Origin: Escherichia phage CMS-2020a
Direction: 5' to 3' (one strand)
Sequence record: CP053388.1
DNA length: 64,000 bases
Part shown: in pieces, positions 1 through 64,000 of the stretch
Numbering within the stretch: the stretch's first letter is position 1
Layout of the letters: each line of letters opens with the position of its first letter
Made by a program: the position numbers and the translations under genes
The notes under the pieces: model-generated
Database searches by the model: none
The model's input: the letters and a program-made list of their open reading frames with translations, nothing else
What the model was told of the DNA's origin: nothing

Positions 1-214
1 TTACAATCGGCAGATCGTCGACAAAAATAGATCTTGCGCCATTTACCAAGCCGCCAATTACACCTTCCCCAAGAAGATCGAGGATAGCGGCCATTGCACG
101 AGAATTTACGGTATCGTCGGCTTCAACCGGTGTACGGCTAGAGCTTTTGCTGCTTTTTTTACCACCCGCACCTGCAATAAACAGCGGTAACTTTTTCTTC
201 TTGAACTGTTCCAT
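1..214 (-). CDS. Tail tip central fibre protein, lambda gpJ-like (5' end only; gene continues past the window start)
   Basis: Minus-strand ATG at 214 directly downstream of the gpI-like gene; N-terminus MEQFKKKKLPLFIAGAGGKKSSKSS...DLLGEGVIGGLVNG resembles the lambda J N-terminus. Partial, so not in the ORF track. Confidence 0.5.
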   Translation of the reverse strand, partial: MEQFKKKKLPLFIAGAGGKKSSKSSSRTPVEADDTVNSRAMAAILDLLGEGVIGGLVNGARSIFVDDLPIV

Positions 215-232
215 GTTCAAAAAAATCCTTGT

Positions 233-826
233 TTACATTAGCTGGTCAATCGTGATTGAAGAACTCACAACCTGTGAGCCAACCAGAATTTCCTCGCCAT
301 AGATAAGTTGTACTGGGTTGCCCTGGTTTTCTGTATTTTGAGGGCCGTCGAAATAATAAGAGTTCGAGTTATCTGCCTGTCTCACACTTTCGTTAGTGGC
401 TTGCGGCGATATGATTTGTGATATGCCGCCCATCATCAGTGACAAACCGAGAGGTGCTAAAGCAGGCATCACTACCGCCGATACAACCAACAAAGCGGCC
501 CCTACTACCGTCTGAAACCACCCAAAAGCAGATCCACCGCTTCCTCGCGGAACAGGTGTAATGCGGATTTTGGCAATGTTGTCAGACTGCCCCATCATCT
601 GATATTCACTTTCGTCAACAGACCACTTGTGGCCCTGTTTATTGGTGATCTGGATGTGGTAACGGTCATAGGTTTTGATATTGCGCTTCATCCATGCTTT
701 AAACCCAGGCTTGTTGGCCTCAATTAAATCCAGAGCCTGTTTTGTATTGCGCACCTTTAGATGCCAGTGGCGGCCAAAATGTTTGGCCATAGGGCCGCCA
801 AGCTGCACATGAACTAACTCAGACAC
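233..826 (-). CDS. Tail assembly protein, lambda gpI-like
   Basis: 197 aa, hydrophobic C-terminal half, sits between the K-like and J-like genes in lambda M-L-K-I-J order. Confidence 0.55.
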   Translation of the reverse strand: MSELVHVQLGGPMAKHFGRHWHLKVRNTKQALDLIEANKPGFKAWMKRNIKTYDRYHIQITNKQGHKWSVDESEYQMMGQSDNIAKIRITPVPRGSGGSAFGWFQTVVGAALLVVSAVVMPALAPLGLSLMMGGISQIISPQATNESVRQADNSNSYYFDGPQNTENQGNPVQLIYGEEILVGSQVVSSSITIDQLM

Positions 827-1638
827 GTCTCATCTCCCTTGAGCAAGTCTCTGTGACGCAAGTGATGCGTCGTATGTTTCTGATACATTCCGCCGTAATA
901 AGCACGACAACTAAGGCGGTCGATCTGGTGATGAAGAATCATTCCATCGCCGATATAAACCGCGCAGTGGTCAGGCATTTTCCCGTATTGGATAAAGAAG
1001 ATGTCCCCACGTTGAGGCTCTGTTCCGGGAGCAAGACGCACCAATCCCTCGTTACGGTAGTTCTGATCGAGAATGTCGTTATCGCCGGTGTACCACGATG
1101 GAATATGCAGGTGTGCGTTCGGGTTTAGTTCGACGTTAAACTCACGCTTCAAATAGTCCCGACACAACATCCAGCAATCGAATACGCCAAATACATACGG
1201 TCTGCCCAGGTATGGCATTTCGAAACCATCAGGTGTGATCACATTCATCTCGCTAAAATGGAAAGGGGCATCTCCCTCAACATTCTTGCGAATAGCCAGA
1301 ATCATCCACGGAACTTCCGTCGCTTCGCAGCCTGCACGATCGGCATCAGATGCTTCTGCTGATTCATCAGTATGTGAATGCCAGATTGCGATAACATCAC
1401 CCGCATCCTCTGCCGCCATAATGTCGTCAACGTGCATTACAAAAGTGTTCTGCGGGTTCTCCGAAACATTCCGCGCTTCCATAAAGCGATATTTGTCGCC
1501 ATTAGTTCTAACCAGAAAGCCACACGCTTCATTAGGGTAGCGATTTATGGCGCAGAGATAGATTTGCTGCATAACGTCAGAGCCAAGCTCAGGGATTGCT
1601 TTATTACCCATACCGCGTAGCTCCAATAAATCCGCCAA
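814..1638 (-). CDS. Tail assembly protein, lambda gpK-like (JAB/MPN metalloprotease plus NlpC/P60 domain)
   Basis: JAMM-like motif (IAIWHSHTDE...SDAD) followed by an NlpC/P60-like Cys/His region (GVFDCWMLCRDY...HCAVYIG); position after the L-like gene. Confidence 0.75.
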   Translation of the reverse strand: MADLLELRGMGNKAIPELGSDVMQQIYLCAINRYPNEACGFLVRTNGDKYRFMEARNVSENPQNTFVMHVDDIMAAEDAGDVIAIWHSHTDESAEASDADRAGCEATEVPWMILAIRKNVEGDAPFHFSEMNVITPDGFEMPYLGRPYVFGVFDCWMLCRDYLKREFNVELNPNAHLHIPSWYTGDNDILDQNYRNEGLVRLAPGTEPQRGDIFFIQYGKMPDHCAVYIGDGMILHHQIDRLSCRAYYGGMYQKHTTHHLRHRDLLKGDETCLS

Positions 1639-2335
1639 AATGGATCACACCGTCGGCAAAATAATTCCGACGCGCATTACAGGCGTCATAACGTTTTGTG
1701 CAGTAATCCGCACCAGACATAGACGTCTGCTGGTTATTTTTGTCGAAATATGGACCGGTATAGCCGCATTCTGGCCCTCGGTATTTCCACGGGCAGGTGT
1801 TTTTAATGATCTGACGATACGGCAGTTGCACCCCCATCAAATCGAACACACTAGACAATTCAAACTCGACAACCTGATGAGTTTCGAGAGTTTTCTGTTC
1901 GATAAACCACATTTCATCCGGGAAATGTTGGTTTGGATCTGCTGTTGGGTTGCCGTCTTTAAAATTAACGGCATCGAGGAAGCGAGCCAGCGTCATCTTG
2001 CGAATAATGCGGCAGCCAACAAGATCGTCGTTTGCCTGAACTTCCGCAGAGACAGTTCCGGCAAAGTTCGATACCTGAATTTTTGGACGTGGCAACGTTC
2101 CCTGGCCAGTTTTGTCAAAGCCTGATGCTTTGATTGGCCACGGCTCGTATGTCACTCCTTGCCAGACGACCGGTTGCATCAGTTCGTTTGTTCCGGCGTG
2201 GAAGAATAACTTCCCCCCTGAAGTTGTGTTCGACATATCCAGTACGAACAACTCAATGAGTGCAGAGGGAGATAAGCTCTGAATATCAGCTTTAATTCCC
2301 ATTGTTTCATCCTTGAAATAAGTAGGCGCTAACAT
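1604..2335 (-). CDS. Minor tail protein, lambda gpL-like
   Basis: 243 aa with a C-terminal cysteine cluster (CPWKYRGPECGYTG...C...C) as in the gpL Fe-S region; order M-L-K. Confidence 0.7.
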   Translation of the reverse strand: MLAPTYFKDETMGIKADIQSLSPSALIELFVLDMSNTTSGGKLFFHAGTNELMQPVVWQGVTYEPWPIKASGFDKTGQGTLPRPKIQVSNFAGTVSAEVQANDDLVGCRIIRKMTLARFLDAVNFKDGNPTADPNQHFPDEMWFIEQKTLETHQVVEFELSSVFDLMGVQLPYRQIIKNTCPWKYRGPECGYTGPYFDKNNQQTSMSGADYCTKRYDACNARRNYFADGVIHFGGFIGATRYG

Positions 2336-2384
2336 CCTGTCAGCGCCACAATGATAGTAAATTAGTACTTACTTATCCAGATAC

Positions 2385-2720
2385 TTAAGCCTCAAATACT
2401 TGTCTGAATGTAGCAGTTAAGACACAGTACCCCTGATATCGCTTGACCGTATGACTGTCACATACAACTACAATCCGTTTTCCTCTTGGATTAACCCAAT
2501 AGAACGACTCAACGCCTGCTCGCTCAGTCAGGAAGTCATCGATTGCATTAATTTCGTTGTATGATCTGGTAAAGGTTAACGACCATTCTTCTTTAATACG
2601 ATTAAGACCTTGAGCCTGTCTCTGCTCGTAGTCATCACCAAAATTAAGTACCGTTACATTCGGTTTTACGCTCTTTTCAGATTCGTAATCTGGATACCAA
2701 TTAAACGTTTGTCTTTCCAT
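2385..2720 (-). CDS. Minor tail protein, lambda gpM-like
   Basis: 111 aa ORF immediately downstream of the tape measure gene; size and position match gpM. Confidence 0.6.
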   Translation of the reverse strand: MERQTFNWYPDYESEKSVKPNVTVLNFGDDYEQRQAQGLNRIKEEWSLTFTRSYNEINAIDDFLTERAGVESFYWVNPRGKRIVVVCDSHTVKRYQGYCVLTATFRQVFEA

Positions 2721-2762
2721 CTCACATCCTTGTGAGACTGCCCCGGTCGGGGCAGTCGATAG

Positions 2763-5700
2763 TTAGTTACGTTGAGTGTTTGGGTTGAGTGATCCGCCAG
2801 GGCGTTTCTCTTGAGCGATAGTCTCAAGCGCGATTGCTTTCATCCGTTGAGCGGCATTGTTCCATATGCTTTCTGTATCGCCGGATTCAGTTGTGCTACC
2901 GTCACTATGGACGTTGATCTCAATTGATACCGGAGAAAGAACATTTCCTCCTCCACTCATACCATCGGTACTGAGCGTTACAGGGATTGTTCGACCATCA
3001 GGCAATGGAACATACGCCTCATTCATATCGCCTTCCCCAAACAACGCCAATTGAGGTGAGTTGGCGATACCGCCTTTCTGGTATGCCCGGAGCGGGATCA
3101 CGCCGTCTTTTCCGAATATGCCACCATTTGCAAACTTCGGAATTGCAGGAATACCATTCGTGCCATCGGCAGCAGAACTGGTCAGATTGTTGAACCCGGA
3201 AGTTGAGCCAGAAGAACCGGACATCAATCCATCGAATCCACCACCAGCCCATACTGAAACCAAACCAGATGCAACTGTCGCGCCGAAATTCAACCACTTA
3301 TTACCAGAGCCGGAAGCATTAGCTCCAAGCATTGCAAACGCGGCAGACAGAGCGCCGGTAACAGAGCTGAGGTTCTGCATCGAGAAGATGGAGTCCTTCA
3401 CTGCTTTTGTCTCAGCATCTTTGGCTTCGGTGCTATCAAATAGCCCCGATACCCAGCTACCAATCGCATTTGTTGCTGTGCCAATTGCGCTGGTGGTCTG
3501 CTGTGTTGTTTGCCCCAATCCAGTTACCGAACTGGACGTCTCCTTCGTGGCTTCTCCTACCGACTTGTCGCCATTAACAGTGTTGCCCATTCGTACACCT
3601 TGATTGGCAACGGCAGAAGCAACTCCAGTGAGCAAATTGCCACTCTGTGAACTACCAGCTGCGGTGGTTCCCATCCCCAACATGTTCATTAGAGGCAGCG
3701 TGATTTGCGACTTCACGACCATATTGGTGATATCTTTCAAAATGGACTGAGATAGGCTGGAGAAGCTCATCTTCCCGTTAATAACGAAATCAGTCAGGAC
3801 ATCAGTTAAGCCACTAAACAAATCAGTCCAGGTGCTTTCGATCTGCTCTGCCAAGTTTTCGTATTCCAGTGCCAACTTCTGCGTCGCAGTCCCCGTCTCT
3901 TTAATAAGCGCGGTATTGCCAGCAGCAATCAGTTGATTGATTTTCTTTGTATAAAGCGCCACAACTTTAGGATCAGACGCCTTATCACGAAGTTCTATCA
4001 ACGCTTTGAGATTGCGGTTGTAGGTGTCTTCGAAATCAGCAACTTTCTCTTCGCGAGACGGCGTATAGCCAGCACTAATAATGGAATCCGCCTCCGGTGC
4101 CCAAGTGGAGATCATCTGCTCAACATTGCGGCGATTAAACATCTCGCGATATTCAGGTGTCGCATTTTTGAGGTCTTCAAGACGTTTTTTCGCCTTGTCG
4201 ATCATCTCTTGAGTGATGAACTCGTTAGGTACCGCATTAGCCAAATCTGTCAGCGATTTCGTTGTATCGCGAAGAGACTGATCAAACGATACCGTAGCCT
4301 TAGAGCTTTCACCCATTTGCCCCATAAGCTGATCAGCTTTGTCCAGAGCCTTCTGGTATCCGGCTGCCAGTTTCTGTTGCGCTGCCTGTTCCTTCTTGGC
4401 CGCACGCTGCGAGGCGTTAGCTGATCGTTGGGCTGCTTTCTCGGCAGCTGCTGCATCCTGTTCACGAGCTTTAGTAAGTGCGGCAATGGCTGCGGCACGC
4501 TCTTCATCGCTCATTTTCTCCAGAGAGCTGGCACTGGATGCTTTCTGCAAATTAAGCTGCGTCTTGAGTTGTTTAGGCCCAATAATCGGCTTACCTTCGA
4601 AGTCCATCATCGGAGTGCCGTCAGGCAAAGTACGCTGATAAGTCGCAGAATCCATCTGGTTTCGCATATATTGCGCCAACGCCTTCTGAGCAGCTTTATC
4701 AGTTGTACCTAACCCAAGAACAGTCCCCTGGTTTGACATTACGCCCTTACCAGTTTTGGCCGCGTTATCTCTCTCGAACTCTGCCTGAGTCAGCTCCTGA
4801 GCAACGGCTTCCAAATGCTCCTGATAACCACGAATACTGCCTTGCAGTTTCTGGATCTGCTCGGTATTTCCATCCTTTTTGGCTTTTTCAAGCTGATCAT
4901 TAAGAGTCGCAATTTGCTTCTCGGTCGCATTCTTACGAGAAGAAAGTGAATCAACCAGTTTTTGCGCAGGCTCCAGATAGCTTTTGTTTACCGTTTCACG
5001 TAACGGTGCCAATAGCTTGTTCTTTTCGTCATCTGAAAGTGAACCGTCATCATTGATTTTCTGGATCTTATCCAGAGCCTCTTGCCGGGCTTTCACGAAT
5101 GTTGCCGCGAAAATCTGGTTTTCCGCTCGAATTTTCTCAATCTGAGATTCGGCAGCCTCTTTAGCCAAACGCTTTGCTACAGCGCCGTCACCAAGAGCTA
5201 TCGTGCCGGTTATCTTTTGATACTCCTCCTGATTTTTTTTCAGGCGTGCTTCGATGTCAGCCTTCGACTCTTTGTGAGTAATAACACCGGCAGAGTTAGA
5301 TACGTAATTAACACCCTCACCAGTTTTTAATGCTCGTTGATCAGCAAGAATCTGCTTTTCGAGCTTTTCTGCGCGGTCGGCCATTTGTGCACGTTTGGCC
5401 GCTGTCATCGCTTCTGGTATTTTCCTAATCTCGTCAACGACCTTTGAAGTTTCGCTGCGGAGCATGGTCATGTACGTGATTAGGCCAGCAACAGCTACAG
5501 TGGCAACTGTAAATGCTGCCCCTATAGGGTTTGCTGCAATGAACGCCGTTAATCCAGCAAAAGCGCCTTTAAGCCCCGTAATCGCCCCACGGATGGCGAA
5601 AATAAGAGAGGGGATCGGAGCCAGCCCCATACGTGCCGCACGATTGAATCGAGTTACTGCTGTAGCGCCGAGGTTAAATGGAGTCTGTATGGCGGTCGCC

Positions 5701-7352
5701 ATCGTGGCAAAGGTGCTAACCATCTGGCTCCCAGCGCCAACTACCCCCATGATCCCTGCTCGCATCAGTTTGAACGCAACCATCGCGGCCACGACCTTAC
5801 CGAGATTAATTACCAGCTCTTGGTTCTTTGCTAACCATTGAGCAAGCTGACGCAACCCATCGATTGCCGTTGTTAACCCCGAACCTAAAGAATTGGCAAA
5901 CGAAATCCCTTCGGCGCTATTCATGATTGAAGCCAGTTCTTTCATCCCCTTCGATAGAGAATCCAGATATCCGGCCTGACCAACCCGATCAGCAAATAAC
6001 GTGAATGACGTCTGAAGTTGCGCCAGCGCACCTGTGTAGGTTTGCATCATGTCTTTCGCTGCGTTCTCATTCTCCGCACGCAGACCAACAAACATCAGAG
6101 ACAACGCCTGTTTTGCCTCAACCGTACCGCTGGCAACGGCTTTAGTCAGTTCCCCCATAGTGATGCCTGCGGCGTCTGCCATTGCCTGCATCGCGTTAGG
6201 AACGGCTTCACCTAATTGCTGACGTAGCTCTTCCATTGACACGACGCCCTTACCGGACATCTGCTGAACGGCCACAGCCGCACGTTTCAACAGCTCACTA
6301 TCACCACCAAAACGAGCAACGGAGTCCACCAGCGCCTTCAGAGAGCCATCGGTTGGATCTAAGCCAGCAGAACGAAACTTCACGAAGGAATCTGTTAACG
6401 CCTGCATCGCGAACGGCGCATTTTGAGCCATGTCTACGATGTACTTCATGTCATCGGCGGCAGCCTGGCCAGGGTTAGACTTCTCCTTATTCAACCCACG
6501 AAGCATCACCCGCATACGTTCCATTTCGGCCGCAGCTTCAACAATAGGCTTCTGCCATCCAAACATGATGTCAGTAACCGTTCTGGCTGCATCTCCGATC
6601 TCGCCAAGCAGGAAAATGTTGCCACGAAGGCCAGAGAACATACCTCCTTCGTTACTTTTACCGCTATGGCCAGAGCCGCTACGCCGCCCGCTGCCACCAT
6701 CGCCACTTCCAGATGTACGAACGCGTACCGGCTTGCTAATCAGTTGCTGACGTCCGATAACTTCGTCCATCTGCTCACGAACCTTTTTCAGTCCCTCGGC
6801 AGCCTGACTCGTTGTGACACCCCAATTACTGAGTCGCTTCGTCGTGGTATTAAGGCGCGTATTCATGCCACTCACGGACGCAGAGGCTTCTTTGACCTCC
6901 GTACCAAAGCGGCTTGCGCTTTTGCTTGCATAGGTCGCCCAATCAGAGAAATCATTTAGCTCTGATTGCACTTTACGTAATGACGCGGTGAGTTTATCTA
7001 CTGAAGAAGTTGTCGTATCGACGCGCTCAATCAGGGCTTTAAGACCAGAATTGAGGCTGGTGATGTTGCCACGCATTTTACGCGTAGCATCTGAAGCAAG
7101 CTCAAAACCGGCAGCTACATCCTGTAGTTTATCTGCCGTAGAATCGAGCTTGCTTTCCAGAACGCCAATGATACGGGCGACCGAACCCAAAGAGCGTTCA
7201 AAGGTTTGGATTTTTTGAGCAGGCTTTGTTACCTGCTCACCAAATCGAGTAAGCAGTTTCCCCGCACGATCGATTGACGCTGTAAACTGTTTGTCTTCCA
7301 GCGACAGGATAAACTCTACGTTTTGTGACATTCCCTTGTCATCCTCTGCCAA
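2763..7352 (-). CDS. Tail tape measure protein
   Basis: 1529 aa, long helical and coiled-coil regions, Gly-rich C-terminal segment, hydrophobic mid-region; follows the chaperone pair. Confidence 0.85.
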   Translation of the reverse strand: MAEDDKGMSQNVEFILSLEDKQFTASIDRAGKLLTRFGEQVTKPAQKIQTFERSLGSVARIIGVLESKLDSTADKLQDVAAGFELASDATRKMRGNITSLNSGLKALIERVDTTTSSVDKLTASLRKVQSELNDFSDWATYASKSASRFGTEVKEASASVSGMNTRLNTTTKRLSNWGVTTSQAAEGLKKVREQMDEVIGRQQLISKPVRVRTSGSGDGGSGRRSGSGHSGKSNEGGMFSGLRGNIFLLGEIGDAARTVTDIMFGWQKPIVEAAAEMERMRVMLRGLNKEKSNPGQAAADDMKYIVDMAQNAPFAMQALTDSFVKFRSAGLDPTDGSLKALVDSVARFGGDSELLKRAAVAVQQMSGKGVVSMEELRQQLGEAVPNAMQAMADAAGITMGELTKAVASGTVEAKQALSLMFVGLRAENENAAKDMMQTYTGALAQLQTSFTLFADRVGQAGYLDSLSKGMKELASIMNSAEGISFANSLGSGLTTAIDGLRQLAQWLAKNQELVINLGKVVAAMVAFKLMRAGIMGVVGAGSQMVSTFATMATAIQTPFNLGATAVTRFNRAARMGLAPIPSLIFAIRGAITGLKGAFAGLTAFIAANPIGAAFTVATVAVAGLITYMTMLRSETSKVVDEIRKIPEAMTAAKRAQMADRAEKLEKQILADQRALKTGEGVNYVSNSAGVITHKESKADIEARLKKNQEEYQKITGTIALGDGAVAKRLAKEAAESQIEKIRAENQIFAATFVKARQEALDKIQKINDDGSLSDDEKNKLLAPLRETVNKSYLEPAQKLVDSLSSRKNATEKQIATLNDQLEKAKKDGNTEQIQKLQGSIRGYQEHLEAVAQELTQAEFERDNAAKTGKGVMSNQGTVLGLGTTDKAAQKALAQYMRNQMDSATYQRTLPDGTPMMDFEGKPIIGPKQLKTQLNLQKASSASSLEKMSDEERAAAIAALTKAREQDAAAAEKAAQRSANASQRAAKKEQAAQQKLAAGYQKALDKADQLMGQMGESSKATVSFDQSLRDTTKSLTDLANAVPNEFITQEMIDKAKKRLEDLKNATPEYREMFNRRNVEQMISTWAPEADSIISAGYTPSREEKVADFEDTYNRNLKALIELRDKASDPKVVALYTKKINQLIAAGNTALIKETGTATQKLALEYENLAEQIESTWTDLFSGLTDVLTDFVINGKMSFSSLSQSILKDITNMVVKSQITLPLMNMLGMGTTAAGSSQSGNLLTGVASAVANQGVRMGNTVNGDKSVGEATKETSSSVTGLGQTTQQTTSAIGTATNAIGSWVSGLFDSTEAKDAETKAVKDSIFSMQNLSSVTGALSAAFAMLGANASGSGNKWLNFGATVASGLVSVWAGGGFDGLMSGSSGSTSGFNNLTSSAADGTNGIPAIPKFANGGIFGKDGVIPLRAYQKGGIANSPQLALFGEGDMNEAYVPLPDGRTIPVTLSTDGMSGGGNVLSPVSIEINVHSDGSTTESGDTESIWNNAAQRMKAIALETIAQEKRPGGSLNPNTQRN

Positions 7353-7608
7353 ATATTTGCATCAGTTGCTCTTTGGCGTCAGGGTCTGCCTTATCCTGGC
7401 TTGGATCGTAGACTTTATCTGTTACGACTGGTCTTCCAATCCTGAGTTGCAAACCCTCCATGAACGCCTTCACAGCCTCGCCATCCGCCTGGGACGCACG
7501 AGCGACTTGTAAGTTGCGGACATCCTCTTCCGCACGCAGACGGTCTATATTGCGACTGAGCATCCAGAACATCGTGAGAGGAACGTTCAGTAGCTCTAAT
7601 GGCGACAC
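7339..7608 (-). CDS. Tail assembly chaperone, T-like segment (probable -1 frameshift extension of the G-like ORF)
   Basis: ORF starts with GTG; its frame stays open upstream to about 7725, overlapping the 3' end of the G-like ORF in the -1 frame. Confidence 0.45.
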   Translation of the reverse strand: MSPLELLNVPLTMFWMLSRNIDRLRAEEDVRNLQVARASQADGEAVKAFMEGLQLRIGRPVVTDKVYDPSQDKADPDAKEQLMQIFGRG

Positions 7609-7688
7609 GGCGTAGTGAGCAACTACACGACTGAAATAGAATCCGAGATCTATTGAGACGGTCCTTGTCCCGGATTCATCGCGGGAAA

Positions 7689-8006
7689 TTACTTTGCCCC
7701 TTCGCCAGCCGCTTTTTCGTTTTCTTCATCAATCACTTCCATAGCGAAGGTGAAGATCTGCTGGAGTTGCGGAACAGTCAGTTTTTCAAGAACTTCGTCA
7801 GGTACTGAAGGGATAACCTTACGAACCAGATCTGCATAAGCTGTCACTTGCTCAACAGGAGACATGTTCATGAGATCTTTGCCTTCCATCTGCTTGATGG
7901 AAACGAACAGACCTACCGTCATTTCAACGATGGGATATTCCTGACCGCCAAATTTGATGCTTTTCTTCGGAGGCAGAATGGAATCGAGATCGAGTAATTT
8001 GGTCAT
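7689..8006 (-). CDS. Tail assembly chaperone, lambda gpG-like
   Basis: 105 aa acidic protein between the tail tube and tape measure genes. Confidence 0.6.
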   Translation of the reverse strand: MTKLLDLDSILPPKKSIKFGGQEYPIVEMTVGLFVSIKQMEGKDLMNMSPVEQVTAYADLVRKVIPSVPDEVLEKLTVPQLQQIFTFAMEVIDEENEKAAGEGAK

Positions 8007-8061
8007 TGGTTAAAATCCTTTTAAAAGAGAGGCCCATCCTGAGCCTCTGCTTAATTACTGA

Positions 8062-8844
8062 TTAATCTGCGGGGTTAATCGTTACTGACTTAGTTGCCTT
8101 CTTACCACCGCTATTGCTGGTGAAGGAGATATTTGTAGAACCCTGCGCCACACCACGTACCAGACCCGTTTGATCTACCGTGGCCTTTTTCTGGTCTTCG
8201 GATTCCCAAACACCGGTTTTGTCTGCGGCATCAGCTGGAGTAATTTCGACTGTCAGTTGCACAGTCTCCCCTGCTTTTACAGTTGGAGATTCCTGTTTGA
8301 TCGACACGGTTTTTACCGGTTTAGGACCGCTCATTTTGCCCAGAACGCCTTCATCATCCGGGTATGCGCTGAACTGAACAGAGAACACACGAACATCATC
8401 AGACTGGTAGGTCATAGTGAAGTTGCCCGCGGTTGCCGCTTTCGGGATGGTCAACACATAGTCGGTGGTGTCCTGCGGAGTCAGAACCAGCTCCTTCGCC
8501 ACATCAATCAGGTTAACGCCCTGTGCAGATGTGATCGTGACAGAGCTGTCATCTTCGCTCAGAGTAGAACCAGGCATCAGGTCAACCATGTTTTGGAGTA
8601 CAGACTCAGCCAGAGGCGCGGTGATGGTAATGTTGCGCCCCTGAACTAATTCGGAAATTACGGTCTGCCCCAACTGATCGACGGTGACTTTCAGCGTTTC
8701 AGTGGCTACTTCAACCTGAACACCACCTTTGGTGTAACCCAAATCCACACCACCAAACGACACCTTACAGGCACCAAGTTTGATGTTTTTTACATGGGTA
8801 TTAGACATTGATGGAAAACTCCTTTTTCCGTTAATTCTACGCAT
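8062..8844 (-). CDS. Major tail tube protein, lambda gpV-like, with C-terminal Ig-like (Big_2) domain
   Basis: 260 aa; C-terminal about 80 aa show the Big_2 pattern (VKAGETVQLTVEITPADA...ATVDQTGLVRGVAQGSTNISF); palindromic motif upstream at 8868-8885. Confidence 0.75.
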   Translation of the reverse strand: MRRINGKRSFPSMSNTHVKNIKLGACKVSFGGVDLGYTKGGVQVEVATETLKVTVDQLGQTVISELVQGRNITITAPLAESVLQNMVDLMPGSTLSEDDSSVTITSAQGVNLIDVAKELVLTPQDTTDYVLTIPKAATAGNFTMTYQSDDVRVFSVQFSAYPDDEGVLGKMSGPKPVKTVSIKQESPTVKAGETVQLTVEITPADAADKTGVWESEDQKKATVDQTGLVRGVAQGSTNISFTSNSGGKKATKSVTINPAD

Positions 8845-8882
8845 TCATTGCGCTAATAGTAAGTATATACTTACCAATTGAG

Positions 8883-9239
8883 TTAATTCAATAAATAGCC
8901 AGCAAATTCAACAGGAATGCCTGCTTCTATTAATGCCCCATCATTTTTGGGATAAATGATTGGCATCGCCATCGGTCGTACAAGTCGAAAATAAACACCA
9001 CCAGATTCCGTTTCCTCTACTGGAAACATCTCAATGATTTTATTGGCTTTCTCAACCGTCGTAGTAATTGACGAACCACGCACAATGATTGTGAATGATT
9101 CGTGATAAAAGCCCTGTAGCTCATGATCGATGCTGATACCGGTATTTGGGTTAATAAGCAGGACGCCAGATTTCACATTGGCAGGCAAGTAGTGACAGAA
9201 AATGTCAGTCCCGACCGTGCCAATCTTTGCCTTCTGCAT
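8883..9239 (-). CDS. Tail terminator protein, gpU-like (start adjusted to internal ATG at 9239)
   Basis: Track ORF 8883-9389 overlaps the upstream gene by 122 nt; the internal Met (MQKAKIGTVG...) at 9239 removes the overlap. Position just before the tail tube gene. Confidence 0.45.
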   Translation of the reverse strand: MQKAKIGTVGTDIFCHYLPANVKSGVLLINPNTGISIDHELQGFYHESFTIIVRGSSITTTVEKANKIIEMFPVEETESGGVYFRLVRPMAMPIIYPKNDGALIEAGIPVEFAGYLLN

Positions 9240-9267
9240 CAAACTTGCAAACGCTTCAATAAACACA

Positions 9268-9741
9268 TTAACCTCTCGTAAATCCGGCTTTTCTGGCAGC
9301 CTCAAGAATCGCTTCTGAGAACTGCTTCTCGCTAATTTCCACCGCTCTTTCCAGAAAGTGTGGCCCAACACGGGGTTTAACACCGGCAATTGGTGGGTTT
9401 GTCACGTTCTTCATTCGAGAAAGATAACCGAGTCGGTATTTACCCAGCTCCATGTACTTAGCATAGTCACCGACTTCTACGCCCGGATGCCCCTGACGTG
9501 GTTTTGCTCCAGACACAGAAAGCTCAATGCGCAGCCCTGAATAACCTTCTTTAATCACCCTGGCAAAGATGGCTGTCTCCAGAGATCCGGTTTCCAGCGG
9601 GGCCATTGCACGGCTGAGGCGCTCAACCAAACGCGCCAGCTTTTCCATGTCCCGAATAAGATATCGCTTAAATGCTTTCTGGCTGTTGTTGAGTCTATTC
9701 CCCGCACGTTTGAACTGATGCGCATCGTATTTCAGACCCAT
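9268..9741 (-). CDS. Head-tail connector or tail completion protein (putative)
   Basis: 157 aa ORF in the connector block between capsid and tail tube genes; function by position only. Confidence 0.4.
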   Translation of the reverse strand: MGLKYDAHQFKRAGNRLNNSQKAFKRYLIRDMEKLARLVERLSRAMAPLETGSLETAIFARVIKEGYSGLRIELSVSGAKPRQGHPGVEVGDYAKYMELGKYRLGYLSRMKNVTNPPIAGVKPRVGPHFLERAVEISEKQFSEAILEAARKAGFTRG

Positions 9742-10172
9742 ATATTCGCCCCTACTTCAAGATGCCCAGGTCTTCCTCGTAGCCCCCAGCGGCGATGAAC
9801 ACTGGACGCCTTTAATTTTTGACCTTCAAGGATCAGTACATCATCAAGTTGTACAGCCGCTTCTAAAGGGACTACTAACACAGCATCAAACAGCTCCAGA
9901 CTCGCCTTACCACGACTACCAGAGCTATCAGCACGAACTGACGATTTCTCATTACTCTGTTCGAACTTAACCACGCCGACATTCGTCTTCCTGACGAATT
10001 GTAATTGCGCCTCACCGTAAACGTTCTTTGCGCCAAAGCGGTAGATCGCAATTTCTGTTTGCCATGAAATATTCATGCTCTCTCCCTGTTGTTGTCGGTC
10101 GCTCTCATTACTGGCCAAAAACCCTTTCGACCAAAAGTAAATAATGCGACTGGCGTTACGCACGGCGAACAA
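9732..10172 (-). CDS. Head-tail joining protein (putative)
   Basis: 146 aa, coupled to neighbours in the connector block. Confidence 0.4.
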   Translation of the reverse strand: MFAVRNASRIIYFWSKGFLASNESDRQQQGESMNISWQTEIAIYRFGAKNVYGEAQLQFVRKTNVGVVKFEQSNEKSSVRADSSGSRGKASLELFDAVLVVPLEAAVQLDDVLILEGQKLKASSVHRRWGLRGRPGHLEVGANIWV

Positions 10173-10989
10173 TCATACGGTTGTTGATGTAACTGACCAG
10201 CAAGCGCCAGGTACTACGAGCCACATGCACGTTTGCAGCTTTACCGGTACGGTACATGTTGGTTGTTTCACCGATGGACTCTGACAAAATGCCATCCTCT
10301 CGTGCTGCGGCTACATCATTGCCATTTGCGATCTCACACGCTTCGTTGACAACGGCAAGCATCAACGCTTCTTTGAAGTAGTCAGGGAACTCTTCAAACT
10401 TCTCCTGCGTCATCTTTTCCCAATCGACTAAATCATGCCGGTACGCTCCATCTGCTCCCCACGGAATGTCATACACATTCAGCATATTTTGAGGGCGATC
10501 GTATCGGTCAAAGTCGATACGTAGAATTTTGCGGATTGAGAACGGTAAAGTTTTAATTCGTCTGGTAGCCTCAATGAGACGCTTGCGCATTAAGCCTTCA
10601 CCATCCGACAGCAAAGTGTCCCCATTCAGCATATCGATCGCCTGCATTTGAGCATCAGCGACAGTTGCAAACGACTGTTCTGGTATCGACAGTTCAAAAC
10701 TATTCAGCAGAACATACATTTGCCGCTCTTCATGCGTCAGACCCGATGCAACAGCCTTCACAATGACGTACCGCAGATCTCGCTCTTTCTCAGAGAGCTG
10801 GTTATATTCAGCCGACACGACAACCGGAATCGACATTTGACCGCTGGTAATTTCTAGCGGCTCGCCATCAACGAGAATAGCCCCGGTGCTGTCCTTTACT
10901 GTGTAGGTAGCAGATTCGATATCCAGCACGTTGAAGGCAAATGAAAGAGAAACAGCTTCACCGCTACGATACGAGTCGATCTGCGCCAT
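10156..10989 (-). CDS. Structural protein of unknown function
   Basis: 277 aa ORF coupled (ATGA overlap at 10989) to the upstream gene in the head module. Confidence 0.4.
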   Translation of the reverse strand: MAQIDSYRSGEAVSLSFAFNVLDIESATYTVKDSTGAILVDGEPLEITSGQMSIPVVVSAEYNQLSEKERDLRYVIVKAVASGLTHEERQMYVLLNSFELSIPEQSFATVADAQMQAIDMLNGDTLLSDGEGLMRKRLIEATRRIKTLPFSIRKILRIDFDRYDRPQNMLNVYDIPWGADGAYRHDLVDWEKMTQEKFEEFPDYFKEALMLAVVNEACEIANGNDVAAAREDGILSESIGETTNMYRTGKAANVHVARSTWRLLVSYINNRMIVRRA

Positions 10990-11423
10990 TACTCACCGCC
11001 TTGTGCTTTCAGGATGCCTTCAATCATCTCGACAATTCCTTTCGCTTTGACACCAACCTGATTACCAATAACTCGTAGACCGGCAATACCTTCGTTGTCT
11101 GCAATGGACTCCAGCTCTTCTCGTGTGAAAGCCTGGATCTGTTTGGCCGGTTCATCTGGTGTTCCACGTTTCATTGGCACAATGTCAGGCGCTGCTGGCT
11201 CGGTAATCAGGTCTGCTGTCAATTCACCACGATCACTGTATGCGGCAGACGGAGAAACATTTTTGCCCTCTACTGTTGACGCTCGCATTGAAGCACAAAT
11301 CCTCTGCTGATCGATAAAAGGCAACTCCGCTACGGATACCCCGTTCTCGAACTGAACGCCGCACAGCATTCCCGAATAACCGGAAAATTGCGGTTCTAAT
11401 AAAACAATTTTTGCTGGTTTCAT
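10989..11423 (-). CDS. Structural protein of unknown function (possible head-tail adaptor)
   Basis: 144 aa ORF downstream of the Ig-like protein gene. Confidence 0.4.
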   Translation of the reverse strand: MKPAKIVLLEPQFSGYSGMLCGVQFENGVSVAELPFIDQQRICASMRASTVEGKNVSPSAAYSDRGELTADLITEPAAPDIVPMKRGTPDEPAKQIQAFTREELESIADNEGIAGLRVIGNQVGVKAKGIVEMIEGILKAQGGE

Positions 11424-11467
11424 AACGCTTTCTCTCCTCTTGGGCGGCTTTCGCCGCCCAATGTCGG

Positions 11468-12388
11468 TTATTCCTGTGCGGCAGTGACCTCTACGGTCGC
11501 TGTCGCTTTGTGGCTACCATCTTGGGTAGTAACCTCGATTGTGGCAGTACCAGCCGCAACACCAGTTACAACACCGGTTTCGCTGTCCACCGTTGCAAAC
11601 TCGGTATTTTTAGATTCCCAAGTAACGGTTTTATTTGTGGCTCCTGCCGGCTCGACATTTGCGGTCAGCTGAACAGTTTTGTTTGCCTCAACGGTTGTGC
11701 TATTTGGGTCGATTCCGACGCCGGTAACAGCCACAACAGGCGCAGTTACTTCCACCGTTGCAGTTGCCTTTTTGCTGCCATCTTGGGAAACGATCTCAAT
11801 CGTCGCAGTGCCAACTTCTACACCAGTAACGTTCCCGCTCTGGTCTACCGTTGCCTTGTCTTCATTTTTGGAAGACCAGGTAACTGCCTTATTCGTCGCA
11901 TTTGACGGCTGAACATTCGCTTTCAGACTGACTGATTTCCCTTTCTCAACAGAGGTTGAGTCTGGCGTTACCGTTACGGATTTAACGGCTACCGGATTTA
12001 CGGTGACTTCCACTGACGCGGAAAGCTGGGTTTCCTGATCAGTTGCGGTAATTTTCACTTTGCCTGGGGCTACGCCAGTTACTAATCCAGTGCCGTTAAC
12101 GGTTGCAATTTGATCATTGGCTGACTTCCAGGTAAATGAACTGGCACTCTTACCCATACTAATACCTGCACTAAGTTGAACAGTTTTCCCAACCAAAACT
12201 GATGGTGAAGCCGGAGTTATGTTTACGGATTGGGAGAAGGGAACCGCCTGCAAACAAGCAGATAGCTGACTTTGTTGCCGCTCGGTTAAAGGTTCATCGG
12301 AGATAGAATTGGTAAATCCGGCGCGGCACATATGCCCCGTAAAATCCGAAAATGCCTCTTCCGTAATCTTCATCTTTTGTTCTGGCAT
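11468..12388 (-). CDS. Ig-like (Big_2) tandem-repeat protein, putative capsid decoration protein
   Basis: Three tandem about 90-aa repeats with the Big_2 pattern (KTVQLTANVEPAGATNKTVTWESKN...ATVD..G.VTGV..GTATI); directly downstream of the capsid gene. Confidence 0.65.
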   Translation of the reverse strand: MPEQKMKITEEAFSDFTGHMCRAGFTNSISDEPLTERQQSQLSACLQAVPFSQSVNITPASPSVLVGKTVQLSAGISMGKSASSFTWKSANDQIATVNGTGLVTGVAPGKVKITATDQETQLSASVEVTVNPVAVKSVTVTPDSTSVEKGKSVSLKANVQPSNATNKAVTWSSKNEDKATVDQSGNVTGVEVGTATIEIVSQDGSKKATATVEVTAPVVAVTGVGIDPNSTTVEANKTVQLTANVEPAGATNKTVTWESKNTEFATVDSETGVVTGVAAGTATIEVTTQDGSHKATATVEVTAAQE

Positions 12389-12461
12389 TTCTTGCTCCTA
12401 CAAAAAGGGTGGGCGTATAGCCCACCCTTAAACATAGATAATTACTTATCTACAACACTGA

Positions 12462-13337
12462 TTAAATTTTTACATTGGTCAGTGCAGCGATAGCCTTATC
12501 GTGCTTATTCGCCAGAGAGCAGTACCACTTCACACGGGTACGTACTGCGTCTTTGTTCTGTACAGTACCAATGTTTTCAACAACGATACCTGCGTTGTCG
12601 CCGCCATACAGACCAGTAACGCCGTTCTCTTCTGACAGATGCAGGCAGTAGATGCTTGCTTTGCCAGCATCGGTCGGAATGAAGTCGTTTACGATAAACG
12701 GAACGCCGTTATGGCACAGCATCGGACGACCGAAGTTCTCCATCATGATTTCAGACGGACCTACGTTTACTGTACGCAGCAGCGCACGGTAAGCACGCAG
12801 GTGCTCTGAACGCATCATGATGCAGTCAGCACCAAGATCTTTCACCGCATCGACCAGTTCGTCGAACATGGAGAAAGTCATAGATGCACCGGCGATATCG
12901 ATCTTCTGATCTGCGTGCATCAGGCGTGGAATGCCGTCAAACGCCTTGTTGTTAGTGGTGGAGTCGCCAACAATCAGATTGCGACGGAAGGCACGAGCCA
13001 GACCTTTGACTTTCTGACGAACCTGGATAGCCAGCTGGTTGTTGGTATCAGCCATAGTGGTAGCCAGGAATTTGTCGACGTCAACGTCGCCAGCCAGAAT
13101 GCGCAGCTTCGCAACTTTCTCTTCGAAGGTTGCTGCACCTTCGGTGATGGTGTCGTTCACATCAATGAAAGTAGCTTCGCTCAGCGTTTTTTCACGGTTG
13201 TACAGATATGCCTTTGAATTAATTTTCATAAAAGGCAGGATGGCAAACAGGTCATCGCGATCGATGATAGTTTCGATCACACCCTGTTCAAGTTCGTTGT
13301 TAGACAGCTTTTCAGCTTCTTCACGCAGTAATGGCAT
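12462..13337 (-). CDS. Major capsid protein (putative)
   Basis: 291 aa ORF after the scaffold-like gene and before the decoration-like gene; assigned by gene order and size, no motif recognised. Confidence 0.55.
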   Translation of the reverse strand: MPLLREEAEKLSNNELEQGVIETIIDRDDLFAILPFMKINSKAYLYNREKTLSEATFIDVNDTITEGAATFEEKVAKLRILAGDVDVDKFLATTMADTNNQLAIQVRQKVKGLARAFRRNLIVGDSTTNNKAFDGIPRLMHADQKIDIAGASMTFSMFDELVDAVKDLGADCIMMRSEHLRAYRALLRTVNVGPSEIMMENFGRPMLCHNGVPFIVNDFIPTDAGKASIYCLHLSEENGVTGLYGGDNAGIVVENIGTVQNKDAVRTRVKWYCSLANKHDKAIAALTNVKI

Positions 13338-13362
13338 CTATCAATTCCCTTTGATTTAGATG

Positions 13363-14250
13363 TTACTTAAGTCCAATTTTCCCCAGACCGGAGGCCAACT
13401 TATCCATAGTCGACTTGTTCTTCGGTTGGGATATTGTGTAGGTCGATTTGGAATGTGAGCCTACACCCTGCTTGGCTTCGCTACGCATCAATGCGTCAGC
13501 TTCCGGATCTGCCCGCACAATGCGTTCAATCGCGGATTCAAACGGCAACGGCTTACCTTCACCGTCAACCAGAACAGCTCGTTCTTTATGACCTGCCGGT
13601 TTGTCATAACCCACTACGCTACCGTCTTCACCCACTTCAAAATGAGAACCGTAGATCACGCGGGCTTTTGCCGGGGTCATCAGAACTTTGTCACGTAGGA
13701 AGAGAGAGTTACTGAAGGAAGCGCCCACGGTCATCTCGACTAATTGAGATTTCAGTGATGCGTTTTCACTTTCCAGTGCTGTATAACGTTCGTCACGCTG
13801 TGCCAGCTCTGCCTGGTGTGCTTCGATCATCTGTTTTTTAACAGCATCGAACTCACCACGACGCTCCAGTTCAGCTTGCTCCGCCTCACGACGTGCATTT
13901 TCTGCGGCCTGTTCAGCTTCTAAAAGCTGGCGAGCACGCGCCGGGTCGATATCACCGTACTGAGCAAGCTGATCGGCCAATGTGCGCTCTTTCTCTTTGC
14001 GCTTCATGTTCTCCTTCAGCAGTTCAGCACCAGCTTTCTTGGTTTTACGAAGTTCGGCCAGTAACTCTTCCTGAGTCATGCCAGCGTATTCGTCATCGCC
14101 CTTCGGCTGCTCTTTTTGTTCACCCTGTTTGTCAGGATCTTGTGTGCTCTGCTCATTATCAGCAGCTACACCGCCAGCGCCTCCACGCTCATGCGCTTCA
14201 GCGACATCCATCAGACCACGACGGGCCAAAAGCATTTGCCACAGATTCAT
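13363..14250 (-). CDS. Scaffolding protein (putative)
   Basis: 295 aa, highly charged with a long E/A/R/Q-rich coiled-coil region; sits between portal and capsid genes. Confidence 0.5.
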   Translation of the reverse strand: MNLWQMLLARRGLMDVAEAHERGGAGGVAADNEQSTQDPDKQGEQKEQPKGDDEYAGMTQEELLAELRKTKKAGAELLKENMKRKEKERTLADQLAQYGDIDPARARQLLEAEQAAENARREAEQAELERRGEFDAVKKQMIEAHQAELAQRDERYTALESENASLKSQLVEMTVGASFSNSLFLRDKVLMTPAKARVIYGSHFEVGEDGSVVGYDKPAGHKERAVLVDGEGKPLPFESAIERIVRADPEADALMRSEAKQGVGSHSKSTYTISQPKNKSTMDKLASGLGKIGLK

Positions 14251-14271
14251 AAAAATTCCTTTTGTTACTTA

Positions 14272-15846
14272 TCACTCGTTCTCTTGAGTAGATGAGTCCC
14301 CATTCCCTCGGGGTTGATCTTGCCCGCTTTCTTGGGCTGCACCACGATAATAAGTAAGTACTGACTTATTTTCAAGGGTATTTAGATCATTTTTTGGAGG
14401 AAAATTCAAGAGATCTTTATCAAATTCCTTTTTCATCGCCTCAGTAATGTTCGGGAAAATCTTCTCAATAAGCATTTCCATCTGGTGACGACGTACAGAG
14501 TCCGGTGCCTGAAGTAATGACAGTTTCTCGGCAACAGAAAATTCATCAGTAAGGCCACGAATATCGAAACTTTCTGGATACGCAATTAAAGAGTGGTCTT
14601 CGTCCAGATCTGCCCCCATCCATTTCGCAACCAGTAGCATGATTTGGCGTTCAGCCCTTTCCAGACGCTCTGCTTTTGTGACAAGCAAGCTATTTACACG
14701 CTGGAAGTCATACATTTTTGCGGCACCAGATGAATTATCGATTCCCTGTGCGTTGTCCTGCTTCGTTCGCTCACCAGCTACACCAACTGAATGGTAGATT
14801 TCGTTAATCACCGTCTTAATCGTAGTGATGATCATCTGAGCTTGTTTCGGGTCTGGTGACAGATAAAACGGCTGGTTTCCACCTTCAGAATCGTAGGTGA
14901 AGACTCGCTTTGTGCCCATTTCAAGCACTTTAGTGTGGTTTTCATCACCAGGTAAAAGCGACTGTACCGGTATAGCCAACTGGCTAAATGTCTGATCCTG
15001 AATAATGGCATCAAGGTTTGACAGATAGTTTGCAACCGCACGATCAAGATAAGCGATATCATCGATCAACGATGGGCTGAAATACGGTGATTCACTTTCT
15101 CCAATACAATCAACAGGAAACACAGGAACTACGCCGAGATTATGCTCACCGCTATCCTCTAAAATAACTTTTGCCTGACGGCGACCTGCTCCACCAGCGC
15201 CCTTCTTCACTTCCTCACGGAACAGATACCACTCGTTTTGTGTCCACAGACGATAACGTTGGTATTCCTGACCTGTAGAAGTAAAAGGATCTGCGTCATC
15301 ACGAGCGACTTCCACAATTAACGCCCACAACATATTCCCGTCGTCGTCCCATGCCACATCCAGCATTTGCTGAGGTGAAATCCAGTAGGCGTAGGCGCGA
15401 GCATCTTTCTTTTTCTCGTCAGCTACTGACTCAACATCACCACTCATCGTGCTATCGACAACAACCCATATGCGACCGTAAATAGACGACTGCAAATCAA
15501 TAGCGGCCATAAATGAGTCAATAGAGGCATTCTGGCGAGTCGCACGTTTCCAGAAATTGCGGATCTGCTCTGGTGCCTCTTCGATATTTCTATGAATGTC
15601 TTCTTTAAAGAGATATTTGTTGATGAGGTTTACCACCTCACGAGTGTGGTTGAAGCGATAAGCACGTTCAACTCGCTCCTTAAACTCCTGATCTCCCTCT
15701 TTAAAGTAACGAAAGATATTGTCTGTAAACCAACCACGCCCGCCAGCGTAAGTGCTGGCGAGGAAGTCCCAATGTTCTTTTTTCTTTTCGTATTCCGGGT
15801 GGCGTCGCGCCACCAGATCCTTAATTTGTTTGTCGTTCAATTCCAT
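14272..15846 (-). CDS. Portal protein
   Basis: 524 aa ORF immediately downstream of the terminase large subunit; size and position typical. Confidence 0.7.
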   Translation of the reverse strand: MELNDKQIKDLVARRHPEYEKKKEHWDFLASTYAGGRGWFTDNIFRYFKEGDQEFKERVERAYRFNHTREVVNLINKYLFKEDIHRNIEEAPEQIRNFWKRATRQNASIDSFMAAIDLQSSIYGRIWVVVDSTMSGDVESVADEKKKDARAYAYWISPQQMLDVAWDDDGNMLWALIVEVARDDADPFTSTGQEYQRYRLWTQNEWYLFREEVKKGAGGAGRRQAKVILEDSGEHNLGVVPVFPVDCIGESESPYFSPSLIDDIAYLDRAVANYLSNLDAIIQDQTFSQLAIPVQSLLPGDENHTKVLEMGTKRVFTYDSEGGNQPFYLSPDPKQAQMIITTIKTVINEIYHSVGVAGERTKQDNAQGIDNSSGAAKMYDFQRVNSLLVTKAERLERAERQIMLLVAKWMGADLDEDHSLIAYPESFDIRGLTDEFSVAEKLSLLQAPDSVRRHQMEMLIEKIFPNITEAMKKEFDKDLLNFPPKNDLNTLENKSVLTYYRGAAQESGQDQPRGNGDSSTQENE

Positions 15847-15872
15847 TTGAATAACCTTAGATAACTACTTAC

Positions 15873-17129
15873 CTATCGAGAACCACCAAGAATAACACGG
15901 TTTTTGACTGGATACCTACGATGTACTGGATAGCCCAATGCGTCTGCACTATGCTCAATGCCACCTGTCTTATCCATATCTCGTGTTCCAGGCTTGTAGA
16001 TGACTTTTTCCAGTGAATCAATCAAATGCTTGCACTTCGGATCGATATACAGCCGGATATCTCCAGATGCGGACATCAGCATTCGGTTAACAGCATTAAC
16101 ACGATCCGCAATTGGCGGGTGCTTTTTCGAATAATCGACACGTAAGAATCCCTTCTCTTTGAATATGTCTACGTCAGACTCCCCACGAGCATGTTGGCGA
16201 TAAGCACCTGCCGGATCTGGAAATACCGTTACCTGTGATTTCCAGCGCCAGAAGCGTCTCTCAAGCTCATCACAAACTTCTGCCGTGTTAGAGGAAAAGA
16301 GCACCAATTCATCAATTGCCCATAGCTCACCATTTGGCTGAGGTTGCAAAATTACTGAAGACATCGGGTCAATGTTGAAGTCCTGCCCTACCCATATAGG
16401 CAACCGAGGGTTGAACTGAAGCGGTTTTACATGCACGTTACGATCGAACGGGTAGTAAACGCGCCCGGACATGTTCTCAAAGCTGGCCAGGTACTCCTGA
16501 GCGAACGATTTGGGGTCCATATCGTTCTTAGCAGCTTCAATTTCCGCCGTAGGTACAAACGGAGAATCGGCAGTTACAAACTGCCAGCTCTTCCACTGTC
16601 CCTTTCTTTGCAGCTCTACGTTCTGGCCTATCGTCCACAGTTTGTGAAATTCCGAGAAGCCTTTTGGCGTACCAATGATCAGTGCACCGCCGCGTGTCGA
16701 TGAAAGAGTAGGTCGTAACACCTTGTACCAGGTGTCAGCCTTCATATCCTGAAATTCATCAAGCACTACAAAATGCAACGCTACGCCGCGCAGAGTGTCA
16801 GGCTTATCAGCACCTTTGAGGGCGATCTCCGAACCGTTCTTCAACACGATTGTCATCGTGGTGTCGTTCTTTTTCCTAACCCACTTACGAGGCAGAACTT
16901 CCTGTAGATCGTCCCACAAAATCTGGCGAGCCATCTGGTAAGTAGGAGCGACATACCAGACCCTTTGCTTTTTTTCCTTTGCCGCCGCACGAATAATAGT
17001 GGAGATCGACAACCGGGATTTTCCCCAGCGTCGACCAGCACAAACAACTTTAAATCGATGCGGAGACTGGAAGACTTTCATCTGTCCAGAATGCAGTTGC
17101 ACAAGACTGAGCGAGGACGGGATTGCCAT
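15873..17129 (-). CDS. Terminase large subunit
   Basis: Walker A (VVCAGRRWGKS) and Walker B (HFVVLDEFQD) in the N-terminal ATPase, acidic residues in the C-terminal half; ATGA overlap with the upstream small subunit. Confidence 0.85.
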   Translation of the reverse strand: MAIPSSLSLVQLHSGQMKVFQSPHRFKVVCAGRRWGKSRLSISTIIRAAAKEKKQRVWYVAPTYQMARQILWDDLQEVLPRKWVRKKNDTTMTIVLKNGSEIALKGADKPDTLRGVALHFVVLDEFQDMKADTWYKVLRPTLSSTRGGALIIGTPKGFSEFHKLWTIGQNVELQRKGQWKSWQFVTADSPFVPTAEIEAAKNDMDPKSFAQEYLASFENMSGRVYYPFDRNVHVKPLQFNPRLPIWVGQDFNIDPMSSVILQPQPNGELWAIDELVLFSSNTAEVCDELERRFWRWKSQVTVFPDPAGAYRQHARGESDVDIFKEKGFLRVDYSKKHPPIADRVNAVNRMLMSASGDIRLYIDPKCKHLIDSLEKVIYKPGTRDMDKTGGIEHSADALGYPVHRRYPVKNRVILGGSR

Positions 17130-17761
17130 TATTCGTCCTCCCCTTCACTTCCATCATCTGTCGCATCAAATTCGCTTAGAGCTTCTTCTTCCAACGTCTC
17201 AAGCAATTCGTCATCGATGATTTCAGGCTCGTCGTCTTCCTGACGTAATTTCGCCACCTGGGAAGGCGTAAGCTCACCAAATACCAGGTTCGGAATTTCT
17301 TCCTCGTCATTTTCCGCATGATCCATGCCCAATGCTTTGGACGAAACTTCAAAGCATTTTGCAAGGGTATTACTGGCTCTCTGTAAGCTCTTGAGAGAAT
17401 CCTCAATCGCCCCTAAAGGCTTACCCTCACGTTTGGCCGTAGTGACTTCGACCATCACCATCTGCCCCAACGCATACGCCCAGCCGTCATAACGTGTACG
17501 ACGTTCTTCTATCTTTTCCGCACGGGCTTTAGCGCGAAGCTCTGCGTCAGATTTAAGAGACTCACGAACCATCTTCCCAACAGAGTCCGCGCCTTTCTCT
17601 AATCCTCGCTTTTTGAAATGTCTGGAGAGTGTTTCACGACGAATGCCGTACTCTTCCTCCAGCTTTGAGAGTGTATATTCGCCTGACGTCCATTTGGCTT
17701 CAGCTTCGGCCCACTCCGCTGGTGTCAGGCGAGTTTTTACCTCGTCTTTTTCGACCGTCAT
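17129..17761 (-). CDS. Terminase small subunit (putative)
   Basis: 210 aa, N-terminal HTH-like segment (YTLSKLEEEYGIRRETLSRHFKKRG), very acidic C-terminus, coupled to the large subunit. Confidence 0.6.
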   Translation of the reverse strand: MTVEKDEVKTRLTPAEWAEAEAKWTSGEYTLSKLEEEYGIRRETLSRHFKKRGLEKGADSVGKMVRESLKSDAELRAKARAEKIEERRTRYDGWAYALGQMVMVEVTTAKREGKPLGAIEDSLKSLQRASNTLAKCFEVSSKALGMDHAENDEEEIPNLVFGELTPSQVAKLRQEDDEPEIIDDELLETLEEEALSEFDATDDGSEGEDE

Positions 17762-17867
17762 AGATCCCTCTAAAACACACAGAGCGCGTCCATGCGCTCT
17801 AAAACAACTTGTTTACTGCATCTGCTAACCAACTTGTTTTCTGGGGTGTTTAATTAGGTCTGGCATG

Positions 17868-17922
17868 TCTTACGAAGCCTGCTTCCGTATATATTTAATA
17901 AGTTACTTATTATTTATATATA
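17868..17922. promoter_or_regulatory. Imperfect 55-bp palindrome, copy 1 (probable bidirectional terminator or regulator site)
   Basis: cctgcttccgtatatat...atatatacagaagcagg with an AT-rich centre; near-identical copy at 47953-48020. Confidence 0.5.
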
Positions 17923-17956
17923 CAGAAGCAGGTCTTTAAATAAGCTCCCAGACCGA

Positions 17957-18223
17957 TTACATCACCAGTAACTTCGCTTTGGCTCGACCTAAAGTAGTTA
18001 ACCCAAGAGTTCGGCGGTGATAGCGATTGTCACTGCGTTGGCGCGTATGCCCTTTCTCCACCAGCCCCTTTTTTATCAGAGCGCGAATTGAGAACTGGAT
18101 ACTTTGCTTGGTTGTCTTGTACGGCAAAACTTCAAGCAATTCGTCCAGGTCAAGTAGATGACCTCGCTCATAACCGAGATTGAGCGTTTTGATGATGTCC
18201 TTTTGTTTATCGGTTAACGTCAT
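17957..18223 (-). CDS. Small DNA-binding protein (winged-HTH-like), hypothetical
   Basis: 88 aa basic ORF, last gene of the ParB/ATPase operon. Confidence 0.4.
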   Translation of the reverse strand: MTLTDKQKDIIKTLNLGYERGHLLDLDELLEVLPYKTTKQSIQFSIRALIKKGLVEKGHTRQRSDNRYHRRTLGLTTLGRAKAKLLVM

Positions 18224-18232
18224 GGCAAATCC

Positions 18233-19132
18233 TTATGCCGGTAAAGCAATTTCTAACGGTTTATCCAAAGGTTGTTTGTCGAATGCCAGCAGTGGCAGCG
18301 TGTCAGGCAGTCGACGACCAAAGTCAGGGTTTCGATACACACCATACAACGGAGACGTAAAGCTCAGGTTGTGAATGTCCTTGAGCAGCTTCACAATGCT
18401 GGCCTCGTCCACCAGACTGTCGGCAATGTCCTGAATCGTCGTGCCACGATTCCGCCCAGCTTTTGCCAGGGAACTGTTCTTGTGGTAGTCCGCCACCAGA
18501 TCACGCAGTGCACGGCGACGACGAGACTCGCTCATAGCGAACAACTCTTTGACGATCGCCTCGTTATCACCCGGGTCGGAGCGGAAATGGCGCTGGAACA
18601 CACGCAGTGCACTTTCATAGCTCTTCGGTCGCTCAGGGCGGATGAACTTAAACCCTGCTTTCATGGCGAAGGGATTGTATTTGCTCATCGATGACTGGAT
18701 CTCAATGATTGGCCGGTCATGCATCCTGCTAACCAGGTTAATCATTCGATAAGAGACGCCTACGCCACGGTACTGAGTATCCACAACTGAGCGGCTGATC
18801 ACCGCAAAGTTGTTATTCACGTACCGGCCCCAGTACTGGTTAGCCACGGTGGTATTGGTAGTTGGTTTCAACTTAGGAAACATGCGATGGCGAGGTGCCA
18901 GCAGAAGTTTCGGGTAAGCCATAACCACGACGCCCACCAGACGGTCATCCAGTTCGCAGCGATAGTATGTTGGCGCGAAAGGTTTGCCGTCTGTTTTGTA
19001 GTGAAGCGATTTAAGAGCGTGCCAGTCCTCTACAGTTCCCTTTGTGACAGTCATTCGCTCCAGAAAGTCCAGATGACGCGGAAACTCTTCAGGGCGGTAG
19101 CGTTTGATGATGATATCTGCCATCTCGATCAC
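18233..19132 (-). CDS. Hypothetical protein with GNAT-like acetyltransferase motif
   Basis: 299 aa; segment RSVVDTQYRGVGVSYRMINLV resembles GNAT motif A; weak assignment. Confidence 0.35.
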   Translation of the reverse strand: MIEMADIIIKRYRPEEFPRHLDFLERMTVTKGTVEDWHALKSLHYKTDGKPFAPTYYRCELDDRLVGVVVMAYPKLLLAPRHRMFPKLKPTTNTTVANQYWGRYVNNNFAVISRSVVDTQYRGVGVSYRMINLVSRMHDRPIIEIQSSMSKYNPFAMKAGFKFIRPERPKSYESALRVFQRHFRSDPGDNEAIVKELFAMSESRRRRALRDLVADYHKNSSLAKAGRNRGTTIQDIADSLVDEASIVKLLKDIHNLSFTSPLYGVYRNPDFGRRLPDTLPLLAFDKQPLDKPLEIALPA

Positions 19133-19383
19133 CTGCGCTCGATATTGGCATTGATGAAATCCAGGCGAAGAGACTCCATCGCCCCTACCATGACATACGG
19201 GCGCCCGCCGTTATGCCAGCAATCAAGAACACTGCCGTCGTTGTTGATCATCAACAGCGCCAGGCTCTGGCTTTTTCCTTCTCTGGCGTGCTGAAGTGCT
19301 TCTTCCAGCAGGCGGATGACTTCCACGTTGTTGTTATCAGTCTCTTTCGATGGCTTCAGCTCTACGATCTTCAAATCAGGCAT
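19129..19383 (-). CDS. Hypothetical protein
   Basis: 84 aa ORF translationally coupled on both sides. Confidence 0.4.
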   Translation of the reverse strand: MPDLKIVELKPSKETDNNNVEVIRLLEEALQHAREGKSQSLALLMINNDGSVLDCWHNGGRPYVMVGAMESLRLDFINANIERR

Positions 19384-20014
19384 ATTCCACCTTCACGCGT
19401 TCTTTGTAGTGCTTGGTGATCTGCATATCCGGGCGCAGCGCGTTCTTCAGGTCTTCGTGAGTCGTCGCCACCATTACCGTCGCACCAACCTTTCGAGCGG
19501 CACGCTGGAGGTTAGATGCCACAACCTGAGCGGTTACACGGTCGAGAACAGCGCCGAACTCGTCAGCAGCCCACACTTTAGCGCCTGACTCAATCAGTTT
19601 GGCAATCTTGAGACGATATTTCTGACCGTCTGACATTTCAGAAGGCTTGCGAACAAACAGATATGCATCGTTCAGACCAGCCATAGATAACAACCCAAGC
19701 GCATCACTGGTAGTTTTGCCCAGTTGGTCAATGACGTTAACCTCATTATCGAAGGTAAAATCATCGATGGAGGCCACAGATAGCCCTTCATCCTTCATCT
19801 GGTGTTGCAGCTCGCGCAGCACAACGGATTTGCCGGAACCGGATTGGCCGGTAATGTACACCACATCGCCCTGCTTCACTTCCAGCTCCAGATTGTCGTA
19901 AAGCGTCCACTCTTTTTCGTCCAGGCCAAGCCCGAACGACTCAGCGATTTCCAACGTGCGCGTGGTTTTATTTACGCGTGTCTGAAACGATACGTTGATG
20001 ATGTATTTGCTCAT
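19376..20014 (-). CDS. Minimal ABC-type ATPase
   Basis: Walker A GQSGSGKS, signature-like SDGQKYRLKIA, Walker B VWAADEFG, H-loop ATTHE within 212 aa. Confidence 0.65.
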   Translation of the reverse strand: MSKYIINVSFQTRVNKTTRTLEIAESFGLGLDEKEWTLYDNLELEVKQGDVVYITGQSGSGKSVVLRELQHQMKDEGLSVASIDDFTFDNEVNVIDQLGKTTSDALGLLSMAGLNDAYLFVRKPSEMSDGQKYRLKIAKLIESGAKVWAADEFGAVLDRVTAQVVASNLQRAARKVGATVMVATTHEDLKNALRPDMQITKHYKERVKVEYA

Positions 20015-20679
20015 GCAGCCATCTCCCCGGAAGAGATCTTCTCCGCATATGCCACAAATGCGTCTACCCCGCTTTCTCCCGTCATTTCTTCCATGTGGGC
20101 AAGCAAATCACCAACAACAATGGCAGAGCCAGCAGGGAGCGTTTTAAAGCCCAATACGTCGACAACACGTACTTCTTCCGCTGCAACTTCACGACTGATC
20201 TCGGTGTGTTCATCCTTCTGTCGTTTAGTTTCTTCGCCAAGATCGATAACTAGCGAGTCGGTGTCCATTTCTTCTGTCATACTGCCAACGAGAACATTCA
20301 ACTCACGCTCTTCAAAGCCGAAAACCTCGATATCGTCCAGAACAAGCGACTCAAGCTCTTTCTGTAGCTTAATTGCATCGTAATCAATGCTGGCAAGTCG
20401 GTTATCTTCAAGGCGCTTCGCACGAACCTCGTCATCACTGAGATCATCGCGAACAATAACCGGTACGCGCTCAAGTCCAGCAAAAATTGCAGCCTCACGG
20501 CGGCCGTGGCCAGTAATAATTACGTCGTTCTTATCGACCGTAATTGGCTGGTCAAATCCGCGCTTTTTAATGGCTGCGGCTAGATCTCGGATCTGCTGTT
20601 CATCATGCTTTTTGGCATTCATCTCATAGGGAATAAGATCTGCCGGGTCGCGATATACGATTTCAAACTTTTTGGTCAT
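20011..20679 (-). CDS. ParB-like N-terminal domain protein (paralog 2; start adjusted to Met at 20679)
   Basis: ParB/Srx motif ITGHGRREAA; 1-nt overlap with the upstream ParB-like gene and 4-nt overlap with the ATPase gene. Confidence 0.65.
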   Translation of the reverse strand: MTKKFEIVYRDPADLIPYEMNAKKHDEQQIRDLAAAIKKRGFDQPITVDKNDVIITGHGRREAAIFAGLERVPVIVRDDLSDDEVRAKRLEDNRLASIDYDAIKLQKELESLVLDDIEVFGFEERELNVLVGSMTEEMDTDSLVIDLGEETKRQKDEHTEISREVAAEEVRVVDVLGFKTLPAGSAIVVGDLLAHMEEMTGESGVDAFVAYAEKISSGEMAA

Positions 20680-21377
20680 TACATACGCTCCTTGTAGTAG
20701 TCGACCAGCCATACCAGAGCCTCACCAGCGTTCTCCATTTCATTACCGGTGTTAATAGCCTGCTCTTTGATGATGTTTTTTATGGTTTCTGCAACACGAT
20801 CTGACGCATCGAAAGTTACTTTGAAGCGCATGGTCTGATGTTCCGCACCCACACGTTCGGTTTTCTCTCGTTTGTCGGTATCGACAGGCTCATCACTACC
20901 ACGAGACAACGCCTCCAGTGCTTCAAGGTCGATTGCCGCCTCTTTTGCTAAAACCATCGAGATTTCGTCGTCATACGGGGCGATTTCAGACAGTTGATAG
21001 TCAAGTTCTGACTGAATTTCTTCAATGAAGCGTTGCAATGCGATTTGGTCGTCTTCACCGTATCGCTCGTTGTCCACCAGTGACATCTGTTTAGCTACGA
21101 CATCGCTAATTTTGCCCACAGAAAGCACCGGAACCGTTGAAATTCCTTGCTCAATAGCAGCACGCCAGCGATGTTCGCCGCCGAGGATTTCAAAAAATCC
21201 ATCTTCAAGTTCACGAGCCAAAATTGGCTTAAAAAAGCCCAATTTTTCGATAGAACCTTTCAGTTTTTCAAAATTCTGCGCACCAACCGAATTGGTGTTC
21301 CAGGTATTCGGGCGAAGGTTGGCAACATCAACCTGCAAAATCGTGATTTTTACATCCATTTTATTGCTACAATCCAC
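20679..21377 (-). CDS. ParB-like N-terminal domain protein (paralog 1)
   Basis: Classical ParB box ILGGEHRWRAA; first gene of the operon, divergent from the helicase gene. Confidence 0.7.
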   Translation of the reverse strand: MDCSNKMDVKITILQVDVANLRPNTWNTNSVGAQNFEKLKGSIEKLGFFKPILARELEDGFFEILGGEHRWRAAIEQGISTVPVLSVGKISDVVAKQMSLVDNERYGEDDQIALQRFIEEIQSELDYQLSEIAPYDDEISMVLAKEAAIDLEALEALSRGSDEPVDTDKREKTERVGAEHQTMRFKVTFDASDRVAETIKNIIKEQAINTGNEMENAGEALVWLVDYYKERM

Positions 21378-21392
21378 TAAGTAATCACTTAC
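21367..21392. promoter_or_regulatory. Palindromic motif B in the divergent promoter region
   Basis: actaagtaatcacttacttat between the divergent ParB-like and helicase genes. Confidence 0.45.
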
Positions 21393-21441
21393 TTATTATA
21401 ATAGCCAAATAACATACAAAAGGCACTAAGGAAAGAGGTTT

Positions 21442-23001
21442 ATGACTGTTCGGATTGTATCTAACGCAGTAAATGCGCTTATTTCTGGCGCAGATGACAA
21501 GGTAAAGCAACTGGTGCAGCAAATGTTGAGCTACGAAGTCGAGACTGGCGACTGGAAGGGCACAAGCACGATGTTCAACTGGAGTAAAAACTCGTTCCCT
21601 GCTGGCTTTGCCAAGCCTGTAGCGGCGAACTTGAACAAGGCGGGCATCAAATGTGTTCATATCCGCAAAGACAAAGCCCCGGCGCTTGGTAAACCAAATC
21701 CGGCGGTTAACCCATTCCCATACAATCCTGATTATGCGTATCAGGATCAGACTGTGGAAACACTGGTTCGAGAGGGAATGATGATTGCGCAGATCGCTAC
21801 TGGTGGCGGGAAATCTAACGTTGCCTGCAAAGCAGCTGCACGTATCGGTCGAATGACATTATTTTTAACAACTCGCTCTGTTCTGATGTTTCAAATGGCC
21901 GAAAACTTCCAGAGATCCATCGACTACCGCGCCGAAAATGGCGAACCGTGGTTAAAGGGCCAAAAGGTTGGAGTCATTGGCTCGGGTGAGTTCCAGGTAT
22001 CACGACATATCAACGTCGCTACAGTTCAAACTCTGGCAAGTTTCCTTGAAGAACCACCACGCGATGCAACACCAGATAAAAAGAGCTACCATCTCAAACG
22101 TCGGGAGTTGGTGAAACGCTTCCTTTCAAGTGTGTCTCTGCTTATTCTGGAAGAAGCGCATGAGTCTTCAGGCTCTAATTTCTATGACATTGCCAGATTA
22201 TGTGTGAACGCAGACTATCGTCTGGCGCTTACAGCCACGCCGTTCATGAAGGATTCGACGGAAGCCAACATGCGCCTGATGGCGGTGGCCGGGCGAATTG
22301 AAATTAAAGTCACAGAAAAGTACCTGATTGATCGAGGCATTCTGGCAAAGCCGTACTTCCTTTATCATAAAGTTGCCTACAAGCCAGACGAGGCCAGAAT
22401 CAAGGCCGAACTTGCCAACAAACACCTCAATTTTAGAGTTGGTATGAGCACCGCCTACCAAAAGGCTTATCAGTTGGGGATCGTGTATAATTTGGGACGT
22501 AACGAGGCCATAGTGCGCGAGGCATTGCTTTATAAGCAACATTCACTCAACTGCATGACTCTGGTTCGTCTTAAACGCCACGGGCAAATCCTGATGGAGA
22601 TGATGAAGGAGTCAGGTCTTAAAGTTGATTTCATCTATGGGGAATCTAACCAGACGACAAGGCAAGCAAAGCTGAATAGTTTAGCGTCTGGTGAAATAGA
22701 TGTTTTAATAGGCTCGACTATTCTGGATGTTGGTGTTGATGTGCCAAGCGTTGGTGCGGTCATTCTTGCTGGTGGTGGGAAAGCAGAAGTTGAAATGAGA
22801 CAGCGTGTCGGTCGTGGCTTACGAGCCAAAAAAAATCAGGCAAACGTGTGTTTTATCACTGATTTCATTGACATTAGCAACAAATACCTGTTGTCTCACT
22901 CTTATGAGCGAAAACACATCATCGACACCACACCTGGCTTTGCAGAAGGTGTATTGCCTATTGATGGAGCATTCGATTTTGGAGTTCTGAAACGAGATTA
23001 G
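21442..23001 (+). CDS. SF2 DNA helicase (DEAD/DEAH-box type)
   Basis: Motif I ATGGGKSNV, motif II LILEEAHE, motif III LTATP, motif VI QRVGRGLR. Confidence 0.8.
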   Translation: MTVRIVSNAVNALISGADDKVKQLVQQMLSYEVETGDWKGTSTMFNWSKNSFPAGFAKPVAANLNKAGIKCVHIRKDKAPALGKPNPAVNPFPYNPDYAYQDQTVETLVREGMMIAQIATGGGKSNVACKAAARIGRMTLFLTTRSVLMFQMAENFQRSIDYRAENGEPWLKGQKVGVIGSGEFQVSRHINVATVQTLASFLEEPPRDATPDKKSYHLKRRELVKRFLSSVSLLILEEAHESSGSNFYDIARLCVNADYRLALTATPFMKDSTEANMRLMAVAGRIEIKVTEKYLIDRGILAKPYFLYHKVAYKPDEARIKAELANKHLNFRVGMSTAYQKAYQLGIVYNLGRNEAIVREALLYKQHSLNCMTLVRLKRHGQILMEMMKESGLKVDFIYGESNQTTRQAKLNSLASGEIDVLIGSTILDVGVDVPSVGAVILAGGGKAEVEMRQRVGRGLRAKKNQANVCFITDFIDISNKYLLSHSYERKHIIDTTPGFAEGVLPIDGAFDFGVLKRD

Positions 23002-23003
23002 TT

Positions 23004-23282
23004 ATGAGTGAAAAGAAAACAACTTACTGTCAGGTAGCATTGTCTGATAAGGCCAATGACAAACTTGGAAAGTTTCAAGTGAAACTAAAAGAAAAAAATA
23101 TCAAAATGTCTAAGGCTGAAGTCATAAATACCATTCTGGAACAATTGACAATGGCCGACTTTGACAAGGTTATATCTTCTGTCGGGGCTTCCGCTAAGAC
23201 TCGTGAGAAAATCATGCGTATCTATGAGAACTCTAATATGACAAAGGAAGATCTCGAAACGCTATTAAGCAGATTAAAATAA
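23004..23282 (+). CDS. Hypothetical protein
   Basis: 92 aa ORF starting 3 nt after the helicase stop. Confidence 0.45.
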   Translation: MSEKKTTYCQVALSDKANDKLGKFQVKLKEKNIKMSKAEVINTILEQLTMADFDKVISSVGASAKTREKIMRIYENSNMTKEDLETLLSRLK

Positions 23283-23350
23283 TCACGCTATCAATTAGGG
23301 AGACAAAGATGAAGTCTCCCATACTGTTCACTTTCTGTTCTAAAACTATC

Positions 23351-23773
23351 ATGAAATACTCGCTTCTCCCTCTACTAACGTTACCAGTGTTGATGCTTAC
23401 CGCGTGCCAATCACGCCCAATATCAATCCATGACGCCAAACCAGCACCGCAGGCCAAAGTGTTCAAGTATCAAAGCGCAGCGCCAGCTACGTTGGTGGTA
23501 ATGAGAGACACAGGTTTTGTAGGAGCTGGATGTGATGCTTCCATTTTCATCAACGGCGAAACTGTCGCAAAACTGGCTACAGGCGAAAAAGCGACTTTCC
23601 ATTTAAATGCCGGAGTATTAATTGTGGGTGCATCTCTTGAAGGTGCAGGTTTATGTGCTCTAAACCCCGCTCGTCAAGAGCGAGAAACGACTCTGAAGAA
23701 TGGAGACACAAAAGCGTTCAGGGTGTTCACCAGCAATTCTGGTGACATCGACATTCTGCCAACAACTCTGTGA
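23351..23773 (+). CDS. Putative lipoprotein (start adjusted to MKYSLLPLLTLPVLMLTAC)
   Basis: Signal peptide with lipobox L-T-A-C; track ORF begins 14 codons earlier. Confidence 0.55.
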   Translation: MKYSLLPLLTLPVLMLTACQSRPISIHDAKPAPQAKVFKYQSAAPATLVVMRDTGFVGAGCDASIFINGETVAKLATGEKATFHLNAGVLIVGASLEGAGLCALNPARQERETTLKNGDTKAFRVFTSNSGDIDILPTTL

Positions 23774-23777
23774 TGAC

Positions 23778-24302
23778 ATGACAACCAAAGATATTACCTA
23801 CGGTATCCAAGCTGAACTCTGGCCGCGAGATTACACTAACGTTGAAAAACTACTGATGTTCTGGCGCAGAGAACAAATTCCTGTAAGGGTCACTCTCGAA
23901 GATGGCCAGGCGTTTTGCATGTACGTTTATGGCCTCATGCCATCTCGTAACAAAGTTGACCTTTGCCCAGCCCCTTTTGACAAAGAAAATCGTATAAGGC
24001 TCCCACTTGAACGCATTAGTACAATTGAATCAGGTGTGGTTGACAGTATCGCTCACGATTTCAAAGGTCGACTAACAGTTCACCCTGATTATGTCGATAA
24101 TCGGCCATCACGCCGCGATTTTTTTGCAATTTGCAACCAAGCCTACAAAGCAAACAAATCTATAAGGGTGTACATGGCGGATGGCCGTGAAATTGAGGGG
24201 GTGTCAGCAGGTGCAGATGCTTGTCAGGTTACACTACGTGTCGAGAACGGTAGAAAAATAGTTGTTTTGTTCGATTGGGTTGAACGAATTTTGCCTTTTT
24301 GA
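23778..24302 (+). CDS. Hypothetical protein (start adjusted to MTTKDITYG)
   Basis: Track ORF 23700-24302 overlaps the lipoprotein gene; in-frame ATG at 23778 follows the lipoprotein stop. Confidence 0.45.
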   Translation: MTTKDITYGIQAELWPRDYTNVEKLLMFWRREQIPVRVTLEDGQAFCMYVYGLMPSRNKVDLCPAPFDKENRIRLPLERISTIESGVVDSIAHDFKGRLTVHPDYVDNRPSRRDFFAICNQAYKANKSIRVYMADGREIEGVSAGADACQVTLRVENGRKIVVLFDWVERILPF

Positions 24303-24305
24303 GTT

Positions 24306-24614
24306 ATGAAATCGATATTGTTACCACCATTATTTTTACTTTGCTCAGTTGCAGCAAATGCAATGGACTATAAGCCTGTCATTCAGTCGCTGATGAATGA
24401 CGTGTGCTCAACGTCTCAGAATGTATCAGTTTGCATGTATCAATTTTCGGCAGCCGTAAAAGCAGGAAAAGCGATAGGCGAGAATGTGGAACTGTGTAAG
24501 AAAGTGGCAAATGAAGAACGGGCAATGTTGGATTGCGAATCTAGCGAGTCATCGGCACAGTTCGTTGATGCGCTATTTGACACCAATCGTAAGGCTGTAG
24601 AGTCTGTTCAATAA
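24306..24614 (+). CDS. Small secreted, cysteine-containing protein
   Basis: N-terminal signal peptide MKSILLPPLFLLCSVAANA with A-x-A cleavage motif; 102 aa. Confidence 0.5.
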   Translation: MKSILLPPLFLLCSVAANAMDYKPVIQSLMNDVCSTSQNVSVCMYQFSAAVKAGKAIGENVELCKKVANEERAMLDCESSESSAQFVDALFDTNRKAVESVQ

Positions 24615-24626
24615 ATCTATAAGGTT

Positions 24627-24657
24627 AATAACCGGCTAAGTCCGGTTATTATTTTTC
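24627..24657 (+). terminator. Rho-independent terminator
   Basis: Hairpin aaccggctaagtccggtt followed by attattttt. Confidence 0.6.
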
Positions 24658-24805
24658 ACATCACTTCTTTATATCTACAAATCAAATAACCTAAATATAT
24701 ATAAGGTCTAAAGCCGCAATCGATTATTTATTTAGGGAACACCTTCGACGATCTCGCTTTTATTTCTAGGACTTTCATCCCTGCAAAAAATTTTAAAAAA
24801 AACAC

Positions 24806-24833
24806 TTGCAATCTTTTTTCGTATATCGATAAT
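24806..24833 (+). promoter_or_regulatory. Sigma70-like promoter of the moron operon
   Basis: TTGCAA, 16-17 bp spacer, GATAAT, preceded by an A/T-rich UP-like tract; about 65 nt upstream of the ATG at 24899. Confidence 0.5.
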
Positions 24834-24898
24834 TGAACTCGTCGAAAGCGAAGACGCTAACGACAATAAATTTTAAATTTACATAAGGAAAAATCATC

Positions 24899-25549
24899 AT
24901 GGCTAACATTATCATTTCTAAAAAATCCATCGTTGAAGCTGCTTCCATTGTATCCGATGAACTGCGCGAAAAAGCAGATCTGGCAACTCAAACATACAAC
25001 GAACATTATAAAAATGGTACGCACACTAAAGCAGACAAAGCAAATATGCAAGCTGCGACCACTAAACTAGCTTACTTCATCAACAACGTTGTAAACGCTG
25101 TAGAAGACGAAAAATTGTGCTCTGTTTTCTACTATGCGATTAAAGCAAGCAAACAAGCGCCAGAAGTATTTTTTCGTGATGCAATGACTAATAGTTATTC
25201 TCTGGAAAAACTGGTTTATCTGGTTAAATCAATTAAATCTGGTAAATGCATTTATTCCATCGCTGATATGTCTGGATCTCGTGTATTCGCTTTAATCGAT
25301 ATGATTAACGACGAGATCGACACGTTCACCAATGGCGCTGTTTTCGATTTAATGAATGAAGCTAAAAAAGCGTGTGAAATTAAATTGGACGCTGGCTATA
25401 CTCAAGCCAACCAGTTGATCAATCTTTGCGAACGTCTCGGACTTGTTGAAAAAGTCAAAGGAGCTGGGAGCGCCAAAGCTGGTACACAGCAATATCGCTT
25501 TATCAAGAATGATTTCTACAATTATTTAGCTGATGCTTTTAAAGCGTAA
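24899..25549 (+). CDS. Moron protein 1, unknown function
   Basis: 216 aa ORF with strong RBS (aagga) in an AT-rich segment; no motif recognised. Confidence 0.6.
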   Translation: MANIIISKKSIVEAASIVSDELREKADLATQTYNEHYKNGTHTKADKANMQAATTKLAYFINNVVNAVEDEKLCSVFYYAIKASKQAPEVFFRDAMTNSYSLEKLVYLVKSIKSGKCIYSIADMSGSRVFALIDMINDEIDTFTNGAVFDLMNEAKKACEIKLDAGYTQANQLINLCERLGLVEKVKGAGSAKAGTQQYRFIKNDFYNYLADAFKA

Positions 25550-25597
25550 TTAATGGAATCAAGCGCCCACAATGGGCGCTTTAAAGGAGCTTTAAAG

Positions 25598-25801
25598 ATG
25601 GTCAGCTATGACAAGATCCGCGCAGAATATCGCGCAAATTATCGCGCTTATAAACTGGAATTAATCGACGATTTGATCGCGCAACGCGACCAATTAAATT
25701 TTACGTTTTCTGATTTGCTTAACAGCAAGCGAGATTGCAAGCGCAAACGTGAATACTTACGCTTAAGCGCATTAATCGGAAAACTTCAAAATTCTATTTA
25801 A
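25598..25801 (+). CDS. Moron protein 2, small basic protein of unknown function
   Basis: 67 aa from ATG at 25598 with RBS aaggag; the track ORF begins earlier at 25553. Confidence 0.45.
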   Translation: MVSYDKIRAEYRANYRAYKLELIDDLIAQRDQLNFTFSDLLNSKRDCKRKREYLRLSALIGKLQNSI

Positions 25802-25822
25802 TTTTTTTTAAGGAGCTTAATC

Positions 25823-26053
25823 ATGTTTGTTCTTATCGCTGGCGTTAACGTCCATAATGAATATTATGTTAATCGCATCGCTGGGATCGCTGGTTACGCT
25901 GGGCGCGTAGTCGAGCTTATAGACGAAACGACGCGCAAAATTGACTTATTGAGCGACCAGGAGCGAAAAAAAGCAGACGTGAACGACGCTGATATATTTT
26001 TAATGTTAAAAGCGTTCGTAGAAATGGGATTTAAAATCAGTTTACACAAATAA
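25823..26053 (+). CDS. Moron protein 3, small protein of unknown function
   Basis: 76 aa with RBS aaggag 7 nt upstream. Confidence 0.5.
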   Translation: MFVLIAGVNVHNEYYVNRIAGIAGYAGRVVELIDETTRKIDLLSDQERKKADVNDADIFLMLKAFVEMGFKISLHK

Positions 26054-26056
26054 AAT

Positions 26057-26084
26057 CGAGCGCCCACTATGGGCGCTTTTTTCG
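26057..26084 (+). terminator. Rho-independent terminator
   Basis: Hairpin agcgcccactatgggcgct followed by tttttt. Confidence 0.65.
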
Positions 26085-26103
26085 TTTCCAATACACCTAC
26101 CAT

Positions 26104-26129
26104 AACGCGCCAATGATGGCGCGTTTTTA
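26104..26129 (+). terminator. Second stacked rho-independent terminator
   Basis: Hairpin acgcgccaatgatggcgcgt followed by ttttat. Confidence 0.55.
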
Positions 26130-26540
26130 TTGTCTTTAACTCACTCCAACAACATAAAAATAAGCGCCAAAATAACGCCATAGACGCGCTTTTATATCCT
26201 TACCAGTACATGCCCATTACTTAACACATTAACGCGCTTAAAACGCGTTATATTGCGCTATAGAGTATGGTTAATCATTGGCTTTTAGTCTTGCTATGTG
26301 ATCCGCGCTTATTTGTCGGTGCGGATCGGTATTTTGTTTTGTTCTGTATCCGCTCGCGTATTATGTGCGCGTGATTTTTCACTTAATCACACCACTTAAT
26401 CACGTATGTGATTATGCTACGAAAGAAATCTGGATGTCTCAGGTGACGAAAGTCATCATAATTTTCCCCGCTCACCTGTCCGACAACCGCTGGTTGGATT
26501 CCACCAGCTTCCCGATGTTTTTTCTACACAAAGGCGAATG

Positions 26541-26623
26541 CAGCCGTTTCCCGAAAAAATCCTGGCCGTTCCCCCGTCGGCTCATGAATACGTTCCTCGC
26601 CGCTTCTGAAAATTTCCCTGCGG
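26541..26623. repeat. Iteron-like array, type 1, cluster 1
   Basis: agccgtttcccgaaaaa, ggccgttcccccgtcgg, acgttcctcgccgc, cgcttctgaaaatttccctgcgg at about 22 bp spacing. Confidence 0.5.
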
Positions 26624-26669
26624 CAGCTGGTGGCTATAGAGAAAGGGCCGTTTCTGGCCCTCTTCTCAG

Positions 26670-27152
26670 TTACACGCCATCAAGGATGTGGATGCGGTTG
26701 CTTGCGTATACATTCAGCATAAAGTTAGCGCAAAACAGTTTCCATGTATCAACGCCAGCGGTATACGTAATGTTTTTGCATTTAATCGCATTGTTGGCGA
26801 TCCGCATCCCCTGCGATACTGCTTCATCGTCGGAAAATTTGAACGACGATTGAGTTTTAATCCAGACAGAAATCTGCGTAGCGAACTCAATCAGCTTGGA
26901 CTGGCAGAATCGCCCGGAGCGCACCGGAAAGACGAACGTTCCGAATCCAGAATTTACCACATATGCTTTCTCAAATACCCTCGAGTAACGACGATTGCCA
27001 ATGATGTCGCGTGCAATAATGCATTTTTCTTGTGCTGACAGTTCTACCGTCTCATTGTCGCGCCATGCACCAAGTACTCGTTTTTCAATGTCAGAGAACG
27101 TTACAGCGATATTGCCATGTGCGGGTGCGTTTACAGTAGCGATAAAATTCAT
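26670..27152 (-). CDS. Hypothetical protein
   Basis: 160 aa with RBS (aagga) before ATG at 27152 and motif A at 27174-27187; preferred over the overlapping plus-strand ORF. Confidence 0.5.
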   Translation of the reverse strand: MNFIATVNAPAHGNIAVTFSDIEKRVLGAWRDNETVELSAQEKCIIARDIIGNRRYSRVFEKAYVVNSGFGTFVFPVRSGRFCQSKLIEFATQISVWIKTQSSFKFSDDEAVSQGMRIANNAIKCKNITYTAGVDTWKLFCANFMLNVYASNRIHILDGV

Positions 27153-27356
27153 GATTAATTCCTTATCGTAAATAACAAATTGTTTTCTTGTTGGTGTTAA
27201 TTATCGTTGTACGAATAAGGCGTCAAAGTGGAAAGTTGCGGTAGCCGGACGGGAACAGGTGGGTTTGTCGGTTGCCTGGAGGTAAGAGGTTGGTGTTTTT
27301 AGCCTGCGGGAAACAAGATGGTCATTTAAGGCCACCAATGCTGATGGCCTTAATAA

Positions 27357-27500
27357 TTATCGCACGATTACGCTAAGGATCTTTTCCTCAACTGATTTGT
27401 TGTTGCGACTAAACTGCCTTGCGTATCTGATGACAGAAGAGGCGTTTTGCTTTCTGACCATCTCGGCTCTTTCCTTCAGGCGTTTCTTGAAATCGCCCAT
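27357..27500 (-). CDS. Small basic protein (47 aa), hypothetical
   Basis: MGDFKKRLKERAEMVRKQNASSV...; ATG 2 nt after the stop of the upstream gene; below the ORF-track length cutoff. Confidence 0.3.
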   Translation of the reverse strand: MGDFKKRLKERAEMVRKQNASSVIRYARQFSRNNKSVEEKILSVIVR

Positions 27501-27502
27501 AT

Positions 27503-27877
27503 TTACCACCAGGCGCAGAAGGTCAGTCTGTTATTGTGAAAGTCGTGGTTCTTAATCAGATCTTCCACAAGCTCTTTCAACTGCCCCACATCATGCCAGT
27601 AACCTTCATCGTACTCCTGACTGCCGAAGAAAAAACCTTCCCGGGTAGGCAAGTACTCTTCGCAATTACTTTCGTTTATGTGCATCAAATGAGCCTTCAG
27701 AAAACAAATGTCATTCATCGTTAATTCTAAAAGCTCACAATTTTCGACTTCACCTACGTTGCGCTCCATCCACCCAACGAGCGCATTGAACTTACGGAAG
27801 TAAGCAACCTGCTTTCTGGATGCCTCGTTATTCAGATCGTTTTTAGGCTGTGTCTCGATATAGATATCAAGTCCCAT
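27503..27877 (-). CDS. Hypothetical protein (start adjusted to MGLDIYIE)
   Basis: RBS (aagga) before ATG at 27877; motif A at 27934-27947 upstream. Confidence 0.5.
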   Translation of the reverse strand: MGLDIYIETQPKNDLNNEASRKQVAYFRKFNALVGWMERNVGEVENCELLELTMNDICFLKAHLMHINESNCEEYLPTREGFFFGSQEYDEGYWHDVGQLKELVEDLIKNHDFHNNRLTFCAWW

Positions 27878-27994
27878 GATGGTTTCCTTATTAAGTTGCT
27901 TCAGTGAAATCATTTTCACAAATCAGATAAGGCAGAAAACAAATTGTTATCGGGCTTAATAAAATGGCGCGGTTTACGCGCCATTTAAAGAGGA

Positions 27995-28390
27995 TTAAGC
28001 GAATACGCTTTCAGGGATTAAGGTGTCGGCAGGAATGCCAGAGGTAATGCGCAGGCCGTACTGACCAATCCAGGTAGTGTTGGTATTCAGGTTGGAGGCG
28101 AATACGGTGTTAACCATATTCATCATGGTTTCAAACACCTCTTCATCAACCTGGCGGAAGTAGTTCTCGATTTTCAGCAGCAGCGGGTCAGTTGCATCGA
28201 GAATGGACTGGTATTGAGTCGCGTACTCGCCGTCGGAGGCATCACCTTTACGCACGATCGTACTGGCCTGGACTTCGGCACCAGTTTCGGTGTTGTACGT
28301 AACAACGGTGATTTTTGCCACATTCTTACCTTCGGCGGTTTCAGAGGCATAGTAAACATCAACTGTCAGTTTTTCGCGTTTAACGGTCAT
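27995..28390 (-). CDS. Hypothetical protein (start adjusted to MTVKREKL)
   Basis: RBS GGAGAG before ATG at 28390; palindromic motif B at 28430-28452 upstream. Confidence 0.5.
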   Translation of the reverse strand: MTVKREKLTVDVYYASETAEGKNVAKITVVTYNTETGAEVQASTIVRKGDASDGEYATQYQSILDATDPLLLKIENYFRQVDEEVFETMMNMVNTVFASNLNTNTTWIGQYGLRITSGIPADTLIPESVFA

Positions 28391-28455
28391 TTCACTCTCC
28401 GTAGTGTTTTGGTTATTTTTATATTCTATGATAGTAAGTATGTACTTACAATACA

Positions 28456-28484
28456 AAAAAGCCCCGTAAGGATGGCGGGGCTGT
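28456..28484 (-). terminator. Rho-independent terminator
   Basis: Minus strand reads hairpin gccccgccatccttacggggc followed by ttttttg. Confidence 0.6.
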
Positions 28485-28516
28485 CGTACTGTCGACTAAT
28501 TGCCACTTGCACATTA

Positions 28517-28828
28517 TCAGGCTATTGCCATCACTGATGCTCTCTGAATCTCTTGCTGGGCCACGCGGTTAACTTCCATCAAAGCCAGTTCGAGCTGATG
28601 TTCCGGCCACATTCTTTGAAATGCCACCCAGCCTTTTCCACGCTGGCGACGAACATTCATTACATAACGAGTAAAGGTGTTTTTATCGAAAGACACCGCT
28701 GTTTCACGGAACAGACGAATAGAGGTTCCATTGGCAACGATGTCCAGCAAAGTTAATTGAGCAACCAGCGCAGGCTTCTCTTTTCTCTTCTGGTCTTTGT
28801 CCAGACCAAGAACCAATGATTTTTTCAT
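28517..28828 (-). CDS. Hypothetical protein (start adjusted to MKKSLVLGL)
   Basis: RBS GGAG 7 nt before ATG at 28828; motif A at 28840-28854 immediately upstream. Confidence 0.5.
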   Translation of the reverse strand: MKKSLVLGLDKDQKRKEKPALVAQLTLLDIVANGTSIRLFRETAVSFDKNTFTRYVMNVRRQRGKGWVAFQRMWPEHQLELALMEVNRVAQQEIQRASVMAIA

Positions 28829-28981
28829 TACAACTCCGTAAACAACTTGTTTTCTCAATGGCGTAAATAATACCAGTAAGAAAACGGCTACAAAGCATAT
28901 TGATCAGGTGCATGAGCGATATGCAGGTTCTTCCCTGCGGCTATAGAGAAATTAAGCCAGCATTGCTGGCTTTGGTTGGGG

Positions 28982-29311
28982 TTACTCGAATACTTCAAGA
29001 AACTCCTGAACGTCCCAATGCTGGACGAGGTGAAGATAGACCTTAGAAATCACGTCATTTTCGCTATCGCATGTGAAGTAGTACTTCTGGCTGCGGTTGT
29101 ATGTGTCCACACAAAATTCGCTCATATCCATAAAGTCAGCATCTTCACCCAGGTCGCTGATCATCAAAGCAGGTGCGTCATCACGAGTCATCAGTTCCAG
29201 CACCCATCTTGAATTGATCAGAGTGGAAGACCAACCTTCTAACTCATAAAACTGATCAAACTCTTTTTGAGTTAATTTCTTGATTTGGTTGATGTCGATA
29301 TTTGTAAACAT
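28982..29311 (-). CDS. Acidic hypothetical protein (start adjusted to second Met)
   Basis: RBS aagga before ATG at 29311; motif A variant at 29324-29338. Confidence 0.5.
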   Translation of the reverse strand: MFTNIDINQIKKLTQKEFDQFYELEGWSSTLINSRWVLELMTRDDAPALMISDLGEDADFMDMSEFCVDTYNRSQKYYFTCDSENDVISKVYLHLVQHWDVQEFLEVFE

Positions 29312-29671
29312 AAAGCAATCCTTAAACATGTTGTTTTCTTGATGGTGTTATTATCGCAATAACACACAGGCGGAAAAGGATTTTATTCCGGTGAATGTGG
29401 TTTTGGCAGTGAGTTTTCAGGTTCAGTACCGAGTACACTTTTTACATTATTCTGATTTAGTGGCCGAAAGTGGCTGGTGGCAGAGTAATCCTCTCCCCAA
29501 AAACCTACTGAAATCGATTGTGCCCCGTTGGCTGTCTGGCACAATTACGCTGTAGCTGGGCATTCAGAGGGAATCCAGCGGTAAGCAAGTCCGCCTACGT
29601 GAGCGCCTCTCTTCTTCCCGCACATTACAGGTGGGTAGCCGCAACTCTCCCTCTCGCTATACCGGTACGCC

Positions 29672-29806
29672 ACCGTTCCTGAACCGGCATCGAGCCTTCT
29701 CCCGAAATCCACACAGGCAACTCGACCGTTTCTCTGAAAACCTCCAGCCGTTCCCCGAAGGCAACCCAGCCGTTTCTGTAGCGGGATGCAGCCTTTTCCC
29801 TGTATG
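29672..29806. repeat. Iteron-like array, type 1, cluster 2
   Basis: Six copies of (A/G)(G/A)CC(G/T)TT(T/C)(C/T)C: accgttcctgaacc, agccttctcccgaaatcc, gaccgtttctctgaaaacc, agccgttccccgaagg, agccgtttctgtagcgg, agccttttccctgtatgg at about 21-22 bp spacing. Confidence 0.5.
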
Positions 29807-30131
29807 GACCGAAGGCTGACCGTAGGGGTGTTACGGGGGGATAAAATCAGGAGTTGAATAAATACGAAAAAGGAGGCGACACCTCTCCTTCCCTCCCCAC
29901 TTATACATACCTGGCTTCTTCGCTATACATGTTGTGTTTTCTTCGTGTTTTATCTGTCTCAACCTCTCTATAGGCGTTAATGCTCACTCCTTCCAGAACG
30001 TTCTATACGGCGACTATTTCTGTTGGTGAATTGGGTGTGTTGTTTTCTCTGTCGGTGTATGTGGTTTCGTTCGTTTTGCGGTGGTTCTTCTAGGGGGTGT
30101 TCTCGTCGTTTTGGTGATTGTTCTTCTCCAT

Positions 30132-30490
30132 GTATGGAGTAATGGCAGGTGGGCGATTCCTTTCGTTGTTGTGTTTGAGTTGTTTGTCTGGAGTGCGTGA
30201 AGGGCTTTTGTAGTTATTCGTGTATTGGGTAATGGCGTTTCCCGTGATTGTTATGTTTCGTGTCTTTTGGGATTGAGAGAATCCTTGTGGTTACAGGCTT
30301 CGTTGGGGTTTCAGTGATTCTGGTGTTTCTTCGCTGTTTGGGTAATGGCCTGTCGTGGGTATCGCGCGTATGAATGTTTTCGGATTGCCTGTGAAAGTTA
30401 GGTTGGTTGTCCGGTAGCCTGGGGAGAAGAGGTGGGTCTTTTCGGTAGCCTGCCATAAAGAGGTTGGTTGTTTTTGGGAATGGCATGTGT
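30132..30490. repeat. Degenerate tandem repeats in a GT-skewed non-coding tract
   Basis: ggagtaatggcaggtggg (30132), ttgggtaatggcgtttcc (30222), ttgggtaatggcctgtcg (30338), ttgggaatggcatgtgtg (30473) about 100-130 bp apart; only short low-complexity ORFs. Confidence 0.5.
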
Positions 30491-30864
30491 GTTATTTAGT
30501 TGTTTTGTTATACCTGAAAATGAGTTGTTTATATGGTTGTGTAACGCAACGGGAGCGATTTTGAGCGTGTGTTTTTGTTGGTAGTGTGTTGGGTCGTCTG
30601 TGGTGAAAATTGGACGCTGTGGCGCTGTCTGCTGCGTAGAGTTACGGGTATAAGAAGTGATGTGTGAAAACGTCAATTTTTTAGACCAAATCGGGTGAAA
30701 GCGTTGACGTTTCGTTGATCTGTTATTTAGTTGTTTTCTTATTTGTATAAACAACCATAACCTATTGATATTTAAAGATATGATTGCAGCTATGGAAGGG
30801 GAGTAGTGGCGATCAACGGATTCTTATAGAAAAGAATCAAATTGTGACCGCCATTATCAATGTT

Positions 30865-31599
30865 TTACATAGTTTTGTTTAGCAGAGAGAGAATTTCATC
30901 ACTAATTTCACTCGCCTGTTTTATAGCCAATGCAGTTACCTCTTCTATGGTTGGTGACTGTTGATGCTCATGTTTGGTTTCAGTTATGACAATGTGTTCT
31001 TCACCTGAATTTGCGCATAGTGCCGCATTGACGATAAGGTTTGAGTAAGAATTTAGCAGAGCACTGTTGATAAACGCTTTCACGGTATTACTGTCTGCAC
31101 CAAATACATCTTTTCTGACCGCTTCAGCCTCACAGCGAACCCCTGCAGCAACATCGTGAAGAACATGTATGGCCTTGGGGCTTGTTTGTTCACAGTACTC
31201 AATCATTATTGTCGAATTGTTCTGTTCAACAAACGATCTGATGCCTGACGATTCACCCATAGCATCGAAGGCAGCGTGACCCGCACTGGTAGAGATATCT
31301 TCATAGAGTTCTTCATCGCTATCTTTTTCTTCAGGTGTCGAGGTGTCTTCATCGTCGTAATAGATATTGCCTTTAATCAGTGTTTTGGACACTTGATATA
31401 AACAATAAGAAACGAGATTTAAGCATTGGATTTTAGCTGTATTGTCCTTTGTCGCCTCGCTCTTCAGTTCTTTCGCTTCTTCAGTAAGGCTGTTGATAAG
31501 ACTTTGTATTTTTTCCAACGCGTTAGGCGCACACTCCGCGTTGTCCATAAAGAATTTATAACCAGTCCCAGGGATTTCTAAACTTTTCAACTTTTTCAT
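30865..31599 (-). CDS. Hypothetical protein
   Basis: 244 aa ORF downstream of the 99-aa gene. Confidence 0.5.
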   Translation of the reverse strand: MKKLKSLEIPGTGYKFFMDNAECAPNALEKIQSLINSLTEEAKELKSEATKDNTAKIQCLNLVSYCLYQVSKTLIKGNIYYDDEDTSTPEEKDSDEELYEDISTSAGHAAFDAMGESSGIRSFVEQNNSTIMIEYCEQTSPKAIHVLHDVAAGVRCEAEAVRKDVFGADSNTVKAFINSALLNSYSNLIVNAALCANSGEEHIVITETKHEHQQSPTIEEVTALAIKQASEISDEILSLLNKTM

Positions 31600-31644
31600 T
31601 TCTTTGATAATCCTAAAAACAAACTACCAATGCTTTAATATCTG

Positions 31645-31944
31645 TTACCAGTTCCAGCACTCAAGCCCTTCAACGACTGGTGCTCCACAATCAAAATGTA
31701 CAGAGTCAAAGCCTACATCAAGTACTTTCTGAATGTTAGCAATCGCGCCTTCGGATATACCATATCGACGCAAGTCGTCTTTCCAGACATCATCCTGTAA
31801 CCCGGCGTGAACAATACAACCGCCATCAATTTGTGAAACCCAATCCAGCTCATTGCTTGCGATCATGAATCGGCGAGCATCTTCCTCTGATGTATGAGAT
31901 GAACTGATCAATGCCACCTGGTAGGCTTGGGTAATGTTCAACAT
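31645..31944 (-). CDS. Hypothetical protein
   Basis: 99 aa; two copies of motif A upstream (31957-31972 and 32007-32022). Confidence 0.5.
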   Translation of the reverse strand: MLNITQAYQVALISSSHTSEEDARRFMIASNELDWVSQIDGGCIVHAGLQDDVWKDDLRRYGISEGAIANIQKVLDVGFDSVHFDCGAPVVEGLECWNW

Positions 31945-31956
31945 TTCAACTACTCC

Positions 31957-32022
31957 AAAACAAGTTGTTTTCTTATGTGGCTTATTATCTCAATCAACAA
32001 AAGGTAGAAAACAAATTGTTTT
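31957..32022. promoter_or_regulatory. Tandem motif A sites (AACAAGTTGTTTTC type)
   Basis: aaaacaagttgttttc and gaaaacaaattgtttt upstream of the 31944 start; same motif upstream of at least ten other genes. Confidence 0.5.
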
Positions 32023-32053
32023 AGGGCTTGTGTAAATCAGGAGGGATTGTGTC

Positions 32054-32083
32054 TATATGAAAATGCCCGGCGTGTTGCCGGGC
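32054..32083 (-). terminator. metG rho-independent terminator
   Basis: Minus strand hairpin gcccggcaacacgccgggc followed by attttcatata. Confidence 0.7.
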
Positions 32084-32105
32084 ATTGTGAAAAATGGTTG
32101 TTTAG

Positions 32106-34139
32106 TTACTTAACTTGGTGGCCTGGTTTAGCACCAGCATCCGGGCTTAACAGGAAGATATCTTTTCCGCCAGGGCCAGCAGCCATCACCATGCCTTCGG
32201 AGATACCGAAGCGCATTTTACGCGGTGCCAGGTTAGCCACCATAATGGTGTGACGACCAATCAGTGCCTGTGGATCTGGATAAGCGGAACGAATGCCTGA
32301 GAAGACATTACGTTTTTCTCCGCCGAGATCCAGTGTCAGGCGCAGCAGTTTGTCAGAACCTTCGACAAACTCCGCGTTTTCAATCAGCGCCACACGCAGG
32401 TCAACTTTGGCGAAGTCGTCAAAGGTGATGGTTTCCTGAATCGGGGCGTCAGCCAGTGGGCCAGTTACCGGTGCAGCTGTGGCTTTCACTTCTTCTTTGG
32501 ATGCTTCCACCAGTGCTTCCACCTGTTTCATATCGATACGGTTATACAGTGCCTTGAACGGATTCACTTTATGGCCCAGCAGCGGTTGCTGGATACCATC
32601 CCAGGTCAGTTCTGTATTCAGGAATGCTTCTGCACGTTCAGTCAGTTTCGGCAGTACCGGTTTCAGGTACGTCATCAGCACGCGGAACAGGTTAATGCCC
32701 ATAGAGCAAATCGCCTGCAGATCGGCATCGCGTCCTTCCTGCTTCGCCACCACCCACGGAGCCTGTTCATCAACATAGCGGTTAGCCAGGTCAGCCAGTG
32801 CCATGATTTCACGGATAGCTTTGCCAAATTCGCGGCTTTCCCATGCTTCGCCAATCACTTCAGCGGCATCAGTAAAGGTTTTGTACAGTTGCGGGTCAGC
32901 CAGTTCGCTTGCCAGCACGCCGTCAAAACGCTTGTTGATAAAGCCTGCATTACGGGAGGCCAGGTTAACCACTTTGTTCACGATATCGGCATTCACGCGC
33001 TGAACGAAATCTTCCAGGTTGAGATCGATATCATCAATGCGCGAAGAGAGTTTCGCAGTGTAGTAGTAACGCAGGCTGTCGGCGTCAAAATGATTCAGCC
33101 AGGTGCTGGCTTTAATAAAGGTGCCGCGAGACTTGGACATCTTCGCACCGTTCACCGTCACATAGCCATGAACAAACAGGTTGGTCGGCTTGCGGAAGTT
33201 GCTGCCTTCTAGCATGGCAGGCCAGAACAGGCTGTGGAAGTAAACGATATCTTTGCCGATGAAGTGGTACAGCTCGGCGGTGGAGTCTTTCTTCCAGTAT
33301 TCGTCGAAGCTGGTAGTGTCGCCGCGTTTGTCGCACAGATTCTTGAAGGAACCCATGTAGCCAATCGGCGCGTCCAGCCAGACGTAGAAGTATTTGCCCG
33401 GTGCGTTCGGAATTTCAAAACCGAAGTAAGGTGCGTCACGGGAGATATCCCACTGTTGCAGGCCAGATTCAAACCACTCCTGCATTTTGTTTGCCACCTG
33501 CTCCTGCAACGCACCGCTGCGGGTCCATGCCTGCAACATTTCGCTGAAAGAAGGCAGATCAAAGAAGAAGTGTTCGGAATCACGCATTACCGGTGTAGCG
33601 CCAGAAACTACCGATTTCGGCTCGATCAGTTCCGTCGGGCTGTATGTCGCGCCGCAGACTTCACAGTTATCGCCGTATTGATCCGGCGCTTTACATTTCG
33701 GGCATGTGCCTTTTACAAAACGGTCCGGCAGGAACATGCCTTTTTCCGGGTCGTACAGCTGAGAGATGGTGCGGTTTTTAATAAAACCGTTCTCTTTCAG
33801 GCGAGTGTAGATAAGCTCGGACAACTGACGGTTCTCTTCGCTGTGCGTCGAGTGATAGTTGTCATAGCTGATGTTAAAGCCTGCGAAATCAGTCTGATGT
33901 TCCTGACTCATTTCGCCAATCATCTGCTCCGGTGTGATACCAAGCTGCTGTGCTTTCAGCATGATCGGCGTACCGTGGGCATCGTCGGCACAGATGAAAT
34001 TAACCTCGTGGCCGCGCATTCGCTGGTAACGAACCCAGACATCAGCCTGGATGTGCTCCAGCATATGGCCGAGGTGGATTGAGCCGTTAGCGTACGGCAG
34101 CGCGCACGTCACCAGAATTTTCTTCGCGACTTGGGTCAT
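32106..34139 (-). CDS. metG: Methionyl-tRNA synthetase
   Basis: 677 aa from [29 protein letters not shown] (HIGH motif) through KMSKS to the C-terminal dimerisation/tRNA-binding domain; matches E. coli MetG nearly residue for residue from memory. The track ORF (to 34268) adds a spurious 43-aa extension. Confidence 0.95.
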
Positions 34140-34296
34140 AGTAGGCATTACTTCTTTGTAGTGAAAAGGGGCTTGATAGTAACAAAATGGCCTTATGTCT
34201 GCCATGTGATAACAGCATTTCTCATAAATGATTAAATGTCGTAGCTGGAGTACACTACAAGGCGACAATTGCGCAAATTAAAATAAAGGAGACGGG

Positions 34297-35397
34297 ATGA
34301 GCGAGTCCAAATCGCCGGATGCCCTGAGAGCAATGGTAGCCGGTACGCTGGCTAATTTTCAGCACCCAACCCTGAAACACAACCTGACTACGCTTAAAGC
34401 GTTACACCATGTTGCGTTGATGGATGACACACTGCATGTCGAACTAATCATGCCTTTCGTGTGGAATAAGCCTTTTGAAGACCTGAAAGAGCAATGTAGT
34501 GGTGATCTGCTCCGTATCACTGGCGCAAAGGCTATTGACTGGAAGCTGTCGTACAACATTGCCACGCTTAAGCGTGTCAAAAACCAACCAGGCATTAATG
34601 GCGTTAAGAACATTATCGCCGTCAGCTCAGGCAAGGGCGGCGTGGGTAAATCCTCCACGGCGGTAAACCTGGCACTGGCGTTGGCTGCTGAAGGTGCGAA
34701 AGTTGGTATTTTGGATGCCGATATCTATGGTCCATCAATTCCAACCATGCTGGGCGCGGAAAACCAACGTCCAACCTCACCTGACGGTACTCACATGGCA
34801 CCTATCATGTCTCATGGCCTGGCAACCAACTCTATTGGTTATCTGGTCACCGACGACAATGCAATGGTGTGGCGTGGACCGATGGCCAGCAAGGCGCTGA
34901 TGCAGATGTTGCAGGAAACATTGTGGCCTGATCTGGACTATCTTGTTCTCGATATGCCGCCGGGCACTGGTGATATTCAGTTGACGCTGGCGCAGAACAT
35001 TCCTGTAACTGGTGCTGTTGTGGTAACTACGCCGCAAGACATCGCGCTGATCGATGCGAAGAAAGGCATTGTGATGTTCGAAAAAGTCGAAGTGCCGGTA
35101 CTGGGTATCGTTGAAAACATGAGTGTGCATATTTGCAGTAACTGCGGTCATCACGAGCCAATTTTTGGCACCGGTGGCGCACAGAAACTGGCCGAGAAAT
35201 ACAACACGCAGTTGTTAGGCCAAATGCCACTTCATATCTCTCTTCGTGAAGATCTGGATAACGGAACACCAACCGTTATTAGTCGTCCAGATAGCGAATT
35301 TACAGCTATTTATCGTGACCTCGCAGATCGCGTTGCCGCCCAAATGTATTGGCAAGGTGAAGTAATACCTGGCGAAATCGCATTCCGCGCAGTGTGA
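34297..35397 (+). CDS. apbC: Fe-S cluster carrier ATPase ApbC/Mrp
   Basis: Deviant Walker A SGKGGVGKSSTAVNLA, CxxC motif (ICSNCGHH); divergent from metG exactly as in the E. coli mrp-metG locus. Confidence 0.9.
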   Translation: MSESKSPDALRAMVAGTLANFQHPTLKHNLTTLKALHHVALMDDTLHVELIMPFVWNKPFEDLKEQCSGDLLRITGAKAIDWKLSYNIATLKRVKNQPGINGVKNIIAVSSGKGGVGKSSTAVNLALALAAEGAKVGILDADIYGPSIPTMLGAENQRPTSPDGTHMAPIMSHGLATNSIGYLVTDDNAMVWRGPMASKALMQMLQETLWPDLDYLVLDMPPGTGDIQLTLAQNIPVTGAVVVTTPQDIALIDAKKGIVMFEKVEVPVLGIVENMSVHICSNCGHHEPIFGTGGAQKLAEKYNTQLLGQMPLHISLREDLDNGTPTVISRPDSEFTAIYRDLADRVAAQMYWQGEVIPGEIAFRAV

Positions 35398-35423
35398 TAA
35401 AAAGGCGGTGCATTGCACCGCCT
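35395..35423 (-). terminator. Terminator hairpin between apbC and the UmuD'-like gene
   Basis: Palindrome aggcggtgcattgcaccgcct; minus-strand reading is followed by tttttatca. Confidence 0.55.
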
Positions 35424-35434
35424 AATCAGTTCTC

Positions 35435-35824
35435 CTACATCACGGGACAATCATCAAACTCGCCACTTCTTGCGTCGTTGATAATGTGAGTGATCACACC
35501 AAACACGGCATTGCTGCCCGTGCATCCATCGTCATCCTTTGGCAATGCTTCCTTCTTACCGGTTCTTAAATCCTCCAGATGCTGACGTGGGTACTTCCGG
35601 TATCTTTTTACGCGATATTCCCCATCCAGAGCGCATACAAGCAGAGAACCATCAACCGGGGTAAGTGAGGAATCGACCACCAGCAATGCACCCTGTAATA
35701 TTCCCTCACGATGATGACTATCAGCTGCCCTCATGAAGTAGGTCGCTGAAGGATGTCTAATTATCTGCTGATCAAGAGAAATACGGCTCTCAACATAATC
35801 CGCCGCAGGAGAAGGGAAGCCCAT
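35435..35824 (-). CDS. umuD: UmuD'-like protein (pre-truncated UmuD analog, P1 HumD-like)
   Basis: Starts MGFPSPAADYVE, i.e. at the Gly after the UmuD Cys-Gly cleavage site; Ser and Lys of the catalytic dyad conserved in alignment; LexA box immediately upstream. Confidence 0.8.
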   Translation of the reverse strand: MGFPSPAADYVESRISLDQQIIRHPSATYFMRAADSHHREGILQGALLVVDSSLTPVDGSLLVCALDGEYRVKRYRKYPRQHLEDLRTGKKEALPKDDDGCTGSNAVFGVITHIINDARSGEFDDCPVM

Positions 35825-35840
35825 AATACTCGCCTCTTAA

Positions 35841-35860
35841 TACTGTATACACATACAGTA
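35841..35860. promoter_or_regulatory. LexA (SOS) box
   Basis: TACTGTATACACATACAGTA = CTGT-N8-ACAG palindrome, 17 bp upstream of the UmuD'-like start codon. Confidence 0.8.
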
Positions 35861-36180
35861 TATATTGAAGCTATATATTTTTGAACTCTATCTCTTAAAA
35901 AAGATGTTAATAAGATGCTAACTATTGAAAGGCATAAATATATACAATTCAAACAAACGTTATTTTTAACAAATTTTTTCTTCCCATTGACTTTTTCGAA
36001 CGCCTTGTCCGGTCTAAAGTGCGCAGAAGTCACTTTTTCCTTCCTGAGTTATCCACAGGCTTATGCACTTGCATGAAAAATCTATTCACACTATCTTAAT
36101 TCGCAAGACACTGATGTTGCAGTATTGAGGGTATGTTGGGTTAAAAATAGACATTAAAAAGCCCAGTTGACTAGGCTGGG

Positions 36181-36212
36181 CTTTTTAAAAGGAAACAGAG
36201 TTTGCGGCTCTG
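36181..36212 (+). terminator. Rho-independent terminator (plus orientation) in the AT-rich non-coding region
   Basis: Hairpin agcccagttgactaggctgggct followed by ttttt. Confidence 0.5.
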
Positions 36213-36582
36213 TTCCTGAGCCATAAGTATCTGGCGACTGAGCTAAGATTAACCGAATGTACTGGATTCATCAAGAAACGTTGAGTGGTCATACTAGGTA
36301 ATAATGACCATTTACTAAACATCGTTGTTCTCAAAGAAGATTTAAGTCCAGGTTTTTGGTGACTCTAAAACCTTACCTTAACTCGAAATCGTGCCGTAAG
36401 TATCTGGCGACTACAGATATTGCAACTGCAAAGGCAAGCTCAAAGGTATTTGCAGCTAGGTGCGATAAAACTAAGTGAGGCCTATAGTGCTTAACTTACT
36501 TTTCAAAATCGTGCCGCCTATGTTCGCAATCATCGAAGCGATCATTGAGTACGTCAACCAGCGCCCATAATGCTAGTTGTTA

Positions 36583-36612
36583 CCGGCCCCATCCAAATGG
36601 GGCCATTTTATT
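36583..36612 (+). terminator. Rho-independent terminator (plus orientation)
   Basis: Hairpin ggccccatccaaatggggcc followed by attttatt. Confidence 0.45.
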
Positions 36613-36619
36613 GTATTGA

Positions 36620-37252
36620 CTACATACTTTCTGATCTAATTGAGTTGTTCACTGCTCTGGCAATCTTCTCCCGCAATTGCTGCGCTCCGTGGTACTGAAC
36701 CGCAATATCCCGCAACTCGTTCACCAGTTCTCTAATCTGGTGATCTTTAAGCTCATTATTTGGGTGATGGGTAACAACTCTGGTTAATTCACCCTTGTCT
36801 TTTGCTCTTACGTATGCAGCTCTTGTGCATTCGACCCATGTATTACCGCCTACATTAACTTCGTAGATTAGGCTGGACTTATCTGTCAATTCGGAACAAA
36901 TACGGGCCGTGGTCTGGCAACTAGAGCATTCGCAGTTATCGCGGAAACCGTGATCTACCGGTCGAGAAAGAGGTTTAACTTTTTCATCCAACTTCATCAC
37001 AGCATCGTGATAAGCGTTCCAGCCGTCATCTTTACCAAGTTGATAAATCTCTGAAGGCTCCATGTAGTCTATATCGCAACCTTCTTCATCCGATCTATCT
37101 GGTCGCTTCCCTGGTAATCGCTCATAAAAACGTTTTCTGTCTCGACGTTCGGCTCTCAGAGCTAACGCAAGAAGTTGCTCAAGCGAGGTATTTGCACCAG
37201 CAATAATTTCATTGAGAATATCTTCTGTGAGATCTTTCGCTACCGTGCTCAT
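36620..37252 (-). CDS. Hypothetical protein
   Basis: 210 aa ORF coupled to the upstream gene. Confidence 0.5.
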   Translation of the reverse strand: MSTVAKDLTEDILNEIIAGANTSLEQLLALALRAERRDRKRFYERLPGKRPDRSDEEGCDIDYMEPSEIYQLGKDDGWNAYHDAVMKLDEKVKPLSRPVDHGFRDNCECSSCQTTARICSELTDKSSLIYEVNVGGNTWVECTRAAYVRAKDKGELTRVVTHHPNNELKDHQIRELVNELRDIAVQYHGAQQLREKIARAVNNSIRSESM

Positions 37253-37632
37253 TTATCTCTCTCAGTATGTTGCGATGGCGTAAATTTGACGACATCAAAT
37301 ATTTTGGATGGCATCAACTTTATCCGCGAGCTTAGTTCGGCTCTTCTCTGTAATGCGGTTAATAATGTTTTCGTTCTGACGCCTTCGTGTATCCTCATCC
37401 CTGGCACAAGAACTACATCGCAGGGGAGATGCTCAGGTGACAAATCATTTTGGGCATCGCTAATCAGTCGTGTAATCTCTCTTTCAAGCCGACCGCCTAG
37501 CTCTGTTTTAGTGCAATGTTCTGACCAATCGCCAGCCTCAAGCAGCGCGAGAATGCTTAAAATATCGTCCAATAGAACGGTAGTATTATCGACTTCCTTC
37601 TGAAACTCACCGGCTACTGATTTATGCATCAT
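37249..37632 (-). CDS. Hypothetical protein
   Basis: 127 aa ORF, ATGA-type overlaps on both sides. Confidence 0.5.
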   Translation of the reverse strand: MMHKSVAGEFQKEVDNTTVLLDDILSILALLEAGDWSEHCTKTELGGRLEREITRLISDAQNDLSPEHLPCDVVLVPGMRIHEGVRTKTLLTALQRRAELSSRIKLMPSKIFDVVKFTPSQHTERDK

Positions 37633-38282
37633 TCGTCATCCTCATCCGAGTCATCCTCATCACAGGATGAGAGTAGTGGGTTAGTCATTCGCCCTACTTG
37701 AGTGGCGTAGCCACGCCGACAGAGATTGCGCAGCACACTGTATATTTCGAACATCTCGGTTCGTTCATCGCCAACATCAAGCTCAGATGCTATAGCGTGG
37801 CATTCAGTCGCGAGAGCCGATATTTTCTGAAATAACTCTGCATTATTCACTGTTCGACTCCTGCGGCGTTCTGGTAGTGACATCCAGTGTGTGACATTGC
37901 TAATCAGACCATATTCATTAGTTTGAGGATGGTTGCCGTTAGCGTCTCCGTATTTAAGACTCTCCATAAAGCCATAATGCCTATCACCATTAACGCTCAC
38001 AAAGCCGTAATAAGCAGGTATAACGCCGATCTCACACGTAACCAGTAAAGGAAAACTAGTTCTCCAATTTAGCTCGCCAATTACAGGCATTCGCTCACTA
38101 CAGCTTATCCAACCATCCTTAGATGCGGCTGTATTGGCATAGGCCTTACGGTGCTTCTGTAGCTCTGCTGCAATCGCTCTCACGACTTCAACTGGTGCTC
38201 TTGCAGCAAACTCAATGTTGGTGATCAGCTCATTAAGATATTTCTCGCTTGGGTAGCATTTCTTATTGTTAACGGTGGTCAT
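37629..38282 (-). CDS. Hypothetical phage protein (possible DUF551-like)
   Basis: 217 aa with WISCSERMP ... WMSLPE segments and an acidic tail; family assignment from memory only. Confidence 0.4.
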   Translation of the reverse strand: MTTVNNKKCYPSEKYLNELITNIEFAARAPVEVVRAIAAELQKHRKAYANTAASKDGWISCSERMPVIGELNWRTSFPLLVTCEIGVIPAYYGFVSVNGDRHYGFMESLKYGDANGNHPQTNEYGLISNVTHWMSLPERRRSRTVNNAELFQKISALATECHAIASELDVGDERTEMFEIYSVLRNLCRRGYATQVGRMTNPLLSSCDEDDSDEDDE

Positions 38283-38467
38283 TAGGCAGCTCTCTCAACA
38301 ACAAGCAATTCGTCGTAGTCATAATCAGTTTCGGAACCATCCGTACCGAACAGAGTCACTTTGTCATTTTCCATCCAAAAAGATTTAACCGCACATTGTT
38401 GACCTTTAGATGTTATGAGCACATCACCAGGGATTACGTCTTCAGCGCGAACCTCTAGTGTTCTCAT
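38282..38467 (-). CDS. Small hypothetical protein
   Basis: 61 aa ORF coupled between neighbours. Confidence 0.35.
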   Translation of the reverse strand: MRTLEVRAEDVIPGDVLITSKGQQCAVKSFWMENDKVTLFGTDGSETDYDYDELLVVERAA

Positions 38468-38994
38468 CGTGCTGCCCCCTCTTTGGTGAAAATGCCTGCT
38501 GCAATGCTGTTTATGATGCTGTCAGTGCATGGAGTAGAAAGCTGGGCATCTCCAGCAATTTTCATGACCTCAACATCCGCATATCGAATACCGAGGTGTA
38601 TCAGACCGGCTATACCTGACTTAAGTCGAACATTTTCCATAAACAGATCTTTTTCCCGCTGTTTAGCGCCTTCCAACTCCATCGACAATTTTTCCAACTG
38701 CTCTTTATGCTTCTTGTATTCCTGATACGCGTGCCAAGACTGACCTTTGCGCACACTATCAGTGATATCAGCAACCTGCTCTGGTGTTAGCGTGGTCAGT
38801 GGCTGTGCTGGAAAAATCATCACTTGCCCGGCATCCCAATCAAAACCCGCCTGAATTGACTGAACCTCAACTGATGGTGTTGAACCGATGCGACCAGGCG
38901 AATGAACAACGATCGTTACATCCATATCGCGACGATGGCTGTGGTTGTTGGACAAAATACGATTCACCAACTCAGAAAATTTGGATAATTTCAT
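38464..38994 (-). CDS. Hypothetical protein (start adjusted to [10 protein letters not shown])
   Basis: Internal Met at 38994 gives an ATGA overlap with the upstream gene; the track ORF extends to 39123. Confidence 0.45.
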
Positions 38995-39314
38995 GCTGAT
39001 CTCTCTTTCTCTCCCCGGATAATTCTGTTGCACACATCCACACACTCGTCGCAGATGAAAACGGCGTCCCCAGCAATTAACTTTTTGACGGCGTACTGGG
39101 ATTTGTTGCAGAAGCTGCAACAAAGTGTTCGCCTGACTGATAAGGATGGAGCGCCAGATGTCAGCCGCTCCATATCGTTCTTGCGACGCAATATCACACG
39201 GCTGAACTCAACCAGTTTCTCCGGGGATATCTCCTCCTCCGTAGCGAGCGTCTCTAGTCGTTCGAGTATGTTGAAGGCTTTTTCTTGGGTAATAGCAGAG
39301 TGCGATGTGGTCAT
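38991..39314 (-). CDS. ClpX N-terminal zinc-binding-domain-like protein
   Basis: C-terminal [38 protein letters not shown] closely matches the E. coli ClpX C4 zinc-finger region ([37 protein letters not shown]); no AAA+ domain follows. Confidence 0.7.
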
Positions 39315-39712
39315 TTTCTTTCACCTTCAATGTTCGTGGCGCTGGCACGATTGTCCTTGCGAAGAAGAGCGGCTATGCGCTTACTTCCATCCGAGATAAC
39401 GCCCTCGTAATACTCACGCTGCTCGTTGAGTTTTGATTTTGCCAACTCCAGTTGTTTTGTTAGTTCCGCAATACGGCAAACATCGTTGATACGCGTTTCC
39501 TCTAATGCGTTGATCTCATCCAGTAGTGCCAGCACGGTTTCTGGTCCGGCCAGAAATTTGAAGGCGTTGAGGGCATCAATATCAACACCGCTATCTTTAA
39601 GTTCCTGTTCGCATATCAGATCATCATCAACTGGCAACATTAACAGGCGTTCCATTGCCGGAATTGCACGCTCTGCCGCCTCACGCAGTGCCTGATAGTC
39701 AATCTTGCTCAC
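39311..39712 (-). CDS. Hypothetical protein
   Basis: 133 aa, coupled. Confidence 0.45.
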
Positions 39713-40209
39713 TGGATGACTCCTTTACGAAGCTGTTCAGCAATACTTACGCATATCTCTGCGCCTCTAATCAGCCCCGGAACGTTCTTGTTTGGCCCAA
39801 CTTCACCATCAACAAAATCAATCATCGCGTTACGAGCCATATCCACGCCCTGCGCACGTACTTCAGCCAGAAAAGCATCGGTGGCTGGAGTCTCCGTCAA
39901 TTCGCTAACCCAATTATCTCCGTGTTCCTCGGCACACATCGCATCGAATGCTCGCTCAGATTCTTTCAGGGCTGCATTCTCCGCCGCTAATGCGTCTCTT
40001 TGCGCCAGCAACTTCTCAATTTCGGCAGCCATGTAGTAACCAACCATAGCGAAGACGGCAAAAGAGTTATCTGCCTCATCAGGCGACACTGAGGCCATTA
40101 GCAGGCCATCGTAAAAATCGTGACTCCCATTGGTGATCGCCACCGCATAGGAGTCGTGGTTCTCGCGCTTGTGAATGAGAACTACGGGATTTTCGATTTT
40201 GTTACTCAT
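39709..40209 (-). CDS. Hypothetical protein
   Basis: 166 aa; motif A variant at 40282-40296 upstream. Confidence 0.5.
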   Translation of the reverse strand: MSNKIENPVVLIHKRENHDSYAVAITNGSHDFYDGLLMASVSPDEADNSFAVFAMVGYYMAAEIEKLLAQRDALAAENAALKESERAFDAMCAEEHGDNWVSELTETPATDAFLAEVRAQGVDMARNAMIDFVDGEVGPNKNVPGLIRGAEICVSIAEQLRKGVIQ

Positions 40210-40347
40210 GTGTTTTTCTCTTCTTTGCTGTTACATAAGCACTACCAAGTGCTGGTTTATTTTCACAAATAAGAAAAGGTAGAAAACAATTTATTTAAGG
40301 CCACAACTTATGGCCTTTATTTATTCATGCCGAAGGATTTGTAGCGT

Positions 40348-40728
40348 CTAATTGCCGGATAAAATGGGGTGAGGTGCTTGCCAGTAGGCTCCACCGTTCC
40401 ATGTGAACCCCATGCGAATAAGAGTGTTTATTGCGGCTTTGGTAGCCTCCGATTCGACACTGGCTTTTCGAAACTCTTGAACCTCTTTCGCCAACTTGTA
40501 TGTAATTGTGCAGGGGACGATTGCAGCCCAGCCTTTCTCATGACTGTTAATGACCATCTGGATGTGACCATCCAGAATAGGTTGATTAGGCATGTTATTG
40601 AAAATGTCTGCCTGTTTTTGAATGTGAAGAAAAAGCCTTGCCAGCTCCATTTGCTCACTCCGAGACAAGGGATTATCAAGAGGGCTTTTTGCAAAAGCGG
40701 CTACACGCTGTGCGTCAATGCCAAACAT
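40348..40728 (-). CDS. Hypothetical protein
   Basis: 126 aa ORF. Confidence 0.45.
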   Translation of the reverse strand: MFGIDAQRVAAFAKSPLDNPLSRSEQMELARLFLHIQKQADIFNNMPNQPILDGHIQMVINSHEKGWAAIVPCTITYKLAKEVQEFRKASVESEATKAAINTLIRMGFTWNGGAYWQAPHPILSGN

Positions 40729-41432
40729 CAGCGCACCTCACCATCTTTATGGCTGGAGTTAACTTCCGCCATTAAATGTCTGACGTAATCGACAAGAGAG
40801 CCACCTGGTGGAATCTGGCATTCCTCGACTAACTGGAAGTAGATATCCGCAGCATTACGTGTATTGCTACCCGCACATATTCTTTCTTCCCGAAGTGCAT
40901 GAAGCTCGTTGATCAAACGGTCACACTCTCCGTTACGCTGATCCACAACGGCCTCAAGCTCTGCGACGCGTTCACCTGGCGTCTTACCTTCTTTGCGTTG
41001 GATGGTAACGACGAAATCGCCAATTTCCGGGACGTTGTAATCCAGCTCAAGGTAGTTTTTGGCACCGCTGCGGACGAACTCACCCGCGAACATGGTAGCG
41101 AACATCGCAGAGGCCACTTCGCCGTTGAAAAGTGACTCCAGATCTAACGGAGTACCGGCAGCAAGAGCCTCTTTTGCTGTATCCATTGCATCCATGAACC
41201 GATCAAACTCATTGGCGCGCTTTTCCAGGTTTTTCCATTGCTCGCTCCAACGTTTGGCAACGAAGTCTATGAATGTTTTCGCGGATTCATCAAAATTCCC
41301 CTCAAACTTAACGATGCCTTTATCAATAATGATCTGGCCTACCGCATCCTCTGCATAACCTTTCAATGTAAACTTGAAAGGAAAATCGGAATGGCCTGTG
41401 ACGTTAAAATGCTCTAACTGGAGGTTGCTCAT
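40728..41432 (-). CDS. Hypothetical protein
   Basis: 234 aa; motif B at 41475-41495 upstream. Confidence 0.5.
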   Translation of the reverse strand: MSNLQLEHFNVTGHSDFPFKFTLKGYAEDAVGQIIIDKGIVKFEGNFDESAKTFIDFVAKRWSEQWKNLEKRANEFDRFMDAMDTAKEALAAGTPLDLESLFNGEVASAMFATMFAGEFVRSGAKNYLELDYNVPEIGDFVVTIQRKEGKTPGERVAELEAVVDQRNGECDRLINELHALREERICAGSNTRNAADIYFQLVEECQIPPGGSLVDYVRHLMAEVNSSHKDGEVR

Positions 41433-41492
41433 GTGTTTTCTCTTATCGTTTAGTTACTACATTCTTACATAAACTAAGTAAGTATTTACCTA

Positions 41493-43178
41493 TCATTTAA
41501 CGCGTTTGAAAACGTATACGCTGACTGTGATCCCTGTGTCTTCAAACTCGTTGGTAAACGACTTCCCTCTGGCATAAACGTAATTATCCATCGTCATCCA
41601 GTCCAGTATTGGCGCAGTGCCCGGCAATACTGCTACAAGACGCCCGCCGACTTTCAGATGCCCCAGCGCAGCCAGCGTGTGCTCTCTATGACGACCAAGC
41701 GAGTACGGCGGGTTCATAACGATTTTGTCGAACTGATAACCTACGTTGTCCTCAGACCACTTTATGAAGTCGCAGCAAATCGTGTTCGTATACCCTTTTC
41801 CGCGCAGGATATCAGCGAAGAGAGGTGCGATTTCTATGCAGGTAACATCTTCCAGATCGGCGTTGATATAGGCCAGAAGATCCCCACGTCCGGCTTGAGG
41901 CTCCAGCAGCTTCTCACCAGACTTCAATTCAGTGGCTCTGGCAACGTACTCAGCAATCAAGCGTGGGGTAGGGTAGAACTGGTGTGATTTTGTATCCGGT
42001 ATTAATCCGGTAGCCACAATCGTATTTAGCGTATGGCCGATCTCATACGGGAACTGCCAGTGTTTTTTCTCCTGCACGCCGCCAATGAAGCTCAGTGTGC
42101 GCTCAAGCTCTTCCACCTGCGACTTCTGGAGAGCTGAATCAGAGAAGTACCATACGCCTTTGTCTTTGCTCAATCGCCCGTCACGAAGCGCAGTGCGAAC
42201 CGGCACGGAGATCGTCTTCTGGATTAACCCGAACTGCTTTGGTGCCCGTGTTTTTGGCGCAGTTCGGCATGGCGCGGGGATTGCAGCAGGCATACTGTAA
42301 GCCAGCACCTCATTCAACTTCCAGGCCACGTCAGGATGTATTTCAAAGTGAACGTTGCCGTTCTTGAACATCTTCACGCGCATCAGATTTCCATCGACGT
42401 TCATCCAGTCACCGGTCTGGCAGTCGTTTGCTCGATACGCAGCTGATAGCACCTCAGCAGTGCGGTTGATGGTAATAAATTCTTTGTGCGCGAAGAAATG
42501 AAGCAAGACACGCAGATCGTCGATGTAGTCCTCTTTGCGATAGTTCACGCTAACGCTGTCCCGCCAGAAATCAGAAATGCAGTCAGCGATTATCAGACGC
42601 TCGCTGAAACCGTTTGTCTTATTTGTCTTGTGCGCAGGACTCAGCGCCTTAAACAAGCCATACACGCGCTCAGAGAGATATTTGTGCCTGTCATTCAGCA
42701 AATTAAGCATCGTGGGTATGACCGTTTCTGCTTTGAACTCCGGTACACCAACGAACTCTTTAACCTTCATCTGGTAGCCGGTTCTGTCAGTTTTGATGAC
42801 TTCCTGTTTGCCCTCTATAAACTGCTCGCGCCACTCATCTCGACGGGAAGCTGGCATGATCAGCAAAACGTTAGTCATGTCCGTGACCTTCCTCCAGTAC
42901 TCGGCCCAAATATTCTGTTTCACCCATTCCAGATCGACTTTATCCAACCAACCTCGATTTAAACGCGAGCGATCTTCATCTGGTCGATGGTTTAGTCTCA
43001 GCAGGCGATTAATCATGTTGTGGCGTTCGTCGCCATAAACGAAGTCGTGTACCTGATACATGAAGGCGATCTCTTTCTCGCACTCGGCCACAATTTCGTG
43101 GATGACGTTCATTTCCTGCCGATAGTCGATAGCAGTGTTTGAGTTGGCATCGTCGATGATGGAAAGGGCTGTATTCAT
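41493..43178 (-). CDS. Large protein with C-terminal N6-adenine (or N4-cytosine) methyltransferase domain
   Basis: FYPTPRLIAEY, motif I-like LEPQAGRGDLL, then motif IV IVMNPPYS within the last about 180 aa; N-terminal about 380 aa of unknown function. Confidence 0.55.
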   Translation of the reverse strand: MNTALSIIDDANSNTAIDYRQEMNVIHEIVAECEKEIAFMYQVHDFVYGDERHNMINRLLRLNHRPDEDRSRLNRGWLDKVDLEWVKQNIWAEYWRKVTDMTNVLLIMPASRRDEWREQFIEGKQEVIKTDRTGYQMKVKEFVGVPEFKAETVIPTMLNLLNDRHKYLSERVYGLFKALSPAHKTNKTNGFSERLIIADCISDFWRDSVSVNYRKEDYIDDLRVLLHFFAHKEFITINRTAEVLSAAYRANDCQTGDWMNVDGNLMRVKMFKNGNVHFEIHPDVAWKLNEVLAYSMPAAIPAPCRTAPKTRAPKQFGLIQKTISVPVRTALRDGRLSKDKGVWYFSDSALQKSQVEELERTLSFIGGVQEKKHWQFPYEIGHTLNTIVATGLIPDTKSHQFYPTPRLIAEYVARATELKSGEKLLEPQAGRGDLLAYINADLEDVTCIEIAPLFADILRGKGYTNTICCDFIKWSEDNVGYQFDKIVMNPPYSLGRHREHTLAALGHLKVGGRLVAVLPGTAPILDWMTMDNYVYARGKSFTNEFEDTGITVSVYVFKRVK

Positions 43179-43281
43179 AATTGCACCATTAAGAAGTGAT
43201 TTGTTTAATGGTGCAATTATTTCAAAAATGAAAAGGTACTAAATAGAAATAAACAGGCAATCGTTCAAATAAAGGCATTGG

Positions 43282-43953
43282 CTAATCATACTTGGAGGTA
43301 TTTATCACCAGAATTTTGTTTGTATAAATCTTCTTAATATCCCATGTGACATTACCGGAATACCATTGACCGTTATATACTTGGTTTCCAGTTGCACCTG
43401 TCATTGTTACATAGACAGGTCTGTCGTAATCGGTTCGTCTATAGTTATATACCCCAACCATAGCAGGCATTACCGCACATGGATACCCCATATCTATTGT
43501 AAATTGAGGGTCAGAAATAGTGATAAGTTTCGCATCAAGGGGCATCATCTCACCGTGATACACCATTGCGCCTGCGCTGTTATACATGGCAATGCCATAG
43601 CCAGAATGTGGTAACACCATATCAGAAAAAGCATAAACTGTTATTGTTCCGGGGCTACCATTTACCTGATGCAATCTGAGAGCATTGTATCCGTTACTAT
43701 GCTCATGAATAAACATCATGTTCGCCTTATTACTGCTTTTTATGAAGAAAAAGCATGATTTGTTTGATGGGATTGATGTTTGAAAAACAGAACCTTTAGA
43801 TGTAGACATTGTCCCTTTATTAATCAGATTTTGCGGAGTAAATTCTGGACTCATCCACAAACTTCCATCTGATTGAGTAATTGACATCCCGAACATAATT
43901 ATCCCCAGTATGTGTATATGTAAGAACCAAGCCCCGTATATAAATTTGACCAA
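43282..43953 (-). CDS. Beta-rich N/Y/G/T-rich protein, AT-rich gene (possible C-terminal part of a split gene)
   Basis: 223 aa ORF overlapping the 3' end of ORF 43899-44180 in another frame; AT-rich DNA. Confidence 0.4.
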   Translation of the reverse strand: MVKFIYGAWFLHIHILGIIMFGMSITQSDGSLWMSPEFTPQNLINKGTMSTSKGSVFQTSIPSNKSCFFFIKSSNKANMMFIHEHSNGYNALRLHQVNGSPGTITVYAFSDMVLPHSGYGIAMYNSAGAMVYHGEMMPLDAKLITISDPQFTIDMGYPCAVMPAMVGVYNYRRTDYDRPVYVTMTGATGNQVYNGQWYSGNVTWDIKKIYTNKILVINTSKYD

Positions 43954-44180
43954 CTAACCGTATTTCCATTAATAGTAACTGTTGGAACAGGTAAATTAAT
44001 GTAGTTGTCGTTGTTAAGAGGCATCAATGACCACACGGCATGTAGCGATTTACCCGGTGGCGGATTGGAGTACGTCTTAGAGCCTGATGACGCAGTAAAT
44101 CGATCAAGAAAAAAAATAGGAGTAAGGAAGCCAGTAACGTTAATTCCTTTATTGTTGTAAATCCCTGTACCGTATGACAT
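43899..44180 (-). CDS. N/Y/G/T-rich protein, possible N-terminal part of a split or frameshifted gene
   Basis: 93 aa ORF of similar composition overlapping the next ORF. Confidence 0.35.
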   Translation of the reverse strand: MSYGTGIYNNKGINVTGFLTPIFFLDRFTASSGSKTYSNPPPGKSLHAVWSLMPLNNDNYINLPVPTVTINGNTVSWSNLYTGLGSYIYTYWG

Positions 44181-44234
44181 TTTTCACCCTTGTTTTTATC
44201 AACACAATATGGCCGATCATGCGGCCATATCAGA

Positions 44235-44804
44235 TCAATTAGAGCTTTGAAAGACTTTGTGTGGTTGTGTTGCGAGGTTATGTCGATGGCTTAACTCACG
44301 CATCATGTCTTCAAGCCGACTCTTTGTGTCGTCGAGTTGGTCGGCCATTGCTCCCAAAAGCTGACGAACGGCCATCGGATCATCGCTGTTTAGTGATGGC
44401 ATTTTATAACCCGCCTGAGAAGACATAAGATTGAACGCAGACATCAACATCGTTAGAGAGGATTTAAGCCCAGCAATTTCACGATCTTTGCTGGCAATAA
44501 TCGCCTCACTCTTGTTAGTGTCATCAGTTCGTTGAGTCTCGCTCACCATATCCAAAGTCGCCTGCAACTTATCAGCGCGCTCTTTTTCAGCAAGATAATG
44601 AACACCGAAATGATGTGCTAAAGCTACAACCTGAGTTGGCTCTTCAAAGGTGGACTCAAAATTAAGTGCTGTAACCACTCTCTCAAATATGGAAACGTCT
44701 TCTATTCCTCGAAGAATGGCTAACATTTTGACCAGTTCATTAGCATCCATTTCTTCGAATAAGGCGTTTTGTTCATCAGCTATCGCTTTGCATTTCTTGC
44801 ACAT
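44235..44804 (-). CDS. Hypothetical protein
   Basis: 189 aa; motif A at 44823-44837 upstream. Confidence 0.5.
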   Translation of the reverse strand: MCKKCKAIADEQNALFEEMDANELVKMLAILRGIEDVSIFERVVTALNFESTFEEPTQVVALAHHFGVHYLAEKERADKLQATLDMVSETQRTDDTNKSEAIIASKDREIAGLKSSLTMLMSAFNLMSSQAGYKMPSLNSDDPMAVRQLLGAMADQLDDTKSRLEDMMRELSHRHNLATQPHKVFQSSN

Positions 44805-44943
44805 GTGTTTTTCCTAATGCTTAAACAAGTTGTTTTCTTATTGGCTTTATTGTGATGTGGCATAAAAGGGGAGCAAGCTAAACGTAAAGGTGCAAACTCT
44901 CTATTTCGGTCAACGAAACACAAGGGCCATTTGGCCCTTGTCA

Positions 44944-45102
44944 TTAACACGTTGCTTTACGGACTAGCGGATAAGCGAAGTAGATCGCCAGACCAATGAG
45001 GACGCCATCAGAAATGACAGACATCATCTTTCCCGTAAAATCCACCAACACCGCCATCACCAGAAGAGCAATGACGATCACAAGCCGGAATCTCTCAAGC
45101 AT
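44944..45102 (-). CDS. Small hydrophobic membrane protein (52 aa)
   Basis: MLERFRLVIVIALLVMAVLVDF...; ATG overlaps the stop of the upstream gene; below the track cutoff. Confidence 0.35.
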   Translation of the reverse strand: MLERFRLVIVIALLVMAVLVDFTGKMMSVISDGVLIGLAIYFAYPLVRKATC

Positions 45103-45527
45103 TAGAGATAAGCATCCAGTGACAACTGAAGCGCCTGGGCGATCTTTTTCAGTGCCTGCTCTTCTTGTTCACCAATGCCGTCCTGATCGGCAATATCAAG
45201 GCACAGACACAGAACATCGACCGCCTCTGGAGTACCCGCAATATCAGACAGCTCACGAATAGCCTGTGCATTAGCAGAACGAGGGGACGCTTCGTAACGA
45301 GCACGGATATTGGCGCTCATTTGGGCAATTTCACCAGCAAACGGAGAAAACGCAGGCAGAGCTGCAATTGTCTTCTCAAGAATGGCAATTTCTTTTGCGT
45401 CACATGTGCCGTCGGCATAGGAGATCATGTACGCGCCCCACACGGTGGCCTCAACCGCATCACGGTTCTCCATTTTTTTGACTTCGATAACAGCTTTACG
45501 AGTTTTCTTTTTGAAGAAACCTAACAT
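45102..45527 (-). CDS. TerB-like protein (tentative)
   Basis: 141 aa with composition reminiscent of the tellurite-resistance TerB fold; motif A at 45551-45566 upstream. Weak. Confidence 0.35.
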   Translation of the reverse strand: MLGFFKKKTRKAVIEVKKMENRDAVEATVWGAYMISYADGTCDAKEIAILEKTIAALPAFSPFAGEIAQMSANIRARYEASPRSANAQAIRELSDIAGTPEAVDVLCLCLDIADQDGIGEQEEQALKKIAQALQLSLDAYL

Positions 45528-45620
45528 GTGCTTTCCTTTTATTATTTGTCAAAACAAGTTGTTTTCTAATTACATAAATTGCTTACGCAGAGATGGTCAA
45601 TGCATATGCACTAACAGCCG

Positions 45621-45809
45621 TCAGAAATAACCAAGTACCGAACCAACTGGAAAAACAAAAATCCCAACAACACGAGCCAAGGTCATACCAGCCTGAAACT
45701 GGAGATCGCCAGAGCAAACAAGTTTTATAATGTTCGATACCCAACCGGCGGCCATGAGGGCAAGAATTGCCAGCCAAATTTTTCCAAAGTGATTTGAAAA
45801 CCAGTTCAT
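45621..45809 (-). CDS. Small membrane protein (holin-like, tentative)
   Basis: 62 aa with two hydrophobic segments (IWLAILALMAAGWV, VVGIFVFPVGSVLGYF). Confidence 0.4.
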   Translation of the reverse strand: MNWFSNHFGKIWLAILALMAAGWVSNIIKLVCSGDLQFQAGMTLARVVGIFVFPVGSVLGYF

Positions 45810-45818
45810 ACAACCGCC

Positions 45819-46313
45819 TTAGTCACAGCATGATCCTGAGTAACTGGATGAACTTGAGGTATCGCATCCACCGTCATCCCATCCAGAGTGACAGGACGCT
45901 CTACTGGAGTGGTGGTAATTGTCGTCGACGAAGGTGTGGTGGTGGATGAATCCGGCATCAAAAGGCTCTGACCGGCTGGAACGGCTACCGTCGCCAGTGA
46001 AACTATAATGAGAACGTAGGCCATTGGTTTCAGCCTCTTTCTTTGAAAATTTTCCATTCGAACTGTCCTTGTTGTTTTTCTCCTTCACTAAAGGCCGTGC
46101 ATTTTTCGCTTCGCGTGAAGAACCAGAGGCAACAATCGCCCCCACGTTCGCAACAACTGACGCTTGATTATCTAAACGTTCATTCAGCAACCGAACGGTA
46201 GTCTCTAGTTCTTCAAGGCGTGACATAACACGACCGCTAAATAATTCGGCCAAAATTTGACGTAAAGAACGAGGGCGTTTAGTTACAGAAGTGAAATAGG
46301 TTTGACGTGCCAT
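45819..46313 (-). CDS. Hypothetical protein (reading frame uncertain)
   Basis: 164 aa ORF whose C-terminal low-complexity tail overlaps an 83-aa ORF (45806-46057) with an N-terminal hydrophobic anchor in another frame. Confidence 0.35.
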   Translation of the reverse strand: MARQTYFTSVTKRPRSLRQILAELFSGRVMSRLEELETTVRLLNERLDNQASVVANVGAIVASGSSREAKNARPLVKEKNNKDSSNGKFSKKEAETNGLRSHYSFTGDGSRSSRSEPFDAGFIHHHTFVDDNYHHSSRASCHSGWDDGGCDTSSSSSYSGSCCD

Positions 46314-46461
46314 GTGGACTCCATCCAGTGTCAGAAAGAGTTGCGGCTGGCGATTGCCAGCCGCCTTTCTCGTTCCATCCTGGAACTGTGTCTTACCGAC
46401 ACATTGTCATCCTGACGCCGATAAGATACATGATTTAAAATGATAGGTAAACACTTACTTA

Positions 46462-47052
46462 CTATTTATTATAAACAAAACCAATATCTTTCTTGTGAGG
46501 CATATCTGCTGCTGAAAAAGCTGCGATCTTCGCGAGTCGATCACATATTTCATTTTCACGATGCCCGGCGTGACCTTTAACCCACTTCCAGCGAACATTA
46601 TGTCGACTTGCGGCCTCATCCAGACGCTTCCACAGATCAACATTCTTTACCGGTTTTTTGTCAGAAGTCATCCATCCATTGCGTTTCCACCATTTCATCC
46701 ACTGTGTCATGCCGTTTTTCAGATACTGGCTATCAGAGTGCAAAATAACGTTGCATGGATATTTCAAACGCTCCAGCCCGATAAGTGCCCCCATCATCTC
46801 CATGCGGTTATTGGTGGTGCTATGAAAACCATCTGAGAACTCGCGTTCCTCTCCACGATACTGAAGAACGATACCGTAACCGCCCGGGCCACCCGGATTT
46901 TTAAGGCAAGAGCCATCACTGAAGATTTTCACGGTTTTAAGCTGGGGATTGAACTCTACGACAGGCGTTGTGGGATTGGTGCGGGGAGAATTTTTGTTTT
47001 TGGCTTTTTTGCGAGTTTTCGCTTGCGATCGGGCTGGTGTCTTCGTCGTCAT
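46462..47052 (-). CDS. rnhA: Ribonuclease HI (start adjusted to MTTKTPARS)
   Basis: Strong match to E. coli RnhA ([75 protein letters not shown]) with a basic N-terminal extension. Confidence 0.9.
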
Positions 47053-47136
47053 ATAAACTCCTGAATCAAGCGCCGCGCCGATTTTTCCTCGCGCGTGCGC
47101 ACACGCGTGCGTGTTAATAATTATTAAAATAAACAA

Positions 47137-47635
47137 ATTACTTCCCAGAACAGGTTTTTATAAACCTGAACTGAACGAACGAAGTGAGTGAAGTTCACCT
47201 CGAACGAAGTGAGAGGTTGTCTTTTCAGGTAATACTCTCCCAGGGAGGTGAGTATAAAAATCTCTCACCAACCTGGTCGTTTCATAACCTGAAAAGTTAT
47301 GGTCTAAGTCTACTGCCAGCTTAGACTTGGGAAGTTATGGATGACAGCACCCCAGAACCGAGATCTTCCCACACTTTATGAAGGGGAGTACTGGATTCAA
47401 CCTCTCGAAACACCCCAGACTCGACAATCATAAAGTGACCCTTGTCTCTGCTCACTTTGGTTCCCCCTTCCCCGACACCTAAACGGCACCAGTTCTACGC
47501 TGGTAGTGAGCTTTTTTTAAACCTGACGCCAGTGACGCTTACCCCCACCCATCAGGTCGAGTCTCCAGTCTACGACTGGAAACTATCAGATCTTAGCACT
47601 TACAATTCACTTTATGAATAGTTTGTACTTATCTA
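47137..47635. other. About 500-bp non-coding region with several stem-loops and short direct repeats
   Basis: Direct repeat cgaacgaagtgag (x2), hairpin caggtttttataaacctg, long-range inverted repeat cttttcaggt...acctgaaaag; no ORF of 60 aa or more with an RBS. Confidence 0.4.
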
Positions 47636-47866
47636 TCATTGTGATTGATTATTTTCTCTACCATGTAGTTGAACATTCAAGGCAAACACCTCATTGATCA
47701 ACTCACCTAAAAGCTGTTCAACAAGTTCGCGATGCTCGCCAAGATGCAAGCACTTAATTGCCCATTCGTACAAGTTGAAAGCCTGCTCACGATCTTTCAT
47801 CATTTCACGAGCCTGGGCCAGAAAATCGCTCTCTACGAGCGCAACGACATTAGTCGGGTATGACAT
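47636..47866 (-). CDS. Hypothetical protein (start adjusted to MSYPTNVV)
   Basis: RBS AAGGAAA before ATG at 47866. Confidence 0.45.
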   Translation of the reverse strand: MSYPTNVVALVESDFLAQAREMMKDREQAFNLYEWAIKCLHLGEHRELVEQLLGELINEVFALNVQLHGRENNQSQ

Positions 47867-47952
47867 GTTGGTTTCCTTAAAGTGGTTCATAAAATCGATT
47901 TTAAAGCGTCTGGGAAGGGGTTCTAGTGGATTCTGTAGTGATGTTCAGGTCT

Positions 47953-48020
47953 GGAGTCTCTGATACAAAGCTGCCTGCTTCCGTATATTAATAATTAATA
48001 TGTAGTTATTTATATATACA
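47953..48020. promoter_or_regulatory. Imperfect palindrome, copy 2
   Basis: gcctgcttccgtatatt...atatatacagaagcaggc; near-identical arms to the 17868-17922 copy. Confidence 0.5.
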
Positions 48021-48051
48021 GAAGCAGGCTAATTACAGACGCCAGAACAAA

Positions 48052-48645
48052 CTAAGCAGCCTTCTTTGATGGTCTTTTTTTCCTGATCACATTCGCAGGA
48101 TCATACCCTCCCAGACTTTTCATGACGTCCAAAGGGATCTTGCTTATAGAGTGCCCAGCGTCCTGACAGAATCCTCGAAAAACAACGAGCATACTGCCAC
48201 CTGGGTTGATGTTTACTTCTACCTGACCCAGATTTACGTCAGGCTCGACAAACGCTACGCGGCCACCAGACAGAATAATCGTCTCATTCGCACACTCTGT
48301 TGCACGCTCATACCACTTTGTATCTAGGGATTGAGGAATTAGCATCACTGTTGTAACTCCACGAGCCTGCTCACGTATAGCCGCATCAATCCAGGGGGAG
48401 ATTTTGGAGTAGGGTGGATTGAGGAAGGCAATTGTACCTGGCTGTCCCCATTCAGATTTCAAAGCATCACGCTCAACGCCTATGAAATTAGGCAGCTTTG
48501 CATTGTCCTTGTTGCAGGCAACGTCAACATCAAATGTCACTCCAAGATAACGTTGAATGGCAGAAAACAGCCAGTCAGGTGTTCTCCAGAGGTCACGAAG
48601 AGAGTTGTCGCGCTTTCGCTGTTTGATTTTTTCGGCTGCAATCAT
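48052..48645 (-). CDS. dam: Phage-type DNA N6-adenine methyltransferase
   Basis: WRTPDWLF and FLNPPYS motifs in a 197-aa protein typical of small phage Dam-family enzymes; motif B at 48655-48677 upstream. Target sequence not determinable. Confidence 0.8.
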   Translation of the reverse strand: MIAAEKIKQRKRDNSLRDLWRTPDWLFSAIQRYLGVTFDVDVACNKDNAKLPNFIGVERDALKSEWGQPGTIAFLNPPYSKISPWIDAAIREQARGVTTVMLIPQSLDTKWYERATECANETIILSGGRVAFVEPDVNLGQVEVNINPGGSMLVVFRGFCQDAGHSISKIPLDVMKSLGGYDPANVIRKKRPSKKAA

Positions 48646-48708
48646 CTTCTTTCTCGATAGGTAAGTATATACCTATTTTTGCATTTGATTTTATGTCTGG
48701 CAATCAAA

Positions 48709-48757
48709 TAAAACGCGCCAGAAATGCAAACGAGAAGCTCTCTGGCGCGTTTTTGTG
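48709..48757. terminator. Hairpin terminator (bidirectional)
   Basis: aaacgcgccagaa...ctctggcgcgttttt. Confidence 0.5.
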
Positions 48758-48828
48758 GTGCTGGGTATGTGATTGGCTTACCCAGTACTATAAAGCTCTC
48801 TATGGGCTTTATTTTAAGTAGGGGAACG

Positions 48829-49638
48829 TCATCCAATAGTGTACTCCGCGACAAACTTCTTAACGATCGGTGATTCTTCGTTCAATGTTAGATTTCCACC
48901 GTCTCTAACGGCAATTCCTGTCGCTGGAAATACAGCCATCATTTGCCCAGCCTGAGTTGACGCAGTATTAAGCGGATACGGTTTTTCTGGATTGCTCATT
49001 AAAGCAATCTTAATACTATTACTTGTAGCCTTCTTTTCTGTGAGAAGGTGTCTCATGGAAATTACCGTGTAAACACTAATATCTGGACCTCCGCTAAACC
49101 AATTAAGAAGGTTTAATATCTTATCCTTTGCTTTGACAGGCGCGTTATCGTAAGCGTCTAAGAAAATATCTTTTTCTAAGCCCGCTTTATTGAAAAACGA
49201 ATCATCTTTATCACTTAAAGTAAAACGAGGACCTCTTGCAGTACGCGCTTTTTTATTTGTATTGCTATCATTTGACTGTTGAACTTTTAATTCATCATTA
49301 ACCTCAACACACTCTTCAACCTCAATAAATCCCAATTGTTCTGGCTCGTTTTCGGCAGCTTCAACACTTTCAGCGTTAATTACGTTTATAGGCTCATGCG
49401 CTAACTCCAACTCATTTAAAGCAGAGCTGAAATCACCTGCTTTTTCTTCATTGAACAGTTCTTCGGCAACATCATCAGAACTCATGGCTACGCCAGCATC
49501 TAGGCCGAGCAGCAGATCGTCAATATCATCAGTATTTTCAACCTGTGCAGCTTTTTTTACTGGTTCATCAAGTGATTGCAACATGGCTGTCAGCTCGTCC
49601 AGATCAGCATTTGTCATTACATTTTCAACCGAACTCAT
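48829..49638 (-). CDS. Acidic hypothetical protein
   Basis: 269 aa, very acidic N-terminal 120 aa. Confidence 0.5.
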   Translation of the reverse strand: MSSVENVMTNADLDELTAMLQSLDEPVKKAAQVENTDDIDDLLLGLDAGVAMSSDDVAEELFNEEKAGDFSSALNELELAHEPINVINAESVEAAENEPEQLGFIEVEECVEVNDELKVQQSNDSNTNKKARTARGPRFTLSDKDDSFFNKAGLEKDIFLDAYDNAPVKAKDKILNLLNWFSGGPDISVYTVISMRHLLTEKKATSNSIKIALMSNPEKPYPLNTASTQAGQMMAVFPATGIAVRDGGNLTLNEESPIVKKFVAEYTIG

Positions 49639-49796
49639 GTAAGTCTCCTTCTGTTTGGTTACATTTGCGTTTCGATGGCTGCATTTTGACTAAACCTATC
49701 AGGCGGAAAAGTATTAAATACAGGCAGGAAATGATTGAAAGGCGACTGTTCTTTAAAAAAAAGCCTACTTTAAACTTTTTAAAGTAGGCTTTTGTT

Positions 49797-50354
49797 TTAC
49801 ACAATTTCAGAGGGTAATTTAAAAAATCCGTACTTATTACGTGCCTTAAAGAAGCATTGCATCATTAAGTTTGTGTCATATAAGGCACTATGTGCTTTGG
49901 CATGATCGTATATAAAGCCAAGAGAGAAGGCCAACTCTTCAAGGCGGGGACGTTTACCGTCTTCTGTGGCCCACAATCCCGATAACATAGTATCTATAAC
50001 AGGAACTTCTGGCAGTCTTACTCCATACCCTGAAAACTCGTGTCGAATAAATGGTATATCAAATGCTTCGCCGTTATGAGCAACCCACACACTACATGCC
50101 CCCATATAAGCGCCAATTTCGCTGGCATGATTTGACAACAAAGGTTCAGCTGCGAGCTGTTCCAATGAAATGCCATGAACGGCTTGAGCTTTCGGATCTA
50201 TGTTTCTGCGAGGGTTAAAACGCATCTCCAGACTATCAATATGTCTCTGTGTCTCCAGTTCATAGCGGGTAATTGCGATTTCAATAATTTTATGACCAGC
50301 AAGGAAATCCAGTCCCGTAGACTCGATATCGATGCCTGCAACAATCGTTGTCAT
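49797..50354 (-). CDS. DnaQ-like 3'-5' exonuclease (DEDDh family)
   Basis: Exo I GIDIESTGL, Exo II HNGEAFDIPF, Exo III HSALYDTN. Confidence 0.85.
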   Translation of the reverse strand: MTTIVAGIDIESTGLDFLAGHKIIEIAITRYELETQRHIDSLEMRFNPRRNIDPKAQAVHGISLEQLAAEPLLSNHASEIGAYMGACSVWVAHNGEAFDIPFIRHEFSGYGVRLPEVPVIDTMLSGLWATEDGKRPRLEELAFSLGFIYDHAKAHSALYDTNLMMQCFFKARNKYGFFKLPSEIV

Positions 50355-50363
50355 CAGAACTCC

Positions 50364-50783
50364 TTACAACTTCTTAGCGCCCTTAAGTAGTGCGCTACGT
50401 ACAAATTGAGCCGCTTTTTTCAAAGTTTCTTCACTGGTTTCACAGACAATCGGATCTTTCCACTTACCTGACACAGTGTTGAGAATATTGATTTGGTTGC
50501 TATCCAGACAAACAGAGATATAAAGCACCGTGCCACCAGCCAGCATCAAATGCATAGGAAACAGAGGCTTTTTACTGCCTTCACTGAACTGAGACATGGC
50601 GATGTTAATGGCTTCACCCACTTGTGTACCAACAAGCCCCTGCGCAGTTTCGAATATGGCACGAATAGCCAGACGAGCCTCTCGATCGCTCATAAGCGAC
50701 CGGGAATGTTCGTCCGCTACACGAATCAAAGCCTCTGTTGTTTTCCGATCCAGTTCATCTTCAAGCAACATTTCACTAAACAT
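50364..50783 (-). CDS. Hypothetical protein
   Basis: 139 aa ORF. Confidence 0.45.
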   Translation of the reverse strand: MFSEMLLEDELDRKTTEALIRVADEHSRSLMSDREARLAIRAIFETAQGLVGTQVGEAINIAMSQFSEGSKKPLFPMHLMLAGGTVLYISVCLDSNQINILNTVSGKWKDPIVCETSEETLKKAAQFVRSALLKGAKKL

Positions 50784-50844
50784 TTTTTATCCTTAACCCA
50801 TTTTGAGAGTTTTATTGTCGCAATGTCGAAGAGGCGAACAATTT

Positions 50845-51489
50845 CTAATGAACGGTCACTCGGCCACAGAACCGGTTTTCTATCTTTTCTACAGCGTTAT
50901 CTAGCATTCTCATCACTGATCTGGCTCTTGCTTCAACCGTGCGATATCGGTTGGAAACGACGAAGGTTTGCAGATCTCCCCTTTGCGGATGCAGGTGAAT
51001 TTTTGTCAGTTCCCCGCACATCAACGCATCAATACGAGCGACATACAGACGGTCTAATGATGCTCGTTGTGATCGCAAGTAATCTCGCTCTGAGAGAGCG
51101 ACTCCCGGGCGTAAGCCAGCAATGGCGTTAAAGTTTGAAATAGCAGTTTTGTGGCAAAACTTTTCGATATCGAGGGCTAACTCAATACACCGATCTTCAT
51201 TTGTATGGCCGACCAAATCCAACGTGTAGGCCATAACATCAGCAGGTGTGCGATCGATAACAAAGCCTTCAACACCACGCGTAAGTAGCTCTATATGCTT
51301 TGCTATTTCCATTTGAATCTGAAGCCGCTCATATAGAGGCATAGAATCACCTACTCGAACACCGAGGCGGCTCATCAAACTTCCGACACCAGCATCCACG
51401 TAAGGGATTCCGTAATGTTTGTCGATATATTTAGCCAGGGTTGTTTTCCCACTGCCCTGAGCACCAGTGATCCCAATCCGGTAATCCAT
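50845..51489 (-). CDS. P-loop nucleotide kinase, putative dNMP kinase
   Basis: Walker A GAQGSGKTT at the N-terminus; placed in the nucleotide-metabolism cluster; substrate inferred. Confidence 0.55.
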   Translation of the reverse strand: MDYRIGITGAQGSGKTTLAKYIDKHYGIPYVDAGVGSLMSRLGVRVGDSMPLYERLQIQMEIAKHIELLTRGVEGFVIDRTPADVMAYTLDLVGHTNEDRCIELALDIEKFCHKTAISNFNAIAGLRPGVALSERDYLRSQRASLDRLYVARIDALMCGELTKIHLHPQRGDLQTFVVSNRYRTVEARARSVMRMLDNAVEKIENRFCGRVTVH

Positions 51490-51965
51490 TACGACCTTCT
51501 GTATACGATCTGCGAAAAGCCAGGCTCTTCCTCGCTGGCTCGTTGGGTATAAGCTGTTTCAACAGGCACAAAGCCTAAATTACGCATCATGCTTGCCGGG
51601 AAGAATGCATCGGCGTTTGGCACATCAACGCCGATGTGGGAGAGCCAAATCTCTTCAACATGCGGCATGAATAGCGAGTAAATTTGTTCCCCGCCAATCA
51701 CCCACACAGGCTCTGGTAATCGCAACACATCATCCACACCAGCAGGGTAGAATCCATTTGGTACAAAGCCATGAGAGCGCGTCAAAACGAGGTTATGACG
51801 CTCTGGAAGAGGGCGTTTGAGACTTTCCATCGTTTTACGCCCCATAACGACAGTGGCGTTTTTGGTGAGTCTCTTAAATAGCTTCAGATCGGTAGAACAA
51901 CGCCAGGGCAGTTCGTTCGCTATGCCGATCTCATAGTTACGGCCAACAGCAGCTATCATCTTCAT
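51489..51965 (-). CDS. folA: Dihydrofolate reductase
   Basis: MIAAVGRNYEIG...LPW, VVMGRKTMESL, VWVIGGEQIY motifs; 158 aa. Confidence 0.9.
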   Translation of the reverse strand: MKMIAAVGRNYEIGIANELPWRCSTDLKLFKRLTKNATVVMGRKTMESLKRPLPERHNLVLTRSHGFVPNGFYPAGVDDVLRLPEPVWVIGGEQIYSLFMPHVEEIWLSHIGVDVPNADAFFPASMMRNLGFVPVETAYTQRASEEEPGFSQIVYRRS

Positions 51966-52375
51966 TTGCTCACCTCATAGATGACCGGTCTATGATGAGA
52001 GTCAGCTAAAGCGGCACGGAGTCGAGGATCGTGCACCAGCGCAGCGATAAGCAGATCGCCTTTATGCTCCGCTAATGTGCGCTTAATATGCTTCTCATAA
52101 CTGGTGCCATTCGGTACTAGATGAAGCCAGTCATAATCAACACCAAAATCTTTCAGCCATCGTTTAGTGGGCGCTTCAAGAGTTTCAGAGCGGCTACTGA
52201 TAAGCACCACTTCAGCCCCTGAGCGAGCAAAACCACGCAACATACGGCTGGTGGGGAAAATGAGTTCATCACCGGCAATGAATTGGCCTGCATCCGAGTC
52301 AGATACAGATTTACGATGGCTGGTATTTGCCAGCACACCTTCAATTTCGCATAAGACATACATACCTCTTGCCAT
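51962..52375 (-). CDS. Hypothetical protein (start adjusted to MARGMYVL)
   Basis: Internal ATG at 52375 lies just after the thymidylate synthase stop; the track ORF to 52471 would overlap by about 95 nt. Confidence 0.4.
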   Translation of the reverse strand: MARGMYVLCEIEGVLANTSHRKSVSDSDAGQFIAGDELIFPTSRMLRGFARSGAEVVLISSRSETLEAPTKRWLKDFGVDYDWLHLVPNGTSYEKHIKRTLAEHKGDLLIAALVHDPRLRAALADSHHRPVIYEVSK

Positions 52376-52376
52376 A

Positions 52377-53480
52377 TCACACCGCCACTGGAACCTTGAT
52401 CCACGGTAGAGGGGCATAGCCAAGAATAAGAATCTCGTCCCATTTGAAATCATCCAGCTCAGACCATTCATTAGGGAATATAACGACCGGATCTGAATGC
52501 TCTGGAGCCTGTCGTTGCATTAGCTCACACACACCTTCCATGTGGTTGTTGTACAAATGCACGTCAAAGCCAAAATGCACAAATGCACCGGCCATGTGAC
52601 CCGTAATCTTCGCGAGAAAATGAGTGAGAATGCCATAGCCAGCAATATTGAATGGCATACCAACAAAAGTGTCTACGCTACGCTGTACGAGGCAGGAGTT
52701 GAGGATGCGTTTGGGGATTCCAAGTGCATCCAGTTCAGTTTCAGTAACACTGCCGTCCATCTCCAGATCGTATAGCATCTTGGTGTAGATAGACTCATAA
52801 CCGAGGCGACTGTGTTGAAGACCAATGTCAGTTGCCATCGTTAAACGGGTTTCAAAATCCAGTTCACGACTCCACAAAGAGAAGACAAAGTGGCAAGGTG
52901 GCAGTTTCATATCCTCAAGCTCGCCTACGTTCCATGCGTTAAGCATGATGCGACGATCGGTAGGGTTCGTGCGCAGTGTATCGACAATACGCTGTAGCTG
53001 ATCGATTTCACGGGACAGCACTACGCGATCTTCACTGATACCCAGGTATCCCTCGACTTTGTACCCGCGTTCACGGAAAGTAGCGATCTTGCTCAGATAT
53101 TCACTATGGCTCACGATGCGGGTATCTTCCCATCGACGCCACTGCTTACCGTAAACCGGCCCCAAATCGCCATTCTCATCGGCCCATGCATCCCAAATCT
53201 TAACGCCGTTATCCTTGAGAAATTGGATGTTGCCCGTGCCTTTCAGATACCACTCAAGTTCGACAAGCAGTGGCTTAAGATTTACCGCCTTTCCAGAAAT
53301 AAGCGGCACAGTCCCACCAGTAAGCATGTAGTAAGAGGGAACGTAGCAGGTGCTTAAAGTACCAGTGCCTGTGCGATCATCAGCCTGCACGCCGCTTTTA
53401 AGCACCGTCTCAATAACTTTTGCATACGATGCGTTTGTTACCTGACCGTTCGTATGCTCACGATTCAAAAGGAGTGACAC
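52377..53480 (-). CDS. thyA: Thymidylate synthase with two insertions relative to E. coli ThyA (start adjusted to GTG at 53480)
   Basis: DRTGTGTLS, DLGPVYGKQWR, catalytic LPPCH, PFNIAGYGILTHFLA; SD GAGG before GTG 53480; motif B at 53493-53512 lies upstream of this start. Confidence 0.85.
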   Translation of the reverse strand: MSLLLNREHTNGQVTNASYAKVIETVLKSGVQADDRTGTGTLSTCYVPSYYMLTGGTVPLISGKAVNLKPLLVELEWYLKGTGNIQFLKDNGVKIWDAWADENGDLGPVYGKQWRRWEDTRIVSHSEYLSKIATFRERGYKVEGYLGISEDRVVLSREIDQLQRIVDTLRTNPTDRRIMLNAWNVGELEDMKLPPCHFVFSLWSRELDFETRLTMATDIGLQHSRLGYESIYTKMLYDLEMDGSVTETELDALGIPKRILNSCLVQRSVDTFVGMPFNIAGYGILTHFLAKITGHMAGAFVHFGFDVHLYNNHMEGVCELMQRQAPEHSDPVVIFPNEWSELDDFKWDEILILGYAPLPWIKVPVAV

Positions 53481-53651
53481 AAAAACCTCACAAAGATAAG
53501 TAACCACTTATTCATTGCGTGAGTTTACATTTATTGAGAGAACAAGACCAGACAGATAAAAAAATGGTGGCCATAGGCCACCAAAAACGAATAGTTGTTT
53601 CAGAAATTTAACGCGCCAGCGCAATATACACAGATAGATAACTACCTACAA

Positions 53652-54521
53652 TTATTTTTTGATCATTCCGTACATTGCTGAGGCTTTAGCTTGCTCAACA
53701 AAGGAGGATAAATCGACATCACTATAGGTTGGAGACTTCAGAATCTTTCCATCGGAAATTCGAAAACCGATCATCTTATCGGTGCCATCAGCATGGCGAA
53801 ATCCCAGGTCAGAAGAGTCGTATTTGCAGTTGGCCACAGCATGGCGACGCTCTTCGGCATCTGCAGGCCATAATTTTGTCATGTTGGACCGATGAATTTC
53901 GCCAACCAGCTCGACGACATTGATACCGAGAAAATCAGCCAGTCGATAAGTCATCATGCACGCCACATAGATTTTGTTCATTACACGGCGCAGTTCCTGA
54001 ATCAGCTCAGAATCCTTAACAGTCTTCTTCTCAAGTTTATCTGCCAGCTCTTCGAGCATACATGACGCCTCACGAGCTTCCTGAAATGGCATTGCCATAT
54101 CATCGAAAACAGTGTTACCAGGCACAAAAATTGTCTGCATAAAGCGATCAATGCTCTGTTCCTGCGTGTAATAAGTCATGCCGGTAGAAATACCACCTTT
54201 GATGGCGACCATCGTACCAACACCAACGTATAAAAAGTCGGCCATTGCATCCAGCAGTTGCTCAATATCCCCATTCATTGCGGCTGGAATACCTTCCACT
54301 ACAGCTTCTTCATGAATCAGGCTTGCACGGAGACGAAGCAGCTCTGGTGTCGGCATAACGCGTCTCGGATGCTGGAAGAGTTCATGAAACTGATCGACCA
54401 TCTTGTAAATACTTTCAGTGGCTACACCATGGCCTTCATGCAACTCATATGGTTCTGGCTTAAATCCAATGAGTCGATCGGTGGCAAGTTTCAGGTGGTC
54501 AGTCAGTTTGGTAAAGTTCAT
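53652..54521 (-). CDS. MazG-like nucleoside triphosphate pyrophosphohydrolase (tentative)
   Basis: 289 aa with EExxE...ExxD-like segments (LIHEEAVVE...DIEQLLDAMADFLYV), apparently duplicated; weak. Confidence 0.4.
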   Translation of the reverse strand: MNFTKLTDHLKLATDRLIGFKPEPYELHEGHGVATESIYKMVDQFHELFQHPRRVMPTPELLRLRASLIHEEAVVEGIPAAMNGDIEQLLDAMADFLYVGVGTMVAIKGGISTGMTYYTQEQSIDRFMQTIFVPGNTVFDDMAMPFQEAREASCMLEELADKLEKKTVKDSELIQELRRVMNKIYVACMMTYRLADFLGINVVELVGEIHRSNMTKLWPADAEERRHAVANCKYDSSDLGFRHADGTDKMIGFRISDGKILKSPTYSDVDLSSFVEQAKASAMYGMIKK

Positions 54522-54598
54522 GCTAGTTTTGCTCCTTCTTAATTCTTGTGATCCATTGTGGCCCAGCGTTGCCAGGCCACATAATGCTTTGTATCGGT

Positions 54599-55741
54599 TT
54601 ACAGGTCTGCAAACTGGCTTAGAGAAGCCTTATCCACGGTAGAATCGATCTGACCTACCAGATATGTGCTTTGCTCTGCCTCTTGTGGCGCAATTTGCAG
54701 TGTGTCGGTTAACAACCACTTGTTCATCCAGACCAGCGGATCAGTGGTAACTTCTGGAAATAAAGCCTTCAGGCCAAGACGATTCATAGCCAGATTGGTG
54801 CGGTATTTTACATAGGTTTTGAGAATATCCGCGTTTAAACCAATCATCGAACCGTCTTTGAAGAGATAGTCTGCCCAGTTCATTTCTTGTTCGGCGACTG
54901 ATTTCATGGTGTCGTAAATGACGTTTTCTTCATCAGCAGCAATCTCTTTCCACAATAAACCTTCGCGACCGGTACGCATGAAGCGGATCATGCGTTCAGT
55001 TCCTTCGCAATGCAGAGCTTCATCACGGGCAATAAAGCGCATAATTTTGGTGTTACCCTCAAGCAACTTCCGTTCACCAAAGGCAAACGTACATGCAAAA
55101 CTTACGTAGAAACGGATCGCCTCAAGCGCATTAATGGACACCAACGTGCGGAAAAGCTGACGATGCAAAGGGTATGGCTCCCAGCCATATTCATTTACGT
55201 ACAGACGCTCAAATTCCTTCTCACCTAACGACTGGCGCTCGCAGGTCATCCCATAAAGCCTGTCATATTCAGCAGAGATACTGATCGCTCGGTTGATGAT
55301 TTCTTCATCCGTAACAATACCGTCAAAAACAATGCTCGGATCGTCCACCATGCCACGAATAATGTGGGTGTAGCTGCGGCTATGGATAGTCTCAGAGAAA
55401 GACCACGTTTCAACCCACGTTTCCAGTTCAGGAATAGAGATAAGCGGCAACAGCGTTGCATTTGGACTACGTCCCTGAACTGAATCGAGTAACGTTTGAT
55501 AACGGAGATTGCTCAGAAAAATGTGACGTTCGTGGTCCCGCAGCTTCGTGTTGAAGTCGATACGATCGCTCGAAATATCAACTTCTTCCGGCCGCCAGAA
55601 GAAAGACAATTGACGTTCAATCAACTTTTCAAAATCACGGTATTTTTGCTGATCGTAACGTGCCACGTTGACAGATTGTCCGAGGAACATAGGCTCTTTG
55701 GTTGCATCATTAGCACCCAAACGGAACGTTGAATATGACAT
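54599..55741 (-). CDS. nrdB: Ribonucleotide reductase class Ia beta subunit
   Basis: Collinear with E. coli NrdB ([35 protein letters not shown]-terminal SQF.DL); motif A at 55773-55787. Confidence 0.95.
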
Positions 55742-55847
55742 GTGTTTTTCCTTTTTCTTTTTTGGTGTGTTTAAACAAGTTGTTATCTTATGTGTTTAAA
55801 CAAGGCTTACAAATCAAAGAGAAGGTGGGGATATCCCCCACCATATG

Positions 55848-58163
55848 TCAGATTTTGCAGGCTCCGTCGCACTCATCTTCTGGCTCGACGGCTACAGCTT
55901 GCGCCAGTGGATTCTGCGGTTCGTCGTCATCACGCTTTCCTGCACCATCTCTGGTGTTGTGGTAGTAAAGCGTTTTAACTCCCATCTTGTAGGCGAGAAG
56001 CAAATCTGACAGTAGCGTCATCATTGGGACTTTATCGCCTTCAAAGCGAGAAGGGTCATAGTTGGTATTGGCTGAAATAGCCTGGTCAAAGAACTTCTGG
56101 ATGATCGCCACCTTTGTCAGATAGCCGCGGTTGTCCGGCATATCCCACAGGTATTCATACTGTTCCTTCAGTTTTTCAAACTCAGGCACGACCATCTTAA
56201 CGATGCCGTCCTTAGAAGATTTCACCGACACCGGGCCACGAGGCGGTTCGATGCCGTTGGTGGAATTAGTGATCTGGCTGGAAGTCTCGCATGGCATTTG
56301 TGCCGTCAGTGTGGAGTTGCGAAGGCCGTATTTTGCAATACGTTCACGCAGTTCTTCCCACGGCATCTTTAACTCAAAGTTGGTTTCGCCACTTTCGTCT
56401 AATGAAGAACGGTAATGGTCGATCGGCAACTGACCAATTGCGTATTTGGTCTGCTCAAACCAGTCACACTCACCTTTTGCTTCAGCAAGTCGGCAGCTGG
56501 CATCAAGAAGGTAATACTGGATAGCTTCGAATGTTTCATGCACCAGTTTATTGCCAGCGGTATCAGAATAACGAACGCCATTCTTTGCCAGGTAATAAGC
56601 AAAGTTGGTTACACCAATTCCCAAGCTACGACGAGCTTTGGCAGGCACTTCGGCTGCCTCCATCGGATAGTCTTGATAATCCAGTAACGAATCCAGTGCA
56701 GCAACGGCATAGAACGCCACCTCTTTAAGAGACTCCAGTGAACGGATGGCTCCGAGGTTAAAAGCGGATAAAGTGCATAGCGCGATCTCACCGTTCGGGT
56801 CGTCGGTAAATGCCAGTGGACGGGTGGGTAGGGTGATCTCCATACACAGGTTTGACTGGCGGACAGGTGCAAGAGCAGGAATGAAAGCGCCATGCTCATT
56901 AATATGATCGACGTTCGCAATATACATTCGGCCCGTGGACGCTCGTTCCTGCATCAGAGATGAGAACAGCTCAATGGCAGGTACTGACTTCTTGCGAATT
57001 GAATCATCGGCTTCGTATTTATGGTACAGCTTTTCAAACAGCTCCTGGTCTGTGAAGAAGGCTTCGTACATATCAGGCACATCATGCGGGCTGAACAGAG
57101 TGATGTTCTCGCTTCTGACGAGTCGACGGTACATTAGACGGTTACTCATGACGCCGTAATCAAGATGGCGAACGCGGTTTTCATCAATACCACGGTTATT
57201 TTTCACCACCAGCAGACTTTCAACTTCAAGATGCCAGATCGGGTAAAACGCTGTTGCTGCGCCACCACGAACACCACCTTGCGAACAAGATTTAACAGCC
57301 GTCTGGAAATGCTTCAGGAATGGAATAACTCCGGTATGGGTGGCTTCACCATTGCGGATCTCGCTGCCCAGCGCACGGATACGGCCAAAACCAATACCAA
57401 TTCCAGCACGACGTGAAACGTAGTCGATAATTGCGGCTGAAGCTGCACTAATCCCTTTCAGACTATCGCCAGACTCAATCAGCACACAACTGGAGAACTG
57501 ACGGGTTGGAGTACGGACGCCGGCCATGATTGGTGTGGGCAGAGACAGTTTGAACGTACTTGTAACGTCATAGAAACCTTTGACCATCTCCATACGTGTT
57601 TTGCCAGCGCAGTCGTCTTCCCAATTCTGGAACAGACACATGCCTACCAGCATATAGATATGTTGCGGCCCCTCATGAATCTCACCAGTAACACGGTTTT
57701 GAACGAGGTATTTGCTTTGCAACTGCACCGTAGCTGCATAGCCAAAAAGATCGTCACGTTTAGGCTTAATGTAATTGCCGAGTTCTTCGATCTCTTCAAA
57801 CGAATAATGTGTCAGCAAATCCTTGTCATAAACGCCCTTGTTAACGTTCTTGACAATGTGTTGGTAGAAGTTCGGATAGTCGTAACGACCGAAGGCATCT
57901 TTGCGGATTTTAAAAATGTTCAGGCGGGCAGCCACCTGTGAGTAATTTGGTGCTTCTGGTGAGATCAAATCAGCGGCAGATTTAACCAAAGCCTCATGTA
58001 ACTGGCTGGTGGTCATCCCATCAAAAATGCTGGCCGCAGCTCCCATTGCTACAGCGGATGCGCTTACACCACGAATGCCTTCTACGCCATACATTACGAC
58101 GCGGTTATATTTTTCTTCGGATAACGGCTCTGTTTGGCCGTTACGTTTTACGATGCTTATCAT
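55848..58163 (-). CDS. nrdA: Ribonucleotide reductase class Ia alpha subunit
   Basis: 771 aa collinear with E. coli NrdA (QFSSCVLIE, SQGGVRGGAAT, NLCMEI, C-terminal CDGACKI); motif B at 58208-58233. Confidence 0.95.
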   Translation of the reverse strand: MISIVKRNGQTEPLSEEKYNRVVMYGVEGIRGVSASAVAMGAAASIFDGMTTSQLHEALVKSAADLISPEAPNYSQVAARLNIFKIRKDAFGRYDYPNFYQHIVKNVNKGVYDKDLLTHYSFEEIEELGNYIKPKRDDLFGYAATVQLQSKYLVQNRVTGEIHEGPQHIYMLVGMCLFQNWEDDCAGKTRMEMVKGFYDVTSTFKLSLPTPIMAGVRTPTRQFSSCVLIESGDSLKGISAASAAIIDYVSRRAGIGIGFGRIRALGSEIRNGEATHTGVIPFLKHFQTAVKSCSQGGVRGGAATAFYPIWHLEVESLLVVKNNRGIDENRVRHLDYGVMSNRLMYRRLVRSENITLFSPHDVPDMYEAFFTDQELFEKLYHKYEADDSIRKKSVPAIELFSSLMQERASTGRMYIANVDHINEHGAFIPALAPVRQSNLCMEITLPTRPLAFTDDPNGEIALCTLSAFNLGAIRSLESLKEVAFYAVAALDSLLDYQDYPMEAAEVPAKARRSLGIGVTNFAYYLAKNGVRYSDTAGNKLVHETFEAIQYYLLDASCRLAEAKGECDWFEQTKYAIGQLPIDHYRSSLDESGETNFELKMPWEELRERIAKYGLRNSTLTAQMPCETSSQITNSTNGIEPPRGPVSVKSSKDGIVKMVVPEFEKLKEQYEYLWDMPDNRGYLTKVAIIQKFFDQAISANTNYDPSRFEGDKVPMMTLLSDLLLAYKMGVKTLYYHNTRDGAGKRDDDEPQNPLAQAVAVEPEDECDGACKI

Positions 58164-58236
58164 GTATCACCAAATAAAGAGGGCCACTAAATATAGTGGC
58201 CCATGTTAATAGATAAGTACTTACCTATCAATGAAA

Positions 58237-58806
58237 TCAAATGAGAGACTTAAGAACATCGCGCACCTGGCGGAACTGATCTGTTTGCATACCGGTATGG
58301 ATGGCAGCCACCGCATCAGCCAAATGTTCGTTTTTGTTCACGAGAACATCCTGTCCAGATTGCTTACGACGCAGCCACGGTGCTTTAGGGTGTTTTTTCG
58401 TAGCCCACTGGATAATCTCTTCTTTCGATGTAGTAAGTTTATTGCCGACAAAATGCTTAATTTCGTTTGGAGTAACCTGGATCAATGGCTTATCCACACA
58501 CGCAAGTACACCGATACAAATACCGTAAGACGTCTGCGAACGAGAGCTTTGGCTCCCAACCGGTAGCTCACAAAAAACCATATTTGCCTTATCAATGATT
58601 GGCTTCGCAACACGCCATATTTCACTGGCTCGGCGCAGATCGTCACTGTTCACACGAACGGTCTTTTTGTTACTCCCCGCTTTAGTCTCAACAAGAGTAA
58701 GGCCGTGAATCTCAAGTTCGTCCGTCTCAAGGTCTAAAGTGCCCACAGCAAGCCCAAAGTTGCTCATTGAGGGATCAACACCAACTACGCTGATTTTTTT
58801 ACTCAT
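58237..58806 (-). CDS. RuvC-like Holliday junction resolvase (putative)
   Basis: VGVDPSMSNFGLAV N-terminal Asp motif, internal acidic residue (CELPVG), C-terminal ADAVAAIHTG as in RuvC-fold resolvases. Confidence 0.6.
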   Translation of the reverse strand: MSKKISVVGVDPSMSNFGLAVGTLDLETDELEIHGLTLVETKAGSNKKTVRVNSDDLRRASEIWRVAKPIIDKANMVFCELPVGSQSSRSQTSYGICIGVLACVDKPLIQVTPNEIKHFVGNKLTTSKEEIIQWATKKHPKAPWLRRKQSGQDVLVNKNEHLADAVAAIHTGMQTDQFRQVRDVLKSLI

Positions 58807-58815
58807 ATAGTCTCC

Positions 58816-59559
58816 TTACCATGTTCCCCATATAGGGTTTTCCAATAATCTCGCCTCCAACGAATTGGTTACTATTGCCGTTTGCAACGTTGGTTGGGGA
58901 GAGTTTGCAAAGTCTGAATACTCATTTTCCTGCGTGACACGTTTATCTACGGCATGTTTAACGCCACTTGCTATGAAATGACGCATGATGCCCAACAGCC
59001 TCCGACTGTCTGCACTATCGTTTGCTAAAACATGCGGGAGCTGAAGTTCGATTTCTACCATTTCTCCATACTTACCAACAAACTGTAGTTTGTCCGCACT
59101 GTACTTTTTATCCCTCCTTTGGATAAGGAAACCAGTAAAAGCATCACCTGGCGATGCCAAACTATCCACCCGCTTATTGGCAAGTCGAATAAGGTTCGTG
59201 AAAGCCATACAGTGATGCGCACCCATTCCCCCAAAGAACCCTTCGCTATTAATGTTAAGATCTTCATTTTCATGGGATGCAATAAACCCAGGCCCGACGT
59301 TGGGAAGATATCCCCCCTCAACAAAAGGATTAATCAGGATCGGCGCAATACATCCAGGTGGTAGTGATTTCAAACTTTGCATCAATGGCGTCTCGGATAT
59401 TAGACCAAGCAACGCGGCAAATTGTACTCCGTCAATATTGTTGCTGCCCCACAGAATACGTGGAGCCGCACCATTGGAAGTATGCCCATTGATCAGTTTT
59501 ATCGACTGCATCACTGCAAATACCTGCAAAAACTGCGAGCGGCTTAATTTAAACGACAT
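58816..59559 (-). CDS. Hypothetical protein
   Basis: 247 aa ORF between the resolvase-like and SbcC-like genes. Confidence 0.45.
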   Translation of the reverse strand: MSFKLSRSQFLQVFAVMQSIKLINGHTSNGAAPRILWGSNNIDGVQFAALLGLISETPLMQSLKSLPPGCIAPILINPFVEGGYLPNVGPGFIASHENEDLNINSEGFFGGMGAHHCMAFTNLIRLANKRVDSLASPGDAFTGFLIQRRDKKYSADKLQFVGKYGEMVEIELQLPHVLANDSADSRRLLGIMRHFIASGVKHAVDKRVTQENEYSDFANSPQPTLQTAIVTNSLEARLLENPIWGTW

Positions 59560-61465
59560 AGCTGCGCCCCTCTTTAACTTCCAGCGTAATAGTTTCCCGG
59601 AACCATGACTTCATCTCTTTATGGGAGATAATCAGCACAGTACCTCGCTCGCGAGCTTTGGACTCCAGAATACCCATGAGGCGTTCAAGACCGGCTGTAT
59701 CGAGTGCATCGTCAATTTCGTCGCCGATAAACAAATCGATGTTTTTACTCGCCCGGTTACTAACCAGATCCTGCAATGCCAAAGAACACGCAATGCGAAC
59801 CTTCCGCTTCTCACCACCAGAGAGGGTCTGGAACGACTTACTTGAACCTTTCTTCTGCACACTAATGTTGAATTTGTCGCGATACTCACCTTTTTTGGTG
59901 ACATCCATCGTCGACCACTCAGCAGTAATATTCCCGTCAGACAACGTATTGAGATACTCGGCAGTGCGTGTATTCAGGAAAGGCGTAACAGACGTCAAAA
60001 TATGAGAACGCACCCCGGCAGGAGAGTAGACCTGACGAGCTTTTTCCAATAGCAACGTTTGTTCCTGAATAGCCTTCAACTCATCTTTTAAGGACTTGAA
60101 GGTAGACTTACTGGATACCAAGTTATCTTCGTGTCTGGCGATAAGAGCAATAAACGGATTAATCTCTTTTGATATACGATCGACCTCAGTACGAGCACGA
60201 GTCACAAGAGACTCAATAGCAACAACCTCCTTCTCACGATGACGCAAAGATGAGAGTTGTTTCGTAAGCTCTTCAATCCGGGCAATGATAGCCGTTACAT
60301 CAGGTGTCGTTTTAACAAGGGCAGACTCAATGCTTAACGCTTTCTCAAGATTCGTTTTGTGTTTAGCCATTGCCTCTGCAAGTGTCTTCGCCTGACCAAT
60401 TTCCTGACGTGCTTGTTCAATGAAATTCTCCTTCACCGTTGATAGATCTTCTTCGCAGTAGGCTTTGCCACAAGTAGGGCATGGTGATCCCACTTTAGTA
60501 CCAACCTCTTCTGCTTTGGTCTTAAAATTACGCGCGCGGTTCATTGCATCAGCCTGACTATTTTCTGTAGCTTTGATGCTTGCCCGAATATCAGTTATCG
60601 CACCACGAACTTTGAGCAACTTGGCGTCATGTTCTTCTTTTGAGGCTAACTTTTTGCGCTCACTTTCGATTGCCTTCTCGGTATCACGGATCTGTTCGGG
60701 AAGAGTGCGGATCTCAAGTTCAACTTCCGTTAACTCAACTTCGGCACTGGCCAGCCCAGCCAGGGCATCGTCATAACGTTTAGAACGCTCTTGCTCCCAT
60801 GATTCAGAGGAGGCTTTCGCTGACTCAATTTCTGACTGTGTTGCCTCAATGGTCGAGATTGTCGACTCCAATTTGGTTTTAACCACATCCATACGTGCGG
60901 CAGCTGCATTAGCTCGCTCACGAGCAATAGCGTAGGCGCGTGTCAGTCTGTCAACGCCAGCGGCTTCTTCTACGATGGTTTTGAGGTTTTTGTCGGACAT
61001 TCCAGGTAAATCTGGCATAGCTTCTTGGCTCGCATAGATGGAAGCCATGAAAACCTCTTTAGATGCACCGATCAGACGCTCGACGAACTCTTGCGTCAGC
61101 GCATCTTTGCCTTTCGTCATATCGCCGTCTTCACCACGAACGATAAGCCGATTTTTGAACTCTTTGTGTTTACGGTGACGAATGATCGCATATCTCTTGC
61201 CTTCATCCTCGATGGTTACTGCAACACGACAGTTCTTTTCATGGTCGGTAGACAACACATCGTCACCCTTCACACCATGAGCTGTTTCGCCATAAAGACA
61301 CCACATCAGGCTATTCATTAGCGTTGACTTTCCAGAGCCATTACTTGATGCGGAACTATCATCACTATTAACACCCTGAATGAGCACTAAACCACGCTGA
61401 TCTAACTCGACCTCCGCGCTGGCGATAGCCATAAAATTCTCAACCTGGAGCTTTAAAAACTTCAT
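59549..61465 (-). CDS. sbcC: SbcC/Rad50-like recombination ATPase
   Basis: Walker A NGSGKST, long coiled coil with central CPTCG hook-like motif, signature LSGGEKRKV, Walker B LFIGDEIDDALD. Confidence 0.9.
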   Translation of the reverse strand: MKFLKLQVENFMAIASAEVELDQRGLVLIQGVNSDDSSASSNGSGKSTLMNSLMWCLYGETAHGVKGDDVLSTDHEKNCRVAVTIEDEGKRYAIIRHRKHKEFKNRLIVRGEDGDMTKGKDALTQEFVERLIGASKEVFMASIYASQEAMPDLPGMSDKNLKTIVEEAAGVDRLTRAYAIARERANAAAARMDVVKTKLESTISTIEATQSEIESAKASSESWEQERSKRYDDALAGLASAEVELTEVELEIRTLPEQIRDTEKAIESERKKLASKEEHDAKLLKVRGAITDIRASIKATENSQADAMNRARNFKTKAEEVGTKVGSPCPTCGKAYCEEDLSTVKENFIEQARQEIGQAKTLAEAMAKHKTNLEKALSIESALVKTTPDVTAIIARIEELTKQLSSLRHREKEVVAIESLVTRARTEVDRISKEINPFIALIARHEDNLVSSKSTFKSLKDELKAIQEQTLLLEKARQVYSPAGVRSHILTSVTPFLNTRTAEYLNTLSDGNITAEWSTMDVTKKGEYRDKFNISVQKKGSSKSFQTLSGGEKRKVRIACSLALQDLVSNRASKNIDLFIGDEIDDALDTAGLERLMGILESKARERGTVLIISHKEMKSWFRETITLEVKEGRSYVV

Positions 61466-61694
61466 ATAACACCTTTGATACCGTGTGTTAGCTTTTGACC
61501 TTCTTTCAATCTGAACTCCGTATGCGCCGGGAAGGATCTGCGCCTCAATACGCCTTTTCTGGTTAACCTTCCAAGATAAAACGCTACGGGATTTCCTTGT
61601 GGCGGGTAGGGCTTGTGAAACATCACCGTCTGGCCTCGTTCAAGTCTTTTCATCGTGATGGCAAAGTCTCGAAAGCTCCCATAACGACTTTGCC

Positions 61695-62780
61695 TCACAC
61701 AGCCTCCGAACTCTCCGCTTCGGTGAGGATTTCCTGACACAAAATATCCAACTTGCTCAGATCAAATCCGCCGTCAGTATCGTGGACAATCTTGCAATAA
61801 GCAGATACCGACTCTCCCAGGCTATCGATTTTGCTGGTTTCCGTTGTGCTTGCTGTCCCTTCCATCATTGATGACTTACGGATGAAGTTGCACACGACAC
61901 CTTTTGCACCCATTGTTTTGAGGATGTTCTGGTACTTAATGCCTTCTTCATCGTTCTCAATTACGGCGCGGAAACGCACGTAGTTGCCGCGAATTTGGTC
62001 ATCGGCAACATAATCTTCCAGGTTAATGAATTTAGGCGCACTGGTTTCGTAGTGACTGAAACTGCCGTCCGGGTTTACGATCATGTAACCAGCCAGAGAT
62101 CCAACATCTCCCCAATTTTGATGGGTCAGCGCACCGACACTGATAACTCCAGGAATGACCTCTTTGTGGTTGTGGTAATGCCCACTAAGCACGAGACGAA
62201 AGCCGATATCCTTTAACTCCTGCGCATCGATACCGACGTCAGGCATTGTTGGAATGGCTTTGTTAATGGATGTATGGATAACAACGTCATGATTATCACC
62301 TTCTACACTCTTACGTAATGCTTTCAGATCGCTGATAAGCTCCGCATGATTGTTACGCCAGCTAATCAGGTGGACAGTCACATCACCAATTTTTATTGAG
62401 TGTGGGCGTTTGCCACATACGATTACCACGCCGATAGAACTCAGCGATGCTGCTGCGTTGGCGCTATATACTGAATCGTTGGTTTCAAGATCGTGATTAC
62501 CGGCCAGCATTACTACTGTCAGATCAAGCTCGTTGATAATCCACTTGTACGTTTCAGTTACGTAATGCAAAACAGAAGGGGACACAGTTCCTCGGACGTG
62601 AAATGTATCACCGGCAACCAACATGTACTTACAACCGGCCTTCTTCATGGCGATGGCTGCTTCTTTCGTTGCTTCCAACTGTATTTCAAGTCTGGAGTTA
62701 AGCCCCTCTGCGTTCGTCGTGGAGAACGCATCCCATTTGTGGTAGTGGCAGTCAGAAATGACGCCGTATGGCAAAGTCAT
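61695..62780 (-). CDS. sbcD: SbcD/Mre11-like nuclease (calcineurin-like phosphoesterase)
   Basis: Phosphoesterase motifs LVAGDTFH, MLAGNHD, SGHYHNH; motif B at 62893-62916. Confidence 0.85.
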   Translation of the reverse strand: MTLPYGVISDCHYHKWDAFSTTNAEGLNSRLEIQLEATKEAAIAMKKAGCKYMLVAGDTFHVRGTVSPSVLHYVTETYKWIINELDLTVVMLAGNHDLETNDSVYSANAAASLSSIGVVIVCGKRPHSIKIGDVTVHLISWRNNHAELISDLKALRKSVEGDNHDVVIHTSINKAIPTMPDVGIDAQELKDIGFRLVLSGHYHNHKEVIPGVISVGALTHQNWGDVGSLAGYMIVNPDGSFSHYETSAPKFINLEDYVADDQIRGNYVRFRAVIENDEEGIKYQNILKTMGAKGVVCNFIRKSSMMEGTASTTETSKIDSLGESVSAYCKIVHDTDGGFDLSKLDILCQEILTEAESSEAV

Positions 62781-63034
62781 GTGTTTTTCCTTTGTGGTTA
62801 TTTTGATACAAATTTTAAGAGCAATGAGAAGGTAAACAACTATGCATAACGGTATGTTATGAATGAAACGAGCGCCTTAATATACAAAATTTATAAGTAA
62901 GTATATACCTATTTATTGTGGCGCAACTTTGCTTGTCTGTATGACTAAAAATAAGACAGGATCACTGTAGAACGCTATGAGAGCTATTTTGAGGAGGCGT
63001 AGATTCTATCTACGCCAATATACGATCTGGAGGG

Positions 63035-63679
63035 TTACAGCGCGTCAGTGGGCTTTTTACGCGCTGCGTTTATGCTTATGACGCCAGCTTTTGGACGTGG
63101 GTCAACAAGGTTAAGCTCTTCTTCGCTGTGGTATTCGAGGTCGAACTCACGTTTTACATGTCTGATGTAGATTGCGGTGAGCAGGCTATCTTTGGTCAGA
63201 AAGTGTCCGTAGGATTTGCGGATCACTTCTTCTACCTTCTCGATTTTCTCACCACCCATACAGAGATGATTAAACCGGCTGTGTTTCCGCAACATTTCGT
63301 CTACTGGGCCTGAGTAAACCTTGTCTACTTTCCCAAAACGGATGATTTTCCCTGTGTCTGCGGATACGAGGCAAATCAGCTTGTCTGGTGATAAACGATC
63401 TCGCCACGTCACACCTGAACGGAGTGTGTTGAAGTAGGGGGCATCCAATCCGATGATCGGTTTACGAAATGCGAGTAATGGAACGTACCTGATGCAACTG
63501 TTTAAATGAAAATTCACACCAGCCTTATCAAGTTTAATTCTGGTTTCGTAGATCGGGCACTTCGCCGCTATACCGCAGATGTCACAAAGCAACTTCTGCT
63601 TATTCAGGTTGGAATTTGATTCGATAGTGTAGGAGCCGTCTTCAAGACGACGAACCCAGCGCGTGCGTTTTAGATCCAT
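63035..63679 (-). CDS. Hypothetical protein with Cys-rich putative zinc-binding segment
   Basis: 214 aa; CDICGIAAKCPIY...C pattern; function unknown. Confidence 0.45.
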   Translation of the reverse strand: MDLKRTRWVRRLEDGSYTIESNSNLNKQKLLCDICGIAAKCPIYETRIKLDKAGVNFHLNSCIRYVPLLAFRKPIIGLDAPYFNTLRSGVTWRDRLSPDKLICLVSADTGKIIRFGKVDKVYSGPVDEMLRKHSRFNHLCMGGEKIEKVEEVIRKSYGHFLTKDSLLTAIYIRHVKREFDLEYHSEEELNLVDPRPKAGVISINAARKKPTDAL

Positions 63680-63765
63680 ATGTCATTTTTCTGTGATTGT
63701 TAGCCGAGGCAACGATAACCCACCAGGTGCGCCGAAGGTAGTAAATGCCTGTTTTAATTATTCAC

Positions 63766-63774
63766 ATATCCACA
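63766..63774. promoter_or_regulatory. DnaA box-like site
   Basis: ATATCCACA, 8 of 9 match to TTATCCACA, directly before the GATC cluster. Confidence 0.45.
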
Positions 63775-63779
63775 GGATA

Positions 63780-63838
63780 GATCCTAATAAAGAGATCCAT
63801 AGATAGATCCTTATATAGATCAAATAAGATCCCCGATC
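63780..63838. repeat. GATC cluster (six Dam sites in 59 bp) in AGATCC-type short repeats
   Basis: GATC at 63780, 63794, 63806, 63818, 63828, 63835. Confidence 0.7.
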
Positions 63839-63880
63839 GCTGTAAGCCGCGCCACGACTGGTCTAAAGTCATGTTCATGT

Positions 63881-63980
63881 ATGCTGTCAGCGGTAATTGA
63901 TAGTCTGTCAGCGGTTCACCGTATGCTGCCAACTGTTTTTGGTATTCTGTCAGCGGCAAATCAAGTATGCTGTCAGCGGT
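63881..63980. repeat. Iteron array, type 2 (TGTCAGCGG core)
   Basis: atgctgtcagcggt (63881), gtctgtcagcggt (63904), degenerate gtatgctgccaac (63921), ttctgtcagcggc (63946), atgctgtcagcggt (63967); 21-22 bp spacing; array may continue past the window end. Confidence 0.65.
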
Positions 63981-64000
63981 TGAATGACAAAGGTGTCCAC

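Follow-up and report, generated by a model that had tools for sequence, protein, structure and literature searches.

Two conserved arrays of phased direct repeats bracket a small-gene cassette in an SSU5-like phage-plasmid

Layout of the locus

Two arrays of short direct repeats, designated A1 and A2, bracket a cassette of five small minus-strand genes with no assigned function (26670-29311) in the window, by which we mean the whole stretch of 64,000 nucleotides analysed here (Escherichia phage CMS-2020a, CP053388.1). The window belongs to an E. coli phage-plasmid of the SSU5/pHCM2-like type and shares 98% identity with phage Cyrano. Salmonella Typhi pHCM2 and Yersinia pestis pMT1 are members of the SSU5-like family, as are hundreds of ~110-kb plasmids of E. 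coli and Klebsiella, some of which carry resistance genes, and the plasmid replicon of the family is known. A literature search on SSU5-like phages found no account of the array repeats, of the packaging mode or of a lytic origin.

Array A2 (29671-29806, plus strand) consists of six copies with the core GCCKTTYCY, the 10-mers of which start at 29671, 29693, 29724, 29746, 29768, and 29790. All copies lie on the same strand and are separated by 22, 31, 22, 22, and 22 bp; the 31-bp step is close to three turns of the helix and thus leaves the copies in phase. The core is not palindromic, and its copies are arranged solely as direct repeats. Over its whole extent (26541-26655), A1 holds two intact copies, one mutated copy and one copy in a hairpin loop. 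The intact copies (26541-26576, plus strand), AGCCGTTTCC at 26542 and GGCCGTTCCC at 26564, are 22 bp apart. They are followed on the same strand (26598-26623) by a third copy at ~26598, which reads GCCGCTTCT, with a mutated core, in this window versus the intact GCCGTTTCT in nearly all relatives, and then by the variant element TTTCCCTGCGG at 26613-26623. A further motif copy, GGCCGTTTCT (26646-26655), makes up the loop and half of the stem of a GC hairpin, GGGCC-GTTTCT-GGCCC (26645-26660), located directly beyond the stop codon of a 160-aa gene and kept in the alignment. The original prediction had placed the repeats correctly and had counted six copies in the second cluster, as we do. It had given the first cluster four copies; A1 is weaker than that in this window, with two intact copies at 22-bp spacing besides a core-mutated copy, a variant and the hairpin-loop copy.

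Read by eye, the hairpin at 26645-26660 would serve as a terminator for convergent transcription units; the terminator scan did not list it, so this role is a presumed one. Both arrays apparently occupy terminator-flanked gaps. A Chi site, GCTGGTGG, adjoins A1 (26626-26633, plus strand), and further Chi sites are found at 26501-26508 on the other strand and at 29473-29480 on the plus strand, to the left of A2; the conservation of the Chi sites beside the arrays was looked at in the alignments of A1 and A2 among relatives. To the right of A2 stands a conserved block (29807-29900) that comprises a GC-rich segment, then GATAAAATCAGGAGTTGAATAAATACG (84% identity in Klebsiella), then a minus-strand terminator-like hairpin (29873-29885). 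It is followed by a non-coding region of ~700 bp (29950-30700) with ~73% G+T on the plus strand, in which RGGTAATGGC repeats occur on the plus strand only, at 30137, 30227, 30340, and 30475.

At least three of the cassette genes have a promoter-like region together with a conserved palindromic operator-like element, AACAAnTTGTT, in their leaders. No function could be assigned to the proteins encoded next to or between the arrays by sequence searches of Pfam, PHROGs, NCBIfam, PADLOC, and PDB. Immediately upstream of A1 lies a plus-strand gene (24899-25549) for a 216-aa protein with an N-terminal helical hairpin and a C-terminal winged helix. The latter is a single ArsR/MarR-like domain, in contrast to a two-domain Rep, and its recognition helix is invariant. 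We consider this protein a candidate binder of the arrays.

Motif statistics and conservation among relatives

The 8-mer core CCKTTYCY has 18 matches in the window where ~15 are expected, and 8 of its 13 plus-strand matches fall inside the two arrays. Clustering was assessed with 300 dinucleotide-preserving shuffles of the window, in which the largest cluster contained one match in 226 cases, two in 73 and three in a single case, against five core matches within 140 bp in A2. No shuffle reached the cluster size of A2. A position-weight matrix built from the copies was run over the window and the remainder of a near-identical plasmid (~108 kb in total) and scored above 13 bits only in the arrays, except for one isolated match of 13.1 bits (L012, 39345, minus strand). 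In a logo of 45 distinct copies, the core CC-K-TT-Y-C is invariant and the spacers are free.

A search with a 32-nt two-copy pattern returned three viral contigs, two of them SSU5-like, and 13 unrelated genome contigs. Three of the latter were scanned (L016, L025, L028) and contained no arrays; the unrelated contigs look like chance matches, so that the element seems confined to the SSU5-like family.

The arrays occur at the same positions, on the same strand and with the same phasing in at least 14 relatives from six genera (Escherichia, Klebsiella, Enterobacter, Citrobacter, Salmonella pHCM2/SSU5, and Yersinia pMT1, the last with A1 only). These comparisons confirm that A1 and A2 are real and conserved in the SSU5/pHCM2/pMT1 phage-plasmid family. 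The copy number of A2 varies from four to seven, with PhiR41 short by about one unit. Among the Yersinia plasmids of the collection searched, A1 was found in 55 and A2 in none. The two intact copies of A1 are conserved in all relatives, Y. pestis pMT1 included. The arrays are also present in the more distant L034 and L036, where the adjacent 216-aa protein is 53-62% identical to that of the window; in L034 the array spacing is not preserved. In Serratia-type relatives, the arrays are reduced to single copies (L038) or absent within 18.5 kb around the 216-aa gene (L035), which suggests that they may be accessory and that their tie to the 216-aa protein is weak.

Replicon type differs among array-bearing relatives (rep_cluster_488 versus IncFIB); judged by these sequence comparisons, the arrays are not tied to the variable replicon modules. 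The G/T-skewed region adjoins A2 in every relative. No other non-coding DNA in this part of the genome is as well conserved as the arrays and this region, which makes them an obvious place to seek the sites that control lytic replication, packaging and early gene expression.

Coding, RNA and plasmid-maintenance readings

The arrays had been predicted to lie outside convincing open reading frames, and they do. Some records contain ORF calls over them (CYRAN_104 on A2 and, in NZ_CP082122, a CDS of 50 aa on A1), but these calls are not conserved and the alignments contain frame-breaking indels, which rules out a coding reading. In Cyrano lysogens, CYRAN_104 is near the expression floor (PMC9928086, S1 Table).

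At the RNA level, fold z-scores of the arrays were -0.10 and +0.06, the consensus fold (233 columns) reached -8.7 kcal/mol and its covariation term -0.57, and no Rfam family or tRNA matched at the arrays. Folding, covariation and Rfam together rule out a structured RNA. Repeats of a type III toxin-antitoxin system were dismissed as well, the units being too short and divergent and the adjacent small proteins having no match to Pfam toxin families. The arrays might still carry protein-binding motifs that act in a transcript, either as a sponge of the CsrA or FljA type, GGA-rich on the minus strand, or as a C-rich Rho loading site on the plus strand. Each unit does contain GGA in its minus strand (GGGAAACGG, CAGGAACGG), A2 is rich in C and poor in G on the plus strand (GC skew -0.30), and a gene for an FljA-family regulator is located 2.2 kb from A1. 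FljA-like regulators prevent translation of fliC mRNA (PMC2652032). However, the E. coli fliC leader has only GGAAAC in common with the repeat units, the arrays fold no better than shuffles, and expression of A2 is low in lysogens. Moreover, K in the core (G or T) is a transversion that would not keep a base pair if it were in an RNA stem, and no clear pair of promoter and terminator was found framing either array. We regard an RNA-level element as extremely improbable.

Spacing of 22 bp is the classic iteron spacing (the textbook cases being F, P1, RK2, and R6K), and the original prediction had listed a second origin among its options. An iteron-type origin has at least three direct repeats of ~17-22 bp at helical phasing, and there are six such repeats in A2 and two to three in A1. 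The RepA iterons of the plasmid origin, however, are a different motif, TATGCTGTCAGCGG, present in five copies at 63875-63980 within an origin region (63760-63980) that has a DnaA box and a GATC cluster and lies beside repA, which itself is located beyond 64000. The arrays are therefore distinct from oriR, and we ruled them out as plasmid RepA iterons. Near neither array did searches find a DnaA box (TTATCCACA, one mismatch allowed), a match to the IHF consensus, or an A+T content of 77% or more in any 30-bp window, and Pfam, NCBIfam and PHROG gave no function that would identify an adjacent Rep initiator of a known family. The absence of a DnaA box and an AT-rich element, the persistence of the arrays across replicon types and the lack of A2 in pMT1 likewise disfavour a second plasmid-type origin or a copy-control array for RepA, and we give this reading next to no credence. 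Since pMT1 is maintained despite lacking A2, A2 seems not to be needed for plasmid maintenance.

The same plasmid is stable without A2 but retains A1, and for A2 this counts against the leading idea of the original prediction, namely a partition centromere to which the two ParB_N proteins, or some other protein of segregation, would bind. A centromere of the ParABS type is expected in or next to a parA-parB operon, and we found no ParA beside the ParB_N genes and no partition NTPase near the arrays. The ParB_N genes (20011-21377) are ~5 kb away, where they directly precede the terminase genes on a common strand, and their products resemble the N-terminal domains of phage methyltransferases. 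The plasmid's own ParA-like gene is located outside the window, at record position 30571-31239. The asymmetric array motif also seems unlike the palindromic, canonical parS of the chromosomal type. A winged-helix protein next to direct repeats recalls TubR, but TubR scores no higher against the 216-aa protein than generic ArsR/MarR proteins do. A centromere is thus disfavoured and, in our estimate, very improbable.

Regulatory, packaging and lytic-cycle readings

The broader proposal of phased sites outside genes, at which proteins would bind cooperatively along one side of the helix, agrees with our results. In each array, a head-to-tail row of sites with the core GCCKTTYCY would be bound by a sequence-specific protein of the phage backbone. 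As the sites are two or three helical turns apart, the bound proteins would line up along much the same side of the helix, which makes cooperative binding possible. Because the two arrays, in the same orientation and apparently in terminator gaps, bracket a 3.1-kb small-gene cassette with promoter-like regions, a bridged or looped complex is plausible as well.

Such a complex could be regulatory or architectural, along the lines of the operator array that the original prediction had listed as its third option: A1 and A2 may be coated and bridged by a regulator such as the 216-aa winged-helix protein, which would loop out the cassette and repress or insulate it, as lambda CI does at OL and OR. 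This fits two same-orientation arrays around small genes with promoter-like upstream regions, a conserved winged-helix protein encoded directly upstream of A1 whose recognition helix is as invariant as the motif, and a two-turn spacing typical of cooperative repressor binding (lambda OR and OL being the textbook case). On the other hand, no promoter was found overlapping either array, and the small genes already have another operator-like element in the palindrome of their leaders. The sites lack the palindromic form that a dimer would bind, being asymmetric direct repeats, and homologues of the 216-aa protein also occur where the arrays are reduced or absent. We judge operator or silencing arrays to be rather unlikely.

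Alternatively, the repeats may be recognition sites of the terminase (pac or cosB-like), bound by the small subunit at the start of packaging. The best copies contain CGTTTCC, a 7-mer common to the three R sites of lambda cosB (NC_001416: R3 GGCGTTTCCG, R2 GTCGTTTCCT on the other strand, R1 GTCGTTTCCT). Clusters of short repeats form textbook pac sites such as those of P1 and SPP1, and Chi sites lie beside both arrays. Yet the terminase genes (15873-17761) are 9-12 kb away, the large subunit is of the T4/Terminase_3 kind rather than the lambda GpA kind, and Nu1 shows no similarity to the putative small subunit (E = 9.8 in BLASTP); BLASTP and phmmer found no Nu1-like ORF in the genome. Of the hallmarks of a lambda-type cosB, the arrays have the R-site core and lack an IHF site, a Nu1-family subunit and adjacency to a nicking site or small terminase gene. 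The 7-mer match itself may be a chance one, which we put at a few percent given the many remembered motifs compared. Terminase sites are, in our view, quite improbable.

We tentatively favour a reading of the arrays as cis-acting sites for a DNA-binding protein of the phage backbone that probably serve a DNA transaction of the lytic cycle, with an origin or enhancer as the preferred version; taken as a whole, it falls somewhat short of an even chance. The genome carries a T4-like replication set (a gp32-like protein, a UvsW-like helicase, RNase H, an SbcCD-like pair, a primase, and a DnaB-like helicase). The replication origin or enhancer for this T4-like replisome would consist of A2, its conserved flank and the G/T-skewed 700 bp next to it, and A1 would be a second, auxiliary site, as in P4 ori/crr. 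Against this reading, the arrays have neither an AT-rich unwinding element nor a DnaA box or IHF site at their side, no recognizable initiator gene is adjacent, and the replisome genes are far off on the genome. The altered spacing in L034 and the reduced or absent arrays of Serratia-type relatives also count against it, as does the retention of A1 in pMT1, for which we know of no lytic growth.

In a more specific form, A2 with its flank and the ~700-bp region of 73% G+T would constitute a previously undescribed kind of phage lytic origin, with A1 as its distal partner site. Here, the iteron-like array would recruit an initiator, and the skewed zone would offer the T4-like helicase-primase a pad free of structure on which to land and prime, given that with 73% G+T on one strand neither single strand can self-fold. 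This specific model is distinctly unlikely. Induction, copy-number bursts and transduction by SSU5-like elements would be easier to understand if the arrays turned out to be an origin or a packaging signal, and the family would then gain a compact sequence marker.

Among known systems, the R1-R3 sites of lambda cosB, bound by gpNu1, share with the arrays the 7-mer and the presence of several copies in ~130 bp. The lambda sites, however, include an inverted one, are spaced 40-50 bp apart together with an IHF site, and abut cosN and nu1, whereas A2 has six direct repeats at 22 bp, far from terminase genes with an unrelated small subunit and another type of large subunit. Direct-repeat centromeres (F sopC, R1 parC, and TubR-tubC of pBtoxis and of the phage-plasmid c-st) are likewise direct repeats coated cooperatively by a small protein, and the TubR/ArsR-like winged helix encoded near the arrays adds to the likeness to TubR-tubC; in contrast, the arrays have no adjacent cognate motor NTPase, do not track the variable partition modules and, in the case of A2, are apparently dispensable in pMT1. 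Lambda OL and OR, bridged by CI over 2.3 kb, resemble the arrays in that their sites, spaced by ~23-24 bp, form two clusters at a distance of a few kb that flank a regulatory or early region, but they are promoter-overlapping palindromes, while the arrays are direct repeats away from promoters.

Compared with iteron origins, the arrays lack a neighbouring initiator from any known family as well as a DnaA box and an AT-rich unwinding element, their recognizable core is only 8-9 bp, and the plasmid's own iterons are a different sequence located elsewhere. The likeness to P1 incC/incA, F ori2, lambda ori, and above all P4 ori and crr lies in asymmetric direct repeats in the same orientation ~22 bp apart, with a conserved core, free spacers, variable copy number and two clusters a few kb apart; in P4, ori and crr are two iteron clusters separated by 4.5 kb.

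Two phased motif arrays and their conservation

The window belongs to a phage-plasmid of E. coli in the SSU5/pHCM2 family. Across 26300-30100 it shares 97.9% identity with Escherichia phage Cyrano (the pLF82 element) and about 99% with many ~110-kb E. coli plasmids; Klebsiella phage-plasmids and Salmonella phage SSU5 match this region in part. Gene layout was taken from the annotation of relatives: minus-strand late and packaging genes extend to about 21.4 kb, followed by a short operon on the plus strand (21.4-26.05 kb), five small minus-strand genes (26670-29311) and 1.5 kb in which no gene is annotated (29311-30865). One operon gene (23700-24302), annotated as a transcriptional regulator and kept in all relatives, encodes an FljA-family protein (Pfam Flag1_repress, E = 2.5e-84) whose C-terminal part has a weak Hfq-like match; FljA-like regulators block translation of flagellin (fliC) mRNA (PMC2652032).

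The small-gene cassette is flanked by two arrays of a motif with the core GCCKTTYCY. The right-hand array, A2, indeed holds the six copies originally predicted, all on one strand (29671, 29693, 29724, 29746, 29768 and 29790) and spaced by 22, 31, 22, 22 and 22 bp, that is, by two helical turns except for the 31-bp step of three. The left-hand array, A1, consists of intact copies at 26542 and 26564, a third that is mutated in the window and intact in most relatives, the variant TTTCCCTGCGG after it, and a further copy inside a hairpin (26645-26660). Five 8-mer core matches fall within 140 bp in A2, compared with three or fewer in all 300 dinucleotide-preserving shuffles; the clustering is not a product of chance, and both predicted arrays are real. 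In a weight-matrix scan of the window and the remainder of a near-identical plasmid, scores above 13 bits were confined to A1 and A2, except for one isolated 13.1-bit match.

BLAST searches with either array region matched 700+ plasmids, with Klebsiella, Enterobacter, Citrobacter, Cronobacter and Salmonella elements matching at only 67-77% identity. In all 14 relatives fetched, position, strand and phasing of the motif copies are preserved, the 31-bp step included. A2 copy number ranges from four to seven among relatives, the PhiR41 array being about one unit shorter. In a logo of 45 distinct copies, CC-K-TT-Y-C is invariant and the remainder of the 22-bp unit varies freely. More distant elements, found through a 216-aa protein encoded beside A1, keep the motif at equivalent places, with 22-bp spacing in one (L036) and spacings of 10-26 bp in another (L034). 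Among Serratia-type relatives, L038 has arrays reduced to single copies and L035 showed no array within 18.5 kb. When viral and genome collections were searched for a two-copy pattern, no convincing match appeared outside the SSU5-like family. The arrays are a cis-element common to the family, apparently undescribed and of a familiar general kind.

Coding, RNA and plasmid-maintenance readings

Coding was rejected for both arrays: the ORFs called over them are not conserved and alignments contain frame-breaking indels, in agreement with the original prediction that neither lies in a convincing ORF. The public Cyrano annotation places a 134-aa protein, CYRAN_104, across the A2 equivalent (L002, 11679-12083); because its frame is broken in the window and in relatives, this gene call is probably spurious. 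A folded RNA is likewise unlikely. The A2 fold was no more stable than shuffles on either strand (z = -0.10 and +0.06), the consensus fold of 13 relatives reached only -8.7 kcal/mol (covariation term -0.57), and Rfam and tRNA scans returned no match. In published Cyrano lysogen transcriptomes, ORF calls over A2 and the skewed region to its right are near the floor, and genes near A2 are well expressed (PMC9928086).

A second origin, one of the functions first proposed, is also unlikely as far as plasmid replication is concerned, since a separate textbook oriR lies at the right end of the window (63760-63990). It comprises a near-consensus DnaA box ATATCCACA, a GATC cluster and then five iterons TATGCTGTCAGCGG with the core TGCTGTCAGCGG; repA (364 aa) begins at position 1 of NZ_CP082122, just outside the window. 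Beside A1 or A2 we found no DnaA box, IHF site or strongly AT-rich window. In Klebsiella relatives, RepA iterons have been described adjoining repA (PMC6735626). Relatives typed to differing replicon groups keep the arrays, which are therefore independent of the plasmid modules. Moreover, 55 Yersinia plasmids match the A1 region only, and the A2 region has no BLAST match in any Yersinia plasmid; in pMT1 of Y. pestis, A1 is kept and is followed by an IS1541 copy and then directly by distant genes. Since Yersinia plasmids, pMT1 included, gave no match to the A2 region, A2 appears dispensable for plasmid life.

The lack of A2 in pMT1 also speaks against a ParB centromere, the other plasmid function first suggested. 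Two neighbouring ParB_N-domain proteins are encoded on the minus strand (20011-21377), upstream of the terminase genes on that strand and adjoined by ABC-type ATPase genes, and they are more like the N-terminal domains found in phage DNA methyltransferases than partition proteins are. We consider a centromere unlikely.

Sequence elements around the arrays

A conserved block directly adjoins A2 on its right and still shows 84% identity in Klebsiella. Beyond it, about 700 bp (29950-30700) are strongly strand-asymmetric, with ~73% G+T on the plus strand, GC skew up to +0.55 and AT skew to -0.66, the sole such run in the 64-kb window. Every relative examined has this skew to the right of A2, though far less pronounced in the most distant (L036 and L038). 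Frame-shifting indels even among close relatives indicate that the stretch is non-coding. It contains four to six copies of RGGTAATGGC, on the plus strand only, among them those at 30137, 30227, 30340 and 30475. As a strand of nearly all A and C is unable to self-pair, the region would be unstructured if unwound or transcribed, which may serve replication priming, Rho loading or another purpose.

Several other short elements were noted. The small minus-strand genes have a common conserved promoter and leader segment carrying an AACAAnTTGTT palindrome (27174-27187, 27938-27951, 28841-28854 and 29325-29338), which has the look of a shared operator for dimeric repressor binding; related AAGAAAACAAC segments lie near 30510 and 30735. 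In the interval separating A1 from the plus-strand operon, two direct copies of CACTTAATCAC followed by an inverted GTGATTA (26380-26414) form an operator-like element. A shared segment, TTCCCTGCGGC...CTATAGAGAAA (26613-26644 and 28931-28955), lies just past the hairpins trailing two small genes, and CTCTATAG-like elements are seen again near 29650 and 29966. Chi sites GCTGGTGG stand beside both arrays (26501-26508, 26626-26633 and 29473-29480) and are kept there in most relatives, the window as a whole holding 14, whereas its length alone predicts about 2. The A1 pair faces outward, and RecBCD arriving from either side would therefore meet Chi before A1.

Probable protein binding and possible function

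The core is short, asymmetric and invariant, the spacers vary, all copies point one way, phasing is by two or three turns and copy number differs; together these traits make a series of DNA sites for protein binding the most likely reading of A1 and A2. The general idea of a cooperative protein-binding array thus stands; of the three specific functions originally offered, the centromere and the second origin are disfavoured.

A1 is the meeting point of two converging transcription units, preceded by several predicted plus-strand terminators and followed by a hairpin, and upstream of A2 is a terminator-like hairpin on the minus strand. The nearest promoter-like site is ~290 bp from A2, which lies upstream of it. 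Both settings resemble the transcription-free gaps that commonly house origins, centromeres and packaging signals.

On circumstantial grounds, a candidate binder is the 216-aa protein whose gene (24899-25549, plus strand) lies just before A1. That gene is kept in every relative and its family is limited to SSU5-like elements; the model (pLDDT 82.8) shows a long helical hairpin and then a winged helix, whose recognition helix and wing are the best-conserved part. The link to the arrays is weakened by the Serratia-type relatives, in which these are reduced or absent. The 160-aa protein encoded beyond A1 gave a confident model and no structural match.

We favour a role in the lytic cycle, because the arrays are part of the conserved phage backbone, seem unnecessary for maintaining the plasmid and belong to a phage with a T4-like replication gene set and no assigned origin. 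The chief rival to our preferred reading is an operator loop enclosing the small genes between the arrays. Terminase recognition is a real lead: the core CGTTTCC is identical to that of the three cosB R sites (R1-R3), as checked on the lambda sequence. However, the terminase genes lie 9-12 kb from the arrays, the small subunit has no relationship to Nu1 and the large subunit belongs to a type other than lambda's. A phage origin or enhancer, a reading weakened by the missing unwinding element and initiator, is our first choice, by analogy with the iteron clusters of phage origins and with P4 ori/crr.

Follow-up and report, generated by a model that had tools for sequence, protein, structure and literature searches.

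The locus is occupied by a conserved non-coding tract (29330-30864), flanked on the ORF map by the minus-strand ORFs 28982-29329 and 30865-31599 and carried by a phage-plasmid of the SSU5/pHCM2 supergroup. All of its neighbouring genes lie on the minus strand, and the flanking ones encode small, function-unassigned proteins that differ between clades. No other non-coding element of the phage-plasmid genome is as large, and the tract is internal in 11 of 11 phage records. "The window" below is the whole stretch of DNA analysed, 64 kb (64,000 nucleotides) in length. The features of the tract are:

29330-30864, no strand: whole conserved non-coding tract (ORF map, relatives, conservation profile, no 3-nt periodicity)
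29330-29362, minus: invariant putative promoter/5'UTR element of the first early gene, TGCGATAAT (extended -10 type), then AAGAAAACAAC abutting the ATG at 29329
29363-29560, no strand: lineage-variable left segment including Chi (alignment; gene replacement in one clade)
29672-29812, plus: left array, six units of ~22 nt with core GCCkTTyCCC, at 29672, 29694, 29725, 29747, 29769, and 29791
29813-29899, no strand: conserved block of GGGGGATAAAATCAGGAGTTGAATAAATACG, a polypyrimidine run, and CCCACTTATAC (conservation 0.64-0.81)
29900-29989, no strand: variable spacer with the sign change of the GC skew (conservation 0.23-0.44)
29986-30739, minus (gene-sense): G-poor, C/A-rich body, a 754-nt C>G run, G+T-rich on the plus strand
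30124-30151, minus: right-array unit 1, TTCTCCATGTATGGAGTAATGGC, box GCCATTACTC at 30137-30146 (block identity 0.89 across lineages)
30214-30241, minus: right-array unit 2, box GCCATTACCC at 30227-30236
30327-30354, minus: right-array unit 3, box GCCATTACCC at 30340-30349
30412-30473, plus: two tandem 31-nt units CGGTAGCCTGGGGnnAnGAGGTGGGTCTTTT, repeat family D4 (conservation 0.81-0.83)
30475-30484, minus: fourth, degenerate box GCCATTCCC (motif search)
30490-30511, minus: repeat copy 1, TGTTATTTAGTTGTTTTGTTAT, on the minus strand the half-site AACAAAACAAC of the regulon motif
30513-30531, no strand: operator-type palindrome site GAAAACAAsTTGTTTAG, intact in other clades, degenerate in the reference lineage (GAAAATGAGTTGTTTAT)
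30648-30676, minus: promoter-like pair TTGACG (30676-30671), 17 nt, TATACC (30653-30648), pointing into the C/A-rich body
30666-30713, no strand: inverted pair GAAAACGTCAA / TTGACGTTTC with a 27-nt spacer (alignment and repeat search)
30721-30742, minus: repeat copy 2, TGTTATTTAGTTGTTTTCTTAT, on the minus strand AAGAAAACAAC, the exact regulon motif
30807-30853, no strand: boundary inverted repeat TGGCGATCA (30807-15) / TGACCGCCA (30845-53) (alignment)

No plausible ORF spans these ~1.5 kb, as the first-pass annotation had stated: the longest ORFs inside are 118 and 90 aa, and Pfam and PHROG searches with the tract ORFs gave no family match. Two facts could speak for a decayed gene or neutral junk, that is, a pseudogene remnant that no longer does anything: hypothetical proteins are annotated here in some phage records, and the SSU5/pHCM2/Citrobacter/E. 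cloacae clade has a real 80-aa gene on the plus strand (SSU5_110) in place of 29363-29560, the left 200 nt. SSU5_110 is the one real small gene found in the region, and tblastn detects no remnant of it in the reference tract (E 0.52). Against decay, variability is equal at the three codon phases (0.122, 0.115, and 0.113), leaving no codon periodicity, and alignment gaps have lengths that are not multiples of three; in the flanking genes, by contrast, identity is 0.66-0.82 at first, 0.79-0.87 at second, and 0.35-0.49 at third codon positions. No ORF kept across relatives was found within the tract, SSU5_108 and SSU5_109, although annotated there, are broken by stops or frameshifts in sister plasmids, and none of the relatives checked has an intact gene across the tract, the sign by which the first-pass annotation would have recognised a pseudogene. 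Identity is moreover far above that of synonymous sites, and the architecture persists where the flanking protein is just 34% identical. The tract is thus neither a protein-coding gene nor a pseudogene, and the decayed-gene reading, to which we leave almost no probability, is refuted.

The same gap, 1.4-1.9 kb long, syntenic and unannotated, occurs in all relatives examined, and the tract has this synteny and lack of annotation in 839 PLSDB plasmids, 239 E. coli genomes (on plasmids only), and 48 IMG/VR contigs. A probe of IMG/VR with the motif of the 31-nt unit found 48 loci, the tract being present in 48/48, and a search with the flanking protein added four species with the tract in 4/4 (Kluyvera is among the lineages checked); a single 20-nt motif that retrieves 48/48 true loci makes the tract a cleaner marker of the supergroup than many genes. 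On host chromosomes the 40-nt repeat unit has 0 copies in 5426 E. coli genomes. Identity between clades is 60-73%, with some blocks above 80-90%, and nucleotide conservation is on par with that of the surrounding coding genes. Since third codon positions of the homologous flanking genes are just 35-49% identical between the same clades, the identity of the tract far exceeds the synonymous identity of its neighbours, which argues that it is under constraint. In three far relatives (L064, L065, and L066), whose flanking protein is 34-56% identical, the architecture is retained; in L065 the interior can no longer be aligned and the right array is missing, while length and skew remain. The GCCATTACCC box and blocks of 30-60 nt are conserved and reach even a far relative. 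Synteny, the comparison with synonymous sites, and the lack of codon periodicity bear out the central idea of the first-pass annotation, that a cis or RNA function explains why the tract is kept. A literature search on SSU5/pHCM2 origins, non-coding RNAs, and PhageTerm data yielded nothing on the tract. Judged from comparative sequence evidence, it is a genuine, previously undescribed control element of SSU5/pHCM2-type phage-plasmids in gut bacteria.

The composition of the body is strongly strand-specific. On the minus strand, 29986-30739 consists of 40% A, 32% C (31.9%), 13% G (12.7%), and 15% T (C/G = 2.5), and on the plus strand the GC skew is +0.19 to +0.49 and the AT skew -0.22 to -0.61. 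The uninterrupted 754-nt C>G run is the longest on either strand in the window, the runner-up being 241 nt. The plus strand had been described as strongly G+T-rich, which holds for 29986-30739 only: 29450-29900 is 55-56% GC and C-rich on that strand. All three far relatives share the skew polarity of the reference tract, including the one without an alignable interior, so that strand-specific composition is, across the lineages compared, the most durable feature of the tract. Conserved positions have a G+T content of 70.7% and variable positions 61.6%. The substitution spectrum was uninformative on whether the composition is selected, since G<->T changes make up 28%, the value predicted from composition itself, and no significant helical phasing of TT or GG was found in the G+T-rich body. 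An excess of G over C and of T over A on the plus strand is also expected if that strand is non-template or single-stranded; this would suggest rightward transcription or replication by strand displacement, and it speaks against a barrier to leftward transcripts.

Minus-strand RNA of the body is almost free of structure (-11 to -21 kcal/mol per 200 nt, z near 0). Across the tract, single-sequence folding z-scores are -1.8 to +1.5 and consensus minimum free energies a tiny -1 to -14 kcal/mol per 160 nt; the strongest local consensus fold is the boundary inverted repeat (minus strand, z = -8). Pairs changed on both sides number 12 against 10.0, a count reached in 35 of 500 shuffles with chance pairing in 43-51% of cells, and phylogeny-robust covariation measures are not significant. 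A predicted long-range pairing of 29865-29894 with 30421-30444 was rejected, being backed by one-sided changes alone, and sense-strand k-mers enriched beyond composition are the known repeats only. The Rfam/Infernal scan proposed with the first-pass annotation gave no family, whether over the whole window at gathering thresholds, over 28800-31400 at E <= 1, or in seven other lineages (L002, L005, L007, L011, L064, L065, and L066) at E <= 0.1. A convincing conserved RNA fold thus appears to be absent, and a structured long non-coding RNA is unsupported. A long unstructured regulatory RNA, which we regard as unlikely, could take two forms. It might be a C/A-rich transcript of the minus strand that uses AAGAAAACAAC and GCCAUUACCC to titrate an RNA-binding regulator, such as the neighbouring protein of the FljA family, or a G/U-rich antisense RNA from the plus strand that keeps leftward early transcription silent. 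Strand composition that outlasts sequence similarity is consistent with such an RNA, as is an 860-nt consensus fold that in the plus sense is modestly better than block shuffles (z = -3.6; minus sense, z = -1.75); the folding, covariation, Rfam, and k-mer results run against it, and no conserved terminator delimits a discrete RNA.

Motifs of promoter and operator type are found at both ends of the tract. The 29330-29362 element has 96% identity across 10 lineages, with a near-copy at 27179-27206, just ahead of a minus-strand gene whose start is at 27152; it looks like a strong sigma-70 promoter, the only unit of the tract to do so. In the pair TTGACG-17-TATACC, also a candidate promoter and one that would favour an RNA product, both hexamers are invariant in 10/10 lineages; a consensus promoter scanner skips it, the final T of the -10 hexamer being missing. 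The overlapping inverted pair GAAAACGTCAA / TTGACGTTTC was dismissed as a covarying RNA stem: its right arm varies (TTGACG/TTGACA/TTGACT) without compensation. The palindrome GAAAACAAsTTGTTTAG is present upstream of at least nine operons as well, and nATAAGAAAACAAnTTGTTT, with 12 occurrences in the window against 2 expected, is found 20-45 nt upstream of at least nine operon starts, while the tract itself carries 3-4 copies, all sense-oriented.

Five kilobases from the tract, the element encodes a Flag1_repress (Pfam, FljA-family) regulator with a weakly Hfq-like C-terminus. FljA proteins block the translation of fliC mRNA (PMC2652032). The nearby regulator and this mode of action, together with the sense-oriented motif copies, weigh in favour of a titrating RNA. 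The AAGAAAACAAnTTGTTT motif, as DNA or RNA, is a candidate target of the protein. No relative of the regulator was found in the PDB, and its single-sequence AlphaFold model is unusable (pLDDT 36), which adds nothing to that case. It is distinctly unlikely, in our estimate, that the tract encodes a long, G-depleted, structure-free RNA which, derived from a repressor-type promoter, would serve as both Rho trap and protein sponge and so gate the early genes, with repeated AAGAAAACAAC and GCCAUUACCC boxes capturing the FljA-family mRNA-binding regulator or another factor. Were that so, the RNA would gate the early genes, and hence the plasmid-versus-lytic decision, across the SSU5 supergroup.

The repeats of the tract include two opposed arrays of the GCCnTTnCCC box, with six 22-nt units in the left one and 3-6 reversed copies in the right one. 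Units of the left array are spaced at 22, 31, 22, 22, and 22 nt, with a GG dinucleotide periodicity of 10.75 nt, and their number and phase are identical in the E. coli, SSU5, and Enterobacter clades and in Kluyvera. The four GGGTAATGGC-type repeats of the first-pass annotation are indeed present at 30137-46, 30227-36, 30340-49, and 30475-84 with spacings of 90, 113, and 135 nt, as are the two copies of ttatttagttgttttSttat, within TGTTATTTAGTTGTTTTsTTAT at 30490-30511 and 30721-30742 (95% identity), and the Chi octamer at 29473-29480 on the plus strand. Chi was discarded as a special feature of the tract, being enriched window-wide (14 sites, 1.3 expected). The degenerate tandem repeats fared less well: Tandem Repeats Finder returned no real array (two trivial rows, scores 32 and 37), and the tract holds dispersed direct repeats plus two weak tandems (29672-29812 and 30412-30473) that had been missed, the 22-nt and 31-nt units being too degenerate for that program. 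Of the original observation, then, the gap, the boxes, the 22-nt repeat, and Chi hold, while the extent of the G+T richness, the tandem array, and the significance of Chi do not. Units similar to the 31-nt repeat recur at 27239-27330, upstream of another early promoter and within another intergenic C>G stretch (27160-27360). The box also resembles the antisense of 16S rRNA GGGGUAACGGC, presumably a coincidence.

The degenerate box GCCnTTnCCC is present in 4-7 copies on one strand and in 3-6 on the opposite strand (0.2-0.3 expected), and the polarity of the opposed arrays is kept in 7/8 lineages, although raw motif counts within a single sequence are modest against chance. The six phased 22-nt units resemble DNA iterons, an observation that does not sit easily with a transcriptional barrier. 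The main rival explanation, a lytic (phage-mode) replication origin or replication-control site, is possible though somewhat unlikely. An element-encoded initiator would bind the opposed arrays, the DNA would open near 29900-29990, and transcription from the repressor-controlled promoters of the right module would activate the origin. In favour of this, the left array has six units in a 22-nt phase, more than the three phased repeats by which iterons are recognised, polarity is strict, the GC skew flips sign at the spacer, and promoter/operator-type motifs adjoin; the element encodes a replisome, including a DnaB-like helicase, primase, Pol III alpha, and a gp32-type SSB, and the accessible literature assigns no lytic origin to SSU5-type phage-plasmids. 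Yet the tract has no DnaA box, few GATC sites, an IHF consensus in just two lineages, and no conserved AT-rich unwinding element: the spacer is not markedly AT-rich, and the sole 13-mer-like sequence (30717) is weak. There is no initiator gene beside the tract, whose neighbouring proteins are without known function; the replication genes are ~45 kb distant, and a RepB-family gene lies 35 kb away, flanked by different iterons (TATGCTGyCAGCGG). Because of that difference in sequence, a handcuffing site for the plasmid initiator was rejected too. Finally, the relative that lacks the right array still keeps length and skew, the skew spans the whole 750 nt rather than the boxes, and cumulative skew over the 64-kb window has no extremum at the tract.

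Between and beyond the arrays, the lineages differ in the spacer 29900-29989, with a ~30-nt insertion peculiar to the E. coli clade, and immediately to the right of the boundary inverted repeat, where they diverge and lineage-specific cargo begins. A terminator-like hairpin on the minus strand (29885-29873) in the reference lineage is not conserved in the alignment with other clades, and neither alignment nor terminator scan found a conserved intrinsic terminator at the cargo boundary. The right-flank gene is oriented into the tract in 12/13 lineages. In the Klebsiella clade this gene (DUF262) points away from it, an arrangement at odds with cargo transcripts running into the tract. A different kind of DNA site strikes us as quite improbable, whether for packaging (pac) or partition (a centromere), as a junction of site-specific recombination or cargo insertion, or as a polar trap for replication forks made by the opposed arrays. 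Opposed asymmetric boxes do resemble fork traps and nucleoprotein assembly sites, the conserved inverted repeat coincides exactly with the start of the cargo differences, and the breakpoint of a recombinant with large Klebsiella plasmids falls inside the tract. That recombinant, however, is one recent 3-kb event (96.5% identity, IS3-truncated), and the ParA/MipZ-type partition gene and the tyrosine recombinase are 40-55 kb distant. The TerL gene (15873-17129), 13 kb from the tract, is of the T4/P74-26 type, which suggests headful packaging with pac near the terminase genes and so disfavours a pac site here. None of these roles accounts for 750 nt of strand bias. A Frpo/ssi single-strand promoter, suggested by matches beside psiA in large Klebsiella plasmids, was also rejected, because folds of 30400-30760 give no long single-stranded DNA hairpin (z = -1.4 and -1.6) and the matches trace to that one recombinant.

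The function of the tract is most likely to lie in stopping and gating transcription into the early genes, or possibly in serving as a replication origin. We tentatively favour, at clearly less than even confidence, a leader of the leftward early operon that is also a barrier to transcription and probably depends on Rho; with similar reserve, we see the tract as a multipartite control region at the junction of lineage-specific cargo and that operon, acting mainly through minus-strand transcription. Transcripts would run in out of the last cargo gene or arise within the tract, at its promoter/operator-type elements (about 30745; 30676-30648), an orientation suggested by the flanking genes and the promoter-like motifs. 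The resulting RNA of ~750 nt, G-poor, C/A-rich, unstructured, and untranslatable, would be an outsized Rho loading zone, and transcription would halt ahead of the early genes unless the repressor-controlled promoter at 29330-29362 fires or, alternatively, a phage factor overrides the block. The GCCnTTnCCC arrays, the 31-nt units, and the boundary inverted repeat would be putative sequence-specific protein-binding sites that tune or anchor the barrier. What the sequences themselves show is the conservation of the tract, its lack of coding, its anatomy and composition, and the want of RNA structure; leftward transcription, the action of Rho, and protein binding to the boxes are predicted from these.

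This barrier model is favoured because the minus strand of 29986-30739 has the composition of a rut zone (C>G, unstructured, untranslated, and at least ~80 nt), in a 754-nt run that is unique in the window and essentially unfolded as sense RNA; because of gene orientation, the sense regulon motifs, the invariant TTGACG-17-TATACC, and the lack of a conserved intrinsic terminator at the cargo boundary; and because the 31-nt units recur by another early promoter in a C>G intergenic stretch. A rut zone requires composition and not sequence, and known Rho-dependent terminators measure ~100-200 nt, several times less than ~750 nt. The conserved 30-60-nt blocks and the GCCATTACCC box point to sequence-specific recognition, which the Rho model alone does not explain.

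Phage-plasmids of the SSU5/pHCM2/pSLy3 type are frequent in clinical E. coli, Shigella, Salmonella Typhi, Klebsiella, and Enterobacter; their cargo includes resistance and defence functions (PMC9600943; bioRxiv 10.1101/2025.09.12.675607). The searchable literature offers no worked-out account of the plasmid-to-lytic switch of SSU5-type elements or of where their lytic replication starts. The tract straddles the border of cargo and backbone near a putative master regulator, and its size, conservation, and position therefore make it a prime candidate for a cis element that insulates or triggers the early programme.

Among known systems, the GOLLD, ROOL, and OLE RNAs of Rfam are similar in size class and in phage-like location; the tract differs in having no Rfam match, no excess folding stability, and no robust covariation. 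The leaders of large virulent phages, such as the A1-A3 region of T7 and, in T5, the non-coding, repeat-rich part of the terminal repeat, carry early promoters. Like these leaders, the tract is long and non-coding, heads a block of small early genes without assigned function, and has several promoter-like units in one orientation, but only one of its units (29330-29362) looks like strong sigma-70, and it belongs to a plasmid prophage that is circular and has a terminase of the headful type, which makes a role at genome ends unlikely. With iteron origins (lambda ori, R6K gamma, and P1 oriR/oriL) and the opposed DnaA-box arrays of oriC it shares direct repeats, six of them in a 22-bp phase, as well as a second, reversed array and nearby promoters that might activate an origin. 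It differs from them in lacking an AT-rich unwinding element, host-factor boxes, and an adjacent initiator gene, in a right array spread at 90-140 nt and not helically phased, and in the RepB iterons lying elsewhere with another sequence.

The P1 C1 regulon, with its repressor operators spread across a phage-plasmid genome, is matched in that a short motif, nATAAGAAAACAAnTTGTTT, stands at the starts of at least nine dispersed operons and several times in the tract; here the sequence is unrelated and always sense-oriented, and the nearby regulator is of the FljA family, whose target is mRNA (PMC2652032). With Rho-dependent terminators and their rut sites (lambda tR1 and the P4 immunity terminator) the tract has in common that it is untranslated, C-rich, G-poor, and unstructured on the sense strand, and that it follows a stop codon and precedes a repressor-controlled operon. 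It differs in its length of ~750 nt and in highly conserved blocks and box arrays that rut does not need, the role of Rho here being a predicted one.

As the first-pass annotation had proposed, no plausible ORF crosses the tract: window 29330–30864 is a gap between minus-strand ORFs at 29329 and 30865, with internal ORFs of at most 118 aa, none of which matches a Pfam or PHROG family. We aligned the syntenic gap in ten lineages and later in 22 non-redundant ones. Tract identity among the three main clades is 60–73%, with blocks at 80–96%, compared with only 35–49% at third codon positions of homologous flanking genes on the same elements; the three codon phases vary equally (0.122, 0.115, and 0.113), and indel lengths do not follow multiples of three. 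Judged from these alignments, the tract is non-coding and under selection. Within it, the SSU5 record (L002) annotates SSU5_109 (5954–6151) and SSU5_108 (6527–6766), which stops or frameshifts interrupt in sister plasmids; both are therefore probably spurious ORF calls. SSU5_110 (5604–5846) is a genuine 80-aa plus-strand gene, intact wherever present; it occupies only the equivalent of window 29363–29560, in one clade, and has no remnant in this phage-plasmid's tract. With codon phases equally variable and SSU5_108 and SSU5_109 broken, the decayed gene suggested earlier as an alternative is effectively refuted.

From left to right, the tract contains (window coordinates):

29330–29362, minus strand: invariant element, TGCGATAAT then AAGAAAACAAC, abutting ATG
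29363–29560: lineage-variable segment with Chi
29672–29812: six 22-nt units, core GCCkTTyCCC
29899: end of a conserved block
29900–29989: variable spacer, with a GC skew sign change
29986–30739: body, G+T-rich on the plus strand; three 26–28-nt units ending GTAATGGC and a fourth degenerate box (5–6 in relatives)
30412–30473: two 31-nt units
30490–30760: right-hand module; both copies of the 22-nt repeat, a palindrome of operator type that other clades keep intact, TTGACG as an inverted pair, and TTGACG-17-TATACC (minus strand, invariant)
30807–30853: boundary inverted repeat TGGCGATCA/TGACCGCCA, past which lineages split into differing cargo

The first-pass annotation had correctly placed the GGGTAATGGC-type boxes, both copies of the 22-nt TGTTATTTAGTTGTTTTsTTAT and the Chi octamer. 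Its tandem repeats are borne out in part: TRF detects no tandem array and the repeats are dispersed, but the six degenerate 22-nt units and the two 31-nt units are present. The window has 14 Chi sites (GCTGGTGG) on its two strands, where shuffles predict 1.3, so there is nothing special about the one in the tract; the Chi density of the whole window resembles that of the E. coli chromosome.

The left 22-nt units and the body boxes share a degenerate 10-mer, GCCnTTnCCC, in opposite orientation: 4–7 plus-strand copies all lie left of 3–6 minus-strand copies, where 0.2–0.3 per strand are expected with local composition preserved. This opposed arrangement recurs in 7 of 8 lineages, the distant L064 included; the right array is absent in L065, another far relative. 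A lytic origin, the main rival reading but an unlikely one, would fit the phasing of the units, the two arrays facing each other, and the change in skew sign; the tract lacks an unwinding element, host-factor boxes (neither DnaA nor IHF boxes occur), and a nearby initiator gene. The tract is 35 kb from the RepB-family replicon, and it was rejected both as a binding site of the plasmid's RepB initiator and as a leading-region single-strand promoter. Just outside the window, in the plasmid NZ_CP082122, the iteron TATGCTGyCAGCGG is present in more than 15 copies to either side of the RepB-family gene, beside an AGATCC-rich stretch (L013 1096–1680, L015 8045–8374); this is the likely plasmid origin. 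Some other DNA site (a fork trap, recombination junction, centromere, or pac site) we regard as quite improbable, and a pac site in particular is unlikely, since 13 kb separate the tract from the gene for the T4-type terminase.

Left-array and 31-nt units also have small copies 2–3 kb leftward of the tract. Two GCCGTTyCCC boxes 22 nt apart adjoin a Chi site at 26541–26650, together with a hairpin resembling a terminator, and three 31-nt CGGTAGCC-type units with a TTGTTTTCTTGTTGGTGTTAATTATCG element (27179–27352) are found upstream of a minus-strand gene whose start is at 27152. No chromosomal copy of the 40-nt repeat unit was found in 5426 E. coli genomes.

The most durable property of the tract is its strand-specific composition. 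The first-pass annotation described the plus strand as strongly G+T-rich, which holds for 29986–30739 only, 29450–29900 being C-rich on that strand; on the minus strand, 29986–30739 is a 754-nt unbroken run of C>G, three times longer than any other in the window, whichever strand is read. Depletion of G on the gene-sense (minus) strand survives in L065, where the sequence is past alignment, and is greater at conserved than at variable positions. Durability and bias toward conserved positions together suggest a function exercised by one strand, with a putative leftward transcript as its simplest vehicle. In 12 of 13 lineages the last cargo gene is directed into the tract. The cargo end has no conserved intrinsic terminator, and the promoter/operator-type units are likewise leftward.

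The Rfam scan proposed in the first-pass annotation matched no family in the tract. A stably folded RNA is not supported: folds of single sequences give unremarkable z-scores, and the RNA read from the minus strand of the body is nearly structure-free. Consensus folds are tiny except for local palindromes, and covariation in the tract alignment is not significant by measures robust to shared ancestry. The plus-sense 860-nt fold betters block-shuffled controls (z = −3.6), but in a sequence this rich in G/U about half of all cells pair by chance. An unstructured regulatory RNA, acting as a sponge or antisense, we consider unlikely. The minus-strand box GCCAUUACCC(ACAC) at 30137–30146, 30227–30236, and 30340–30349 resembles the antisense of the 16S rRNA segment GUGGGGUAACGGC, probably by chance.

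An unstructured RNA of 750 nt, rich in C and A, poor in G, and without start codons, is a loading substrate for Rho, which favors a transcription barrier. We tentatively read the tract as a possible barrier and leader for the early operon: Rho would load on the putative leftward transcript, the barrier would shield the repressor-controlled operon from cargo transcription and also gate it, and the conserved boxes would be putative binding sites for a modulator. Rho by itself does not account for conservation at the sequence level or for units phased at 22 nt.

The motif AAGAAAACAAC (minus strand) has 12 copies in the window where 2 are expected, all of them in sense orientation. Its form nATAAGAAAACAAnTTGTTT lies 20–45 nt upstream of start codons in at least nine dispersed operons, including, in the full plasmid, those of a ParA/MipZ-like gene, nrdB, and an HNH endonuclease gene (window sites 27179, 29330, 30730, 31964, 44829, 45558, and 55779 minus; 23013 plus). 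The tract holds three or four copies of the motif; L065 and L064 have four each. Five kilobases left of the tract, a plus-strand regulator (23700–24299) matches Pfam Flag1_repress (FljA; E 2.5e-84), and its C-terminus gives a weak match to Hfq; it is kept in SSU5 (as SSU5_121) and in the closest plasmid, NZ_CP082122 (78% identity). Since FljA proteins prevent translation of fliC mRNA (PMC2652032), the "repressor" of these phage-plasmids may by analogy act on RNA. The motif itself may be either a DNA or an RNA operator. The allele of the regulator module (23254–24612) differs from that of NZ_CP082122, the plasmids being otherwise 97–98% identical, which suggests mosaic replacement giving heteroimmune variants.

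The phage-plasmid is ~108 kb and belongs to the SSU5/pHCM2 supergroup. Matches to the tract occur in 239 of 5426 complete E. coli genomes, all plasmid-borne and none chromosomal (best identity 98.1%, with no annotation beneath), in the phage records Cyrano (96%), PhiR41_1, CMS-2020a, SSU5 (68%), and Klebsiella phages, and in 839 PLSDB plasmids, 811 of them non-mobilizable, from Klebsiella, Escherichia, Enterobacter, Salmonella (pHCM2), Citrobacter, Cronobacter, and Shigella. An IMG/VR search with a 20-nt tract motif gave 48 loci, all with the tract; a flanking-protein search (one genome per species) added four with identical layout (Kluyvera, Buttiauxella, a MAG). Even where the flanking protein is 34–56% identical, an unannotated 1.4–1.9-kb gap persists. 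Gene order in the closest plasmid is tail/head/terminase, regulator block, small minus-strand genes, tract, then cargo (metG, apbC, a HumD-type protein, theta subunit, and a type I R-M system). Here, host-derived cargo begins directly past the tract (32106–35500), with near-identical copies of E. coli chromosomal metG and adjacent apbC (mrp) followed by the HumD-type protein, DNA polymerase III theta, and type I R-M system. Large Klebsiella IncFIB/IncHI1B plasmids (L003 5727–8738, L004 5717–8635) carry the right half of a Klebsiella-type tract with a DUF262 defence gene, 96.5% identical to L011, a Klebsiella phage-plasmid; in L003 the breakpoint has a gene for an IS3-family transposase immediately to its left. 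By sequence comparison, this is evidence of recent phage-plasmid/plasmid exchange with a breakpoint within the tract.

We found no description of the tract in the searchable literature, and its public annotation is blank. The tract is real, located at a decision point of the phage-plasmid life cycle, widespread in clinically important plasmids, and easily tested; its function is putative. Most probably it is a phage cis-control region of a known general kind, with an unusual architecture that couples opposed box arrays to a very long G-depleted leader.

Follow-up and report, generated by a model that had tools for sequence, protein, structure and literature searches.

A long-resident metG-apbC cassette in the cargo slot of a Cyrano-type phage-plasmid

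The host-type metG-apbC gene pair carried by Escherichia phage CMS-2020a (CP053388.1), of which a stretch of 64,000 nucleotides (the window) was analyzed, is best explained as a genuine, long-resident accessory module of a phage-plasmid; together with its proposed history and function, this explanation is given a probability of about 85%. Its parts differ in strength. The identity and history of the cassette are held with great confidence: the pair would go back to an ancient capture, with a stem or sister lineage of Escherichia as the donor; apbC and the apbC-side intergenic region would since have diverged, drifting to the element's lower GC content, and patches of metG would have been replaced time and again through gene conversion from the chromosomal metG of the host. 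The proposed function, as a putative lysogenic-conversion (“moron”-type) module, is tentative, with somewhat less than an even chance of being right. The phage-plasmid metG-apbC cassette has already been annotated and described, and is not a new discovery.

The element and its cargo slot

The window belongs to a phage-plasmid of the Cyrano/pLF82/pWPMR2 type, in the E. coli/Shigella clade of the SSU5 supergroup. In a colinearity comparison, positions 1-17894 correspond to the terminase-to-tail genes of Escherichia phage Cyrano (pLF82, OV696614) at 98.3-98.5% identity, and 17.9-63.8 kb to the Cyrano region with RepA, ParB, RNR, and ThyX at 97-98%. Genes held in common include those for terminase, capsid, and tape measure as well as RepA, ParB, and nucleotide-metabolism genes (97-98.5% identity), with small segments of the backbone replaced; replication-support genes on the element are RNR, ThyX, DHFR, and MazG. 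Its close relatives in the databases are all circular plasmids of about 105-120 kb. Cyrano has been seen as virions, is induced 39-fold by ciprofloxacin, and is present at 5.5 copies per cell in LF82 (PMC9928086); by analogy, extrachromosomal maintenance and virion production are predicted for the element studied here.

Homology to a related plasmid, pTB212 (NZ_CP033252), stops at 32021 and restarts at 35435, and a DUF4145 gene occupies the same slot in pTB212; the cassette limits are therefore placed at approximately 32022-35434, enclosing the metG terminator, metG, the divergent promoter region, apbC, and a hairpin after apbC. GC content is 50.9% within these limits vs 44-45% in the flanks, and the step is abrupt. 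The prototype SSU5 and Klebsiella phage-plasmids such as pJN2-26 belong to the same backbone family and have homologues of DUF5983 (43-46% amino acid identity) and of a DUF4942 methylase in the same early/accessory region, but lack metG, apbC, and humD at this position and have different cargo in the corresponding slot (e.g., HD phosphohydrolase, LprI, YdfZ, DUF1380). The cassette thus fills a swappable cargo slot, between an SOS-regulated humD and a DUF5983 gene.

The right flank is humD (35435-35824, minus strand), a pre-processed UmuD'-like gene that scores 221.7 bits against the NCBIfam HumD equivalog (cut-off 120) and is 85-87% identical to the humD genes of P1, P7, and D6. In its promoter a LexA (SOS) box, TACTGTATACACATACAGTA, can be read at 35841-35860, in agreement with the consensus CTGT-N8-ACAG. 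In macrophages, transcripts of the Cyrano humD go up from about 7 log2 units to about 12 (PMC9928086 S1 Table). The left flank is a 99-aa DUF5983 gene (31645-31944, minus strand; Pfam PF19419) whose promoter is bracketed by two copies of a palindromic operator-like motif, AAACAANTTGTTT, at 31958-31970 and 32009-32021, the latter adjoining the left end of the cassette. There are 12 such sites in the window, vs 0.44 expected by chance; the nearest on the right is at 40284, and a scan of the window found none of the element's operator motifs within 32022-35434. The initial annotation had described host-type chromosomal DNA at 32047-35434, carried as cargo between phage genes that share a repeated promoter motif, and in these respects it was right: the segment it delimited is nearly that of the cassette, both flanks are phage-plasmid backbone, and the motif is real.

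The metG and apbC genes

metG (32106-34139, minus strand) encodes a full-length methionine-tRNA ligase of 677 aa with the C-terminal tRNA-binding and dimerization domain, as assigned with NCBIfam and Pfam. Its start is the ATG at 34139 (N-terminus MTQVAKK), the mechanically called ORF extending to a TTG at 34268. The protein scores 1019.4 bits against NF001100 (cut-off 587; residues 4-677 covered), 698.7 against TIGR00398 (cut-off 336), and 162.8 against TIGR00399 (cut-off 116.65), with Pfam matches to tRNA-synt_1g, Anticodon_3, and tRNA_bind (PF01588, 581-674); in alignment, the HIGH (HLGH) and KMSKS motifs and the zinc-knuckle cysteines CPKC...CEVC are identical to those of E. coli K-12. To judge from these matches, the product is MetG in its long bacterial form. 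The claim that it is “essentially identical” to E. coli MetG is apt for the protein (668/677 residues, or 98.7%, shared with K-12) but not for the DNA (94.0%). Across Escherichia housekeeping MetRS identity is 98.7-99.4%, with 4-10 non-synonymous differences, none of them in catalytic motifs. A search of the window MetRS for phage-plasmid-specific substitutions found none: genus-polymorphic states aside, only I442, also present in E. albertii and Citrobacter, and a private D565A stand out. Given its 98.7% identity to the characterized E. coli enzyme and a dN/dS of 0.01-0.02, the window MetRS probably aminoacylates both tRNAMet and tRNAfMet.

Plasmid-borne second synthetases beside a housekeeping copy are represented by the MupA and MupB isoleucyl-tRNA synthetases, which are highly divergent and insensitive to a specific inhibitor. 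The window metG is likewise a second synthetase gene on a mobile element, but its product is close to the housekeeping enzyme and shows no active-site change; an inhibitor-resistant auxiliary enzyme of the MupA kind was rejected, with 33 bits against the MupA model (cut-off 1900) and unaltered catalytic motifs. The synthetase genes of giant viruses and some large phages, also virus-encoded components of translation, are anciently diverged viral lineages, whereas the window metG is recognizably of Escherichia type and still recombining with the host copy.

apbC/mrp (34297-35397, plus strand) encodes an Fe-S cluster carrier P-loop NTPase of 366 aa (NCBIfam and Pfam; 759.3 bits against NF008669, cut-off 348; PF10609, E = 2.4e-102) with an intact deviant Walker A motif (GKGGVGKS) and CSNC (CXXC cluster-binding) motif. 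It has three codons fewer at the N-terminus than the 369-aa E. coli protein, to which it is 94% identical; DNA identity to K-12 is 82.2%. In Cyrano the product is annotated as “septum site-determining protein MinD”; for the window gene MinD was rejected (minD_bact 57 bits, cut-off 213).

Downstream of metG, at 32062-32086 on the minus strand, is an intrinsic terminator hairpin with a 10-bp stem and 5-nt loop followed by UUUUCAU (-19.1 kcal/mol, z = -7.4 on folding). It lies where chromosomal metG terminators lie, and its sequence has no match in any of the 12 chromosomal sequences aligned (Escherichia, Citrobacter, Salmonella, Kluyvera). A GC-rich hairpin at 35403-35423, between the convergent apbC and humD, is a second predicted terminator (-17.3 kcal/mol on the plus strand, -17.9 on the minus strand). 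Its U-tract (UUUUUA) is on the minus strand, on the humD side only, so that it looks fitter for terminating humD than apbC; of the terminators that the initial annotation ascribed to the pair, that of metG is strong, and that of apbC is less apt. The second hairpin belongs to the cassette, since pTB212 has a different one at this place; in the S1NGR allele it shows a compensatory double change, from GGCGGTG/CACCGCC to GGTGGTG/CACCACC.

The intergenic region and the chromosomal locus

The gene pair and its divergence are those of the K-12 mrp(apbC)-metG locus (b2113-b2114; mrp on the minus strand and metG on the plus strand), as are the gene lengths, apart from the apbC N-terminus, and the metG-proximal leader block, so that the native divergent arrangement previously proposed for MetRS and ApbC/Mrp is borne out both by the NCBIfam equivalogs and by gene order. 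On the other hand, the apbC-side intergenic layout is unrelated to that of K-12, the terminators differ, the chromosomal neighbors yehE and yehF are absent around the pair in the window, and the cassette resides on a multicopy phage-plasmid. DNA identity to K-12 over the whole pair is 88.35%. This homology does not extend past either stop codon, so neither a flank nor a terminator of the K-12 type was brought along.

The intergenic region (34140-34296) is 157 bp long, vs 131 bp in K-12, and is taken as a divergent promoter and leader region on alignment, its promoter role following from homology to the chromosomal locus. Its metG-proximal 75 bp or so are Escherichia-like, with a conserved block containing TACTAT (34176-34181, minus strand), and the apbC-proximal part aligns with a Citrobacter/Salmonella-type layout. 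Conservation is 99.4-100% among seven phage-plasmid alleles and 66-77% vs any chromosome. It looks like a native bidirectional promoter region shared by the two genes.

Recurrence and history of the cassette

In PLSDB, 202 plasmids carry at least 80% of the segment (187 at least 95% identical), and in 5,426 complete E. coli genomes, about 4% of which carry the cassette, it occupies 223 places on plasmids. The left-flank DUF5983 gene, whose homologues are also present in SSU5 and Klebsiella phage-plasmids, is found on plasmids of 226 of the same genomes, which means that the cassette is present in almost all members of the clade and close to fixation in this group of phage-plasmids. A search of related phage-plasmids for the insertion, proposed in the initial annotation, shows that more than 200 complete plasmids have it in the identical position, as does Cyrano, where it is 97.4% identical with like neighbors (CYRAN_99 and CYRAN_100; metG differs from that of the window at 59 synonymous and 2 non-synonymous sites). 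The S. sonnei plasmid LR213459 (108 kb) has the cassette at this site with identical neighbors (97.7% over 32047-35434), and an IMG/VR contig of 108,107 bp (L107) has the same layout; both probably represent elements like pWPMR2, the S. sonnei phage-plasmid of the SSU5 group, which on that understanding shares backbone clade, cassette, and insertion site with the window.

Plasmid and chromosomal alleles fall into two classes with an empty gap between them. All 5,426 complete E. coli chromosomes are about 89.5-90.3% identical to the window pair, and some 215 plasmid copies are 95-99.4% identical; with these 215 records at or above 95% not exceeding the 223 plasmid places, none of the alleles of phage-plasmid type was seen on a chromosome. 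None of the species-representative genomes exceeds 88.8% over the pair, and within one 350-bp patch no chromosomal allele comes within 95% of the window. The plasmid alleles form a clade of their own (97-100% bootstrap).

The two genes tell different stories. Neighbor-joining places phage-plasmid apbC as sister to all sampled Escherichia (100/100 bootstrap) on a long stem branch; dS to Escherichia is 1.2-1.8, and GC3 is 0.518 vs 0.59-0.62 in Escherichia. For metG, dS is 0.30-0.40, the phage-plasmid alleles are nested in Escherichia, and chromosomal Escherichia without them are monophyletic in 0/100 replicates. Slower synonymous change in metG, a highly expressed gene, could account for part of the discordance, although the ratio far exceeds that in chromosomal comparisons. 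At the 122 metG sites at which the window and K-12 differ, the S1NGR allele has the K-12 state at 73 and the S. sonnei allele at 38, the latter grouped in runs, one stretch of 344 bp being identical to K-12; across the intergenic region and apbC, only 4 of 240 sites in either allele show the K-12 state. metG is thus mosaic among phage-plasmids, a pattern that fits exchange with the host copy by gene conversion. Purifying selection on both genes is strong: dN/dS for metG is 0.009-0.023 (0.009 for the window vs Cyrano), and for apbC the same comparison gives dN = 0 and dS = 0.10. The cassette is neither recent E. coli DNA nor an artefact.

Expression in the lysogen

The Cyrano lysogen expresses apbC (CYRAN_99) 9-fold above the prophage background, and the gene is among the listed morons (PMC9928086 Table 1). 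In LF82, Cyrano apbC reaches about 92 fpkm and humD about 148 fpkm; metG, not listed as a moron, is at about 16 fpkm in overnight LB (approximately 1.6-fold background), and in DMEM or macrophages it hardly rises above background (PMC9928086 S1 Table). Some of the shortfall in metG reads may be due to multi-mapping, the chromosomal copy being 94% identical, or to the growth phase at sampling. The window cassette itself has a conserved host-type leader and putative -10 block, and terminator hairpins.

Possible roles and origins

Apart from lysogenic conversion, another possibility is that the pair serves the lytic cycle, with extra charging of Met-tRNA and fMet-tRNA and extra Fe-S delivery supporting phage protein synthesis after induction. 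Similar lytic support has been proposed for the synthetase genes of large phages and giant viruses. Cyrano metG is close to silent in the lysogen in the conditions that were sampled, which would be compatible with expression or dosage that comes mostly after induction, as copy number rises; the element's RNR, ThyX, DHFR, and MazG, and the position of the cassette in the early/accessory region beside SOS-induced humD, point the same way. Nevertheless, the cassette appears to retain a host-type promoter and has no operator motifs of the element inside it, apbC is constitutively expressed in the lysogen, and SSU5, the Klebsiella relatives, and pTB212 manage without the pair; host MetRS, moreover, is not known to be limiting for phage growth. 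A lytic role is on balance unlikely, at perhaps one chance in a handful.

More doubtful still is the idea that the main selected effect of this host-like 3.3-kb segment is recombination with the chromosome, whether by allele exchange at an essential gene, by occasional integration or amplification, or by the spread of metG tolerance alleles from strain to strain. The clustered chromosomal-type tracts in phage-plasmid metG alleles, and arrays of phage-plasmid and chromosomal-type units in some relatives, are what it would predict, but recombination may be a mere by-product of homology. The counts above turned up no phage-plasmid-type allele on a chromosome, and in the 350-bp patch the chromosomal alleles all lie outside 95% of the window. 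Moreover, apbC, which undergoes no such exchange, is strongly constrained by purifying selection, an argument that the proteins themselves matter.

Recent capture from an E. coli host chromosome, passively carried, was the reading offered by the initial annotation, and is now very improbable. The protein identity of MetRS to K-12 and the native gene order and orientation would suit it, and fresh capture does happen in relatives, as two IMG/VR contigs of related phage-plasmids carry an extra chromosomal-type mrp-metG unit (96.7% vs K-12) joined to the phage-plasmid unit. The window, however, has a single copy, about 90% identical in DNA to every E. coli chromosome (metG 94%, apbC 82%), with K-12 homology stopping at both stop codons; the cassette is common to more than 200 plasmids whose backbones have diverged by 5-10%; and apbC lies outside the genus on its long stem branch with ameliorated GC3. 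Least credible of all is an assembly chimera or rearrangement junction, or a chromosomal prophage beside a normal metG locus, both of which had also been raised: the abrupt GC step (51% in the cassette) would suit a chimera, and mis-assembly is conceivable because of the near-identical paralogue on the chromosome, but phage Cyrano and more than 200 circular plasmids, finished independently in unrelated projects, all have identical junctions, the plasmid alleles group together in a separate clade, and, as regards a prophage, the window is colinear with Cyrano, yehE and yehF are absent, and the left-flank gene is on 0 of 5,426 complete E. coli chromosomes.

For the long-resident module, one phenotype has been put forward. 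Antimicrobial persistence or tolerance has been attributed to the metG of the S. sonnei phage-plasmid pWPMR2 (Tam et al., 2024, medRxiv 10.1101/2024.10.27.24316207, as cited in PMC12452169 and in a survey, bioRxiv 10.1101/2025.09.12.675607); neither of the two citing papers mentions apbC. The S. sonnei allele has G134C, A410T, and D565E together with the K-12-type converted tract, whereas the window allele lacks these and is near wild-type, with its private D565A. Persistence goes up with lowered MetRS capacity or editing (Wood et al., 2024; PMC11004401), so that higher persistence is not the obvious effect of an extra near-wild-type metG copy. If the cassette does work as a lysogenic-conversion module, the host would gain additional MetRS and ApbC, in a dose that depends on how many copies of the element a cell carries: about 5.5 in LF82, and more after SOS induction.

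The metG-apbC cassette and its surroundings

The host-type metG-apbC pair reported inside this phage genome by the initial annotation is present and intact. metG occupies 32106-34139 on the - strand and apbC (mrp) 34297-35397 on the + strand; both products pass their NCBIfam equivalog cut-offs (1019 bits against 587 for MetRS, 759 against 348 for ApbC), and the genes keep the divergent order of the K-12 mrp-metG locus, with an intergenic spacing of 157 bp, between phage-plasmid flanks. The 677-aa MetRS begins MTQVAKK at the ATG at 34139 (the mechanical ORF reaches upstream beyond this true start, to a TTG at 34268), has catalytic, anticodon-binding and C-terminal tRNA-binding domains in profile searches, and aligns with K-12 without change at HIGH, KMSKS and the zinc-knuckle cysteines; the 366-aa ApbC has its Walker A and CXXC motifs.

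The entire window is colinear with Escherichia phage Cyrano (pLF82): identity is 98.3-98.5% over 1-17894, against Cyrano's terminase, portal, capsid, tape measure and tail genes, and 97-98% over 17.9-63.8 kb, against the half with ParB, RepA, RNR, ThyX, DHFR and early/accessory genes. Cyrano is an SSU5-like, virion-producing phage-plasmid, induced 39-fold by ciprofloxacin and present at 5.5 copies per cell (PMC9928086). The cassette flanks are therefore phage-plasmid backbone, and an arrangement of prophage arms around a normal metG locus is discounted both by this colinearity and by the left neighbour, a DUF5983 gene (31645-31944, by domain match), which among complete E. coli genomes is found on plasmids of 226 and on zero chromosomes.

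The junctions can be placed by comparison with plasmid pTB212 (NZ_CP033252), where a DUF4145 gene of 744 bp separates the same DUF5983 and humD genes. Sequence similarity between plasmid and window stops at window position 32021 and restarts at 35435, so that the cassette spans about 32022-35434 (very close to the 32047-35434 first annotated), both of its hairpins are included, and the position is a cargo slot. In pTB212 itself, the DUF4145 gene with its own hairpin (3378-4310) fills exactly the metG-apbC slot. In SSU5 and Klebsiella pJN2-26, the DUF5983 homologue has different genes upstream of it, and metG, apbC and humD are absent at this position.

The suggestion that the two genes bring their own terminators stands for metG, which is followed by a hairpin at 32062-32086 (-19.1 kcal/mol, z = -7.4 on folding), and is less apt for the hairpin on the apbC side (35403-35423), which lies between the convergent apbC and humD genes and, with its U-tract on the humD side, looks better placed to end humD transcripts. 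A compensatory double substitution in one relative argues that this second structure is selected. The right neighbour is a HumD-family gene (35435-35824, NCBIfam match) with a perfect, textbook LexA box, TACTGTATACACATACAGTA, in its upstream promoter (35841-35860); in LF82, its Cyrano orthologue rises from ~7 to ~12 log2 units inside macrophages (PMC9928086 S1 Table). The palindrome AAACAANTTGTTT has 12 sites in the window, spanning 17802-55785, against 0.44 expected by chance; they include 17802, 28840, 31958, 32009, 44823 and 45552, are often paired ahead of leftward early/accessory genes, and are probably operators of an element-encoded regulator. One copy directly adjoins the left boundary of the cassette; a scan of the window found no site inside it, nor anywhere from 32022 to 40283.

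Two other stretches nearby are unusual. Between humD and the next gene are ~750 bp without ORFs (35870-36620), containing a 20-nt direct repeat, GCCRTAAGTATCTGGCGACT, at 36220 and 36393, a 14-nt repeat at 36383 and 36503, and two terminator-like hairpins (36154-36188 and 36585-36604). This region could hold small RNAs or binding sites; Rfam gave no match within 29-38 kb, this region included. To the left, 30001-31000 has a GC skew of +0.37 and an AT skew of -0.35, the + strand being G/T-rich; the extreme skew spans 29950-30700, with no tandem repeats detected there, and overlaps small - strand ORFs at 30214-30486 and 30398-30754, the latter taken to be the equivalent of CYRAN_103. There are no tRNA genes in the window, and hence no linked tRNAMet.

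Recurrence and ancestry

The initial annotation saw in the pair either recently captured chromosomal DNA or an assembly or rearrangement junction. The second idea is contradicted by the related phage-plasmids in which it had proposed looking for the same insertion: the 3.4-kb segment, with the same neighbours, is in 202 PLSDB plasmids (191 Escherichia, 6 Shigella and a few others) and, in a set of 5,426 complete E. coli genomes, at 223 places on plasmids. The phage-plasmid clade occurs in about 4% of complete E. coli genomes, and the close agreement of these 223 places with the 226 genomes having the backbone marker indicates that the cassette is close to fixed in it.

Recent capture fares no better. 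Across the same 5,426 genomes, identity to the window is bimodal, 95-99.4% for plasmid copies and about 89.5-90.3% for all chromosomes. Alignment to K-12 gives a single block from the metG stop codon to nearly the apbC stop codon, at 88.35% identity, and nothing aligns beyond the two genes. The description of MetRS as essentially identical to E. coli MetG is accurate for the protein (98.7%) and not for the DNA (94.0%); apbC is 82.2% identical to K-12 in DNA and 94% in protein. With one GTDB genome per species, the pair's best match among the best 80 of 484 hits is 88.8%, in a record named E. coli, with identities of at most 85% in Citrobacter and 83% in Salmonella; none of these hits exceeds 88.8% in DNA or 95% in the ApbC protein, and no donor species can be named. 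Compared with the Cyrano alleles, the window's metG has 59 synonymous and 2 non-synonymous changes and its apbC 24 and 0, so that both genes are kept by selection on the element. The cassette is an old, selected part of the element, not a one-off capture.

Three other public records deserve mention. “Pseudomonas phage Y5” matches at 76% over 0.6 kb of metG, in an UNVERIFIED, unannotated record; “Salmonella phage S.Kent 1-2-1” is a 5.3-kb record whose 84% is the identity level of Salmonella chromosomes; and CP170191.1, titled Enterobacter hormaechei strain B56, has an mrp-metG with 0 differences from E. coli K-12 in both genes, and so looks mislabelled or contaminated.

The two genes have discordant ancestries. 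In neighbour-joining trees (100 bootstrap replicates), the phage-plasmid apbC alleles form one clade (100/100) on a long stem, sister to the whole genus Escherichia (100/100), while the phage-plasmid metG clade (97/100) is nested in Escherichia, the chromosomal Escherichia without it being monophyletic in 0/100. For metG, dS is 0.30-0.40 to Escherichia species, the level between those species, and 0.76-0.95 to Citrobacter and Salmonella; for apbC the distance to Escherichia is 1.2-1.8, no smaller than that to Citrobacter. The GC3 of apbC is 0.518, against 0.59-0.62 in Escherichia, shifted towards the element's 46.5% GC; that of metG is barely changed (0.608). The spacer is divided in the same way, its metG-side half Escherichia-like and its apbC-side half including a block common to Citrobacter and Salmonella and missing from most aligned Escherichia genomes.

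Among phage-plasmids, metG is also a mosaic: at the 122 sites where window and K-12 differ, the S1NGR phage-plasmid allele has the K-12 state at 73 and the Shigella sonnei plasmid allele at 38, in long runs including a 344-bp exact tract, compared with only 4 of 240 intergenic and apbC sites in each. The simplest reading of the trees, dS, GC3 and mosaicism is that the pair would go back to an ancient capture from a lineage stem or sister to Escherichia, that apbC then slowly diverged and came closer to the element in base composition, and that metG would have been converted repeatedly, in patches, by the resident chromosomal gene. In the patch 32331-32680 of the window's own metG no fresh conversion tract was found, the closest chromosomal alleles among the matches listed being at 94.9% (CFT073-type); other phage-plasmid alleles clearly have such tracts.

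Of 35 IMG/VR loci with this metG, two contigs (IMGVR_UViG_2671181056_000013, contig 4002-14135, and IMGVR_UViG_2740892421_000017) have a chromosomal-type mrp-metG unit joined to the phage-plasmid unit and partial metG copies, in the order partial metG, humD, phage-plasmid apbC, truncated metG, complete chromosomal-type mrp-metG unit, DUF5983. The chromosomal-type unit is 96.7% identical to K-12, and its apbC only 83% to the window. As assembled, these arrays appear to show amplification and fresh capture of host DNA beside the old cassette, in relatives and not in this window.

Possible functions

Readings of the cassette's role, not mutually exclusive, include: a lysogenic-conversion module supplying extra MetRS and ApbC, which we favor at a probability of about 0.4; support of the lytic cycle by the two genes, which is rather unlikely; and a recombination bridge, which is very unlikely. 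The extra-dose reading is supported by the intact genes, the terminator of metG and its conserved leader block; the source of dosage would be a multicopy, SOS-inducible element. Cyrano's orthologue of apbC is listed as a moron, with transcription at 9-fold background (PMC9928086). Against an easy version of this story, Cyrano metG is near background in overnight LB, at about 16 fpkm (PMC9928086 S1 Table), and persistence has been linked to reduced MetRS capacity or editing (PMC11004401). An inhibitor-resistant MetRS is ruled out because the enzyme is essentially wild-type, and addiction through loss of the host's essential metG is unsupported, a chromosomal match being present in 5,426/5,426 genomes.

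The window MetRS has no phage-plasmid-specific residue: where it departs from K-12 it mostly has states common in Escherichia, apart from I442 and D565A (codon 565, 32446-32448), the latter private to the window among 7 aligned phage-plasmid alleles (the window included) and 24 IMG/VR alleles, in which D565 predominates. The S. sonnei-type alleles combine D565E and A410T, two of the three sampled also having G134C; D565 has changed independently in two phage-plasmid alleles. Residue 565 precedes ETIT 569-572 by four positions, and deleting ETIT gives a known antibiotic-tolerance allele (PMC11004401); this proximity is a suggestive coincidence, no more.

Implications

The segment is real; many annotated public records and published descriptions already cover it, and the basic picture is unchanged. 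New here are the precise limits of the cassette, the other cargo carried in its slot, the differing ancestries of metG and apbC, and evidence of gene conversion. This phage-plasmid clade is carried by a large part of the epidemic multidrug-resistant S. sonnei. According to the summary of Tam et al. (2024) in PMC12452169, metG of the S. sonnei phage-plasmid pWPMR2 is associated with multidrug-resistant lineages, and its expression reportedly yields a sub-population predisposed to third-generation cephalosporin resistance; clade context for pWPMR2-type elements is given in bioRxiv 10.1101/2025.09.12.675607. It has been proposed that the extra metG is a determinant of antimicrobial persistence in real-world settings; such persistence can precede resistance. 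These two citing papers do not mention apbC; the pair includes ApbC, conserved as strongly as metG. Because sequence is still exchanged between this metG and its host counterpart, typing of “phage-plasmid metG” alleles must allow for mosaics.

Its ~94% identity to chromosomal metG, together with this tract exchange, raises a further idea, distinctly unlikely at present: that phage-plasmid metG is a mobile recombination partner of an essential host gene, shuttling variants of metG from strain to strain and across species. Among them could be tolerance-type changes in the 565-572 linker (the delta-ETIT site), and the copy could also seed tandem mrp-metG arrays. If so, the phage-plasmid would spread antibiotic-tolerance alleles of a housekeeping gene horizontally and tune their dosage, and apbC, co-carried and non-recombining, would owe its selection to a separate, so far undescribed role.

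Follow-up and report, generated by a model that had tools for sequence, protein, structure and literature searches.

An ordinary copy of the probably LexA-controlled humD gene on an SSU5-like phage-plasmid of Escherichia coli

The window analyzed here, a stretch of DNA of 64,000 nucleotides, carries at 35435-35824 a probably LexA-controlled HumD gene on a phage-plasmid, and this is an ordinary, already catalogued copy. The gene and the elements placed around it are listed below.

35435..35824, minus strand: humD coding sequence, 129 amino acids plus stop, ATG start, encoding a UmuD'-like S24-domain protein
35833..35838, minus strand: Shine-Dalgarno-like AAGAGG, 8 nt 5' of the humD ATG, read directly from the sequence
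35860..35841, minus-strand reading: predicted LexA operator (SOS box) TACTGTATGTGTATACAGTA, a palindrome with a perfect CTGT-N8-ACAG and TA flanks
35857..35885, minus strand: sigma-70 promoter-like site, -35 TTCAAA at 35885-35880, 17-nt spacer, -10 TATACT at 35862-35857
35403..35423, minus strand: intrinsic terminator-like hairpin of 9 pairs, 7 of them G-C, with a T-run, 12 nt 3' of the humD stop
about 35435-35480 and 35510-35570: DNA of the HumD tail and insertion residues (about 116-129 and 86-105)

The predicted terminator sits between humD and the convergent apbC (34297-35397, plus strand), and from the layout of its predicted promoter, operator, coding sequence, and terminator, humD is most simply read as a self-contained unit.

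The protein, which begins MGFPSPAADYVESRISLDQQ... in the translation of the minus-strand open reading frame (the N-terminal stretch is also given as MGFPSPAADYVESRISLDQQIIRHPSATYFMRAADSHHREG...), matches the NCBIfam HumD equivalog NF051876 over its whole length, residues 1-129 falling on positions 1-129 of the 129-position profile, and reaches 221.7 bits (cutoff 120; E=2.2e-66). The more general Pfam Peptidase_S24 model (PF00717) matches with 38 bits against a cutoff of 23.3. HumD of phage P7 is identical at 120 of 129 positions (93%), and CYRAN_98 of the phage-plasmid Cyrano (pLF82) at 128 of 129. The same protein on a plasmid that is 99.4% identical bears the RefSeq name "HumD family translesion DNA polymerase." The preliminary description had called the gene a UmuD' analogue like that of P1, and the full-length equivalog match and the identity to P7 HumD bear this out. 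The identification is correct, yet the family is already known and named and the gene lies in a known class of element, so that it is not new. In a single pairwise comparison between the window and P7 genes, dN/dS was 0.044 with a dS of 0.80, and on this ratio the codon sequence is under strong purifying selection.

Two other assignments were tried and rejected. A full-length, autocleaving UmuD is contradicted by the NCBIfam UmuD subfamily model (PRK10276), which gives 88 bits, below its cutoff of 110, as well as by a pro-segment that is impossible here and by the missing umuC. A repressor of the LexA/CI type is contradicted by the length of the protein, 129 amino acids being the S24 domain alone with no N-terminal DNA-binding domain; the LexA model, whose cutoff is 110.95, reaches 28.5 bits, in a match confined to the C-terminal domain.

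HumD starts M-GFPSPAADYVE. In the alignments to solved structure chains its Gly2 falls on residue 1 of UmuD' (1umu), the best match among solved structures (E=1.7e-23), and on residue 25 of full-length UmuD (8gmt_B), that is, on Gly25 of E. coli UmuD. The M-GFPSP start, at position 2, is common to 106 of 120 database homologs. The Shine-Dalgarno-like AAGAGG is overlapped by an in-frame TAA at 35837-35839, and because this stop lies only five codons 5' of the ATG, translation from further upstream could not yield a full-length UmuD. The claim that the protein begins at the glycine following the UmuD autocleavage site, made earlier from the sequence alone, is thus upheld by the alignment to the UmuD and UmuD' chains, by the start shared across homologs, and by the exclusion of an in-frame upstream start.

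The Ser/Lys dyad is present, with Ser36 and Lys73 of HumD aligned to Ser60 and Lys97 of UmuD, the positions predicted to be catalytic. Across 121 family sequences the serine column holds Ser in 75, Thr in 44, and Ala in 2, and the lysine column is nearly invariant. Loss of the dyad would in any case not speak against a UmuD'-like role, because a protein made in truncated form needs no self-cleavage. The active-site motif departs from that of UmuD, GDSM having become ADSH with one residue deleted. Two further segments have no counterpart in UmuD': an insertion of about 10 to 20 residues ahead of the last strand (residues ∼86-105) and a 14-residue C-terminal extension (∼116-129). The latter ends in an acidic tail, EFDDCPV(M), whose core is invariant or nearly so across the family and whose last residue is hydrophobic (M, I, or L). 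In the AlphaFold model (mean pLDDT of 68.9) the beta-core is confident, whereas the N-terminal arm and the insertion score below 50 and the tail averages ∼52. The insertion and the invariant tail hint that HumD may make extra or different interactions compared with UmuD', and the departures from UmuD' would allow a modulatory or recruitment role.

The tail, E-F-D-D-C-P-V-M/I/L, resembles the C-terminal tip of SSB, D-F-D-D-D-I-P-F. It could conceivably dock HumD, or HumD with UmuC, on replisome or repair proteins that bind the SSB tail, or on the RecA or DnaE of the phage-plasmid, although we regard this as quite unlikely. If it were true, mobile elements would gain a distinct damage-tolerance pathway that serves the element.

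A perfect LexA box had also been claimed upstream of the gene. This claim now rests on a test with the 20-mer consensus and on footprinting across the family, which replace the loose 16-mer pattern: CTGT-N8-ACAG occurs 2 times in 64 kb against 0.93 expected, which is not significant alone, and the second of these matches, at 28699, has 11 mismatches to the 20-nt LexA consensus. The operator TACTGTATGTGTATACAGTA agrees with the consensus TACTGTATATATATACAGTA at 18 of 20 positions, and the 20-mer search, which allowed up to 3 mismatches, gave 1 match in 64 kb (with 2 mismatches) where 0.01 would be expected. The box is kept between the window and P7 while the flanks diverge, and the P7 GenBank record AF503408 annotates the homologous site as a protein_bind feature, "LexA; regulation of humD expression." On consensus, conservation, and annotation in P7, the box stands as described. 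Promoter-like matches in the humD region number 3 against 2.7 expected, so that the sigma-70 site is a consensus match and not significant alone; the call is plausible because of its position relative to the operator, the -10 TATACT and the expected transcription start lying inside or adjoining the predicted LexA box.

Upstream of the predicted promoter, a 190-nt block (35887-36076) is ∼85% identical to the upf91.7/upf91.6 region of P7 (locus L002, 5954-6143), with a substitution pattern that is not coding-like. It contains a perfect DnaA-box 9-mer, TTATCCACA, at 36049-36057, which is kept in P7. A minus-strand open reading frame of 90 amino acids (36033..35761), which runs through the operator and is partly common to P7 upf91.7, was rejected as a gene: its substitutions relative to P7 are distributed 7/11/11 by codon position, with no third-position bias and with many amino-acid changes.

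For the family-wide survey, 151 loci were fetched from genomes and viral contigs, 121 of which encode a full-length relative. The strict CTGT-N8-ACAG was found in 58 of 96 distinct 100-nt upstream regions, compared to 0 of 179 control windows drawn from the same loci, and a box with at most one core mismatch in 71 of 96 compared to 4 of 179. The box starts 32 to 37 nt 5' of the ATG in every P1-like or SSU5-like copy and in most box-bearing loci, and this spacing is also seen in chromosomal and prophage clades whose proteins are 51 to 70% identical and whose surrounding sequence is unrelated; in two loci the box lies at a greater distance, 39 to 63 nt. Most boxless loci have a conserved open reading frame of ∼79 amino acids upstream (L007, L155, L011, L033, L045, L036, L016, and L018, in each immediately 5' of the humD match at position ∼4001), with the motif MPRR.DIE.AF...NRTF.LFNPNGG, forming a two-gene operon with humD in prophages. 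The stop of this frame lies directly against the humD ATG or runs into it by a few bases, and any control at such loci would therefore lie further upstream. A Pfam search with this ∼79-aa product gave no significant match.

In one group of loci (L076, L077, and L080, and phages CMS-2020a and PhiR41_1), HumD is 98 to 99% identical to that of the window but the upstream region is of the P1 type, with the box CTGTATGGATAAACAG 36 nt from the ATG. The similarity of this group to the window at 35825-35870 breaks exactly at the start codon, a pattern that indicates probable recombination between P1-type and SSU5-type humD cassettes.

Expression data are available for the Cyrano ortholog, whose operator is the same as in the window and whose humD promoter region departs from that of the window by one substitution over 101 nt. 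They come from Supplementary Table S1 of PMC9928086, a reanalysis of GSE154648 reported in log2 units, in the rows for CYRAN_74-123. In these rows, the values for CYRAN_98 are 7.44 and 6.94 in LB; 9.56 and 9.89 at 1 h and 9.14 and 9.03 at 6 h for bacteria alone; and 11.37 and 11.30 at 1 h and 12.12 and 12.31 at 6 h inside macrophages (PMC9928086). In these LF82 transcriptomes expression is thus ∼30-fold higher in macrophages than in LB, which places CYRAN_98 among the most strongly macrophage-induced genes within CYRAN_74-123, and it is already up ∼4- to 6-fold in the medium controls with bacteria alone. Its neighbors in the same rows are flat, the apbC-like gene at ∼6 (about 5.9) and metG at ∼3 (about 3.1) (PMC9928086). 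Macrophages are a genotoxic, SOS-inducing environment (PMC9928086). Repression appears to be leaky, because in LB the gene has 148 normalized counts compared to a median of 9.8 for Cyrano, ∼15 times background. The pattern fits an independently regulated, SOS-responsive unit; it is correlative, and other stresses act in macrophages.

The absence of a umuC partner, also claimed at the outset, holds at every scale searched. A tblastn search with E. coli UmuC gave no match in the window or in the closest plasmid; no Y-family polymerase appears in the complete annotation of that 112-kb plasmid; and none of the HumD-family loci examined has a umuC within 4 kb. The only UmuC homologs seen in the survey adjoin its two most distant hits, both of them genuine umuDC operons, one in a Pseudomonas and one in a Chitinophagaceae genome.

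The host element is an SSU5-like E. coli phage-plasmid of the pECOH89/pLF82/Cyrano type. E. coli plasmids of ∼110 kb from the pECOH89/pLF82 group are collinear with the window, 59,183 of its 64,000 bases aligning at 96.5 to 99.6% identity. Besides RepB and ParB, these plasmids encode siphovirus structural proteins and many proteins of DNA metabolism, and they are SSU5-like phage-like plasmids (PMC3999498; PMC9928086). The phage-plasmid NZ_JBSTRI010000003.1 has DnaE (Pol III alpha) and RecA homologs of its own, at 3194-5557 and 10477-11550 (locus L003), and also encodes a ligase, NrdAB, ThyA, and DfrA51. DnaE, RecA, and the other DNA-metabolism proteins of the phage-plasmid are potentially relevant as partners of HumD. 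On the same plasmid, the closest to the window, we observed a second strong LexA box, TACTGTTTACTTATACAGTA, with 3 mismatches (∼109436-109455; locus L004, 45937-45956). It lies ∼27 nt 5' of a gene for a tyrosine-type recombinase/integrase, which suggests that this enzyme may be a second SOS-controlled function of the element.

Downstream of humD, the metG-apbC block (32106-35397 of the window) is collinear with and ∼90% identical to the chromosomal metG-apbC of E. coli, and among complete E. coli genomes it occurs at 222 places on plasmids. The Cyrano copy of apbC is a moron expressed in the lysogen, while metG is near background (PMC9928086). The block looks like a piece of host DNA that was captured and now borders the humD cassette.

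On the other side of humD lies a 760-bp gap that is unannotated in 98 of 98 plasmid records and in phage Cyrano. It holds, at 36150-36610, the following elements.

about 36240 to 36153, minus strand: sRNA-like element with a single-stranded 5' end and two hairpins, the second a terminator
36220-36239 and 36393-36412: 20-nt direct repeat, matching at 19 of 20 positions
36487-36570, plus strand: 27-codon open reading frame with a GAGG Shine-Dalgarno and its own terminator at 36585-36604

The sRNA-like element has a fold z-score of -4.65, and the repeat makes its 5' end complementary at 19 of 20 positions to a plus-strand transcript, in the 5' UTR ∼75 nt upstream of the 27-codon open reading frame. 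A search of 35300-36700 against Rfam gave nothing at the gathering score; the best match, AgrB, reached 27.6 bits against 40 and is a full-length weak match on the sRNA-like element. The open reading frame would encode a hydrophobic peptide, M-LNLLFKIVPPMFAIIEAIIEYVNQRP, for which Pfam and NCBIfam searches (27/31 amino acids) gave no significant match. Among SSU5-like relatives its start alternates between GTG and ATG, and 6 of 8 in-frame substitutions are synonymous third-position changes, a pattern that supports its probably being coding.

Divergent copies of the module, 69 to 82% identical, on plasmids of Kosakonia, Citrobacter, and Enterobacter keep all parts. Compensatory changes occur in both sRNA hairpins, where 4 of 28 pairs differ on both sides among 6 sequences, the two repeat copies vary in concert, and a homologous peptide is kept, encoded in these copies after a second small hydrophobic open reading frame. 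With its putative toxin and predicted sRNA, the module resembles a type I toxin-antitoxin locus, its layout being like that of the divergently encoded pairs dinQ/agrB, tisB/istR-1, and zorO/orzO. No strict LexA box is found inside 36150-36610 and the module is unlinked to humD in the divergent loci; it is treated here as an independent neighboring module.

Taking these observations together, we consider it probable that humD encodes a LexA-repressed, ready-made UmuD' analogue that serves Pol V-like translesion synthesis in cells carrying the element. From what is known of P1 HumD, we infer that LexA would bind at 35841-35860 and that UmuC would be the partner, and the benefit to the phage-plasmid belongs to the same inference. 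In undamaged cells, host LexA would sit on the operator over the -10 and the transcription start, keeping humD expression low. DNA damage would activate RecA, LexA would cleave itself, and humD would be transcribed. Since HumD would be made directly in the "cleaved" form, the slow RecA-mediated conversion of UmuD to UmuD' would be skipped, and the protein, once dimerized, may join host UmuC and RecA in a Pol V-like translesion polymerase, as suggested by the analogy with P1 HumD, resulting in more damage tolerance and mutagenesis in element-carrying cells. P1 HumD reportedly complemented well only if overexpressed and weakly at low copy, and for this reason the physiological partner of HumD and its benefit are uncertain. 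Only for the P1 protein is it known that HumD can stand in for UmuD' in function, in SOS mutagenesis and in binding to UmuC and RecA filaments. The P1 gene is LexA-regulated (PMC9603915).

HumD could also be SOS-induced and yet act mainly as a modulator rather than as a polymerase activator, an alternative that we consider unlikely. It would then form heterodimers with host UmuD or UmuD', or titrate partners such as UmuC, RecA filaments, or replisome or SSB-interacting proteins by means of its specific tail, and the outcome would be an altered host UmuD2C checkpoint or protected replication of the multicopy phage-plasmid. The invariant EFDDCPV tail and the insertion missing from UmuD', both low-confidence and flexible in the model, would suit such a role, as would an element that brings its own RecA and DnaE alpha. 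The Ser/Thr position and the near-invariant Lys73, kept although self-cleavage is unnecessary, point the same way, and so does the weak low-copy complementation said to have been seen with P1 HumD. The core of the protein is nevertheless clearly UmuD'-like (E of ∼1e-23), and the analysis gave no sign of an inhibitory role. The P1 study, moreover, as its title states, presents HumD as a functional UmuD' homolog that facilitates SOS mutagenesis (McLenigan et al. 1999).

It is very improbable that the LexA-like palindrome is not operative and that humD answers to another stress or phage-cycle regulator, with the rise in macrophages reflecting derepression or copy number. Cyrano itself is induced by genotoxic stress (PMC9928086), CYRAN_98 rises somewhat in the medium-only controls, and the promoter prediction is weak, all of which would agree with this. 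A change in copy number or a global derepression is argued against because neighboring Cyrano genes do not rise in parallel, apbC, metG, and most Cyrano lytic genes failing to follow CYRAN_98 in the rows for CYRAN_74-123. The operator, in addition, is held at a fixed distance in lineages with unrelated flanks, and the strict box is absent from all 179 control windows. That the gene is a functionless, decaying remnant of a truncated umuD hitchhiking on mobile elements is barely credible: the missing UmuD N terminus and umuC partner are what such a remnant would show, but the low dN/dS, the hundreds of homologs with the same start, length, and invariant residues, the dedicated conserved operator, and the strongly regulated transcription of the Cyrano ortholog speak against it, and conservation and expression together all but refute this reading. 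A LexA-repressed UmuD' analogue remains our preferred reading.

SSU5-like phage-plasmids, on which CTX-M-15 is commonly carried in clinical E. coli, thus hold the same SOS-wired UmuD' analogue as P1. The macrophage induction of the humD ortholog is relevant to stress-induced mutagenesis in plasmid-bearing pathogens and extends known biology. As a lead for new biology, the unannotated sRNA/peptide module is more novel and more promising than humD.

Compared with known systems, CYRAN_98 of Cyrano is essentially the same gene, identical at 128 of 129 residues, with an identical operator and the same neighbors; it differs in nothing of substance, and its annotation does not use the HumD name. E. 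coli UmuD/UmuD', the accessory subunit of Pol V (PDB 1umu, 1i4v, and 8gmt), shares the S24 fold and the Ser/Lys positions, and probably also the LexA control of the gene; the N terminus of HumD is exactly the postcleavage N terminus of UmuD'. UmuD differs in having a 24-residue pro-segment, a cleavage site (Cys24-Gly25), and umuC in the operon, all of which HumD lacks, whereas UmuD' has GDSM intact and neither the insertion nor the 14-residue EFDDCPV(M) extension. HumD of P1 and P7 (McLenigan et al. 1999; P7 record AF503408) is closest among the named systems in its 129 amino acids, 93% identity, M-GFPSP start, LexA box ∼35 nt upstream, lack of umuC, and phage-plasmid carrier. The carriers differ, a P1-like myovirus there and an SSU5-like siphovirus phage-plasmid here, and the flanks are unrelated, with phd-doc as neighbors (downstream in P7) against apbC-metG downstream and the sRNA/peptide module upstream in the window. 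What the P1/P7-type phages and the window share is only the cassette from the open reading frame to ∼10 nt past the operator, at ∼86% DNA identity.
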